A stretch of DNA of 64,000 nt, from positions 612,921-676,920 of the forward strand of contig CAWDVG010000001.1 of assembly GCA_963805795.1 (NCBI GenBank), in the 5' to 3' direction. The DNA is from an uncultured Gammaproteobacteria bacterium. Its GTDB lineage: Bacteria > Pseudomonadota > Gammaproteobacteria > UBA6186 > Azoamicaceae. The notes beneath the pieces are model-generated. The model searched no databases, was not told the DNA's origin, and saw nothing but the letters and a program-made list of their open reading frames with translations. A program made the position numbers and the translations under genes. Every line of letters begins with the position of its first letter. Positions within the stretch are counted from its first letter, which is position 1. This document shows, piece after piece, positions 1 through 64,000 of the stretch.

Positions 1-1
1 T

Positions 2-208
2 CACACAGAGCTGCTACGAATAGATTATCCTCTAGGGCACAAGCGCAGAAGAAATGAGGCTTTAAAATTATTAAAAGACAAATTTCATTTGGCCGTTAGA
101 ACCCGGTATACGGGTTTACAAGCTGATAGAATAGAAGTTTTTTGGGATAAACCTGAAGATTGGTCAAACATGACAGTCAGTGAATTTATGGAAGTTTGGA
201 AAATTTAA
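2..208 (+). CDS. 3' end of an unidentified protein (gene starts upstream of the window)
   Basis: Open frame from the window edge encodes ...HTELLRIDYPLGHKRRRNEALKLLKDKF...VSEFMEVWKI and ends at TAA 206-208. I recognise no family. Confidence 0.35.
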   Translation, partial: HTELLRIDYPLGHKRRRNEALKLLKDKFHLAVRTRYTGLQADRIEVFWDKPEDWSNMTVSEFMEVWKI

Positions 209-342
209 TGGAGTAATCCTATGGGGCGCTGGCTAGGCTTTAGTTTGTCAAATATCAACAGCCCTTATTTTGGTGGCCACAAAGTTTTACTAAGTGTATA
301 TTCTAAAATTGAACTTATAGGTATAAATACCTGGAGACATCG

Positions 343-923
343 ATGAAATTGGAATCAATAAAATATTCGGAACTTAGTAGCGAATCAAATGAATGGAGGC
401 TAGATGAAGTTACGCTGGGTACAAATAACTTAATTGTTGGTAAAAATGCAACTGGGAAATCAAAAACACTAGCGGTAATAAATGATCTAGCAAAATTATT
501 ACGAGGAGATATTAAGCCAACAAACTTTTTTTCAGGTGATTTTGATTTCGAAGCTAAGTTTATAGATGAGGTTGAGAATAAGAAATATGAATACCTCCTT
601 ACAATAAAACAAAATTCAATATCAAAAGAAATCTTTATTGTTAATGGTAATAAATGGCTAGAGCGAACCGAAAATGGTACAGGGAAAATTTGGGCCAATT
701 GGGTATTGATGTAATAAAAGATGACCTCTCAAAAAGAAAAATGCCTTCAAAAGATTTAAGTGATATATATTGGCTTGAACATATTAATTACGATAAAAGC
801 AAATATATAATAGATAGAATTTTGTCTGCAATGGATTTCTCTAATCTGAAAAATACTGTACGTCAAAAATTTTCAGATTTACATCTTTTGTATGATGAAT
901 TAGAATTATTTTTTTCACTTTAG
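343..923 (+). pseudogene. Truncated, frameshifted AAA-type ATPase (AAA_15/AAA_21-like, defence/abortive-infection-type N-terminus)
   Basis: N-terminus MKLESIKYSEL...LIVGKNATGKSKTLAVI carries a Walker A motif (GxxxxGKS/T). The frame breaks near 700 and continues in ORF 654..923. Only about 195 codons remain, whereas such ATPases normally have more than 350. Confidence 0.55.
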
Positions 924-1197
924 TCTGGCTCCCACTTTTGTGGTGACACGACCCGGCATTTAGTGTAGAAGCGGCAGCCATGAGCAAACTATGTAAACTT
1001 CGAGAAGAGGATTTAAGAAATACCGTTGTCCACTTACACTCGCTCGAGTCGGCGCTTACTTTTCTCAATGATACCAAGACACCGCGAATTAAGTTTTAAC
1101 ATTTCGATGATTGAATTTATGGATAAATTAGTCAAATAATACATTAATATTGTGAAATCAATATTCAGTTTGTCTATGAAAAGCTTAGCGCAAACCT

Positions 1198-1593
1198 TTA
1201 TTTTTTGTTTGGGCAAACTAAGATATCTCTAATATCATTAATAAATTCCGGTGAAACTTCATTTTCTTTTTTCACCTCTTCTTTATTATTGATTTCATAA
1301 GAAAATGTTAAGGATTTATCATTCAGAATTGGCTCTCTGCTTGCTAAGGAATTAGAAAAACTTGGAACTTTTAAAGTATTGTCTGAGTTTTGATTATTTG
1401 CATCATCACTTTTCATATTATCCATATTTTTATTAATGTCATTATTTCCAGTATCGCTAATATTTTTGGAAAGCCCCACGCTTTGGCGTAGAAGATTAAT
1501 GTCTTCTTCAATTTTTTCTTTAATCGAAGTATTCAAAACCCCAGAATTTAGGTTTGAATCCTCTTTAATGGTTTTTTTGGAATCATCTGCCAC
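1198..1593 (-). CDS. Hypothetical low-complexity (N/K/D/S-rich) protein
   Basis: 131-codon ORF with a GTG start preceded by GAGGA. No recognisable domain and no signal peptide. Confidence 0.4.
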   Translation of the reverse strand: MADDSKKTIKEDSNLNSGVLNTSIKEKIEEDINLLRQSVGLSKNISDTGNNDINKNMDNMKSDDANNQNSDNTLKVPSFSNSLASREPILNDKSLTFSYEINNKEEVKKENEVSPEFINDIRDILVCPNKK

Positions 1594-1745
1594 TCACCAA
1601 AGTCCTCTTTATTGATATGAATTACAAAATAGGACCTAGTTTTAAATTAAAAGTTCCAATATATCCAAACGGTCATATAATAAAATAAGTAGTTTCAAAC
1701 GCGTGTAGCCACAAACAATTATTTATGTGATTATGTTGTGGGAAC

Positions 1746-1837
1746 CCTGGGACCGGTTCGCATTGTGTTGGTGTGACCTTTAGTCTCAGGTCAATGAGAC
1801 TAAAGGTCACACCAACACAATGCGAACCGGTCCCAGG
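1746..1837. repeat. Perfect inverted repeat: 42-bp arms around an 8-nt loop
   Basis: Left arm cctgggaccggttcgcattgtgttggtgtgacctttagtctc (1746-1787) is the exact reverse complement of 1796-1837. The loop is aggtcaat. It lies 30 bp upstream of the ppsA start, between divergent genes. Confidence 0.95.
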
Positions 1838-1867
1838 CTTGTGTTATAAGGGTGGAGGTTAATATAT

Positions 1868-4284
1868 ATGCTAGATATCATGGAACCTAACTTAAGACAA
1901 GATTATATTCTTTGGTTTAAAGATATCACAATGAATGATGTGAATAGCGTGGGTGGTAAAAATGCCTCGTTAGGGGAAATGATTTCACAATTGTCCCATC
2001 TGAATATTAAAGTTCCCTTAGGATTTGCTATTACCGCAGATGCCTATCGGGAATTTTTGAAACAAAACAACCTGCAAGCTTCCATTACTAAATGTTTAGA
2101 AGATTTAAACGCAGAAGATCTGATAGCATTAAAACAAACTTCGGCAGATATTAAAGCGTTAATCTTAGAAAAGCCTTTCCCACCCAATATTGAACATGCC
2201 ATTCGATCTGCTTTTGAAACTTTTTCATTGCAAATGGGTAAAGATGGCACAGTAGCAGTGCGTTCCTCTGCAACTGCTGAAGATTCTCCAGAAGCCTCGT
2301 TTGCTGGGCAACAAGAAACCTATTTAAATGTGACAGGTATTGAAAATGTATTGATTATGGTGAAGCAAGTATATGCCTCGCTTTTTAACGAAAGAGCGAT
2401 CAATTATCGTATGCATTATGGATATTCAAATGCTGATACCGCCATCTCTGTTGGGATCCAAAAAATGTTGCGTAGTGACTGTGGTGCCAGTGGGGTGATG
2501 TTTACATTAGATACAGAATCGGGTTTCGATAAAGTCATATTAATTAATGCCAGCTATGGCCTAGGCGAACTGTTGGTTCAGGGTTCGGTTAATCCCGATG
2601 AATTTTATGTTTATAAAGAAGCTTTGAAAGACAATAAAAACGCCGTCATTCATAAGCGTTTAGGGAGCAAACAATTTAAAATGGTCTATGCAGAAGGACA
2701 AGCAAGACAAAAAGGACAAGATGAACAATTTCAAACCGTTAAGATAGTGCCTGTCCCAGAAGCCTTGCAAAAACAATTTGTTTTAAGTGAAGCAGAATTA
2801 GAATTTCTAGCAAAACAAGCCATGCTGATTGAAAAGCATTATGGTTGCCCTATGGATATTGAATGGGCCAAAGATGGTCTCGATGGCGAACTTTATATTT
2901 TACAAGCTCGTCCAGAAACTGTTAAGAGTCGTGCAACATTGCCTTACGCTTTGAAATATATGAGTTAAAAAATAGGGGTTCGATTCTGGTGCAGGGTCGA
3001 AGTATTGGCCAAAGAATCGATCATGGTATAGCAAAAGTTGTGACTACCGTGGATGACCTTCATACAATTGAAGCAGGAGAAGTGTTAGTAACTGATATGA
3101 CAGATCCCGATTGGGAACCCATTATGAAACGCGCAGCTGCTATTGTCACCAATCGAGGCGGGAGAACCTGTCATGCCGCTATCATAGCACGTGAAATTGG
3201 TATTCCTGCGGTGGTGGGCTGCAATACGGCAACAGAATATATTAAAACAGGACAAGAAGTGACTGTTTCATGTGCGGAAGGAGATACGGGTTTTATTTAT
3301 TCAGGAAAATTGGATTATGATATTAAGCACTTCGATTTAGAAAAACTCCCAACACTTCCTGTGAAGATAATGATGAATATCGCAAACCCCGAGCGTGCTT
3401 TTGATTTTCAACGTTTACCCAATGCGGGTATTGGTCTTGCTCGCTTAGAATTTATGATTGCACAAAATATTGGGATTCATCCTAGTGCTTGTTTGAATTT
3501 TCAAAATTTAGCTCCCGATTTACAAAAAATAATAAAAGATCGTATTGTGGGTTACGAATCACCCATAGCATTTTATATTGAATAAACTGACGGAAGGTAT
3601 TGCTACTTTGGCTGCAGCATTTTAGCCAAAACCAGTGATTGTACGTTTATCGGATTTCAAATCAAATGAATATGCTAACCTTTTGGGCGGTAAGGAATTT
3701 GAGCCAAAAGAAGAAAATCCGATGTTGGGATTTCGAGGTGCATCTCGATATATTGCTCCTGCTTTTAAAGCTTGCTTTCATTTAGAATGTGAGGCGCTTC
3801 GAAAGGTTCGAGATCAAATGGATTAACGAATGTGGAAATTATGATTCCATTTGTTAGAACGCCTGAAGAAGCCAAAGCAGTCATCGATGCATTAGCAGAA
3901 CAAGGCTTAAAACGGGGAGAAAATGGTTTGCGGATTATTATGATGTGTGAAATTCCAACAAATGCAATCCTAGCCGCAGATTTTTTACAATATTTTGATG
4001 GCTTTTCTATTGGTTCCAATGATTTAACCCAATTAACATTAGGTTTAGATCGCGATTCAGGTTTAGTTTCGCGTCATTTTGATGAACGAGATCCAGCGGT
4101 TAAAGAGCTTATTCAACAGGCTATTGTCGCTTGTAAAGCTGCAGGTAAAACCATAGGCATTTGCGGCCAAGCACCTTCAGATTATCCTGATTTTGCCCTA
4201 TGGTTAATGGAGCAAGGAGTAGATAGTATGTCCCTAAATCCCGATTCTGTGATTGCGACCTGGATGAAGTTGGGCGGCCATTAG
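1868..4284 (+). pseudogene. ppsA: Phosphoenolpyruvate synthase, disrupted
   Basis: Four consecutive ORF pieces (1868..2968, 2989..3585, 3635..3826, 3832..4284) together cover a full-length PpsA. They include VGGKNASLGEM, the phospho-His region GGRTCHAAIIAREIGIPAVVG and the C-terminal [10 protein letters not shown]. There are frame changes near 2940, 3586 and 3818, and an in-frame TAG at 3623-3625. Confidence 0.85.
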
Positions 4285-4305
4285 AGATGAGAGGCCCCTT
4301 AAAAA

Positions 4306-4321
4306 CTGGACAACAGAACAG
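4306..4321. promoter_or_regulatory. SOS-box-like site (CTGG-N8-ACAG) in the lexA promoter region
   Basis: ctggacaacagaacag lies 48 bp upstream of the lexA ATG. It has one mismatch to the gammaproteobacterial LexA box CTGT-N8-ACAG. Confidence 0.45.
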
Positions 4322-4368
4322 TCTTATGTTACTATTTGTCTTGTTTAACTACCTTTTTAGGGTGAACT

Positions 4369-4926
4369 ATGAGCAAACTTACTAAGCGACAGCAGGAAAT
4401 TTTGAATCTTATCCAATCTCATATCAGGGCCACAGGTTCCCCACCCACCCGAGCGGAAATCGCCAAAACCATGGGTTTTCGTTCGCCCAATGCCGCTGAA
4501 GATCATCTTCGTGCCCTAGCCCGAAAAGGGGCTATCGAATTGGTGCCCGGTACCTCTAGGGGTATCCGCATGGCTCAAAGTGCCGGAATACCTATTGTGA
4601 GTAAAATTCAAGGAAAAACGGCTGTTCTCGCGGAAGAAAATATCATGGGAACTGTTTCTCGTTTAGATAGAAACCTATTTCACCCGCAGATAGATTTTTT
4701 ATACCGTGTGTCTGGCAATCCACAGCAATCTCAAGGAATAGTAAATGGTGATTATCTCGCCATACATCAAACCCATGACCTCAAACCCAATCAGTTAGCT
4801 TTGCTTAGAATCAATAATGAATTGACTATACGTTCTTACAGCCCAGAGGTGCAATCTCAACATCCTATTGTGGAGGGGCTGGTTGTTGGTGTAATTAGAA
4901 GTCTTTCGAATATACAACTGTCTTAG
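4369..4926 (+). CDS. lexA: LexA-family repressor with a degenerate autocleavage domain
   Basis: The N-terminal wHTH is almost identical to E. coli LexA (PPTRAEIA...GFRSPNAAEDHLRALARKGAIE). The C-terminal domain aligns (FLYRVSG...GDYLAIH...VEGLVVGVIR), but the Ala-Gly cleavage site, catalytic Ser (GNPQ instead of GMSM) and Lys (LTIRS instead of VTVKR) are all replaced. Confidence 0.85.
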   Translation: MSKLTKRQQEILNLIQSHIRATGSPPTRAEIAKTMGFRSPNAAEDHLRALARKGAIELVPGTSRGIRMAQSAGIPIVSKIQGKTAVLAEENIMGTVSRLDRNLFHPQIDFLYRVSGNPQQSQGIVNGDYLAIHQTHDLKPNQLALLRINNELTIRSYSPEVQSQHPIVEGLVVGVIRSLSNIQLS

Positions 4927-5033
4927 GGAGAATGGTCTACACATTTCTTAGGGCGAGACTGGGGCTTATCCCTGGTAGGCGCTACACCATCAAAATACAA
5001 TGATTTTTTATCGCGAACCTAATATAATAGGTT

Positions 5034-6194
5034 ATGAATAATAGTCGTAAAACCATTATTGTCGGAATGTCTGGAGGGGTAGATTCCTCTGTTGCAGCCT
5101 TGTTGTTAAAACAACAAGGTTATGCTGTTGAAGGCCTTTTTATGAAAAATTGGGAAGAGGATGATGATACACTAAGCGGCAATTCATGCTCTGCGTCAGA
5201 AGACTTGGCGGTAGCAGAAGCCGTTTGTGACAAACTAGATATTCCCTTACATACGGTTAATTTTGCAAAACAATATTGGGATTCGGTTTTTGAAGATTTT
5301 CTGCAAGAGTTACGTTTAGGACGAACGCCTAATCCAGACATATTGTGTAATAGAGAAATTAAATTTAAGGCCTTTTTAGACTATGCCCTGAGTTTAGGTG
5401 CAGATGCTATTGCGACCGGACATTATGTGAAGCGCTCCAATGAAGCTTGTAAAGACTCCATTAATAATAAAAATCAGCAACACAGTCCCTATCAATTGCT
5501 AAAAGCAAAAGATGATAATAAAGATCAAAGCTATTTTCTGTACACGATAACTCAAAAAGCCTTACAACATTCAATATTTCCTTTGGCGGATCTATTAAAA
5601 ACAGAAGTGCGTCAATTGGCTGAAGCTTATGGGTTACCCAATTATCAAAAAAAAGACAGTACCGGAATTTGTTTTATTGGCGAAAGACCCTTTAGAACTT
5701 TTTTAAGTCGATATTTTAAAGATGAACCAGGCCCCATTTTGACTCCAGAAAAGCAAATGGTGGGAGAACATCATGGCTTAATGTACTACACGCTGGGGCA
5801 ACGACAAGGCTTAGGAATTGGCGGAAAAAGCAGGGCTCTTGACGCGCCTTGGTATGTCGTTGGAAAAGATCAAATGCAAAATGCCTTAATTGTGGCGCAG
5901 GGTGAACATCCTTTACTGTATCGAAACGAATTAGAAGCTACCGCTTGTCATTGGATACAAGGACCGCCCCATGTGTCTGAATTTCATTGCCAAGCAAAAA
6001 TTCGTTATCGCCAAGCCGATCAAAATTGTTTAGTCAAATTCAGTAAGTCGACCCTTGATTCAGATAACATCAATATGGACTGTAATATGAGCTGTGAGGT
6101 ATTTTTCCAAAAACCCCAACGTGCTATTACTTCCGGACAATCTGTCGTTTTTTATGACAATAACATATGTTTAGGCGGAGGTATTATTAAATGA
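5034..6194 (+). CDS. mnmA: tRNA 2-thiouridine(34) synthase
   Basis: PP-loop motif [13 protein letters not shown], then [12 protein letters not shown] and the rest of the MnmA/TrmU pattern. The hflD gene follows, as in E. coli. Confidence 0.9.
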
Positions 6195-6841
6195 ATGATA
6201 GAATAAAAGAAAAAACATTAGCTTTAGCAGGCGTATTTCAAACAGCGGCTTTAGTCAAGCAATTAGCCAGAAATGGTCGGATGATCGAACCTTTTTTCAC
6301 GCATAGCATTGATAGCCTTTTCAAAACCGACGCAGAAAATGTGCCCGAAGTATATGGGGGTGTAGAACAGGTTCGTTTAGGACTTGAAGAATTGATTCGC
6401 TTGTTTAATCGAGAAAATTCAAAAACACCTAAAGAAGGTGACATTGCTCGTTATGTTCTTTCTTTGTTGCATTTGGAACGTAAATTAGCCAAAGATCCAT
6501 CTAAGCTTACTGCTATCCAAACAGGAATTGCGCGCGCCAAAAATCAAGCAGCCATTTATACCACAACCCACGAAAATGTCATTGCAAATTTAGCCTCTAT
6601 TTACACCGATACCATAGGCAGCTATAAATTTCGTATTTATGTTGCGGGTGAACCCGTCTATCTTAACCAAAATTATATATTACATAAAATTAGAGCATTA
6701 CTTTTTGCAGGTATTCGATCCGCAGTGCTTTGGCGTCAAATGGGTGGAGGTCGTTGGCAATTGCTTATTTCAAGAACAAAAATAATACAGACTGCAGCGC
6801 AATACCTTGAAGCTATTAAGGAAATAGAACTGACGCATTAA
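6191..6841 (+). CDS. hflD: High-frequency-of-lysogenization protein HflD homologue
   Basis: [20 protein letters not shown]... and [25 protein letters not shown] match E. coli HflD along the whole length. The start overlaps the mnmA stop (ATGA). Confidence 0.85.
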
Positions 6842-6894
6842 AAGAGGACATGAATAAAAAGAAAACGTGATTTCTTATTCTTTTACTTAGTCTC

Positions 6895-7215
6895 TTATTC
6901 TAAAGAATCTAGGGGGTTGCTGTTTTTATCCAAAGGATGGTGATGCGGTTCATCATCCGTTAAATCGGAAAATTCATCTTTATCTACTTCGTAGGGGCCG
7001 GTCCAATCTTTAGGTGCGGAAATCGATACGACTTGCATATTATACCATTCATCCAAGTCTAATTCTTCGACTTCACCATCAAAATATTGAATTTCTATTG
7101 TTCCAGAATGACCATCCTCGGTCCCAACATCACTCGCAACAATCTCAAATTGCAGTGAATGCTCTATATCCCAATACCAGCTCCCAACTATGGGAGCCTC
7201 ATGTACACGTATCAT
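6895..7215 (-). CDS. Small acidic conserved hypothetical protein
   Basis: 106-codon ORF with the pattern VGSWYWD...FEIVA...GTIEIQYFDGEVEELDLDEWY. This resembles a small acidic gammaproteobacterial protein family that I cannot name with certainty. Confidence 0.5.
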   Translation of the reverse strand: MIRVHEAPIVGSWYWDIEHSLQFEIVASDVGTEDGHSGTIEIQYFDGEVEELDLDEWYNMQVVSISAPKDWTGPYEVDKDEFSDLTDDEPHHHPLDKNSNPLDSLE

Positions 7216-7398
7216 TTATTCCTACTCCAAAAATTTCATGAATATATTAACTCTTATACCCTTATAATAGTTATTTTACCAACAAATTTATGTGACGGGT
7301 ATAAAAAGATGTATAAAACTAGTAAAAATTGTTATGTTAGGTGTACTATCAATAATGTAGATATATATTATAAAAACGGGAACCACTATTTCCCTACG

Positions 7399-7452
7399 TT
7401 GAACGGGAAGGCTTGTGCAGACCTCCCCCTTTAAAGGGGAGGTAAGCAAGCC
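7399..7452. repeat. Dispersed small repeat, family 1 (full copy with nested hairpin)
   Basis: ttgaacgggaaggcttgtgcag is followed by a nested inverted repeat, GGCTTG..CCTCCCC tttaaa GGGGAGG..CAAGCC. The 5' part recurs at 46618-46650. Confidence 0.7.
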
Positions 7453-7477
7453 AATAAAAAAAGTAGTTTTCTCTACC

Positions 7478-7507
7478 GAGAAGAATCTCCCGACTACCTA
7501 TTGGGAG
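7478..7507. repeat. Dispersed small repeat, family 2 (copy 1)
   Basis: gagaagaatctcccgactacctattgggag shares GAAGAATCT..CCCGACTA..GGGAG with the reverse complement of 24664-24698. Confidence 0.6.
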
Positions 7508-7543
7508 TTCTTCAAAAAATAGTATGGCGTATGAAAGGAGCAG

Positions 7544-9971
7544 ATGATGGTAATTTGGGTCCAAGGATTAGCGGCATGGTTGGCAGTCTTTGGTCTTGCC
7601 TACTTTCGAGCGCCTATCATTGCTTGGTCATTGGCAATATTAGGCAGTTTATTCGCTTTAGAATGGATGATAGGACCTCCCATTCTTCTGAGTATTTTTC
7701 TTTGGGTAACTGCAATTGCTTTTATAATTCTCTTTAATGTAACAAAATTCCGGCAGCATTATTTTTCCGCCCCTTGCTATCGTTGGTTTCAGTCTGTGCT
7801 ACCCCCCATGAGTGCCACTGAACGAGATGCCATTGATGCGGGTGATATCGCTTTTGAAGCAGAGTTGTTTCAGGGCTCACCCCAATGGAAAAAACTTTTT
7901 AATGAGCCTAAACCCAAACTCAGCGAAGAGGAATTAGAATTTTTAGAAACTAAAGTAAATACGCTTTGCGAAATGCTAGATGATTGGTCTATCACAAATC
8001 AATACTTAGACTTGCCAGAAGAAGCATGGGAGTTTCTAAAAAAAGAAAAGTTTTTTGGACTCATTATCCCAAAAGAATATGGTGGCTTAGGATTTTCTGC
8101 TCTTGCCAATTCTACCATTGTGCAAAAAATTGCCACTCGATGTTTATCAGCTGCCGTCACTTGCATGGTTCCTAATTCTTTAGGACCAGGAGAACTATTA
8201 TTGGAATATGGTACCGAGGCTCAGAAAGCCTATTATCTTCCGAGATTAGCTTTTGGTGAAGAAATTCCTTGTTTTGCTTTAACAGGACCAGAAGTGGGCA
8301 GCGATGCGACCTCTATCCCGGATACGGCAGTTGTTTGTAGAGGTAGCTTTGCAGGAAAAGAAATGCTCGGGCTTCGATTAAATTGGGATAAACGTTACAT
8401 TACCTTAGCACCTGTGGCAACTCTACTTGGGCTTGCAGTCAAAATGAGTGATCCCGATGGTTTATTGGGGAACAAAAAAAATATAGGCATCACACTTTGC
8501 CTGCTGCCGACGGATATTCACGGAATTGAAATTGGTAAACGTCATTTCCCTTCCAATCAGGGTTTTATGAATGGGCCCACTCGAGGTAAAGATGTTTTTG
8601 TGCCACTGGATTTTATTATTGGCGGCAAAGAAAAGGCCGGCCAGGGTTGGCATATGATGGTGGAAAGATTATCTGCCGGTAGAGGCATTTCTCTACCTGC
8701 TTTAAGTACGGCTCTTGCTAAGCATTGCTACCGTACAACGGGCGCTTATGCTCGTATCCGAAAACAATTCCATACTTCCATTGGTCGTTTTAAAGGTGTT
8801 GAGGCAGCCTTGGGAAGAATTGCAGGATATACATATATATTAGAAGCAACACGCTTGTTAACCTTAACGTTTCTTGATCAAAAATTAAGTCCTGGGGTGG
8901 CCACTGCCATTTCAAAATATCATATGACCTCTCTTTCCAGAACCATTGTAAATGATGCAATGGACATTCATGGAGGAAAAGGGATTATGTTAGGACCGAA
9001 TAATTATTTGGGTCGTGCTTATCAAAGTGTCCCCATCAGTATAACAGTAGAGGGGGCCAATATCTTAACGAGAAGTTTAATGATTTTTGGCCAAGGCGTT
9101 ATACGCTGTCATCCTTATCTTCGCGATGAAATGAAGGCTTTAAACCAAAAAGATCAGGAGCTAGGTTTAAAAGTTTTTGATCAAATATTAGGACAACATA
9201 TTTCCTATACTTTATCCAATTTTGCTAGACTTATTTTTCATTCTTTTACAGCTGGGTTTTTTGCGGCTTCTTATCCATTGCAAGCATTGAAAGGTCCTAT
9301 TCGACAATTATCACGGATGAGCCTTGCACTTGCTTTTGTTTCTGATGTGGCTTTGTTTATTATGGGTGGCAAATTAAAACGCAGTGAGCGGCTTTCGGCA
9401 AGGCTTGGAGATGTATTAAGTTATTTATATTTGGCCTCTGCGGTATTAAAATATTATCAGGATTCCGGTGAACAAAAATGGGATATTCCCTATGCTAACT
9501 GGGCTTTGCAAACCTGTTTATATCGCATCCAAAATGCATTTTTCAAGATTTTTTCAAAACTTTAAGCCCAGAAGCTTAAGTTTGCTTTTACGTTTTCTAA
9601 TTTTTCCTTTCGGGCGGCCCTATAGTCGACCTCACGATAAGTTAGACCATATCCTAGCGCAAAATATGATGCATCCTTCTGAATTTAGAGATAGACTAAC
9701 ATTATATTGCTATCACGGAAACCAAGATAAAGATGCGAGTGCTATTTTAGATTCTGCATTATTAGCCATGTGCCATGCTGAACCTCTATTAAACAAAATG
9801 GAAGCAGCTCAAAAAGCAGGTCTGCTTTCCAAAGATCTAAGTTTCGAGGTTACTGTTCAGGGAGCGCTTCGACAGGCTATTTTGAATGAAACTGAGGCAG
9901 CCTCCTTGCTGGAATTTGAAAAGTTACGGAAAAAAGTGATTGCCGTGGATGAATTTGAATCGATGAACTAG
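7544..9971 (+). pseudogene. fadE: Acyl-CoA dehydrogenase FadE, interrupted by one frameshift near the 3' end
   Basis: ORF 7544..9565 aligns end to end with E. coli FadE (membrane N-terminus, PNSLGPGELL, ITVEGANILTRS). The last roughly 140 residues (FFQNFKPRS...DKLDHILAQ...VDEFES) continue in ORF 9468..9971. The frame switch lies within 9536-9565, a stretch containing T5 and T6 runs. Confidence 0.8.
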
Positions 9972-9987
9972 GAGCGGAACGATAAAC

Positions 9988-11283
9988 ATGCAGAAAAATG
10001 AAAAAGCCATTTATATTGTGGATGGGGCAAGAACCCCGTTTACGAAAGCCTTATACAAGCCTAACCCTTTTTCAGCTTCGGATTTGGCCCTTGCCGCTTC
10101 CGGTCCATTATTAGCGCGTCAACCTTTTTCACCCACAGAAATAGAGCAAGTTATTGTGGGTTGTGTGGCACCTTCCGCCTCTGAGGCTAATATTGCACGT
10201 CTAATTGCTTTGCGTTTGGGGACCGGTTTTAAGGTAGGCGCTTATACTGTGCAACGCAATTGTGCTTCAGGTTTACAAGCTATTGATTCAGCTTTCCTTG
10301 AAATGATTGCTGGAAGATATAACTTAACCTTAGTAGGCGGTACGGAATGTATGAGTCGTGCCCCTCTATTATTACAAGATAAAATGATTGCTTGGCTTGG
10401 CAATTTGCGTTCTGCAAAAAGTATTTTTTCAAAATTGGCAGTTCTTGTACAATTTCGGCCCCATTACCTTAAGCCTGTTGTTAGTCTATTAAAAGCCTTA
10501 ACAGATCCCATTGTCTGTTTATCCATGGGGCAAACCGCTGAAATTTTGGCAGATCAATTTAATATCAGTCGACTCGAGATGGATCAATTTGCTATGCGCA
10601 GTCATCAATTGGCCTTGCAAGCACAGAAAAAAGGATATTTTAAAGAAATTAATCCTTTATATGATTGGGCTGGAAATCTAATTGAATTCGACAACGGGAT
10701 TCGGCCTGATAGTTCTATTGAAAAATTAAGTCGTTTACCCGCAGCTTTTGAAAAACCTTTTGGAATCGTTACGGCTGGGAATAGTTCTCAGGTGAGTGAT
10801 GGTGCTGCTTTTGTTATTTTAGCCACTGAAGAAGCGGTGAATAAATACAAATTACCCATATTAGGACGTATAGTCAAAACTGCCTGGGCAGCATTAGATC
10901 CGGCCATCATGGGCTTAGGGCCCGCACATGCCATTGCAAAACTTTTAGAAGAGACCAGACTTTCCCTGAAAGATATCGATTATTTTGAAATTAATGAAGC
11001 TTTTGCCGGCCAGGTATTGGCTTGTCTAAAGGCGGTAGAGGACGAAAACTACTGTCGAACTCAACTGGGCTTGAAGGACGCCTTAGGTGTTATTCCCTTA
11101 GATAAATTAAATGTAGATGGCGGTGCTATTGCGATTGGACACCCTGTAGGTGCCAGTGGCGTTCGCTTGGTTTTGCATTTGTTAAAAATTATGGAAAGAA
11201 ACAATGCAAAAAGAGGTATTGCGAGTTTGTGTATTGGCGGTGGGCAAGGGGGTGCCATCCTATTAGAAAGAGGAGCAATGTAG
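9988..11283 (+). CDS. fadI: Acetyl-CoA C-acyltransferase (3-ketoacyl-CoA thiolase)
   Basis: Thiolase motifs are present: active-site region VQRNCASGLQAI, C-terminal NVDGGAIAIGHPVGASG and CIGGGQG. The thiolase precedes the hydratase/dehydrogenase gene, as in fadIJ. Confidence 0.85.
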   Translation: MQKNEKAIYIVDGARTPFTKALYKPNPFSASDLALAASGPLLARQPFSPTEIEQVIVGCVAPSASEANIARLIALRLGTGFKVGAYTVQRNCASGLQAIDSAFLEMIAGRYNLTLVGGTECMSRAPLLLQDKMIAWLGNLRSAKSIFSKLAVLVQFRPHYLKPVVSLLKALTDPIVCLSMGQTAEILADQFNISRLEMDQFAMRSHQLALQAQKKGYFKEINPLYDWAGNLIEFDNGIRPDSSIEKLSRLPAAFEKPFGIVTAGNSSQVSDGAAFVILATEEAVNKYKLPILGRIVKTAWAALDPAIMGLGPAHAIAKLLEETRLSLKDIDYFEINEAFAGQVLACLKAVEDENYCRTQLGLKDALGVIPLDKLNVDGGAIAIGHPVGASGVRLVLHLLKIMERNNAKRGIASLCIGGGQGGAILLERGAM

Positions 11284-13335
11284 ATGGAACCATTATCATT
11301 ATCAAATTTAACCCATTTAAAGCATTTTTCGCTGCATAAAGACGAACATGATATAGTTTGGTTGACATTCGATCGCAAAAATTCAAGTACCAATACCCTC
11401 AATTTAGAAGTTTTCGCAGAATTCAGAACCATTTTGCAAGCCCTTTCAGAACATCCTAAACCAAAGGGACTCGTTTTCCAATCTGGCAAAAAAAATGGTT
11501 TTCTTGCTGGGGCAGATATAAAACAATTTGAACAATTTGAATCGGAAGAAGAAGCTTTTGAATTAGTTCGTTTGGGTCAAATCATTTTTCAAATGTTAGA
11601 GGATTTACCCTTTCCAACGCTTGCTTTAATCCAGGGATTTTGTTTTGGGGGGGGGTTAGAATTAGCTTTAGCCTGTCGCTATCGCATTGCAGAAGATAAT
11701 CCGCAAACGAGATTAGCTTTACCAGAAGTGATGTTGGGAATTCATCCTGGGTGGGGTGGTACCATACGCTTACCTCGTTTAATTGGATCTCTAAAAGCTT
11801 TTGATTTAATCCTATCGGGTCGTAGTGTCTCTGCAACCGACGCTTTAAAATTGGGTTTAATTGATGCCATACAACCCAGACGCCATTGGCAGAGAGCCGC
11901 AGAATATTATCTATTAAAAGAACCACCTGTTCATAAACCCAAAGGTCTAGATGCTATTAGCAATTGGGCAAAACTGCGACCCATACTTGGGAAATGGATG
12001 CTTAAGAAACTGTCTGCCAAAGTGAATCGAATGCATTATCCTGCCCCTTTCGCTGTCGTTGATCATTTTGTGGAACAGGGTATAGGTAAGGAAGCTTATC
12101 TTGCTGAAGCAAAATCGCTTGCACAATTAATGCTTTCAGAGTCTGCTCGTAATTTAGTGCGGGTTTTTCATCTGAAAGAAAAGTTGAAATCACAAAATCG
12201 TGAGGCAATGTTTAAAATCGACACCATCCATGTTATTGGTGCAGGTGCGATGGGCGGGGATATTGCTGCGTTTGCAGCCTTAAAAGGAATAGCAGTCACT
12301 TTACAAGATCAAAATCCAGCAGCAATTGCCAAAGCTTTAAAAAGAGCCCTAAAATTGTTTCAAAAGCAATTAAAAAAACCGCATTTAGTTCGGGCAGCAA
12401 TGGATAGATTAATGCCCGATAGTGAAGGCTTTGGTATTAAAAGGGCCGATCTCATTATCGAGGCCATTGTCGAAAAAAGTGAAGCAAAACAGGCCTTATT
12501 TTTAGCCTTAGAACAAGAAGCAAAACCAGAAGCTATTTTTGCTACAAATACCTCGACAATACCTTTAGAAATATTGTGTAATCATTTAAAGAAACCCGAA
12601 CGGCTAGTGGGTATCCATTTTTTCAACCCAGTGGCCAAAATGCCTCTCGTTGAAGTCGTAAAAGGGGAGAAAACGGATCCATACACACTAGACTGCGCAA
12701 TGGTTTTTGTGCGAATGTTGGATAAGTTACCCTTAGTTGTAAAAAGTTCAGCTGGATTTCTGGTTAATCGTTTACTGCTGCCTTATTTATTGGAAAGCAT
12801 GTTATTGATTGAAGAGGGTTTGCCTGCACAAGCCATAGATAAAGCAGCGGTTGATTTTGGCATGCCTATGGGCCCTATCGAATTGGCAGATACGGTTGGC
12901 TTAGATATTTGTTTGGATGCTGCTAGAACCTTAACGGATACATTTGGAGGTCGCATACCCGAACAGGTTCGAAGGCTAGTTGAACAAAAACATTTGGGCA
13001 AGAAAACTGGCCAAGGATTTTATCGATATAACAAAGAGGGTAAGGCGATAAAACCAGCCCTTGATCCGAATTATCGTTATCCTGAAGATATTATGGATAG
13101 ATTGATGTTGAGAATCATCAATGAAGGTGTCGCTTGCCTTAGGGAAAAAATTGTGGATGACGCAGATTTTCTAGATGCAGGGATGATTTTTGGTGCAGGA
13201 TTTCCTCCCTTTCGAGGCGGACCTATTCACTATGCACTGGAACAAGGAAAAGTGTTATTATTACAACGTCTGAATTTATTGGTGCAACGATATGGTGATC
13301 GTTTCTTGCCAGATAAGGGTTGGGATAGCATTTAG
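11284..13335 (+). CDS. fadJ: Fatty-acid oxidation complex alpha subunit (enoyl-CoA hydratase / 3-hydroxyacyl-CoA dehydrogenase)
   Basis: The N-terminal crotonase fold (GFLAGADI, GGGLELALACRYR) is followed by the NAD-binding segment VIGAGAMGGDIA and a 3HCDH C-terminal domain. Confidence 0.85.
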   Translation: MEPLSLSNLTHLKHFSLHKDEHDIVWLTFDRKNSSTNTLNLEVFAEFRTILQALSEHPKPKGLVFQSGKKNGFLAGADIKQFEQFESEEEAFELVRLGQIIFQMLEDLPFPTLALIQGFCFGGGLELALACRYRIAEDNPQTRLALPEVMLGIHPGWGGTIRLPRLIGSLKAFDLILSGRSVSATDALKLGLIDAIQPRRHWQRAAEYYLLKEPPVHKPKGLDAISNWAKLRPILGKWMLKKLSAKVNRMHYPAPFAVVDHFVEQGIGKEAYLAEAKSLAQLMLSESARNLVRVFHLKEKLKSQNREAMFKIDTIHVIGAGAMGGDIAAFAALKGIAVTLQDQNPAAIAKALKRALKLFQKQLKKPHLVRAAMDRLMPDSEGFGIKRADLIIEAIVEKSEAKQALFLALEQEAKPEAIFATNTSTIPLEILCNHLKKPERLVGIHFFNPVAKMPLVEVVKGEKTDPYTLDCAMVFVRMLDKLPLVVKSSAGFLVNRLLLPYLLESMLLIEEGLPAQAIDKAAVDFGMPMGPIELADTVGLDICLDAARTLTDTFGGRIPEQVRRLVEQKHLGKKTGQGFYRYNKEGKAIKPALDPNYRYPEDIMDRLMLRIINEGVACLREKIVDDADFLDAGMIFGAGFPPFRGGPIHYALEQGKVLLLQRLNLLVQRYGDRFLPDKGWDSI

Positions 13336-13494
13336 GTTATTCTTTGGAAATGTAGGAACAGTGATAATTTGACAAGTTGTTATTTAGGGTCAATATTATG
13401 ACAGTTGACCATACTCTTCGCGATTGGGATCTGTTTTTTTGCTGTGAGTATAGGCTAATAACCTACTAGGTTTTTATTAAAGGAGTTTTAAGAT

Positions 13495-14811
13495 ATGTCA
13501 CAAAAGAATCGATACAAACAAATTATTCGCTTTTTAGCGACAGGTGCATTGGCTTCCGTTTGTAGTCCGGTGTGGTCTGCTGCCTACCAGCTGATGGAAC
13601 AAAGTGTGACGAATCTAGGAACTGCATATGCCGGCACCGCTTCTTTGGCTGAAGATGCCAGTACGGGTTTTTATAATTCAGCCGGTCTCACTCGCATTTG
13701 TGAAGAACAAATTGCTTTTTCTTTAATTGGTATTAAAACAACAGCAAAAATTAACGCTGCCCGTGCCTTAGATACTTTAGGCAATCCCCTCACCAATCCA
13801 GTGCCGCCGTCCTCTGCTCGCATATTAGGAGATGGTTTATCACCTGGATTACATTATGCATATCGTTTGAGTGATGCCCTTGTGTTTGGCTTAAATGTGG
13901 TCATGCCATTTGGCTTAAAAACCGGCTATCGAAACGATAGCGTTGCGCGTTATTCCTCTACTCGCTCAGAATTACGAACCTATGATATCGCACCTAGTTT
14001 AGCTTATTCATTTTGTAATGGCCTTTCAGTAGGGGGTGGCTTAGATATTATGCATGTTTTTGCACAGTTTGATTCAAGTATCAACGTATTACCTCCTGGG
14101 GTAGGAAATCCACCCTTTTCAGATGGTTTTAGAGAAGATAAAGCTGAAAATTGGGGTTTAGGTGGGCACATCGGTGCTTTATACGAATTTGACGATTGTA
14201 CTCGAATAGGCGCAAATTATCGCTCAGAAGTACAAGTCAGAACGCGAGGCGAATCCATTGAACAATTTTCTGCAACCCTCGCGCCTACTATATCTCATTC
14301 CAATCTACAAGCTTATACCCGCTTGCCTGCGACTGCAGTCATTTCAGGAATACATCAAGTATGCGATTGGGCCATCATGGGCGATATTCAATGGACACAG
14401 TGGAACTGCTTTAAGAGTTTGGTCTTAAGAACCATGGATAGTAATCAAACCTTTATCCAAAATTTTAAAAATAGTTTTCGTTTTGCATTAGGAACGCATT
14501 ATCAATGGGATGATTGCTGGTTATTTCGTGTGGGTACGGCTTATGATCAAACCCCCGTTCGTAATCAATATAGATCAACCCGAATTCCCGATTCCGATCG
14601 CTATTGGCTTGCTATTGGTGGACGCTATACCTTTAATCCTTGCTTACGATTAGATTTCGGTTATTCTCATGTGTTTTTCAGAAATGCAGTGGTGAATGAT
14701 GTTGCGCCGTTATCCACCAATCCTGCATTCCAGGGGCTACAGCAATTGAATGGTACCGTTCGTAGTGCTGCTGATCTGCTAGGTTTGCAACTAACATGGG
14801 ATTTAGCTTAA
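13495..14811 (+). CDS. fadL: Outer-membrane long-chain fatty acid transporter (FadL/OmpP1/TodX family)
   Basis: A signal peptide is followed by the family N-terminal hatch motif (YQLMEQSVTNLGTAYAGTAS) and a beta-barrel-like alternating pattern. It sits next to the fad genes. Confidence 0.8.
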   Translation: MSQKNRYKQIIRFLATGALASVCSPVWSAAYQLMEQSVTNLGTAYAGTASLAEDASTGFYNSAGLTRICEEQIAFSLIGIKTTAKINAARALDTLGNPLTNPVPPSSARILGDGLSPGLHYAYRLSDALVFGLNVVMPFGLKTGYRNDSVARYSSTRSELRTYDIAPSLAYSFCNGLSVGGGLDIMHVFAQFDSSINVLPPGVGNPPFSDGFREDKAENWGLGGHIGALYEFDDCTRIGANYRSEVQVRTRGESIEQFSATLAPTISHSNLQAYTRLPATAVISGIHQVCDWAIMGDIQWTQWNCFKSLVLRTMDSNQTFIQNFKNSFRFALGTHYQWDDCWLFRVGTAYDQTPVRNQYRSTRIPDSDRYWLAIGGRYTFNPCLRLDFGYSHVFFRNAVVNDVAPLSTNPAFQGLQQLNGTVRSAADLLGLQLTWDLA

Positions 14812-14870
14812 CAACTTTTAAAAAAATTAGTGAGAGTAGGGTCTTGTGCTAACTGGTTTCTCATGGTAAA

Positions 14871-14927
14871 ACTATTGTGTTCGTCAGGGACACAATAGTG
14901 GGTTCAAAATAATCTTACTATTGTGGT
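14871..14927. promoter_or_regulatory. Candidate TetR operator: palindrome plus a third half-site
   Basis: ACTATTGTGT (14871-14880) and ACACAATAGT (14890-14899) form a 10-bp-arm palindrome. ACTATTGTGG recurs at 14918-14927, immediately upstream of the tetR start. Confidence 0.4.
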
Positions 14928-14956
14928 GTCTGGGGCTAGCCCCCATAACCTTAACA

Positions 14957-15586
14957 ATGGATTTAAGACCTATGCCACGGAAAACAGATAAACGCGAAAA
15001 ATTGATTGGAGCTGCCAAGGTGTTAATTCACCAACAAGGCTTTAATTTAACAACTCTAGCTGATATTGCCCAGGAAGCAGATGTACCCTTAGGCAATGTT
15101 TATTACTACTTCAAAACCAAAGATGCCATTGGTGAAGCCGTCATTGAAAGACGTGCCGCTGAAATTGCAGAATATTTACGCCATTTGGAAGAGAATTCAG
15201 ACCCAAGAGCTCGTTTAATTTCCTTATTGCATTTCACTACGGAAGAAATGGAACTGACTGCTCGCTTCGGTTGTTCCATTGGTGGTTTATGTCAGGAGCT
15301 TGGCAAACAAGGTGGAACGCTCGCTGATCAAGCTGCTAAGTTATTGCATGACATTCTAAGTTGGTCTGAGGCTCAATTTCGTACTTTAGGGTTTGGTGAA
15401 AAATCCAATGATTTAGCACTCAATTTGGTTTCAAGCATTCAAGGTATGCATTTATTAACCCATACCTTTAAGGATCCAAAATTGACTGTTCGTCAAGTTA
15501 AAATGACTCAGGATTGGTTAGAAAAACTGTCATCTGCTAGTCAAGCAAAATCTGGCTCAACATCCAGAGTGGCTGAAATGGCGTGA
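14957..15586 (+). CDS. TetR/AcrR-family transcriptional regulator
   Basis: N-terminal HTH KREKLIGAAKVLIHQQGFNLTTLADIAQEADVPLGNVYYYFKTKDAI. The start is chosen at the first ATG (14957); ATG 14972 is also possible. Confidence 0.8.
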   Translation: MDLRPMPRKTDKREKLIGAAKVLIHQQGFNLTTLADIAQEADVPLGNVYYYFKTKDAIGEAVIERRAAEIAEYLRHLEENSDPRARLISLLHFTTEEMELTARFGCSIGGLCQELGKQGGTLADQAAKLLHDILSWSEAQFRTLGFGEKSNDLALNLVSSIQGMHLLTHTFKDPKLTVRQVKMTQDWLEKLSSASQAKSGSTSRVAEMA

Positions 15587-15679
15587 TATCCTTTGTTATT
15601 GGATAATGCTTGATCATCCCCGCGAAAGCGGGGATAGCGGCAAGTCAAAGAGTTCGAGTCATAAAGAGTTCAAGTCATT

Positions 15680-16778
15680 ATGTTTGAAACCAATCAAATA
15701 ACCAGCAACATTAAAGATTTTAGGCAGCGCCTGCAAGATCTTCGGAGGACACTTTGACTACGATAGTCAAACTGAACGTCTAGCCGAAGTGTCACGTGAA
15801 CTTGAAGATCAAAGTCTTTGGAACAATCCTCTGCGTGCCCAAACGCTAGGAAGAGAACGGTCAGAATTAGAACGAATCGTTTCTACATTTGATAGTTTAG
15901 AAAATAGCCTGAAAGAAGTGAGTGAATTGTTTGATCTCGCCCTTGAAGAGCAGGATCATAACACCATTTCAGAAGTATTAAATGATATTGATCGTATAAA
16001 AACTAGGTTAGAAACCCTAGAATTTCAGCGTATGTTTCCGAATAAAATGGATCCCAATAATGCTTTTCTTGATGTGCAATCGGGCAGTGGCGGCACAGAA
16101 GCTCAAGATTGGGCAGAAATGTTGTTGCGAATGTATTTACGATGGGGTGAACGACGAAAATTTAAGACGACTCTTTTAGAAGTATCTGGAGGAGAAGTAG
16201 CTGGCATTAAGAGCGCCACTATTAAATTTGAAGGACCCTATGCCTATGGTTGGTTACGTACCGAAACCGGTGTGCATCGATTGGTTCGAAAATCGCCATT
16301 TGATTCTGGTAATCGTCGTCATACATCCTTTGCTTCGGTTTATGTTTATCCAGAAATTGAAGATGATATTGAAATAGAAATTAATCCTGCAGAAATTCGA
16401 GTGGATACCTATCGTGCAAGTGGTGCAGGTGGGCAGCATGTGAACCGGACAGATTCGGCAATACGAATTACGCATTTACCCACGAATACGGTTGTACAAT
16501 GTCAGAGCGATCGTTCACAGCACAAAAATCGGGCATATGCCATGAAGCAATTGCGTGCAAAATTATATGGGCTAGAAGAAAGTAAACGCCGCGCAGAGCT
16601 TAAAGTGTTAGAAGATAGTAAAGCCGATATCGGCTGGGGATCGCAAATCCGCTCTTATGTTTTAGATCAATCACGTATTAAAGATCTTAGAACCGGAGTG
16701 GAGACGACGGATACAACAAAAGTGTTAGATGGCCATATTGATGAATTTATTGAGGCCAGCTTAAAAGAAGGGCTGTAG
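15680..16778 (+). CDS. prfB: Peptide chain release factor 2, with programmed +1 frameshift
   Basis: A short ORF0 ([25 protein letters not shown]) ends at TGA 15755-15757. The +1 frame continues [12 protein letters not shown]... and contains SPF and GGQ ([11 protein letters not shown]). Confidence 0.9.
15741..15758 (+). promoter_or_regulatory. prfB programmed +1 frameshift site
   Basis: An internal SD-like GGAGG is followed by CTT TGA C (CTT 15752-15754, TGA 15755-15757). This is the canonical RF2 autoregulatory site. Confidence 0.85.
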
Positions 16779-16791
16779 AGGGTAATAAGAG

Positions 16792-18333
16792 ATGTCTAAA
16801 ATAAATACAGAAAACGAGCAACCAGATAGCGATAATAAGTTGTCTTCTGAAGCTAAAGACGCTAATGAGCAAATGATGGTTCGTCGTCAAAAATTAAAAG
16901 CTTTACGAGATTTAGGAAAACCCTTTCCAAATGATTTTCGCCCCAAAGATTTGGCACAAACGTTACATGAATTGTATGCAGATAAAACGGCAGAAAGTTT
17001 AGAAGCAAATCCTATTATAGTTTCTCTAGCAGGAAGAATGATGACCCGTCGGGTGATGGGGAAGGCCAGTTTTGTGAACCTTCAAGATAGATCCGGCAAA
17101 ATTCAATTGTATGTCAAAAAAGATTTATTAGCCGAGTCACAATATGAGATGTTCGAAAATTGGGATTTAGGCGATATTTTAGGGGTAAGGGGCCAGGTTT
17201 TTAAAACCAAAACCGGTGAATTGAGTATTAAAGTAATTGAAATAAGATTATTAACCAAAGCTCTAAGACCACTGCCCGATAAATGGCATGGCTTGGCAGA
17301 TCAGGAATTACGGTATCGTCAACGCTATCTAGATCTGATAGTCAATGAACATGTTAGAAAAACTTTTAGGATTCGTTCACGTTTGGTTCAAGGGATTCGC
17401 CAATTTTTTGTGGAGCAAGACTTCTTAGAAGTCGAAACGCCCATGATGCAACCGATACCCGGGGGAGCTACAGCAAAACCCTTTATTACCCATCATAATG
17501 CTTTGGGCATGGATTTATATTTACGCATAGCGCCAGAATTGTATTTAAAACGCTTAGTTGTTGGGGGTTTAGAACGCGTATTTGAAATTAATCGAAATTT
17601 TCGCAACGAGGGATTATCGACGCGTCATAATCCTGAATTTACCATGTTAGAATTTTATCAATCTTATGCCGATGTCACTGACTTTATGAACTTTACAGAA
17701 ACGATGTTAAGAACCGTAGTGCAAAAGGTTCTAGGTTCAACAAAGGTGATTTATCAAGATGTCGAGATTGATTTTGGTAAACCCTTTGATCGACTTACCA
17801 TACAAGAAGCTATTCTAAAATATAACCCACATTTGGTTTTAAAGGATATTCAAGATAAATCCCGCCTGAAAATACTATTGGAAAAAGCGGGCGTCAAATT
17901 TGATGCAAAGTGGGGTTTAGGCCGTTGTCAATTAGAGTTATTTGATATAAGTGTTGAGAGCAAGTTACAACAGCCTACCTACATTACGGAATATCCAACT
18001 GAAATTTCACCCCTAGCCCGTGCAAACGATAATAATCCTGAGATTACAGATAGATGTGAGTTATTTATTGCCGGTCGTGAGTTGGCCAATATTTTTTCTG
18101 AGTTAAACGATGCTGAAGATCAGGCTGCACGCTTTCAGCAACAAGTATTTGATAAAGAATCGGGCGATGAAGAAGCCATGTTTTATGACGCCGATTATAT
18201 TGTGGCTTTAGAACATGGCCTACCGCCCTGCGCTGGCTGTGGAGTCGGCATTGATCGATTGGCGATGGTATTAACCGATTCACCTTCTATTAGGGATGTA
18301 TTGTTGTTTCCTCATATGAGAGCGCAGCAATAG
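16792..18333 (+). CDS. lysS: Lysine--tRNA ligase (class II)
   Basis: Class II LysRS pattern is present ([47 protein letters not shown]). It lies directly downstream of prfB, as in E. coli. Confidence 0.92.
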
Positions 18334-18550
18334 GTTAACCGCTAAAATAATTTTTTTGTTTTTATATGAAAATACATTGCGTAAAGTATATGTAAAACCG
18401 AATTTGGTCCAAAAGAGTATTTTTAACGAGAACCTTAGAAGAGGTCTTTTATTCAGGTAGTCTTTGAAATATTGAGATGCAATGAGCAGTAATGTAGAAC
18501 CTAAAAAATAAAAAATGGTATAAGGAAATGAGTAAAATTATTTTTCCAAG

Positions 18551-18841
18551 TTAAGCAGCTTTTATAGGGCTCACATGAATGCGTGAACTGTGCTTTAGCG
18601 TTACCCAAATATCATAATCACGTTGCAGGCTTAACCAAAAACGCATATCCGTTTTGGGCAATAATTTGGATAATCTAAGAGCCATATCTGGACTAATCCC
18701 AGAGTGACCATTAAAAAGTCTAGATAAAGTGGTTCTATTTACACCTAGTTTTTTTGCTGCAGATGTAACCGTAAGATTTGCACCATTTATTAATATATCT
18801 TGTATAATTTCTCCAGGATGCGCGGGATTGTGCATATTCAT
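18551..18841 (-). CDS. higA: HigA-family antitoxin (XRE-type HTH)
   Basis: MNMHNPAHPGEIIQD...LTVTSAAKKLGVNRTTLSRLFNGHSGISPDMALRLSK is the typical HigA/VapI pattern. The ATG at 18841 is preceded by GAGAGGA. Confidence 0.8.
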   Translation of the reverse strand: MNMHNPAHPGEIIQDILINGANLTVTSAAKKLGVNRTTLSRLFNGHSGISPDMALRLSKLLPKTDMRFWLSLQRDYDIWVTLKHSSRIHVSPIKAA

Positions 18842-18852
18842 ATATTTTCCTC

Positions 18853-19000
18853 TCAATGGTAATCTAAATAATCGACTAAAATTGCATCTTCACCTGGAGC
18901 AAGAACTCCAAGTCTTAATGCCTATGGATGAATTGAGCCAATACGTTGCCGATAAAATTGTAAAAGTTTGGCTTTTAGATGGACAATAGGCCTTTATCAT
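18853..19000 (-). pseudogene. higB: Decayed HigB (RelE/ParE-superfamily) toxin remnant
   Basis: The reverse strand reads MIKAY..., then after a frame change HLKAKLLQFYRQRIGSIHP, a stop, then ...APGEDAILVDYLDYH. The terminal stop is at 18853-18855. The HigB N- and C-terminal signatures are present, but only about 50 of about 92 codons remain. Confidence 0.6.
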
Positions 19001-19016
19001 ACTGCATATGGTCGTT

Positions 19017-19985
19017 CTAGGATAGGCGTGAACAGTTACAAATTCTGAGCGGAGTCTCTTCAATGGAACCGATAAAGATGTACTTCGGAATGTCATCGCT
19101 GGAAATAAACTCTTTAGAAATTTCCAGAAGCATTTCTGTAGTATGATTTTCTATTTTTGCTGATGTAATAACAAGGCCAATTTCGGTCTGTTTATTATTA
19201 GCATCTTTTGCATACACCAGAGTACCAGGCAAAATCGTTTCAAGGCCTTCAATGCTCGCGCGAACCATGGTTTTTTTAATATTGCCTCGATATTCCATTC
19301 GGGCAATAATTTCTTGTCCACAATAACAACCCTTGTTAAAACTCACTCCCCCAAGTTTAGGTAACTGAATGTTGTGCGGGAGTAATTGTTCACTTAGCTC
19401 TGGCCATACTTCAGGTAAGCCATCTTGGATATCGGCTAATTTCCAGGATTCAAAGCTTTGCATTTGGGTTTTTGGCAAGTGATTTAAGATGTTTTCCAAT
19501 ACAGCATTAGGCCCAATGACTTGATAACGGTTACTGGAATGTGGGATTTTTATTATTTGTAAGTCAGCATTATCGAAGTTAAGGGTTGATTCTGATAACA
19601 ATGTTTGAATCCTCTTCAATTGAGCATCGAGAAAGGGATTTGCAAGGCCATTCCCCAGATTTATTAATCCTAAGGTTCCTAAAGAAGCACGCTCGTCAGT
19701 TATGCTGACCTTGGAAAATTTGGCGTATTTTTTTAATTCAGCGATAGCAAAATCAATCTGTAGTTTAGGGGCCTGGAGATAGAAGGCGTCATGATATTTG
19801 TAAATTCGAAATAGAGACCTTAGACGGCCTTTTGGGTTGCAATGTCCCCCTAATTGGAAGAGGTCTGTGGAGACTTTTTGAATGTCACAGGTTAATTGGC
19901 CTTGAAGAAAGGTTCCGGCATCTGGACCTGAAACCTTCACAAGACCGTAATATAACCTAAGATCAACATAAATTACTTGTCCCAT
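19017..19985 (-). CDS. ygfZ: Folate-binding tRNA-modification protein YgfZ
   Basis: GPDAGTFLQGQLTCDI and KGCYCGQEIIARMEYRG (the KGC[YF]xGQE signature) are present. It is divergent from sdhE, as in E. coli. Confidence 0.85.
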   Translation of the reverse strand: MGQVIYVDLRLYYGLVKVSGPDAGTFLQGQLTCDIQKVSTDLFQLGGHCNPKGRLRSLFRIYKYHDAFYLQAPKLQIDFAIAELKKYAKFSKVSITDERASLGTLGLINLGNGLANPFLDAQLKRIQTLLSESTLNFDNADLQIIKIPHSSNRYQVIGPNAVLENILNHLPKTQMQSFESWKLADIQDGLPEVWPELSEQLLPHNIQLPKLGGVSFNKGCYCGQEIIARMEYRGNIKKTMVRASIEGLETILPGTLVYAKDANNKQTEIGLVITSAKIENHTTEMLLEISKEFISSDDIPKYIFIGSIEETPLRICNCSRLS

Positions 19986-20035
19986 GATTATACTGTACCA
20001 TAGATTATGGCTGAAAGAGGAGAGGGAGAACGGAA

Positions 20036-20290
20036 ATGGAACATAATCAAATACGTTGGCAATGTCGACGCGGCATGTTGGAATTGGATCTGATACTACT
20101 TAAGTTTTTTGATGGGTATTTTGAGGAACTGACGAATGCCGATCAGCAGTTATTTATTCAGTTGTTACAAGAAGCTGATCAAACACTTTATGGTTGGTTA
20201 ATGGGGCAAACCTTGCCAGAGGATCCAAAATTGGGTCTATTGGTTCAAAATATACTCAAAGCAAATGGATTGGTACGTATACATGCGTGA
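20036..20290 (+). CDS. sdhE: FAD assembly factor SdhE (YgfY)
   Basis: An 84-aa protein with WQCRRGMLELDLIL (the RGxxE motif). Confidence 0.85.
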   Translation: MEHNQIRWQCRRGMLELDLILLKFFDGYFEELTNADQQLFIQLLQEADQTLYGWLMGQTLPEDPKLGLLVQNILKANGLVRIHA

Positions 20291-20296
20291 TTATAC

Positions 20297-29358: not shown

Positions 29359-30042
29359 ATGGACGATAAGTTTTTACCGCTGGTCCGCAAATTAGGACAT
29401 TCGTTTTCGAATCCTGAATTGCTTTATTCTGCCTTAACACATCGTTCTAGGGGTGCAGCGCATAATGAACGCTTGGAATTTCTAGGGGATTCTTTATTAA
29501 GTTTTACAATCGCAGCTGAACTTTATCAACGCTTTCCAAAAGCCCGAGAGGGGGATTTAACCCGCATGCGAGCTCTTTTGGTGCGGGGTGAAACATTAGC
29601 AGAAATTGCGAGAGATCTACAATTAGGTGAATATTTGAATTTAGGCGTGGGTGAAAAAAAGAGTGGGGGGCATGCCAGAGATTCCATTTTGGCGGATGCC
29701 TTAGAAGCTTGTGTGGGTGCTATTTATTTAGACGGCGGTTTGGAAGCCTGTAAAAAGTGTATTTTGTCTTGGTTTGTGGAACGTCTGGAATCGCTTCGTT
29801 TAAAAACCCCCCAAAAAGATGCAAAAACACGCTTACAGGAATATTTACAAGCACGGCGATTACCTTTGCCAGTGTATAAAATATTAAGTATGGAAGGGGA
29901 TCCTCATGAACCCATTTTTAGGATTGAATGCAGTGTTGCTGTTTTGGGTACACCCTTTATAGGATTGGCAAACACTCGGCGTAAAGCTGAACAAGCCGCA
30001 GCGGATGCTGCGCTAGAGGCATTACAAGATGGAAAAAAATAA
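29359..30042 (+). CDS. rnc: Ribonuclease III
   Basis: It has the RNase III signature ERLEFLGDS and a C-terminal dsRBD (KTRLQEYLQ...AEQAAADAAL). The start is set at the ATG giving MDDKFLPLVRKLGH. Confidence 0.9.
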   Translation: MDDKFLPLVRKLGHSFSNPELLYSALTHRSRGAAHNERLEFLGDSLLSFTIAAELYQRFPKAREGDLTRMRALLVRGETLAEIARDLQLGEYLNLGVGEKKSGGHARDSILADALEACVGAIYLDGGLEACKKCILSWFVERLESLRLKTPQKDAKTRLQEYLQARRLPLPVYKILSMEGDPHEPIFRIECSVAVLGTPFIGLANTRRKAEQAAADAALEALQDGKK

Positions 30043-30958
30043 GACTCATCATAGCCATAATAATCATAATAGCCATAGTGGTTATGTTGCCATTATAGGT
30101 AGGCCCAATGTAGGCAAATCTACCTTATTAAATCAAATTTTAGGGGAAAAGCTAAGTATTACCTCTCGAAAACCTCAAACGACACGGCATCGAATTTTGG
30201 GGATTAAAACCCTAGGTAATATGCAGGCCATTTATGTGGATACCCCAGGAATACATGTGGCAGAGCATACTGCTTTAAATCGTCATATGAACAAAGCTGC
30301 CAGAAATGCATTAAATGATGTAGATATTATTCTTTTTGTAGTGGATGCTTTGAAATGGACGGAAGAAGATGAATGGGTTGCTGGTCTTTTAAAAAACATT
30401 TCTAAGCCCGTTATTTTGGTTATTAATAAAACAGATACATTATCAGAAAAGGAACATTTACTTTCTCATATTAAATCTTTATCAGAAAAGCAAGCATTTT
30501 TGGAGATCATTCCAATTTCTGCCAAAAAAGGGACTCAGGTAGAGAAATTGCAGTCTATCATTGCCAATCTTTTACCGGAAGGTCCTTTGTATTTTCCAGA
30601 AGATGCACTAACCGATCGCAGTATTCGTTTTAGAGTGAGTGAAATCATTCGAGAAAAATTAATTCGTGCTTTAGGGGATGAGTTACCTTACAGTTCTACC
30701 GTTGAAATAGAATCTTTCAAAGAAGAAGGCAATATTCAGCATATTGCTGCCATCATTTGGGTAGAGCGAGAAGGACAAAAACCGATTGTGATAGGGAAGG
30801 GTGGGGAGCGATTAAAAGAAGTTGGGATTCGTTCTAGAAAAGATATTGAACCTATATTAGGAAAAAAAGTTCATTTAAGACTTTGGGTTAAAGTGCGAGG
30901 AGGATGGTCGGACGATGAACGCGCTTTAGCCAGTTTGGGTTATATCGATATACCATGA
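30029..30958 (+). CDS. era: GTPase Era
   Basis: It has G1 GRPNVGKST, DTPG, NKTD and a C-terminal KH domain (VIGKGGERLK). Confidence 0.9.
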   Translation: MEKNKTHHSHNNHNSHSGYVAIIGRPNVGKSTLLNQILGEKLSITSRKPQTTRHRILGIKTLGNMQAIYVDTPGIHVAEHTALNRHMNKAARNALNDVDIILFVVDALKWTEEDEWVAGLLKNISKPVILVINKTDTLSEKEHLLSHIKSLSEKQAFLEIIPISAKKGTQVEKLQSIIANLLPEGPLYFPEDALTDRSIRFRVSEIIREKLIRALGDELPYSSTVEIESFKEEGNIQHIAAIIWVEREGQKPIVIGKGGERLKEVGIRSRKDIEPILGKKVHLRLWVKVRGGWSDDERALASLGYIDIP

Positions 30959-31662
30959 TGCTCCGCTTTGATTCACAGCCAGCCTATATTTTACATAGCA
31001 GACCCTATCAAGAAACCAGTTTGTTATTAGATTTTTTTACAGAAGAATTTGGGCGAGTATCCGCAATTGCTAAAGGGGCCAAACGTCCAAAATCAAGAGG
31101 GCGAGGTTTATTACAACCTTTTGTTCCTTTGTTGATTAGTTGTGTTGGCAAGGGGGAATTATTAACCTTAAAAGAATATGATGCAGTAGGTGCGCCCATT
31201 TTACTTTCGGGTCGTCGTTTAGTTTTTGCTTTTTATATCAATGAATTATTAATGCGTTTATTGCATCATGCTGATGCGCATCATGAATTATTTAAATCCT
31301 ATGCAAATACTTTGCTTCGGCTTAGAGATTGCAGCGATGAAAAGGCGGAGCAATGGCCCTTGCGGCTTTTTGAAAAATCGTTATTGAAAGAATTGGGATA
31401 TGAATTACATTTAACAAATGAAGTGGATTCTGGAAAGCCACTCAATCCGGACCATTATTATTTGTTTGATCCGGATCGGGGGCCAACGCTTGTTCCTTTT
31501 AAAACACAATCGAAAGTGATATTTAAAGGAAGCAGTTTATTGGCCATTGCTACAGAATCACTGACAGATGAAATGGTATTACAGGACGCTAGACGTCTTA
31601 TGCGTTTGGCATTGAGTAGTCACTTGGGGAGTAGGCCTTTAGAGAGTCGGCGATTATTATGA
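30955..31662 (+). CDS. recO: DNA repair protein RecO
   Basis: PAYILHSRPYQETSLLLDFFTEEFGRVSAIAKGAKR is a typical RecO N-terminal OB fold. Its position after era supports the call. Confidence 0.85.
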   Translation: MMLRFDSQPAYILHSRPYQETSLLLDFFTEEFGRVSAIAKGAKRPKSRGRGLLQPFVPLLISCVGKGELLTLKEYDAVGAPILLSGRRLVFAFYINELLMRLLHHADAHHELFKSYANTLLRLRDCSDEKAEQWPLRLFEKSLLKELGYELHLTNEVDSGKPLNPDHYYLFDPDRGPTLVPFKTQSKVIFKGSSLLAIATESLTDEMVLQDARRLMRLALSSHLGSRPLESRRLL

Positions 31663-31705
31663 GCAAGAAGCAAGTTTTACTTAGTCTTTGTATATGGAAT
31701 TATAA

Positions 31706-32089
31706 ATGAGTATTCTGGGTATTGGAACTGATTTAGTCTCTATCGCACGCATCGAAACCATTTGGAATCGTTTTGGGATGAATTTTGCTCGTCGTATTTT
31801 AACCGAAAAGGAATTACAAAATCTAAACAATAGCAAAGATCCCATTCATTTTCTTGCAAAGCGTTTCGCTGCTAAAGAAGCCGTAGCCAAGGCATTGGGT
31901 ACTGGTTTTAGACCGGAAGGCATATTATTAACCGAAATTGGCGTGTTGAACGATGATTTGGGAAGGCCTTATCTAGAATTTATAGGGCACACGGAACAAG
32001 TATTTGATAAACTAGGAGCAATGACACATATTAGTTTAAGTGACGAACGTGAATACGCAATGGCTTTTGTAATTTTAGAAAAAACATAA
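31706..32089 (+). CDS. acpS: Holo-[acyl-carrier-protein] synthase
   Basis: ILGIGTDLVSIARI...RFAAKEAVAKALGTG is the AcpS signature. Confidence 0.88.
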   Translation: MSILGIGTDLVSIARIETIWNRFGMNFARRILTEKELQNLNNSKDPIHFLAKRFAAKEAVAKALGTGFRPEGILLTEIGVLNDDLGRPYLEFIGHTEQVFDKLGAMTHISLSDEREYAMAFVILEKT

Positions 32090-32101
32090 AACTTAATTTT
32101 T

Positions 32102-32302
32102 TTATGTCTTAAAACCCTTCGCCTTCAAATAGGCATCTGCATAGCCCTTTAAAGAAGTATCTTCTTTTTTAGTTAAGGAAAAGGTTAATAACATAGGTCT
32201 AACAAAATCTCTGCTGCGAATAAAAGGGGCAATAGAAGTGACTCGTTCTGAAGCATTTTCTTTTTGCTGTGAATATTGAAAATAGAGAACAAATCTATTC
32301 AC
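32102..32302 (-). CDS. Doubtful small ORF (66 aa), possibly a gene remnant
   Basis: It is only an ORF in the track, with no recognisable family. It lies at the edge of a roughly 600-bp non-coding stretch that also contains a start-less 41-codon open frame on the minus strand, around 32580-32705. Confidence 0.2.
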   Translation of the reverse strand: MNRFVLYFQYSQQKENASERVTSIAPFIRSRDFVRPMLLTFSLTKKEDTSLKGYADAYLKAKGFKT

Positions 32303-32823
32303 ATAATCCTGATTGGATCGGTATTTTGAATGGGGTGTTTAGGCATCACATTAACATAAATAAAACTAGAAAGCTAGGATACAGATAATATTTAATTAGA
32401 AAAAAATGATTAGAAAAAGATGCCACAGTAGAGGTTACTGGGGCAAAATTTGCTAAGCTAGCAAGGTTGTTGCTAGCTTCAGGTTAAAATATTAGGAAAT
32501 GAATTTTAGCCTGTCAATATCTGTATAACTCCAACAATGACAGCCGAATAACTTACTTTAAGTATCACTTTTTGCTGGGGCCAGCGCTCTTTTTAGTTGC
32601 TCTATCTTGCCAAAGGTCCAGAAAATGATATTCCGTAACAGAATGCAGTGGTAAAGTATACTCTGCAATTTCATTAGCTATACCGATTTTATTTTAGCTT
32701 TTGTCAACTAAACAAATTAATTCCGAATAAATTCATAATTATATGAATCACATCGGGTTTATATGTGATATTGCACTCTTATTTTCAAATGTCCATTTAA
32801 CTTTCACGGACATTTAGACATTT

Positions 32824-32898
32824 TTGAGCCGATTAGGGTCTTTAATCGGCTCAAATTTAACTTGATTTTGAGCCGATTAGCATTTATAATTGGCTCAT
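32824..32898. promoter_or_regulatory. Twin palindromic operator-like sites upstream of, and overlapping, the fic start
   Basis: Site 1 is TTGAGCCGATTA-N7-TAATCGGCTCAA (32824-32854, perfect). Site 2 is TTGAGCCGATTA-N7-TAATTGGCTCA (32868-32897, one mismatch). The centres are about 44 bp apart. Confidence 0.6.
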
Positions 32899-32987
32899 GA
32901 ATCTACAGTTGGCAACAAGAAAATTGGCCTCATTTTCAATATTCTATAGAACCTTTACAGGATCTTAATTTTAAAATCGCTGAAAAA

Positions 32988-34031
32988 ATGGGGTCGCTCA
33001 GTGGCAAGCATGCTGGTTTGCCTTCCGATTTGCAAACAGAACACCTCATTAACCTCATGGTTGAAGAGGCTATTAAAACATCTGAAATTGAAGGTGAGTT
33101 TATTAGCCGCTTAGATATCCGTTCATCCATAAAAAAACATTTGGGTTTAAATCAAAAGATTGAAAAAATAAAGGATAAAAGAGCAAATGGAATTGCCGAA
33201 TTGATGCTTGATGTCCGAAATAGCTTTAAAGAACCCTTAACAGAACAAAAACTCTTTGACTGGCATCTAATGTTATTATCAAGCTCATTGAATCCTAATT
33301 TGATGGTTGGGCGTTGGCGCGAACATAAAGAACCTATGCAAGTAGTATCTGGTCGCCATGGTAAATGGCGGGTTCACTTCGAGGCGCCTCCATCTGAGAG
33401 AGTCCCTAAAGAAATGGCAGCATTTATTGACTGGTTTAATAATACTGCCTTGGAGAAATCAAAGGCCATGCAATTTCCTCCTATTCGTGCCGCCATCGCA
33501 CATTTATATTTTGAATGTATTCATCCCTTTGAAGATGGTAATGGTAGAATAGGACGAGCAATTGCAGAAAAAGCTTTATCGCAAGGTTTTGGTTACCCTC
33601 TTATTTTAAGTTTATCAGGGGCCATTGAATCAGATAAAAAGAAGTATTATGATGCTTTAAAAGAAGCATCCAGCACCCTCAAAATAACAGCCTGGATACA
33701 CTATTTCTTAGAAGTTATTTTAAAAGCTCAATTAGATGCAGAGGCCAATATCAATTTTATTCTAAAAAAAGCCAGATTTTTTGATAGAATGGCTGATAAA
33801 TGCAACGAGCGTCAAATGAAAGTTATAAAACGAATGATGAAGGCCGGAATAAAAGGATTTGAAGGGGGCATGAGTGCTCGAAAATATATGAAAATAGCAG
33901 ATACTTCGAAGGCAACGGCCACTCGTGATTTACAAGATTTACTCATGATGCAGGCGTTTAAACAAATGGGCAGTGGCCGTAGTGTTCACTATGACCTAAA
34001 TTTAAATGGAGATTTTGATGGGAATTCTTAA
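32988..34031 (+). CDS. Fic-family protein (AMPylase-type), with a C-terminal winged-helix region
   Basis: It carries the Fic motif HPFEDGNGRIGRA. The same frame is open back to 32901 and encodes IYSWQQENWPHFQY, a typical N-terminus for this Fic subfamily. The only upstream ATG (32897) is one nucleotide out of frame, so either the 5' end is frameshifted or translation starts at 32988. Confidence 0.8.
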   Translation: MGSLSGKHAGLPSDLQTEHLINLMVEEAIKTSEIEGEFISRLDIRSSIKKHLGLNQKIEKIKDKRANGIAELMLDVRNSFKEPLTEQKLFDWHLMLLSSSLNPNLMVGRWREHKEPMQVVSGRHGKWRVHFEAPPSERVPKEMAAFIDWFNNTALEKSKAMQFPPIRAAIAHLYFECIHPFEDGNGRIGRAIAEKALSQGFGYPLILSLSGAIESDKKKYYDALKEASSTLKITAWIHYFLEVILKAQLDAEANINFILKKARFFDRMADKCNERQMKVIKRMMKAGIKGFEGGMSARKYMKIADTSKATATRDLQDLLMMQAFKQMGSGRSVHYDLNLNGDFDGNS

Positions 34032-34077
34032 GGGGACTTGAGAGAATTTTTCTTTGGAATCTCTTGGAGTTGTATGA

Positions 34078-34917
34078 ATGACAATGATCATGGTGTTTGA
34101 TATCGAAACGGTACCGGATGTACAGCAGGGCCGAAGGTTATTAGATTTATCTGCAGAAACTTCGGATAAAGAAGTGAAAGAGGCATTGATTGAACGGCGC
34201 TTGAAACAAACTCAAGGAACCTCAGATTTTTTGCCTCATTATCTGCAAAAAATTGTGGCTATTTCTATTGTTGCCAGAACCGAAGACTGGGTGAAAGTTT
34301 GGTCTTTGGGGGATGAAGCGAGTCAGGAAAAAGAATTAGTATTGCGATTTTTTCAGGGGCTGGAACGCTACACACCTTGGTTGGTTTCTTGGAATGGGGG
34401 GGGCTTTGATTTACCGGTTCTACATTATCGAGCGTTACTACACTCAATTGCTTGCCCGCGTTACTGGGATTCAGGCGAGCAAGATCCCCAATTTAAATGG
34501 AATAACTATTTAAGCCGTTTTCATCAACGTCACACGGATTTAATGGATGTATTAGCCGGTTACCAGAACCGAGCAAATGCCCCCCTAGATGAAATTGCTA
34601 AAATGTTAGGTTTTCCGGGGAAAATGGGCATGAAGGGAAGTGAGGTATTAGAACAATATGAAAACAATAATATAAAGAGTATTCGGGATTATTGTGAAAC
34701 CGATGTATTAAATACCTATTTAGTTTATTTAAGATATCAGTTGCTTCGTGGTCAATTAAATGCAGAATCTTTAACTTTTGAGGAAGAACGCTTAAAAGAA
34801 CATTTAAGAGCGAGCGAAAAGTCCCATTTACTGGAATTTTTAAAACTTTGGGACGAGGGAGCTCAAGCAAATATTCAAGGAGGAGTTCAAGCGGGGGCAC
34901 AAGAACGCAAATGGTAA
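34078..34917 (+). CDS. Predicted 3'-5' exonuclease (PolB-exonuclease-like, RNase H fold)
   Basis: Exo motifs VFDIETVPD, WNGGGFDLPVLHYRAL and HTDLMDVL...YCETDV are present. Confidence 0.7.
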   Translation: MTMIMVFDIETVPDVQQGRRLLDLSAETSDKEVKEALIERRLKQTQGTSDFLPHYLQKIVAISIVARTEDWVKVWSLGDEASQEKELVLRFFQGLERYTPWLVSWNGGGFDLPVLHYRALLHSIACPRYWDSGEQDPQFKWNNYLSRFHQRHTDLMDVLAGYQNRANAPLDEIAKMLGFPGKMGMKGSEVLEQYENNNIKSIRDYCETDVLNTYLVYLRYQLLRGQLNAESLTFEEERLKEHLRASEKSHLLEFLKLWDEGAQANIQGGVQAGAQERKW

Positions 34918-37055
34918 AATACCGAACGAACCATCCTTTTCAAGTGAACGGCAGTTTTGATTTATCGGTTTGGCTAAAAGAAATAGAAGAAACTTTTTCA
35001 GGTGAAGATCTGGAATTGATTTCAAAAGCCTGTGAACTTGCTAAAGAGCAGGGTTCCAATATTCAAACGCCGTTACAGGTATCTTGTTACCATCAGGGTT
35101 TGGCTACGGCAGATATTCTTTATCATTTGGGACTCGATTCCGAGACCATAGCAGCAGCCATTGTTTATGATTGCTTTCGCTATGCAAAGCTGTCTGAAGC
35201 GGAAATCATTAAAAGTTTAAATCAAGGGGTTAGCCAACTTATTTTGGGTGCTAACAAAATGCAATCTTTCCATACTGATCGGAAAGTGCAACAAACAGAA
35301 AATTTACGTCGCTTATTATTGGCAGTTGTTGAAGATATGCGAGTGGTTTTATTAAGTCTTGCAACCTATACCACAGAAATGCATGCAGCCATTCATACCA
35401 ATGATGACATTCGTCAACGTTATGCGATTGATGCGCGCGAGATTTATGCGCCTTTAGCGAATCGACTCGGCATTGGTCAGTTAAAATGGGAATTAGAAGA
35501 TTTAGCGTTTCGTTTCTTAGAACCCGTCGCCTATAAAGAAATTGCCAAATTTCTGGATGAAAAACGGGTTGATCGTGAAGACTTTGTTTTAAAAGCAGTC
35601 ACAGAAATCAAAACGGCTCTAGAGCTCCAACACATTCAAGCAGAAATTACAGGTCGGGCAAAGCATATTTATAGCATTTGGAAGAAAATGCAACGCAAAG
35701 GCGTTGGCTATCACGAAATTTATGATGTTAATGCGGTTCGAATTTTACTCTCTACCATCACGGAATGTTATGCAGCCTTAGGTGTTGTTCATAGCATTTG
35801 GAGACATATCCCTAAAGAATTTGATGATTATATCGCTAATCCCAAAACCAATGGTTATCGATCCTTGCATACAGCTGTTATTGGACCTTTCGGTAAAATT
35901 ATTGAAGTGCAAATTCGAACAAAAGATATGCACAAACAATCGGAGTTGGGAGTCGCGGCACATTGGCGATATAAGGAAGGCGTTGCCGAAGACGAACATT
36001 ATGAAACAAAATTAGCGCAATTGCGCCAAGTTTTACAATGGCAAGAGGATTGGGTTAACGACAGTGCCATCAATGATGCCTTCCGCGCAGAAGTATTCCA
36101 AGATCGTGTCTATGTATTAACGCCAAAAGGTAAGGTGATGGATCTCCGTTCCGGGGCAACGGTATTAGATTTTGCTTATCATGTGCATAGTGAGATTGGA
36201 AATCGATGTAGAGGGGCGAAAGTCAACGGGAAGATGGTTCCTCTTACCCATATATTAAGAAGTGGTGACAGAGTTGAAATCATTACCAGTAAGACAGCAA
36301 GCCCGAGTCGGGATTGGTTAAATCCGCATTATGGTTATTTGGCAACCGTTCGAGCGCGGAGCAAAGTATTACATTGGTTTAGGCAGTATGATAAGGAATT
36401 ATCCCAAAAAGATAGGGAACACCACAAAGAAAAAGATCACCCTGTTAGCCTAACATCGCTTGATGCAGAACGAAAAATGCATGCAATAAAAGCGGCTCAA
36501 AATCTGAGTAGTTCATTAACAAATGCAGATGTTCATGCACTCATAAAAGCACAGGCCCAAGCAGAATCACAAACATTAACCCATGCAGAAACCAAAGCCA
36601 GATACAGAGCGGCGGATATTATTGTGGCCGGTGTTGGAAATTTATTCTGTCAAATTGCGCGATGCTGTAAACCTGTCCCAGGGGATGATATTATTGGTTA
36701 TATTACCATTGGTAAAGGGATTTCGATACATAAGAAAACCTGTGCCAATATTTTGCAAGCTAAAGGACGACAACTATCACGATTGATCCAGGTAGAGTGG
36801 GGCGAAACCATACATAATCTGTATTCCATAGATGTAGTGATTACCGCGTATGATCGGCAAGGATTAATAAGGGATATTACGGCGGTATTAGCCAATGAAA
36901 AAGTGAATGTGAATGCCATTCGTAGTTATTCTAATAAAGATCAAAATAGGGTGACTATTATGCTTTCCCTAGAAATTTCCGGGAAAGAATTGTTAGAAAA
37001 ATTATTTAAACGACTTCAGCAATTGCCCAATGTTATTTCGGTGCAACGAGGTTGA
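34911..37055 (+). CDS. relA: GTP pyrophosphokinase ((p)ppGpp synthetase I)
   Basis: It has a degenerate HD region, the synthetase domain (YAPLANRLGIGQLKWELEDL, GYRSLHTAV, EVQIRTKDMH), and TGS and ACT domains. The start ATG at 34911 overlaps the upstream stop (ATGGTAA). Confidence 0.88.
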   Translation: MVKYRTNHPFQVNGSFDLSVWLKEIEETFSGEDLELISKACELAKEQGSNIQTPLQVSCYHQGLATADILYHLGLDSETIAAAIVYDCFRYAKLSEAEIIKSLNQGVSQLILGANKMQSFHTDRKVQQTENLRRLLLAVVEDMRVVLLSLATYTTEMHAAIHTNDDIRQRYAIDAREIYAPLANRLGIGQLKWELEDLAFRFLEPVAYKEIAKFLDEKRVDREDFVLKAVTEIKTALELQHIQAEITGRAKHIYSIWKKMQRKGVGYHEIYDVNAVRILLSTITECYAALGVVHSIWRHIPKEFDDYIANPKTNGYRSLHTAVIGPFGKIIEVQIRTKDMHKQSELGVAAHWRYKEGVAEDEHYETKLAQLRQVLQWQEDWVNDSAINDAFRAEVFQDRVYVLTPKGKVMDLRSGATVLDFAYHVHSEIGNRCRGAKVNGKMVPLTHILRSGDRVEIITSKTASPSRDWLNPHYGYLATVRARSKVLHWFRQYDKELSQKDREHHKEKDHPVSLTSLDAERKMHAIKAAQNLSSSLTNADVHALIKAQAQAESQTLTHAETKARYRAADIIVAGVGNLFCQIARCCKPVPGDDIIGYITIGKGISIHKKTCANILQAKGRQLSRLIQVEWGETIHNLYSIDVVITAYDRQGLIRDITAVLANEKVNVNAIRSYSNKDQNRVTIMLSLEISGKELLEKLFKRLQQLPNVISVQRG

Positions 37056-37070
37056 GCATCTCATAAATCC

Positions 37071-37793
37071 TTATAACCCTGAAATCATACTAGGAGTAGG
37101 CATGCTGGGATCTATCTTATGATGTTGATAATACGTTTGTATGGCCTCAACCACTTCTTCGGGCTCGTTCACTATTTCAATAAACTTCAAATGTTTTTCA
37201 TCGATCATATTTTCTGGAACTAACGTTTCATGAAACCAACGTAATAAACCACGCCAGAAGGGTTCCTTAACCAAAATAACTGGGATTCTTCTGGTTTTAC
37301 CGGTTTGTATTAGGGCAAGAATTTCAGCAAATTCATCTAAAGTGCCAAAACCACCTGGCAAAACAACATAAGCTGCGGCATATTTTACAAACATTACTTT
37401 ACGAGTAAAGAAATGACGGAAACGTAAGGAAATATCTTGGTATTCATTCGCAGATTCATAGACTGGTAATTCAATATTTAGGCCCACGCTAAGTGATTTT
37501 CCTTTATACGCACCTTTGTTTGCTGCCTCCATAATACCAGGCCCGCCACCCGTCACCACCGAATATCCAGCGTTAGATAGTAATTCCCCAATTTCTTCTG
37601 CCATTGTGTAATAGCGAATGCCGGGTGTCATGCGCGAGGACCCGAAAATACTCACAGAAGGCTTAATGTGAATCAAACGTTCATAGCCCTCAACAAATTC
37701 GGCCATGACTTGAAAGATTTTCCAGGATTCACGTGAAAGCAAGGAATCGTTCACACTAGGGTTAATAGGTCTAGAATTAGAAGATTTTGTCAT
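37071..37793 (-). CDS. LOG-family / TIGR00730 Rossmann-fold nucleotide-binding protein
   Basis: VVTGGGPGIMEAANKGA and PGGFGTLDEFAE (the PGGxGTxxE motif) are present. Confidence 0.8.
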   Translation of the reverse strand: MTKSSNSRPINPSVNDSLLSRESWKIFQVMAEFVEGYERLIHIKPSVSIFGSSRMTPGIRYYTMAEEIGELLSNAGYSVVTGGGPGIMEAANKGAYKGKSLSVGLNIELPVYESANEYQDISLRFRHFFTRKVMFVKYAAAYVVLPGGFGTLDEFAEILALIQTGKTRRIPVILVKEPFWRGLLRWFHETLVPENMIDEKHLKFIEIVNEPEEVVEAIQTYYQHHKIDPSMPTPSMISGL

Positions 37794-37967
37794 ATATTTA
37801 CTCCCCGATACCCCAATGATTCAATTTATTACTGGCATCATTCTATAGATATCGGCATGGCTTGTCTTATCTTTGAAGTCTTTGAAGAGGATTTGAGTAT
37901 AGTCAAGAAGCCATTCACTTGTTATACTGCGCCAGTCGGAAGCTAAAGCCATAGGTAGGAGCAAATT

Positions 37968-38624
37968 ATGCGAATAGTTTTGTTAGGTCCACCCGGAGCT
38001 GGTAAAGGGACTCAAGCAGAGTTCATTTGTCATCACTTTGGTATCCCTAAAATATCCACGGGTGATATGCTTCGCGCAGCAGTCAGTGCTAACACACCAA
38101 TAGGTCAGACCTTTAAAAAAATAATGGAGGAAGGGGGGCTTGCTGGGGATGATCTGATTATCGATTTAGTAAAAGAACGACTTCAGGCTTCGGATTGCAA
38201 ACCTGGTTATTTATTTGATGGCTTCCCAAGAACAGTCCCTCAAACCATTGCCATGGAATCTTTAAATATGAAACTAGACGTGGTGATAGAGCTTAAGGTG
38301 CCAGATGAAGTATTAATATCGCGCTTGTCCGGACGTCGGATCCATTTAAGCTCCGGTAGAGCTTATCATATTAAGTTTAATCCCCCCAAAATAGACAACT
38401 TAGATGATGTGACCGGTGAGCCACTCATTCATCGTGAAGATGATTATGAGGAAACCATTCGTAAGAGACTACAAGTGTATCATCAACAAACGGAACCTCT
38501 CATTCATTGGTTCAAAGAACGGCAATCGTTTTACCCCTATTTTGAAATTTCAGGAGAGGAGAATTTGGACCATATTCAGAAAAAAATAATGGACATCTTG
38601 CAAAAGATAATCCCAAAAGAATAG
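37968..38624 (+). CDS. adk: Adenylate kinase
   Basis: [27 protein letters not shown] and the LID region are present. Confidence 0.92.
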
Positions 38625-38662
38625 GGGCTAATCTTTTCAAAGAAAATGGAGGGTAGGGCTTT

Positions 38663-39058
38663 ATGAGTGTAATAGAATTGTCACGCGAAAATTTTGACGC
38701 TATGGTCACAGGCCAACCCATGGTGTTAGTGGATTTTTGGGCGCATTGGTGTGGTCCTTGTCGGGTTTTTGACCCAGTGTATCGCAGAGTTTCAGAAAAA
38801 CATCCAAACATTACCTTTGCCAAAGTGAATGTTGAACAAGAACCAGAACTTGCAGAAGACTTTAATGTCCGATCTATCCCAATGTTAATGATTTTTCGTG
38901 AAGGTATTGCTATTTATGCAGAATCAGGTGCCCTCACAGAACCTGCTTTAGAGGATATTATTCAACAGGCTCAAATGATAGATTTATCAGAAGTTAAGAA
39001 AACCATAGCAGAGAGGGGAGCAAAATCATCGGAAGATAGTCAAGCCCAAGATGAATAA
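38663..39058 (+). CDS. Thioredoxin-family protein
   Basis: It has the WCGPC active site (FWAHWCGPCRVF) plus a roughly 25-aa acidic C-terminal tail. Confidence 0.8.
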   Translation: MSVIELSRENFDAMVTGQPMVLVDFWAHWCGPCRVFDPVYRRVSEKHPNITFAKVNVEQEPELAEDFNVRSIPMLMIFREGIAIYAESGALTEPALEDIIQQAQMIDLSEVKKTIAERGAKSSEDSQAQDE

Positions 39059-39079
39059 AGAAATGAGTGGCAGAAACAA

Positions 39080-40081
39080 ATGACAACCCCTACTCATCAA
39101 CAGAACAGCGCTGTTCTTTTAGTAAACTTAGGTACACCAGAGTCACTGACTGTATTTGGGATATATAAGTTCTTAAGAGCTTTTTTATTAGATAGACGGG
39201 TCATTAATCTACCGCGTTTGCTTTGGTGGCTTATCCTTCATATTATCATTTTGCCATTTCGAACGACTCGTGTTTTAAAACTTTATCAAAACATTTGGAC
39301 CCAAGAAGGATCCCCGCTTCATGTTTGGACTGAGCGTTTAGCAGCCCAGTTGGAAAAAAAATTGAAAGCAGCAGATGCTACAGGGACGCAGGAGAAAATA
39401 CCCGTTTATTATGCCATGACCTATGGGACCCCAAATATTCCCAATTGCTTAAAATTGATTGAAAAAAATCATACCCATCGCTTAATTATCATTCCTTTAT
39501 TCCCGCAATATTCTTCTACAACCACTGGGGCCATTTTTGATAAAATCACTGATTATTTTAAAAAAAATCGCTATATTCCTTCGATGGTCTTTATTAATGA
39601 ATATGCAACGGAAGAAAGTTACATAGAGGCATTAAAACAAAGTATCGTAGAACATTGCCAGCAATATGGTTACCCGGAAAGATTATTATTTTCTTTTCAT
39701 GGTATCCCAGTTAGCTATGAACAAGCGGGGGATCCCTACCCCACACAATGTCGAAACCTTGTTAGTACCGTGGCTAGTCATTTAAATCTATCCGAAGAGA
39801 CTTGGGAATTAGGCTTCCAATCTCGCTTTGGATTGAATCGATGGCTTAAACCATCAACGGTAGGTATCCTAAAACGCTGGGCTTTGGATGGGGTAAAATC
39901 AATCGCGATCGTAAGCCCCTCATTTTCTGTAGATTGCCTGGAAACTCTAGAAGAATTGAATATTCAATATCGAAAAACATTCATTCAATATGGTGGGAAA
40001 ATCTTTCAATATATCCCCGCCTTAAATGATTCAGCACAACATATTGAAGTCCTCAAAGCCCTTGTCGATAAATATTTTTAA
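39080..40081 (+). CDS. hemH: Ferrochelatase
   Basis: VLLVNLGTP, PLFPQYSSTTTG, FSFHGIP and a C-terminal SPSFSVDCLETLEE are present. Confidence 0.88.
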   Translation: MTTPTHQQNSAVLLVNLGTPESLTVFGIYKFLRAFLLDRRVINLPRLLWWLILHIIILPFRTTRVLKLYQNIWTQEGSPLHVWTERLAAQLEKKLKAADATGTQEKIPVYYAMTYGTPNIPNCLKLIEKNHTHRLIIIPLFPQYSSTTTGAIFDKITDYFKKNRYIPSMVFINEYATEESYIEALKQSIVEHCQQYGYPERLLFSFHGIPVSYEQAGDPYPTQCRNLVSTVASHLNLSEETWELGFQSRFGLNRWLKPSTVGILKRWALDGVKSIAIVSPSFSVDCLETLEELNIQYRKTFIQYGGKIFQYIPALNDSAQHIEVLKALVDKYF

Positions 40082-40168
40082 AAAAATTGCATCAAAGAGA
40101 TGTACTTGAAGAACTTTTGTGCTATGTTTGTATTGTCCGATTGTTTACAGAAAGCCAGGAGATTAGTA

Positions 40169-40573
40169 ATGGCAAAAGCGAAACGAGCAAAGAAGGCAAA
40201 GTCAGCGAAAGCGGCAGAGCCAAAAGTAGCAAAAAAACGTTCCACTAAGAAGGCTGCGGCCAAAAAAACCGTTGCGAAAAAACGCAGCGCAGCGCCAAAA
40301 GCCAAAAAGGGAACGGTAGCCAAGAAGGCAACAGCCAAAAAGGCTACATCAGCCAAAAAGCGAACAGCAAGGAAAGCTTCCGCTAAGAAGGCTTCTGTTA
40401 AGAAGACTTCTGCTAAACGGAAAAAAACCGGTGCAAGTCGTAAGAAAGCAAGCAAAGCGAAAGCTACGGGCGCTAAAAAACGACCAGCACGACGCGCGAC
40501 TGCAGCAGGTGGCGCTAAACGTCGTGTATCCAGACGGCGTAAAGCTGCTCCCGCTATCAAGGCCGCTGCTTAA
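40169..40573 (+). CDS. Histone H1-like Lys/Ala-rich basic protein
   Basis: 134 aa made almost entirely of K/A/R/T/S repeats ([27 protein letters not shown]...). AGGAG lies 8 nt before ATG 40169, and a strong terminator follows. Confidence 0.7.
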
Positions 40574-40594
40574 TTTAGCAAAAGCCTCTCTTCG

Positions 40595-40633
40595 AGCGCC
40601 GTACTCTGCAAAGAGTACGGCGCTTTTTCTTTT
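40595..40633 (+). terminator. Rho-independent terminator
   Basis: A 13-bp stem agcgccgtactct / agagtacggcgct with loop gcaa is followed by tttttctttt. Confidence 0.85.
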
Positions 40634-40732
40634 GGGTAACTAACAGAGTTACTGCCACCATTTACATTATCCTTTTTTTCATTATCATGATGTTTTGATA
40701 TTAACAAATAAAGATAGGTGGATAGGTCGTCC

Positions 40733-41362
40733 ATGCAATTACTCACGCCAGTTATATTAGCCATTGAAACAACCACAGATATTTGCTCAGTGAGTCTTTC
40801 TTTGGGTGATCGAATCTTAGATCGATGCGAATCCGCTCCCAGAGAACATACACGTTTGCTATTGCCCATGATAGATAGTCTACTTCAGGAAGGCGGTATA
40901 AAACTTTCTGATTTGAATGCCTTCGCATGTACGGTGGGTCCAGGAAGCTTCACTGGGGTTCGCATTGGAACCGCTGTCGTTCAGGCTTTAAGTTTTGCAT
41001 CTAATAAACCTGTTGTTTTGATTTCAACACTGCGCGCCATCGCGCAACATGCTTACCTAAGCGAGCATCATGAACATGTGTTTGCTCATTTGGATGCAGG
41101 ACAAAAAGAAATATACGGAGCCTGCTTCGCTATCGATCAGTTTGGCATTATGCAAGCAATAACCAAAGAAAGCATCCTTAATCCCAATCAATTGCTTTTA
41201 CCAAAAGGTAACTGGATTTCTGTGCATGACTTGCCGAATGCACGTGGCTTATTACAGATTGCGAAAATGGAATTTGCAAGAGGTAAAGTGGTGTATGCTG
41301 AACAAGTTCAACCTGTTTACTTGGATAGAGAGCATTTGTTTAAGAAAAGTGGATCCTTATAG
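40733..41362 (+). CDS. tsaB: tRNA t6A37 biosynthesis protein TsaB (YeaZ)
   Basis: ILAIETTTDICSVSL and VGPGSFTGVRIG are present. Confidence 0.82.
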   Translation: MQLLTPVILAIETTTDICSVSLSLGDRILDRCESAPREHTRLLLPMIDSLLQEGGIKLSDLNAFACTVGPGSFTGVRIGTAVVQALSFASNKPVVLISTLRAIAQHAYLSEHHEHVFAHLDAGQKEIYGACFAIDQFGIMQAITKESILNPNQLLLPKGNWISVHDLPNARGLLQIAKMEFARGKVVYAEQVQPVYLDREHLFKKSGSL

Positions 41363-42502
41363 AACGGGTAGCATTAATTTTTCTAATATTTTTTCATATA
41401 GATTTGTTAATTGATTCAGCTCTGCTACAGAAACATTTTCATTTATTTGATGAATGGTTGCGTTACGGGGACCAAGTTCAATGACTTCCCCACCTGCGGC
41501 GGCAATAAAACGGGCGTCTGATGTTCCGCCATCGGTGGTTAAGGCTGGTTTGACTTGCTGTAGTTCTTCTATTGTCTCTATAGTTGTAGATAATAATTGT
41601 CCTTGGGGAGCTAGAAAAGGTTGGCCAGAAACTTCCCAGTCAATGCTGTAATCCAGTTCATGTTCGTTGAAGATAGCCTGCACTTCTGCTTTTAGTTTTT
41701 CGCTGGTTTGTTCGTTTGAAAATCGGAAATTAAATTGGCAATCTAAATGTCCGGGGATAACATTGCATACGCCAGTGCCTGCGTTAATATTGGATATTTG
41801 ACATGTGGTGGGTGGAAAAAATTGATTTCCTTCATCCCAGGTTTTACTAAGTAATGTTAAAAGAGGTTTCATAGCCAAGTGAATCGCGTTTTTAGCTTTA
41901 TGAGGATAAGCAACATGACCCTGCAAACCATGGACTTTTAGATATCCGCTCATGGAACCTCGCCGCCCAATCTTGATGTTATCCCCTAGTTTTATCTGGC
42001 TGCTGGGTTCACCTACAATACAATAATCGATGTAAATTTCTTGATTAATTAAATATTCCATCACTTTTTTTGTGCCATGATGAGCAGGACCTTCTTCATC
42101 ACTCGTGAGTATTAACGCAAGTGAACCCAGATGATTAGGGTGTTTTTCTAGAAAGTTTTCAATACTCACCACCATGGCAGCGATACTTCCTTTCATATCG
42201 GCTGCCCCCCTACCAAAGAGATAGCCATTTTCAATACTGGGACTAAAGGGTGGCGTTTTCCACTTGTTCAATGGCCCCGTGGGAACCACGTCGGTGTGAC
42301 CTGCAAAAGCAAAAAGAGGGGCTGCTTCACCTCGGATAGCAAAAAGATTTTCGACGTTTTCAAAGGGTAAAGAATAAAGGGTAAAACCCAGTTTTTTTAA
42401 GCGCTTCGCAATCAATGTTTGACAGCCTTCGTCTTTGGGCGTGATAGAAGGTCGTTCGATTAAAGCTTTGGCCAGTTCAATGGTTTTTGTGTCAGATGAC
42501 AT
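41357..42502 (-). CDS. dapE: Succinyl-diaminopimelate desuccinylase
   Basis: M20 peptidase pattern: AGHTDVVP, GRGAADMKG, SDEEG and RGSMSGYLKVHGLQGHVAYPH. Confidence 0.88.
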   Translation of the reverse strand: MSSDTKTIELAKALIERPSITPKDEGCQTLIAKRLKKLGFTLYSLPFENVENLFAIRGEAAPLFAFAGHTDVVPTGPLNKWKTPPFSPSIENGYLFGRGAADMKGSIAAMVVSIENFLEKHPNHLGSLALILTSDEEGPAHHGTKKVMEYLINQEIYIDYCIVGEPSSQIKLGDNIKIGRRGSMSGYLKVHGLQGHVAYPHKAKNAIHLAMKPLLTLLSKTWDEGNQFFPPTTCQISNINAGTGVCNVIPGHLDCQFNFRFSNEQTSEKLKAEVQAIFNEHELDYSIDWEVSGQPFLAPQGQLLSTTIETIEELQQVKPALTTDGGTSDARFIAAAGGEVIELGPRNATIHQINENVSVAELNQLTNLYEKILEKLMLPVL

Positions 42503-42682
42503 TCTTTACATCCTCTTAAAATGCAAGTCCCAAACCCAAGTTATTTTTGTCATAAAACTGAGAAAAAATATCTGCAAGGGTGGTTACAGATCATTGTTTA
42601 AAGACCCCAAATTATGGCACAATATGTCTACCCACTACACTACTCACTCAATCTTATATTGTAAAGAGGATTCCGTTTTCCT

Positions 42683-43606
42683 ATGAAAATCAAAGCATTA
42701 AAACAGAGAGCAGAAAAACACTTCCTGAAACATAAAACGCTCGTGTTAGCTCTTACCGGTATCATATTACTATCTTTACTCTCTCATGGGCTATATCAAT
42801 GGATCATGGGGCCCAAGAAAGCAGAAACTCCAGCGGGTCTTGCGATACAAACCGTACGAGTGAAAACGATTGCCATGCCCAAAGTCATTGAAACGGTGGG
42901 AGTTCTATTACCCTTACGAGAAGCCAAACTCACGGCCGCCATGACAGGGAAGGTCGATAAGATATTGGTTGAATCGGGTTCGAAAGTAAAAAAAGGCACA
43001 GCCTTATTAAACATTGTGGGGATGGCCAATCTGCTTGCACCCTTTGATGGTTTTTTAACAGATTGGAAAGTAAAACCGGGGGAATATGTTGCCTCGGGTA
43101 CAGAATTAATTGATATTTTGGATACCGATTCTCTTTCTTTACACTATCGCATTCCTGAGCAATATGCAGAAGACTTAGAAAATGGACAGAATATTTCATT
43201 CACGGTTCGAGCTTTTCCTAACCGAGCATTTAACGGAAAAGTGAATTTTATTTCCCCTCAAGTGGAACGCAAAACACATACCATTCTTGTGCATGCCAAT
43301 ATTAGTAACAGCGAACAAGATTTATGGCCAGGCATGTTTGCACATTGTCGACATATTTTAGCTATCGAAAATGAGGCCTTGGTGCTCCCTGAATCCGCTT
43401 TGAACTTATCGCTGGAGGGGTATGAACTATTGGTTGTCAAGGAAAATAAATTAACGCGTATCCCCGTGAAAATCGGATCACGTGATAAGGGTCGTGTTCA
43501 TATACTGTCAGGTATACAGAATGATGATCAGGTTTTGCTCACAAGGACCGATGCCACGAAAGAAGGAACTGTCGTCATTGCCCATGATTGGACAGGAGAT
43601 TGGTAA
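42683..43606 (+). CDS. RND efflux periplasmic adaptor (MFP) subunit
   Basis: It has an N-terminal TM/signal anchor and lipoyl/beta-barrel-like segments. It directly precedes, and is translationally coupled (TAAATG) to, the RND permease. Confidence 0.75.
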   Translation: MKIKALKQRAEKHFLKHKTLVLALTGIILLSLLSHGLYQWIMGPKKAETPAGLAIQTVRVKTIAMPKVIETVGVLLPLREAKLTAAMTGKVDKILVESGSKVKKGTALLNIVGMANLLAPFDGFLTDWKVKPGEYVASGTELIDILDTDSLSLHYRIPEQYAEDLENGQNISFTVRAFPNRAFNGKVNFISPQVERKTHTILVHANISNSEQDLWPGMFAHCRHILAIENEALVLPESALNLSLEGYELLVVKENKLTRIPVKIGSRDKGRVHILSGIQNDDQVLLTRTDATKEGTVVIAHDWTGDW

Positions 43607-46600
43607 ATGGGTTTTTTTCAAGCCTTTATTAATCGCCCCATTATGGCAACAGCCGTTAATTTACTGTTACTCATTGTAGGTTTGGTTGCGTTTGAGCATT
43701 TGGAATTAAGGCATTCCCCAAATTCTGTTCGCAACGATTTCATGATTTGCACGCATTATCCTGGTGCCAATAGTTTAGCTGTGGAACAACGGGTGACTAA
43801 AATATTAGAAGACGCTTTATCCGGTTTAGATGGTATAAAAAAACTTTCCTCTGAAAGTTCAGATGGCCACAGCCATATCCATGTTAAATTTAAATCGAAT
43901 ATCCCTCGTAATATAGCCATGAGTGAACTGCGCGATCGTATATTTGGCGTATTGAGTTCTTTGCCCGACGAGGTAAAACGTCCTGAAATTCAGGAGGGCT
44001 CTGAAGGTAGTCGGCCCATTATCAATATTGCCTTTGAAGATAATAGCCGCAGCACCGCTGCACTATCTGATTATATTCGTCGGGTAGTTGAAGATCGATT
44101 ACGTTTAATAGAAGGCGTTTCAACTGTCGAATATTGGGGTGATAAATTATATCAAGTGACCATTCAACTGGATCCCGCACTTTTAATGGAACATAGAATA
44201 ACGGCTAATGAAGTGGTACATGCATTAAAACATGAAAAACCCTTTGCTTCTGCAGGAGAAATTGAAAAAGAAATCGGGAAAAAAGCGGTGGTGTTATCTG
44301 CTGCCGTTGCTGCCCCACAGGAATATGCGGATATCATTATTAAAACCACAAAAGAAGGCTCTATAAGAATTCGAGATGTGGGTGAGGTCAAAATCACAGA
44401 AAAATCTACCCACCTTAGAATAAGAGTCGATGGCGATCCCATGGTGGTATTGGGGGTGAATGCTAAACCCCAGGCTAACCCATTACAGGTAGCCGAGCGT
44501 GTTAGGAATTTTGTTAAAGAATTAAATCATTCTATTCCCAGCAGCATGAAAATGTTCGTTAGTTTTGATGCCTCTGTGCCTTTTGAAGCTTCCATTACTT
44601 CTGTAAAACATACACTCTGGGAAGCTCTCTTTTTAGTGGGTATTATTGTAACCGTTTCGCTAGCTTCCGTACGGGCAGCTCTATTTCCCATGATTACGGT
44701 GCCACTCTGTTTAATTGGATCTTTTGCCTTAATGTGGATATTCGGTTTTAGTATTAATCCTATTACTTTGCTTGCCTTAGTTTTGGCAGTGGGGTTGGTG
44801 GTGGATGATGCCATTGTGGTAGTCGAAAATATTCATAGGCATATGGAAGAGGGATTGTCTCCGTTGCAGGCCGCCCGTAAAGGCATGAAAGAAATTACCT
44901 TTGCGGTTATTGTCATGACAGTCACTTTAGCAGCTGTTTATATGCCAGTTGCTTTCCAGGCCGATGACACTATGGTGATGTTTAAAGAATTTGCCTGGAC
45001 CTTAGCCGGTGCAGTCATTATTTCCGGCTTTGTAGCGTTAACGCTCACGCCTGCATTATGCGGAAAATTTTTGAAAAAAGCAGAAAAAGTTCGGGCCTGG
45101 GATAAGCTAACGGATCTCTATCATCAATCCTTACAAAAAGCTTTAAATCATCCTCGTGTGGTTTGCGGTTTTGCATTAGCCATTGCCTTATTAGGTGTTT
45201 GGGGTTTTATGCGTCTTCCTGCTGAATTAATGCCCTTAGAAGATGAGGATTATATTCAAGGTTATTTTGATTTTTCAAATGCTGTGCCGGATGCCTTACG
45301 TCATAGTTGGTTTGATGAAGTCGAAAAAATATTAAAAACCATCCCTGAAAAAAAGCGTATTGCAACGGGCGATTGGCAACAGCGTTGGGTATGGTGGAAT
45401 CTACAATTAAAACCAAGAGCAGAACGGGATAGAGACTTTAAACAAATTTCAGCTGAATTACAGCCTAAATTAGCTAAAATCATCGGGCCTAGAGTGGGTA
45501 TACAGTTAGGGGAGGGTAGTGGGCTAGATGGGGACGATTCCTTAAAGGTGGTTTTGCAATATGCTGCTTCTTATGATCAAATAATAAAACTAGTGAAAGC
45601 CATTATGGAGGAAGCTGAAAAGAAACCAGAATTTCAACGTTTGTCTAGCGAGGAAACCTGGGATACTTCTAGAATAAAGGTTGATGTCGATCGATCTTTT
45701 GCTCAGGAGGTAGGTGTGCATCCTGAAGTCATTGAAGATACTTTATACACATTTTTATCGGGAACCAAAGCTAATGTTTTTAACTTTCAAGGCTTTGATT
45801 ACGATGTTATCGTGCAGGCCAGCCTGCCATTTCGTTCTGATCAGAGTAGTTTGAATCAATTTTTTGTTGCTGGAGCTGAAGGTCAATGGATTCCTTTGGG
45901 AAGTTTAGTAAATATTAAAGAAGTCAATGAACCTCAGAAATTAAAACATTATGAACGTATTCGAGGAGCCGCTATTTCCATTGTGACAGAACCCAGAGTA
46001 TCACTTGAACAATCCATTAAAGCTTTAGAACCGATCATAAAAAAACATCTACCTGTGGGTGCCAGCTATCATTTTGCGGGTAAAGCGGAAAAATACCAAG
46101 AATCCAAACATGCCATGTGGTTAACCTATGCTCTGTCTTTGATATTTATTTATCTGGTTTTAAGCGCATTATTTGAAAGTTTTATTAGCCCCTTTGTGGT
46201 ACTATTAACGGTTCCTTTATCGATAACGGGTGCCATGTGGGCAGTGAATGCCTTTGGTGGAACGAATAATATTTATACTTCGATAGGACTTGTTACCTTG
46301 GTAGGGCTTATTACCAAGCATGGGATCCTCATCGTGGATTTTGCAAATCGTTTGCGGGCTAAAAATATCCCCATTATAGAAGCCGTACAAGAGGCAGCCA
46401 CTAAACGTTTACGTCCTGTCCTCATGACAACTTTAGCAATGGTTTTTGGTGCCGTTCCCTTAGTGTTTAGCATTGGCGCGTTTGCCAATGCCAGAATCCA
46501 TATTGGTTGGGTCATTATTGGGGGCATGATTTGCGGAACCATTTTTTCTTTATATGTGGTACCGGTTGTTTATAGTCTAATTGGAAATGTAGGAAGGAAA

Positions 46601-46621
46601 CCCCTTCTTACAGAACTTTGA
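43607..46621 (+). CDS. RND-family efflux permease (AcrB/AcrD/AcrF superfamily)
   Basis: 1004 aa with the 12-TM/2-loop architecture. Conserved TM4 segment: LALVLAVGLVVDDAIVVVENI. Confidence 0.88.
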   Translation: MGFFQAFINRPIMATAVNLLLLIVGLVAFEHLELRHSPNSVRNDFMICTHYPGANSLAVEQRVTKILEDALSGLDGIKKLSSESSDGHSHIHVKFKSNIPRNIAMSELRDRIFGVLSSLPDEVKRPEIQEGSEGSRPIINIAFEDNSRSTAALSDYIRRVVEDRLRLIEGVSTVEYWGDKLYQVTIQLDPALLMEHRITANEVVHALKHEKPFASAGEIEKEIGKKAVVLSAAVAAPQEYADIIIKTTKEGSIRIRDVGEVKITEKSTHLRIRVDGDPMVVLGVNAKPQANPLQVAERVRNFVKELNHSIPSSMKMFVSFDASVPFEASITSVKHTLWEALFLVGIIVTVSLASVRAALFPMITVPLCLIGSFALMWIFGFSINPITLLALVLAVGLVVDDAIVVVENIHRHMEEGLSPLQAARKGMKEITFAVIVMTVTLAAVYMPVAFQADDTMVMFKEFAWTLAGAVIISGFVALTLTPALCGKFLKKAEKVRAWDKLTDLYHQSLQKALNHPRVVCGFALAIALLGVWGFMRLPAELMPLEDEDYIQGYFDFSNAVPDALRHSWFDEVEKILKTIPEKKRIATGDWQQRWVWWNLQLKPRAERDRDFKQISAELQPKLAKIIGPRVGIQLGEGSGLDGDDSLKVVLQYAASYDQIIKLVKAIMEEAEKKPEFQRLSSEETWDTSRIKVDVDRSFAQEVGVHPEVIEDTLYTFLSGTKANVFNFQGFDYDVIVQASLPFRSDQSSLNQFFVAGAEGQWIPLGSLVNIKEVNEPQKLKHYERIRGAAISIVTEPRVSLEQSIKALEPIIKKHLPVGASYHFAGKAEKYQESKHAMWLTYALSLIFIYLVLSALFESFISPFVVLLTVPLSITGAMWAVNAFGGTNNIYTSIGLVTLVGLITKHGILIVDFANRLRAKNIPIIEAVQEAATKRLRPVLMTTLAMVFGAVPLVFSIGAFANARIHIGWVIIGGMICGTIFSLYVVPVVYSLIGNVGRKPLLTEL

Positions 46622-46650
46622 ACGGGAAGGCTTGCGCAGTTCGCACCCCC
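46618..46650. repeat. Dispersed small repeat, family 1 (partial copy)
   Basis: ttgaacgggaaggcttgcgcag...cccccc matches 7399-7430 with one substitution in the first 22 nt. It overlaps the RND stop codon. Confidence 0.6.
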
Positions 46651-46722
46651 CTTTTATACCCTTGACGTTTATCTCCCCATGTTCCACAATACATACATGT
46701 TGTGCTTTTTCTTGTGTGTAGT

Positions 46723-46738
46723 CCACAAGATATTGGGT
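46723..46738. promoter_or_regulatory. NrdR-box-like site upstream of nrdA
   Basis: ccacaagatattgggt resembles the NrdR box acaCwAtATaTwGtgt. A second, poorer palindrome, cacaat-N10-ttgtg, lies at 46685-46704. The spacing is not canonical. Confidence 0.3.
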
Positions 46739-46784
46739 TAGTAAGCCGAAATTGGAAAATATATTAACTGTGTGGAGATTCGAT

Positions 46785-49692
46785 ATGGATACAAACGTAA
46801 ACTCATTCAATTCAAGAAAGAATCTCGCTTCTGATGCTGCCACTACGTCCGAGGTCAAGTTTCAAGCAGCCAGCCATATGCCCATCCCAGGTAGTTTAAT
46901 GGTTATCCGTAGGAATGGGGCTTTGGCATCTTTTGATAGCTCAAAAATTGCTTCTGCGATTACCAAAGCTTTTTGGGATGTAGAAGGGACTGTCAATCAG
47001 AATTCAAGACGTCTAACTGAAATCGTTGAAAAATTAACCGATGAAATCATGCAGGCCTTTCTGCGCCGTTTACCGATTACAGGCGGCACTCTTTCTATTG
47101 AAGATATTCAAGACCAAGTAGAATTAGCATTAATGCGCAACGAGCATCATCAAGTGGCTCGTTCCTATGTACTCTATCGAGAAGAACATCGAAAACTGCG
47201 TGAAATGAAACTGAGTAAGCTCGGTACAGCAGAATCTTCCCTCAGCATCATTTTAGATAATGGACAAAAAGCTAACTTAGATGTTGATGAATTAGAGGCT
47301 TATGTAGAAGATGCCTGTATTAATTTAGTAGAAGTTTCCGCAGCACCTATTATTAAAGACACCATCAGAAGTTTATTTGACGGCATCCCTATTCGCGAAG
47401 TGCGAAAAGCATTAATTATGTCTGCCCGAACCTTAATTGAACAAGAACCCAATTATAGTTATGTTGCTGCCAGATTGTTATTGAAAAATTTACAAAGAGA
47501 AGCCTTGCGTTTCTTGAATTTGCCGGTTCCCAAAACTTCAAAAGAAATGACTACACAATATGCTCCAACCTTGGCCGCCTCTATTCGTCGTGGCATTGAA
47601 GTAGAACTCCTAGATCCGAAATTGCAGTCGTTTGATCTGGATCAATTAGGCCATGCCTTAAGTCCAGAGCGGGATTTGCAATTTACTTATTTAGGTTTGC
47701 AAACTTTATATGATCGTTATTTCTTACATAAAGATGGTGTGCGTTTTGAATTACCACAAGCATTTTTCATGCGCGTTGCGATGGGGCTTGCCATTGAAGA
47801 AAAAGAAAAAGACACGGGCCATTGAATTTTATGAATTATTATCTTCTTTTGACTACATGAGTTCCACCCCTACTTTATTTAATTCGGGTACTCTTCGTCC
47901 GCAATTATCCAGTTGCTTTTTAACTACCGTTCCTGATGATTTGATCGATATTTATAGTGCAATCAAAGATAATGCATTATTATCGAAATTTGCTGGTGGA
48001 TTAGGTAATGATTGGACTCCAGTGCGTGCTATGGGTGCGCATATCAAAGGAACCAATGGTAAATCTCAAGGTGTTGTGCCTTTTTTAAATGTCGCGAATG
48101 ATACAGCTGTTGCTGTAAATCAAGGTGGTAAACGTAAAGGTGCTGTTTGTGCTTATCTCGAAACCTGGCATTTGGATATCGAAGAATTTTTAGAATTACG
48201 AAAAAATACCGGTGATGAACGACGTCGTACCCATGACATGAATACTGCCAATTGGATCCCAGATTTATTTATGAAGCGTGTTATGAAGATAAAGATTGGA
48301 CTTTATTCTCTCCTGATGAAGTACCCGATTTACATGATATATATGGCAAAGCTTTTGAAAAAGCTTATACTGCATATGAAGCAAAAGCCGTACGAAGGTG
48401 AAATTCGAAACTTTAAAAAGATTTCTGCCGTCAACATTATGGCGTAAAATGTTAGGCATGTTATTTGAAACAGGCCATCCTTGGATTACTTTTAAAGATC
48501 CTTGTAATTTGCGTTCGCCACAACAACATGTTGGCGTCATTCACAGTTCTAATCTTATGTACAGAAATTACTTTAAATACTTCTGATAGATGAAATTGCA
48601 GTTTGTAATTTAGGTAGTATTAATTTACCTGCACATATCACGAAAACGGTCTTGATATCGAAAAACTTAAAGCGTACCATTAAAACAGCCATTCGTATGT
48701 TGGATAACGTGATTGATATTAATTATTATTCCGTTACCTCAAGCACGACGTTCTAACTTACAACATCGCCCTATTGGTTTAGGCATAATGGGCTTTCCAA
48801 GATGCTTTATATAAATTAAAAATTGCCTATGCATTCTGAAGCAGCAGTTGAATTTGCAGATCGATCCATGGAACTTATCAGTTATTATGCCATTGAAGCT
48901 TCTATGTGATTTGGCTGAAGAACGCGGTGCTTATGCAAGTTTTGAAGGTTCTTTATGGAGCAAAGGCATACTGCCGATTGATTCCATTGAACTGATTGCA
49001 ACAAGCACGTGGCAAATATTTAGAATCAAGATCGCAGTCAAACCTTAGATTGGGAAACTTTACGTAAACGCGTTCAAACCGTGGGTATGCGTAATTCCAA
49101 TGTGATGGCGATTGCACCAACTGCGACTATTTCCAATATTTGTGGTGTTGCGCAATCGATTGAACCGACTTATCAAAACTTATTTGTTAAATCGAATTTA
49201 TCGGGTGAATTTACTGTCATTAATCCTTATTTGGTCGCATGATTTAAAAGCATTAGGATCTATGGGATGAGGTCATGGTCAATGATCTTAAAATATTTCA
49301 ATGGCAGTGTGCAAACCATTGATCGTATTCCTGCAAGAATTAAAAATAAATTATGCCACTGCCTTTGAAATTGATCCCAAATGGCTTATTGAAGCCGCTT
49401 CGCGACGGCAAAAATGGATAGATCAAGCGCAATCACTTAATCTTTACATGGCGCAACCTTCTGGTAAAAAATTGGATGCTTTGTATCGTTCAGCTTGGAT
49501 ACGTGGCTTAAAAACCACTTATTATTTGCGAAGTTTAGGTGCAACCAATGCTGAAAAATCCACGATTACTGATGGTGCTTTAAATGCGGTAACTGCCAAT
49601 AGTAGTCAGGATACAACCAATACCTGTCAGCTATTGCTTGTTCGATTGATGATCCCGATTGTGAGGCTTGTCAAGCTAATAGCATCATTTAA
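46785..49692 (+). pseudogene. nrdA: Class Ia ribonucleotide reductase alpha subunit, extensively disrupted
   Basis: The ATP-cone (VIRRNGALASFDSSKI) and all catalytic blocks are present in order ([55 protein letters not shown]-terminal CxxC tail) but scattered over all three frames. I counted at least eight frame changes or stops. Confidence 0.85.
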
Positions 49693-49747
49693 TCTATTAA
49701 TGTAGCTTAAACATCTATATGAAAGGACAACTATCGAAGTATCTGCA

Positions 49748-50830
49748 ATGTCTAATTCTGCCCATGCTGCTAGCACGGGCCTAGAAATGTCTTGAAATGG
49801 GTGCTGCTCGTATTCAAGTCGATGATAAAAAAATTATTAATTGCCGCGCTGATTTAAATCAATTGGTGCCATTTAAATATAAATGGGCTTGGGATAAATA
49901 TTTAAATGCTTGTGCTAATCATTGGATGCCCAATGAAATTAATATGCGTGCCGATATGGCATTATGGAAAAGATCCAAATGGCTTAACTGAAGATGAACG
50001 TATAATTATTAAACGTAATTTAGGCTTTTTCTCAACAGCAGATTCATTGGTGGCCAATAATTTAGTGTTGGCTGTTTATCGTCATATCACCAATCCAGAA
50101 TGCCGGCAATATTTATTACGTCAAGCTTTTGAAGAAGCCTTGCATACCCATGCTTATCAATATGTCATTGAAAGTCTTAGGCATGGATGAAGCGAAGTAT
50201 TTAATATGTATCGTGAAGTACCTGCGGTTGCTAAAAAAGCGGCTTGGGCATTAACTTACACTCAAAGTTTAGGCGATCCGAATTTCCATACCGGCACTCT
50301 TGAAAATGATCAACGTTTATTACGTGATTTGATTGCATTTTATGTCATTTTTGAAGGTATTTTCTTTTACGTTGGTTTTACGCAAATTCTTTCGATGGGC
50401 CGACGTAATAAAATGATCGGAACTTCCGAACAATTCCAATATATTTTACGTGATGAATCCATGCATATGAATTTTGGTATTGATGTGATCAATCAAATTA
50501 AAATTGAAAACCCACATTTTTGGACGCTGATTTCCAACAAGAAATCATTAACATGATTAAAGAAGGCGTGGAATTGGAATATCAATATGCAATAGATACC
50601 ATGCCGCGCGGTATTTTAGGTATTAAATGCAGAAATGTTTAAAGATTATTTACAATTCATTGCCAATCGTCGTTTTGCGCAAATTGGTTTGCCGGAGCAA
50701 TATCCTGGTGCAAAATCCTTTCCCATGGATGAGTGAAATGATGGATCTTAAAAAAGAGAAAAATTTCTTTGAAACTCGCGTCACCGAATATCAAACGGGT
50801 GGCAGTTTATCTTGGGACGATGAAAGTTAG
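49748..50830 (+). pseudogene. nrdB: Class Ia ribonucleotide reductase beta subunit, disrupted
   Basis: Iron-centre blocks are recognisable ([43 protein letters not shown]) along with the C-terminal tail. They are split over at least five ORF fragments. Confidence 0.85.
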
Positions 50831-50886
50831 ACGATCATACAGTTCTGGATATTGCAGAAATTTAATCTTAGTAACCTGAACTTACG

Positions 50887-52695
50887 ATGAAAGCAATTAA
50901 GACTTCGGTCTATGAAAACCCAGAAACTCAAATAGAACGGCGTCTGAATGTTTGGGACGCCGCTGTTTTTTTAATTCTTTTTGGCATTTTTATTAGCTTA
51001 AGCTGGGGCGCTAGTCAAATGGCAGCACCCTATAGCTTAGGTAAACCTCCAGAAATTTCTCTTGCGCCAGCAAACCTTCCAGGCTATGCCATTCATTCTG
51101 TCTTACGAATGTTAATTGCTTTGATTTGTTCTTTATTATTTACCTTTACCATAGCTCCCTTAGCCGCAAAAAATAAGCAAGCAGAAAAATTTATTTTACC
51201 TTTATTAGATATTTTGGAATCCGTGCCCATATTGGGATATTTATCCATTAGTATTGTCGCTTTTATTCAGTTGTTTCCCAATAGTTTATTAGGACCGCAA
51301 TTAGCAGCCATCTTTGTTATTTTTACCTCACAAGTTTGGAACATGACACTTAGCTTATATCAATCGCTTAAAACCGTACCCAGCGAATTGAAAGACACCG
51401 CAGCCGTTTTTCAATTAAATCCATGGCAAAAATTTTGGCGAGTCGAAGTTCCTTATGCCATGCCTAGCCTGGTATGGAATACCATGATTTCAATGTCAGC
51501 GGGTTGGTTTTTTGTGGTGGCCTCTGAAGCCATTTCAGTGGCCAAGCAAAATATTTTGTTACCGGGGATCGGATCTTACATTAGTGTGGCTATACGTGAA
51601 GCCAATTTAGATGCAGTTTTCTATGCTATTCTAGCCATGTTTTTGATTATTTTAGTCTACGATCAATTGTTGTTTCGCCCGCTATTATCTTGGATGGCTC
51701 GTTTTAAATCAGAACGTGAAGAAATAGAAGAAGCGCATTCTTGGTTTTATCGCTTATTAAATAAAGGACGTTTTTTTAAGGGCAAAGAGACATCACGGCG
51801 TTTATGGAGTGATTTCTGGATAAATCCGCCGTTTATTGGTATAAAATTCAAGAATAAAATAGATGGAATAAATTCTAAATCTAAATATGGAATTGCCAAG
51901 GGAATCAATGCCAAGCGGGGTGCCTTATCGATAAAATCTAGAGTGGTTTCCGATACCCTTATCTTTGCTTGGTACAGTGTATTATGGCTTGCGATTGCCA
52001 TCGCTTTGTTATTGCTTTTTCAATTTATTACAGAAAGTGTCGGAATATCCGAGATTTTACATGTTTGCTCCCTGGGCCTAGTAACCTTATTAAAAATCAT
52101 GATTTTAATTGTGCTCGCCTCAGTTCTTTGGATTCCAGTAGGTGTATGGATAGGTTTAAATCCCAGAATTCGGCAGTTTTCACAACCCTTTATTCAATTT
52201 TTAGCCGCTTTCCCCATTAACTTAGTTTATCCCATCGCTGTGACTTTGATCTTATATTATGATTTGAATATTGAAGTTTGGACGACGCCTTTAATGATTT
52301 TGGGTACACAATGGTATATTTTATTTAATGTGATTGCGGGAGCCGCTGCTATTCCTAAAGATTTACAATTGGCAGTTAAAAACTTTGGATTAGGTACTTT
52401 TCTGAAATGGAAACGTTTAATTTTACCTGCCATTTTTCCTTATTACGTGACAGGAGCTATGACAGCGGCCGCAGGTTGTTGGAATGTCAGTATCGTAAGC
52501 GAAGTATTATCTTGGGGAAATGAAAAATTAGTGGCAACCGGGCTTGGCAGTTATATCACCGAACATACCATCGCAGGGGATTTTCAAAGAATTGCTTTAG
52601 GCATTGGCATAATGTGTGCGTATGTGGTTCTCCTAAACCATCTGATTTGGCAAAAACTATATCATCTTGCTGCTAGTCGTTTTGCTTTGGCTTAA
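50887..52695 (+). CDS. ABC transporter, duplicated (fused) permease component
   Basis: 602 aa with two BPD-type transmembrane modules. It resembles nitrate/sulfonate/taurine-type permeases. No ATPase or binding-protein gene is adjacent. Confidence 0.7.
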   Translation: MKAIKTSVYENPETQIERRLNVWDAAVFLILFGIFISLSWGASQMAAPYSLGKPPEISLAPANLPGYAIHSVLRMLIALICSLLFTFTIAPLAAKNKQAEKFILPLLDILESVPILGYLSISIVAFIQLFPNSLLGPQLAAIFVIFTSQVWNMTLSLYQSLKTVPSELKDTAAVFQLNPWQKFWRVEVPYAMPSLVWNTMISMSAGWFFVVASEAISVAKQNILLPGIGSYISVAIREANLDAVFYAILAMFLIILVYDQLLFRPLLSWMARFKSEREEIEEAHSWFYRLLNKGRFFKGKETSRRLWSDFWINPPFIGIKFKNKIDGINSKSKYGIAKGINAKRGALSIKSRVVSDTLIFAWYSVLWLAIAIALLLLFQFITESVGISEILHVCSLGLVTLLKIMILIVLASVLWIPVGVWIGLNPRIRQFSQPFIQFLAAFPINLVYPIAVTLILYYDLNIEVWTTPLMILGTQWYILFNVIAGAAAIPKDLQLAVKNFGLGTFLKWKRLILPAIFPYYVTGAMTAAAGCWNVSIVSEVLSWGNEKLVATGLGSYITEHTIAGDFQRIALGIGIMCAYVVLLNHLIWQKLYHLAASRFALA

Positions 52696-52891
52696 TATAT
52701 CGTCACGGGTTAATATTCGTGATATTCCTCATGTTTCTAGTATTTATTTTATTACTATTCAGAATCTAATAAAAAGAGTTGACTTCAACAATTAAATTAT
52801 GCAAGGATGAAAACTAACAAGCATAGTATGCAAATCATTATTTATAAGTTAGTAAGTAATTCAACTTTTTAGATGATCTAGTGAGGTTTTT

Positions 52892-54187
52892 ATGTCCGCA
52901 GCGATTGATGAAATGCAAAAAATGCAAACTGAACTTTTTGATTCTCAAATCAAAGCAATGCAAAAAGCCATCCAGACCCATATTAATAACAAAGAGTATG
53001 GAAAAGCGGTATCATATTTGCAGAGTCAAATTCAAAAATCCAAGATATATGAAGAACAAGCTGCGTTGTATCGGGAAAAATCTGCGTTTGGTGCAGAAAT
53101 GAGTTCAGAACAATTTGAAGCATTTAGAGAACATCGTGTTCGAGAAGATGCTCATAAAACCAAAAAAGATAACTTTGAAAAAATGGCTCTTGATTTAGGC
53201 GAGCGTTTAACAAGTCTTAATCCAAAATGCGCTATTAAAGCTTACCAATTAATACAGTATATTGGCTATTATATGGAAGATATTCAAGAAGAGGTCGGAA
53301 TACCGAATGCAGCCTATGTTAAAGCACAAGCTGCAATTGCGAAAATTTATTCATGTTTTCTTGAAGAAGCTTCGATCAGTGTTGAAGAACATCATAAATG
53401 TGCAGCGGAAGTGTTAAGAGCAACTTACAATGCCGAAAAAGGAGTTGGACAAGAATATAGTGGAAATAATTCACAATTTTTTTCTAAGTATATTCCAGTG
53501 CTCAGCCAATATTGGGGATTAGAGGTGGCTTTTCCATCTGAAGCCATGACGGAATTGGCAAACAAAAGCGATGCTGTTCAAAAGGTATTTATATCCAAAA
53601 TATATGTAAATATTATGGAAGCCATTCGAAATAGCTTTGATTCATTAAGTAAAGGCAGCTTTGAAAAAACTATGATTGACGAAATTCAGACTATATTTTT
53701 ATCGATGGCGTATGCAAAAACTGTAAAAGAACACGATGGACATAAAATTGCATTGTTGGATTTGTTAAAAAGCAGTTTGGTTCCCAAAATTGGATGGGTC
53801 GATTCATTAAAAAGTTATATCAGTCCTAAATTAAATGCATCAACACCCAGTATAGCAGCAGATATTTTTTCAGATTTTGATCGTTCTGGTGTAACCGGAG
53901 ACTTTTTAAGTCTGACATTACCGCTTTATTTGGGAGATTATTTATGGAAACTAAAACATAAAACAAAGGCTGTTGCCAAAAATTCAGGAACTTCAACAAC
54001 TTCAGGAGCCCCAGCTGCTTCCACATCAGCACTCGCTTCACAATCTGGAGCATCTGCTAGTGCTGCTGCAGGCACTGCCATTGTAACGGCTTATACAGCC
54101 AGTGCGTCCAATAATGTTGTCCTACCTCCAAATCCACCCATCACAGCGGCAGTCGCTGTAGCCTCAAAAAGATTGAAAGGTGATTAG
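52892..54187 (+). CDS. Hypothetical protein with Ala/Ser/Thr-rich C-terminal tail
   Basis: 431-codon ORF, predicted helical, with no signal peptide and no recognisable domain. The C-terminal roughly 70 aa are low complexity (SGTSTTSGAPAASTSALASQSGASASAAAGTA...LPPNPPITAAVAVAS). Confidence 0.6.
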   Translation: MSAAIDEMQKMQTELFDSQIKAMQKAIQTHINNKEYGKAVSYLQSQIQKSKIYEEQAALYREKSAFGAEMSSEQFEAFREHRVREDAHKTKKDNFEKMALDLGERLTSLNPKCAIKAYQLIQYIGYYMEDIQEEVGIPNAAYVKAQAAIAKIYSCFLEEASISVEEHHKCAAEVLRATYNAEKGVGQEYSGNNSQFFSKYIPVLSQYWGLEVAFPSEAMTELANKSDAVQKVFISKIYVNIMEAIRNSFDSLSKGSFEKTMIDEIQTIFLSMAYAKTVKEHDGHKIALLDLLKSSLVPKIGWVDSLKSYISPKLNASTPSIAADIFSDFDRSGVTGDFLSLTLPLYLGDYLWKLKHKTKAVAKNSGTSTTSGAPAASTSALASQSGASASAAAGTAIVTAYTASASNNVVLPPNPPITAAVAVASKRLKGD

Positions 54188-54422
54188 GGGGCCATGTCGT
54201 TACCTGTTACATGTTTCTTGAAACGATATATACCTATTACACAAGCACTAGTGTTAAATACAGCATATGCTATATTTAATCTGTTACACTATATCTCTTT
54301 CATAGTGCCCTCGTCGCTGTGTGAATTTACACATTTATCAGTAAAAAGCACATCTAGAACTATTTTTAACAGTAAAAGTCAAATAAATAATGTAAATTTA
54401 ATAAAATCATAGAGATATTATT

Positions 54423-57400
54423 ATGAATGAAGATATTAAAATAATGAATGATCTTAACATTCTTAAAAAATTCATTGTTGAAGGGAATTATAAAAAAGTT
54501 AAAGAATTAATGGATATTTTTCCTGAAAAAGATAAAGGTTTGCTCAGAGAATTAATAAAAAAATATGATGCTGAGGGAGATTTTATTGAGAATTGCTTAT
54601 ATACACATAATTTTACCCTGGCAAAATTATTAAAAGAGCAAGGTGCGAGCGAAAAAATTGCTTTAGAGGTTTTTTTGTATTATGCCATTGTCGACGTTGA
54701 CGAACACTTAAGTTGTTTGAAATTTATTATAGAAGAGTTAACATCAGATCTTACTTTTAAAGATCGAAGTAATAGATCTATAGTGAGTTATTGTTATGAT
54801 GAAAAAACCCCGCAACAAATAAGAGATCTAATTAAAAATAATTTTGCTAAGCAAGTTAAGGCCTGGTCTGAAAAAGAGCTTTCTATGTTTTTGGAAACGG
54901 CCAAAACCTCTCATGATTTATCTGGACTAGATGTTGTTATGTTTGTTCAAGGCAAAACAAGTAAAGTTTTGAACGAATTCATTAAAGAAATAAAAAACAA
55001 GCCAGAATATTTTTTTAACTATGTAGAAAAACATCCGGAGTTAATATCGCCCGAATGGCTGAAATTTTTAGAAGCAGAAATTTTTAATAACATCACTTTT
55101 GATGAAATAGTCACTTGGTTGCATATGAGTGATAATCCCAATCCTCTGATTTTTGAACTTTCAAAAATACCTCGTATTAAAGATAAGGTGATGGCGGGGG
55201 ATTTTACTAAAAAAATACAAACCATGGCAATTCTTAAAATAATAGCAAAAGACTCTAAAAAAATTACTAAAGAACATTATAATATGCCGATTCTTAAAAT
55301 AATAGCGATGGATCCAGATAACTTTCCCAATGAGTTTAATCAACACATAATAAAACATATTTCTGAAAAAGAATTAAATGAATATATAAATGGGGTCATG
55401 GAAGTATTAGATACAACTCTCGTTATTAATTTAATTTTAAATAGAAAATATGAAATGTTGCCGCTACTTAATAGAAGAAAAGAATTAAATGTGAATGAAA
55501 TAGATATTTTCGGAAATTTACCAATTTTGATGGCAATAACTCAAAGTACATTTCCCGCACTCAAAATGCTTTTAGATCCACCTTTTTATGCAGATCCTAA
55601 CAAGCCCGATGGTAGAGGAAATTTAGCTTTAATAGAAGCTATTCGTTTAAATAAATTTGATTATGTGAAAAAATTATTAGAAATGGGGGCGGATACATTG
55701 AAAGTGGATCGTAGCGGTATATCACCCAGACAAGCAGCAAAGCAATATGCAGCGAAACATAAATCTACTAAAATTATGCTGCTGGTTGAAGAATATAGTC
55801 AAAGAGCGTTGCTAAAATCTTTGGAGGACTTGCTTAAAAAAGGTAGTTTATCCGAAGCAAAAAAAGTGATTCGAGAATATTTACGAGAATCACCCCTACC
55901 AGAGAAACCAGTGCCGGAAAAAAGAGATTGGAAAGGCAATGAGGAGCAATATAAATTACTCGAAGCCATAGCTAAAGAAATGCTAGAAGAAGATGAGAAG
56001 CGAATATCAGTAGTGGTTAAAAATATACAAGAAATACTAGGAAAAGAATACCTAAAAAACCTAGACGATATACCAAAGCAGCGCATCGTTGAAATAAATG
56101 ATTCTATAAAAAAATTGTTCTTGCCTAGTGCCGATCTAAACGACTTCATTAAAATAGAAAAGTATTTGGTCAAACATAAAATAAATCAGGTGGTGAAAGA
56201 TTTGCTTTCTGACTTCAAAAAAGATATTATTTATGGTAATGCTTATGATATTTTGCTTAAAACTTGGCATGATGATCCTAGTAAAACAGTTAGGGATTTT
56301 TTAATTAAACAAGATTGTTTAACTGATGATTATTTTTTATCTTTTTTTAAAAAAGCAAAGGATGCTCGCTTTCTACCCCTATTTGCAAGTGTATTTTATG
56401 GTGCGGATTGGACCTCTAAAATATACAAAATTTTTAAGGATAAACCCAATGTTTTGTTTGATAAAAAAGTGGATTTTGAAACGAAAAGTAAATTTCATGA
56501 TAAGTCCATCTTTCATTGCGCAATTGCAGATGGTGACCTAAATTTCGTAAAATCCTTTTTTGATAGAATGGATGATAAAGCTAAAATTTTATTTTTTACT
56601 AAACAACATACCCCTTGCCCAGTTGCTGATGCAGTGCGATCAAATAAACCAGAAATCTTGGAATTTTTCTTAAAAAATGGTGCAAATCCCTATTATGGCT
56701 GTGATGGTGCTGCTACGAAAACTTTACTAGAGTTAGCAGGAGACAATGTGGCTTTAATAAATCCCATTAAAGAAGCCATACGGAATTATACCAAAAAAGA
56801 AGTGGATAATAAAGTAAAAAAGGAGGGCGGCAATAAGGTTGTGAATGAGAGACAAACAGAGTTAGGAAAGCGTGTTTCTCATATATTGGGTTTAGGTAAA
56901 ATTAAATTAAAAAGAAATACTCAACAAGAACATGAATTAAGCTATCAAGGTTCCTTTAGCAAAAATGCTATCCCTTGGGTTATGCATGCTTTGGAAAAAT
57001 ACAACGAAAATGTAACCGAGACTATTTTTATGAAGATTGAATCGGCATTTAAATTGGCACAGGATGTTTTGGTCGATAATAAGAAATATACACAAGATGT
57101 TATTAAGGATTACCAGGCGGGGAACTTAATTGTTTTGCCTACTCAGTGGGTAGGTCATGCCACTTGTGTTGTTTTAAAAAAGGTGGGTACAGATACGCTT
57201 TTATCTTTTACCAATAGAGGTTTGGGCGGTGATCAAGCTTTTGGAACAAAAGTTTACAAGGTTAAAGCAGGCGCTGATATTAATCATTTCATAAAAAAAA
57301 TGTTAATTGATGTTTGCTCAATAGATGGCAGGCTACTCAAACCAGAAGAAACCAGACAATTTCTTGAATCTAGTTTAGAGTCGGTTGTCGATAGGGATAA

Positions 57401-58028
57401 TCCCTTGGATAAATTGCCCCAAAAAGGACAGAAATGGGGAACCTGCGGGGTCGCCAATCGTAAGGGGGCTATACTCGGAGCAATTTATTTACTCGAATAT
57501 GAAAAAATGCTCCTAGGAAATGATGAACTGTTAAAATCCAACCCGCTCTCGAAAGATATCAAGCAAAATGACGAACTTGATAAATTAAAGGAAAAATGTA
57601 AAGCCAATTCTAAATTGGCATACAAAAATTTTACAAATTTTATTCGCAATGAAGAGTTAGATAGATTAATCGAGGAAATAGAACATGCCAAAGTGGGTGG
57701 TGAAATCGATCTGAGTTTTTATTATGATATATTAGTGAATATCGTTTTAGAACATAAAGAATTTGACAAAAAAAATAATAATCAAGGCAAAAGAATATTA
57801 CAAATTTGGGATAAGCTTCCTGCAGAATATCAGGCACAGATTCGCGAACAAATAAAAGATTTTGATGATCTCAAAGATGCTTTTATCAAAAAAATGGGAT
57901 TTCTCCCCCATTATCAAAAAACAGTCACTGATAAAGTGGCGTCAGAAACGGCTTTAGCAGCACAAGCTAAAGACGCTATTCAAGCTAAAGGTGATAATTC
58001 GGTAGGACCTACTAAAAATTCCATTTAA
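54423..58028 (+). CDS. Large ankyrin-repeat protein with an uncharacterised C-terminal domain
   Basis: 1201-codon ORF. ANK repeats are clear (GNLPILMAITQ...GRGNLALIEAIRLNKFDYVKKLLEMGADTL; CAIADGDLNFVKSFF; DAVRSNKPEILEFFLKNGANP). The C-terminal region contains WVGHATCVVL and ...PQKGQKWGTCGVAN. Confidence 0.8.
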   Translation: MNEDIKIMNDLNILKKFIVEGNYKKVKELMDIFPEKDKGLLRELIKKYDAEGDFIENCLYTHNFTLAKLLKEQGASEKIALEVFLYYAIVDVDEHLSCLKFIIEELTSDLTFKDRSNRSIVSYCYDEKTPQQIRDLIKNNFAKQVKAWSEKELSMFLETAKTSHDLSGLDVVMFVQGKTSKVLNEFIKEIKNKPEYFFNYVEKHPELISPEWLKFLEAEIFNNITFDEIVTWLHMSDNPNPLIFELSKIPRIKDKVMAGDFTKKIQTMAILKIIAKDSKKITKEHYNMPILKIIAMDPDNFPNEFNQHIIKHISEKELNEYINGVMEVLDTTLVINLILNRKYEMLPLLNRRKELNVNEIDIFGNLPILMAITQSTFPALKMLLDPPFYADPNKPDGRGNLALIEAIRLNKFDYVKKLLEMGADTLKVDRSGISPRQAAKQYAAKHKSTKIMLLVEEYSQRALLKSLEDLLKKGSLSEAKKVIREYLRESPLPEKPVPEKRDWKGNEEQYKLLEAIAKEMLEEDEKRISVVVKNIQEILGKEYLKNLDDIPKQRIVEINDSIKKLFLPSADLNDFIKIEKYLVKHKINQVVKDLLSDFKKDIIYGNAYDILLKTWHDDPSKTVRDFLIKQDCLTDDYFLSFFKKAKDARFLPLFASVFYGADWTSKIYKIFKDKPNVLFDKKVDFETKSKFHDKSIFHCAIADGDLNFVKSFFDRMDDKAKILFFTKQHTPCPVADAVRSNKPEILEFFLKNGANPYYGCDGAATKTLLELAGDNVALINPIKEAIRNYTKKEVDNKVKKEGGNKVVNERQTELGKRVSHILGLGKIKLKRNTQQEHELSYQGSFSKNAIPWVMHALEKYNENVTETIFMKIESAFKLAQDVLVDNKKYTQDVIKDYQAGNLIVLPTQWVGHATCVVLKKVGTDTLLSFTNRGLGGDQAFGTKVYKVKAGADINHFIKKMLIDVCSIDGRLLKPEETRQFLESSLESVVDRDNPLDKLPQKGQKWGTCGVANRKGAILGAIYLLEYEKMLLGNDELLKSNPLSKDIKQNDELDKLKEKCKANSKLAYKNFTNFIRNEELDRLIEEIEHAKVGGEIDLSFYYDILVNIVLEHKEFDKKNNNQGKRILQIWDKLPAEYQAQIREQIKDFDDLKDAFIKKMGFLPHYQKTVTDKVASETALAAQAKDAIQAKGDNSVGPTKNSI

Positions 58029-58049
58029 AAGGATTCAGGGGCCATGTCG

Positions 58050-58283
58050 TTAAAGATGGTGGGTAATTGCCGTTGGGTTATATTCGCATATCCATATGAG
58101 TATTTTGGCATACATCCAAAACAGCTTAATTCTTTCAGCTTTTATATCTGAATTATCTTTCAACATCATGTTCATCGAAGAAATATTCAGGTTGTCTTGC
58201 GTGTGCTCACTAACATAACCATCTGGGAACATCTGCTCAACATTACTTTTTTGATGCGCATAATGCTCATCTCTCTCAAACAT
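58050..58283 (-). CDS. Doubtful small ORF (77 aa)
   Basis: Only an ORF in the track, in an AT-rich spacer, with no family recognised. Confidence 0.2.
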   Translation of the reverse strand: MFERDEHYAHQKSNVEQMFPDGYVSEHTQDNLNISSMNMMLKDNSDIKAERIKLFWMYAKILIWICEYNPTAITHHL

Positions 58284-58403
58284 AATTTTTCCTTACTGAG
58301 TTAAATGTGCTCTTAAAAACATACAAATGAATGCTGAGTTGAAAAAAATATATAACAGTTTTAACTCAACATCCTTTGTACGCAATTTGTTCTGACAAGC
58401 ATG

Positions 58404-64000: not shown

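Follow-up and report, generated by a model that had tools for sequence, protein, structure and literature searches.

Does this uncultured gammaproteobacterium lack a working ribonucleotide reductase (RNR), or are its fragmented nrdA and nrdB genes a flaw of the deposited sequence? We analyzed the locus in a stretch of 64,000 nucleotides, called the window below. Its source is apparently a metagenome-assembled genome, obtained from long reads, of a Legionellales-type bacterium whose genome is small (1.75 Mb). The class Ia large-subunit gene, nrdA, was delimited from open reading frames (ORFs), frameshift-aware alignment to Legionella NrdA, and Pfam domains. It occupies 46785 to 49692 of the plus strand, with its ATG at 46785 and its stop codon at 49690 to 49692. 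The small-subunit gene, nrdB, delimited by frameshift-aware alignment to Legionella NrdB, follows on the same strand at 49748 to 50830, with an ATG at 49748 and a stop at 50828 to 50830. These start and stop codons agree with the original prediction, which had placed nrdAB at 46785 to 50830. The same holds for the flanking genes on the plus strand, which it had described as intact: an RND permease upstream (43607 to 46621; 1,004 amino acids), identical to the independent Logan contig L001, and an ABC-type permease downstream (50887 to 52695; 602 amino acids) are both uninterrupted. Neither Rfam nor tRNA scans gave any match in the window.

Indels were called by frameshift-aware alignment to the NrdA and NrdB proteins of Legionella worsleiensis. 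The deposited consensus has 17 frame-breaking indels in nrdA and 7 in nrdB, where at least eight and at least four had been predicted, and one uninterrupted ORF was found for neither subunit. All conserved blocks can nevertheless be read in order in this alignment, as had also been claimed. The 24 events cluster between 47814 and 50713 on the plus strand, and 20 of them read as +1 insertions. Fifteen of these insertions are in nrdA, at 47814, 48381, 48436, 48554, 48588, 48736, 48794, 48834, 48904, 48995, 49026, 49240, 49256, 49287, and 49333, together with single-base deletions at 48283 and at about 49616 (the latter alternatively a +2 event). In nrdB, insertions fall at 49787, 49968, 50176, 50622, and 50713 (alternatively a −2 event), and deletions at 50192 and 50527. 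The public record holds nrdA fragments, P0001 and P0244, which are the exact products called on the 1,754,671-bp NCBI/ENA contig. We judge the frame breaks in both genes to be artifacts.

Once the frames are corrected, nrdA and nrdB contain no in-frame stops. Each stop in the deposited sequence follows from a frameshift, so that the expectation of frameshifts and stops stood for the frameshifts only. Family-invariant residues are kept in 262 of 263 NrdA columns and in 59 of 59 NrdB columns, and all 94 near-invariant NrdB columns are kept as well. NrdA shows 678 identities over 937 positions to Legionella NrdA in a full-length, collinear, frameshift-aware alignment, and NrdB shows 308/365 identities (84%) to the L. 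worsleiensis protein. As in class Ia enzymes, the ATP-cone, Ribonuc_red_lgN, and Ribonuc_red_lgC domains of NrdA are present in order; precomputed Pfam matches place PF03477 and PF00317 on P0001 and PF02867 on P0244. The corrected NrdB likewise carries the class Ia E-x-x-H-x-x-x-Y motif with the radical tyrosine, reading EALHTHAY, in which the residues presumably correspond to E115, H118, and Y122 of E. coli.

The corrected proteins thus resemble Legionella NrdAB in having the ATP-cone, the N-terminal and catalytic domains, the C-terminal cysteine tail, and the NrdB tyrosine motif, and the C-terminal 595 amino acids of NrdA are 83 to 86% identical to Legionella NrdA. They differ in that the N-terminal 330 amino acids of NrdA are only 52 to 64% identical to any database entry, and in that the deposited DNA encodes neither protein in a single frame. 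A search for an intact native NrdA with the frame-corrected C-terminal 595 amino acids returned nothing above 86% identity. With the uncorrected nrdA ORF as the query, the sole 100% match was the deposited fragment, and no Logan counterpart was found. Several top matches of that search had an out-of-frame stretch in common; we rejected it as a shared mutation and treated it as selection bias of the query. We also compared synonymous-site identity between the N-terminal and C-terminal parts of nrdA. An L083-like organism as the source of recent transfer or contamination was rejected, as four-fold sites are saturated in both parts (34 to 43%).

If nrdA and nrdB were true, recently inactivated pseudogenes, the cell would draw its deoxynucleoside triphosphates from another RNR or import them from a host. 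A small genome (a 1.75-Mb contig) and encoded eukaryote-like proteins, including one of the mitochondrial-carrier family, fit a host-dependent lifestyle, where gene loss is common. The small genome, the intracellular-type gene content, and the many frameshifts per gene are also features shared with the pseudogenes of host-restricted, reductive genomes. Neutral decay that lasts long enough for 24 indels, however, should also leave stops and replacements, given the ratio of indels to substitutions. Here, the 24 indels are accompanied by no nonsense codon, and the two proteins together retain 321 of the 322 family-invariant residues. The nonsense codons and invariant-residue loss expected under relaxed selection were not found, nor were the larger deletions seen in reductive pseudogenes, and nrdAB therefore carries no signature of decay. 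The indels are also of a type unlike slippage mutation. We regard pseudogenization as very unlikely. If the nrdAB consensus were dominated by foreign reads, its perfect conservation would tell little of the native gene. The version in which the native nrdAB is really inactivated, either masked by a blended consensus or truly carrying the indels, with another RNR or host deoxynucleotides then needed, is likewise highly improbable.

The positions of the indels are informative. All 24 events lie within the part of the locus that is 75 to 90% identical in nucleotides to other Legionellales. The initial ~330 codons of nrdA, which share 40 to 70% of their nucleotides with relatives, are free of them. 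Homopolymer error or slippage was rejected as their source. Only 4 of the 20 +1 insertions fall in same-base runs of at least 3, and none of the six runs of at least 6 bases in nrdAB carries an indel. The insertion sites have no shared motif or periodic spacing besides a recurrent CTTA motif. In the lepA gene of the window, CTTA at 26923 to 26926 corresponds to the codon CTT of the Logan contig, and the motif recurs at 48554 and 49287 in nrdA, at 50176 in nrdB, and at two ftsH frameshifts in L082.

Real indels could in principle be bypassed by programmed ribosomal frameshifting or transcriptional slippage, with the protein still made. The perfectly conserved corrected frames would agree with this, and two sites read CTTAGGC, which we take to resemble the +1 frameshift heptamer of yeast Ty1. 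The window also contains a real programmed +1 site, CTT TGA C at 15752 to 15758 in prfB, which, unlike the nrdAB-type breaks, is present in both assemblies. As in prfB frameshifting or the poly(A) slippage of endosymbionts, a frame is interrupted while the protein is conserved. Those systems use one defined slippery site or long homopolymer, whereas nrdAB would need 24 heterogeneous sites in series, from which essentially no full-length product would emerge. No slippery motif or homopolymer is common to the sites or conserved among relatives, and the indels of the window, L082, and L083 lie at different positions. For lepA and ppsA, whose equivalent sites are missing from the independent assembly, bypass is effectively refuted, and for nrdAB we give it almost no credence.

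The damage in the window is not limited to nrdAB, which corrects the original prediction. Three further genes on the plus strand are broken: lepA (26406 to 28209), with 7 net frameshifts; ppsA (1868 to 4284), with 3 indels and one TAG at 3623 to 3625; and fadE (7544 to 9971), in which an extra C at 9544 splits the frame. Without exception, the broken genes of the window are conserved ones with housekeeping or metabolic roles. Fairly conserved genes such as lysS, prfB, era, rnc, and relA/spoT are untouched, so conservation alone is not a full predictor of which genes are affected.

The same clone was assembled independently in the Logan contigs of run ERR11523672, and these cover ~50.7 kb of the window. 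Over the ~47.7 kb that lie outside conserved segments, the two versions disagree at a single position. In lepA, by contrast, 1.7 kb contain 99 differences, of which 89 are substitutions and 10 are gap columns. Each frameshift inferred in this gene corresponds to an indel relative to the Logan contigs, which encode an intact LepA of 599 amino acids. The 23 differences between ppsA and Logan contig L094 all lie inside 2925 to 3971 (1.05 kb), and L094 encodes an intact PpsA of 805 amino acids. In fadE, the extra C is the sole difference from Logan contig L095 in 13,028 nucleotides, and the C-terminal part of FadE (571 amino acids) is uninterrupted in the Logan contig. The independent assembly of the same clone thus lacks the disrupting errors in lepA, ppsA, and fadE, and the errors of the window are limited to conserved coding sequence. 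The fadE indel directly follows a run of five T residues; an ordinary homopolymer error could account for it, as could a true difference between strains.

The substitutions that accompany the lepA indels resemble real alleles of a homologous gene. They are distributed over the three codon positions as 33:15:55, and the codon differences comprise 49 synonymous and 37 nonsynonymous changes. Among the residues that differ, 14 of the window agree with E. coli, against 5 of the Logan contigs. Ordinary random long-read indel error, for example in a low-coverage or unpolished stretch and with no second template, might be suspected from the fadE error after its T run and from related assemblies with Flye-style contig names, in which many genes are split. 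Such error does not, however, yield substitutions that favor certain codon positions and shift residues towards the family majority. It would also have to spare the long homopolymers and ~47.7 kb of unique sequence while concentrating in conserved coding sequence. We therefore consider it distinctly improbable. The original prediction had argued from the intact flanks against sequencing error; this holds for uniform random error but does not exclude an error process that targets conserved genes. The data show a process of this second kind.

For nrdAB itself, contig L001 is perfectly identical to the window over 13.8 kb and then begins to disagree in the first conserved NrdA block (47406 to 47634, plus strand), with mismatches at 47406, 47414, 47451, and 47452, before it ends at 47634. 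In each of the three codons affected, the residue of the window belongs to the family majority and that of the Logan contig to a minority. Coverage returns with contig L093, which matches the window at 100% identity from 52311 to 61768. Both contigs stop short of the nrdAB indels, and the stretch from 47635 to 52310 is spanned by no independent contig. The exact predicted product of the partial ABC permease, sought as a way to reach nrdB from downstream, was absent from the collection. The argument for nrdAB is therefore one of analogy with the other broken genes, joined to the onset of disagreement at 47406 to 47634. By that analogy, nrdAB presumably follows the rule of lepA, ppsA, and fadE and would be intact in the organism. 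The minority residues at three positions of the native NrdA fragment on L001 and the lack of an intact nrdAB on any independent contig would also suit a pseudogene. Against it, the independent assembly of this clone shows none of the damage in lepA and ppsA, which looks identical to that in nrdAB, although the flanks carry zero single-nucleotide differences; divergence of 5% in a pseudogene is incompatible with 0% in the sequence on either side. In relatives, moreover, ftsH and the genes of the fab cluster have "damage" of the same kind. Reductive pseudogenes differ further in that here the most conserved genes are affected and ORFans and effector-like genes are intact, and in that the damage is missing from the independent assembly for lepA, ppsA, and fadE.

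In light of these observations, the nrdAB frameshifts are very probably errors of the deposited consensus, a mixed-template artifact, and not mutations. The corruption most likely arose within highly conserved genes from reads of related bacteria. We infer that cross-recruitment of reads during assembly or polishing was the cause. Where gene segments are strongly conserved among relatives living together, reads of other taxa or strains would be recruited onto the contig, and the consensus caller would blend at least two templates. At codons that are not identical in the native and foreign reads, especially synonymous ones that align best at a one-base offset (Leu CTT and TTA, for example), the pile-up would show a paired insertion and deletion, and a caller that retained only one of the pair would leave a net change of +1 or −1. 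A consensus of low quality or chimeric origin, collapsed from metagenome reads, had been among the explanations first offered, and it is the one favored by the intact lepA, ppsA, and fadE of the independent assembly. The biological ones, a true nrdAB pseudogene offset by another RNR or by import of deoxynucleoside triphosphates, found no support.

The errors in the window are like the mixed-template errors of long-read metagenomes in being local, in being confined to sequence common to community members, and in combining indels with allele-like substitutions while unique flanks stay clean. Indeed, they are confined to shared segments between clean unique flanks. That the most conserved housekeeping genes are so strictly targeted, and that CTT and TTA recurrently become CTTA, are observations made here and not taken from the literature. 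A large Nanopore-only soil project used Flye with --meta --nano-hq followed by one round of Medaka (PMC12313526), and a pipeline of this type could be the kind of source from which such artifacts come.

The damage to nrdAB reflects the quality of the data and offers no support for a loss of RNR. That this bacterium lacks an RNR carries no biological weight as a claim, and, if nrdAB is not really broken, the question of a second RNR elsewhere loses its force. There is also a caution, as the genes corrupted here and in several related public assemblies are among the most conserved (nrdAB, lepA, ppsA, ftsH, and fab). Such genes serve as phylogenetic and completeness markers, and their "loss" is read as host dependence. 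With conserved genes preferentially corrupted, pseudogene counts and metabolic reconstructions could be biased in one direction. Blended substitutions, in turn, pull genes towards the family consensus and could distort placement in trees. Among relatives in ENA with Flye-style contig names, ftsH, greA, fabF, fabG, fabD, fabH, plsX, and nrdAB are broken, and intact ORFans of 560 to 935 amino acids adjoin the broken conserved genes.

The nrdA and nrdB genes of the window are truly broken as deposited, but most probably not in the organism itself. Legionella worsleiensis NrdA and NrdB (locus L015) were aligned to the window DNA with a frameshift-aware dynamic programme, placing nrdA at 46785-49692 and nrdB at 49748-50830, both on the plus strand. 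The alignment gave 15 single-base insertions and 2 deletions in nrdA and 5 insertions and 2 deletions in nrdB. The original prediction of eight or more breaks in nrdA and four or more in nrdB was thus borne out, with a count that was too low (17 and 7 indels), and the flanking genes that it had described as intact, an RND permease on the plus strand (43607-46621) and an ABC-type permease (50887-52695), are both uninterrupted. The nrdA event near 49616 can be read as -1 or +2, and the nrdB event at 50713 as +1 or -2. An event at 46861 in nrdA was rejected as an alignment artefact; the N terminus is unconserved and the open reading frame (ORF) is continuous there. The fragments are already in the public record: two protein pieces of this nrdA, P0001 and P0244, match exactly the products called on a 1,754,671-bp NCBI/ENA contig.

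Twenty of the 24 indels read as +1 insertions, only 4 of these 20 lie at a same-base run of at least 3, and none of the six homopolymers of at least 6 bases in the locus carries an indel. Over its first ∼330 codons, nrdA has only 40 to 70% nucleotide identity to its nearest relatives and is free of indels; all 24 fall within a stretch that is 75 to 90% nucleotide-identical to other Legionellales. Recent transfer of the conserved part of nrdA was ruled out by comparing the window with these relatives at synonymous sites, where differences have reached saturation in the variable and the conserved parts alike.

Once the frames are corrected, neither gene contains an in-frame stop. The corrected proteins were compared with intact homologues from related loci (64 for NrdA, 58 for NrdB). 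NrdA retains 262 of the 263 invariant columns, the single change lying in the N-terminal part and being common to the relatives in loci L082 and L083, and NrdB retains all 59 invariant and all 94 near-invariant columns. The C-terminal 595 amino acids of the corrected NrdA are 83 to 86% identical to Legionella NrdA. Point substitutions in bacteria are usually several-fold commoner than indels, so drift that yielded 24 indels should also have left stops and replacements at conserved sites. True pseudogenization of nrdAB, with deoxynucleotides coming from an alternative supply, is very improbable for these two genes, given the missing stops, the nearly complete retention of invariant columns, and the odd type of indel, mostly +1 and mostly outside same-base runs. 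If foreign reads dominate the nrdAB consensus, the perfect conservation describes those reads and not the native gene.

Pfam annotation and the same alignment method, with Escherichia coli proteins as references, identified further broken genes. These are lepA (26406-28209; seven frameshifts but no stops, its product 74% identical to the E. coli protein), ppsA (1868-4284; indels at 2952, 3580, and 3813 and a TAG at 3623-3625), and fadE (7544-9971; one extra C at 9544, just after a run of five T's). Large lineage-specific proteins without a Pfam match (468, 497, and 431 amino acids), the lineage-specific 1201-amino-acid ankyrin and 736-amino-acid Sel1 proteins, and several moderately conserved housekeeping genes are unbroken in the window.

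Independently assembled Logan contigs of the same clone, retrieved by exact-protein look-up from run ERR11523672, plus one contig of ERR11523659, cover window positions 1808-7474, 8255-21283, 22981-31476, 33607-47634, and 52311-61768, ∼50.7 kb in all. With ppsA, lepA, and nrdA set aside, the only difference over ∼47.7 kb is the additional C of fadE at 9544; FadE is uninterrupted over this site in contig L095, which otherwise matches the window throughout 13,028 nucleotides. In lepA, contigs L090 and L092 depart from the window by 89 substitutions plus 10 gap columns; these 99 differences fall within 26438-28165, and none lies outside the coding sequence. Joined through a 30-nucleotide overlap, the two contigs encode an intact LepA of 599 amino acids. 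Each inferred lepA frameshift corresponds to an indel relative to the Logan sequence, which validates the alignment method used on nrdAB. The 23 differences in ppsA all lie within 2925-3971, and contig L094 encodes an intact 805-amino-acid PpsA with TGG at the codon where the window has TAG. A divergence of 5% from an intact allele with identical flanks of several kilobases is impossible for a pseudogene, so the breaks in lepA, ppsA, and fadE are, judged from these sequences, errors of the deposited consensus.

By extension from these three tested genes, nrdAB is presumably intact in the organism. Contig L001 agrees with the window at every base over 33607-47405, then shows four mismatches in 47406-47452, where conservation of NrdA first sets in, and stops at 47634; contig L093 starts at 52311, with 100% identity onward. 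The intervening nrdAB region (47635-52310) is spanned by no independent contig. Such mismatches and contig ends would be expected if the locus were tangled with homologous sequence of other organisms, which makes them indirect evidence.

The best explanation, which we consider highly probable, is a mixed-template consensus artefact hitting conserved genes. Uniform random error is improbable and fits poorly, because the lepA substitutions are biased by codon position (33:15:55 for positions 1, 2, and 3), unlike noise. With 49 of 86 differing codons synonymous, they look like those of a real homologous allele. Where the LepA proteins differ, the E. coli residue is in the window at 14 sites and in the Logan version at 5, and all three differing NrdA codons give the family-majority residue in the window. 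With this bias, the deposited sequence resembles a blend of the native gene and alleles of other, more typical relatives. The native alleles (NrdA read from L001 13179-14027, equivalent to window 46785-47633, and lepA from L090/L092) carry minority residues at well-conserved positions, for example, EPAY for EPNY in NrdA and VVDVAQG in LepA. This suggests a fast-evolving lineage, whose minority residues the deposited consensus masks with family-typical ones. At 26923-26926 in lepA the window has CTTA versus the native codon CTT; a foreign synonymous TTA overlapping the native CTT by two T bases would give CTTA and a frameshift. The motif also occurs at 48554 and 49287 in nrdA, at 50176 in nrdB, and at two ftsH frameshifts of L082.

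The closest NrdA relatives (L082, L083, L087, and L088) are in ENA assemblies with Flye-style contig names, and their nrdA genes are likewise full of insertions, mostly +1. In L082 and L083 the breaks begin after about residue 330 to 360, at positions unlike those of the window. Further split genes in the same ENA loci are ftsH, greA, one encoding an alanine symporter, and a fab cluster run of fabF, fabG, fabD, fabH, and plsX (fragmented ftsH, greA, and fab genes at L082 3097-5023, L083 2772-3247, and L088 853-6238), whereas neighboring ORFans of 560 to 935 amino acids are intact. Real genome reduction should begin with the ORFans and spare genes like ftsH and fabF the longest; the reverse pattern seen here further opposes pseudogenization. 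From these sequences, the artefact seems to extend across a series of assemblies. A Nanopore-only soil project used Flye --meta --nano-hq and one Medaka round (PMC12313526), a pipeline that fits the pattern by likeness only, as that of the window may differ.

Several database NrdA fragments (P0245, P0246, P0249, and P0256) leave frame in the same ∼100-nucleotide stretch as the window, around 48283-48436, and some of these unrelated fragments have a compensating shift close by. The query itself held out-of-frame sequence, which may be the sole reason; the stretch could be particularly error-prone.

The frame break in prfB (RF2; 15681-16778) is genuine, since the downstream ORF of 329 amino acids is called identically in the Logan contig; the gene has the canonical programmed +1 site CTT TGA C at 15752-15758, with GGAGG before it. 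Recoding of the nrdAB frameshifts fits poorly and is extremely improbable.

The ∼900 bp at 32090-32987 held no ORF of at least 80 amino acids, and scans of the whole 64-kb window gave no tRNAs and no Rfam matches, in that interval or elsewhere. Eukaryote-like or effector-like genes encode a mitochondrial-carrier family protein (20759-21730, minus strand), a Fic protein (32988-34031), the ankyrin protein (54423-58028; T4SS_AnkD match on the Logan copy), the Sel1-repeat protein (58404-60614, minus strand), and an NB-ARC/TPR protein (61648-64000). Taken with the Legionella-like NrdAB, these genes indicate an intracellular bacterium of Legionellales type, its genome 1.75 Mb in size.
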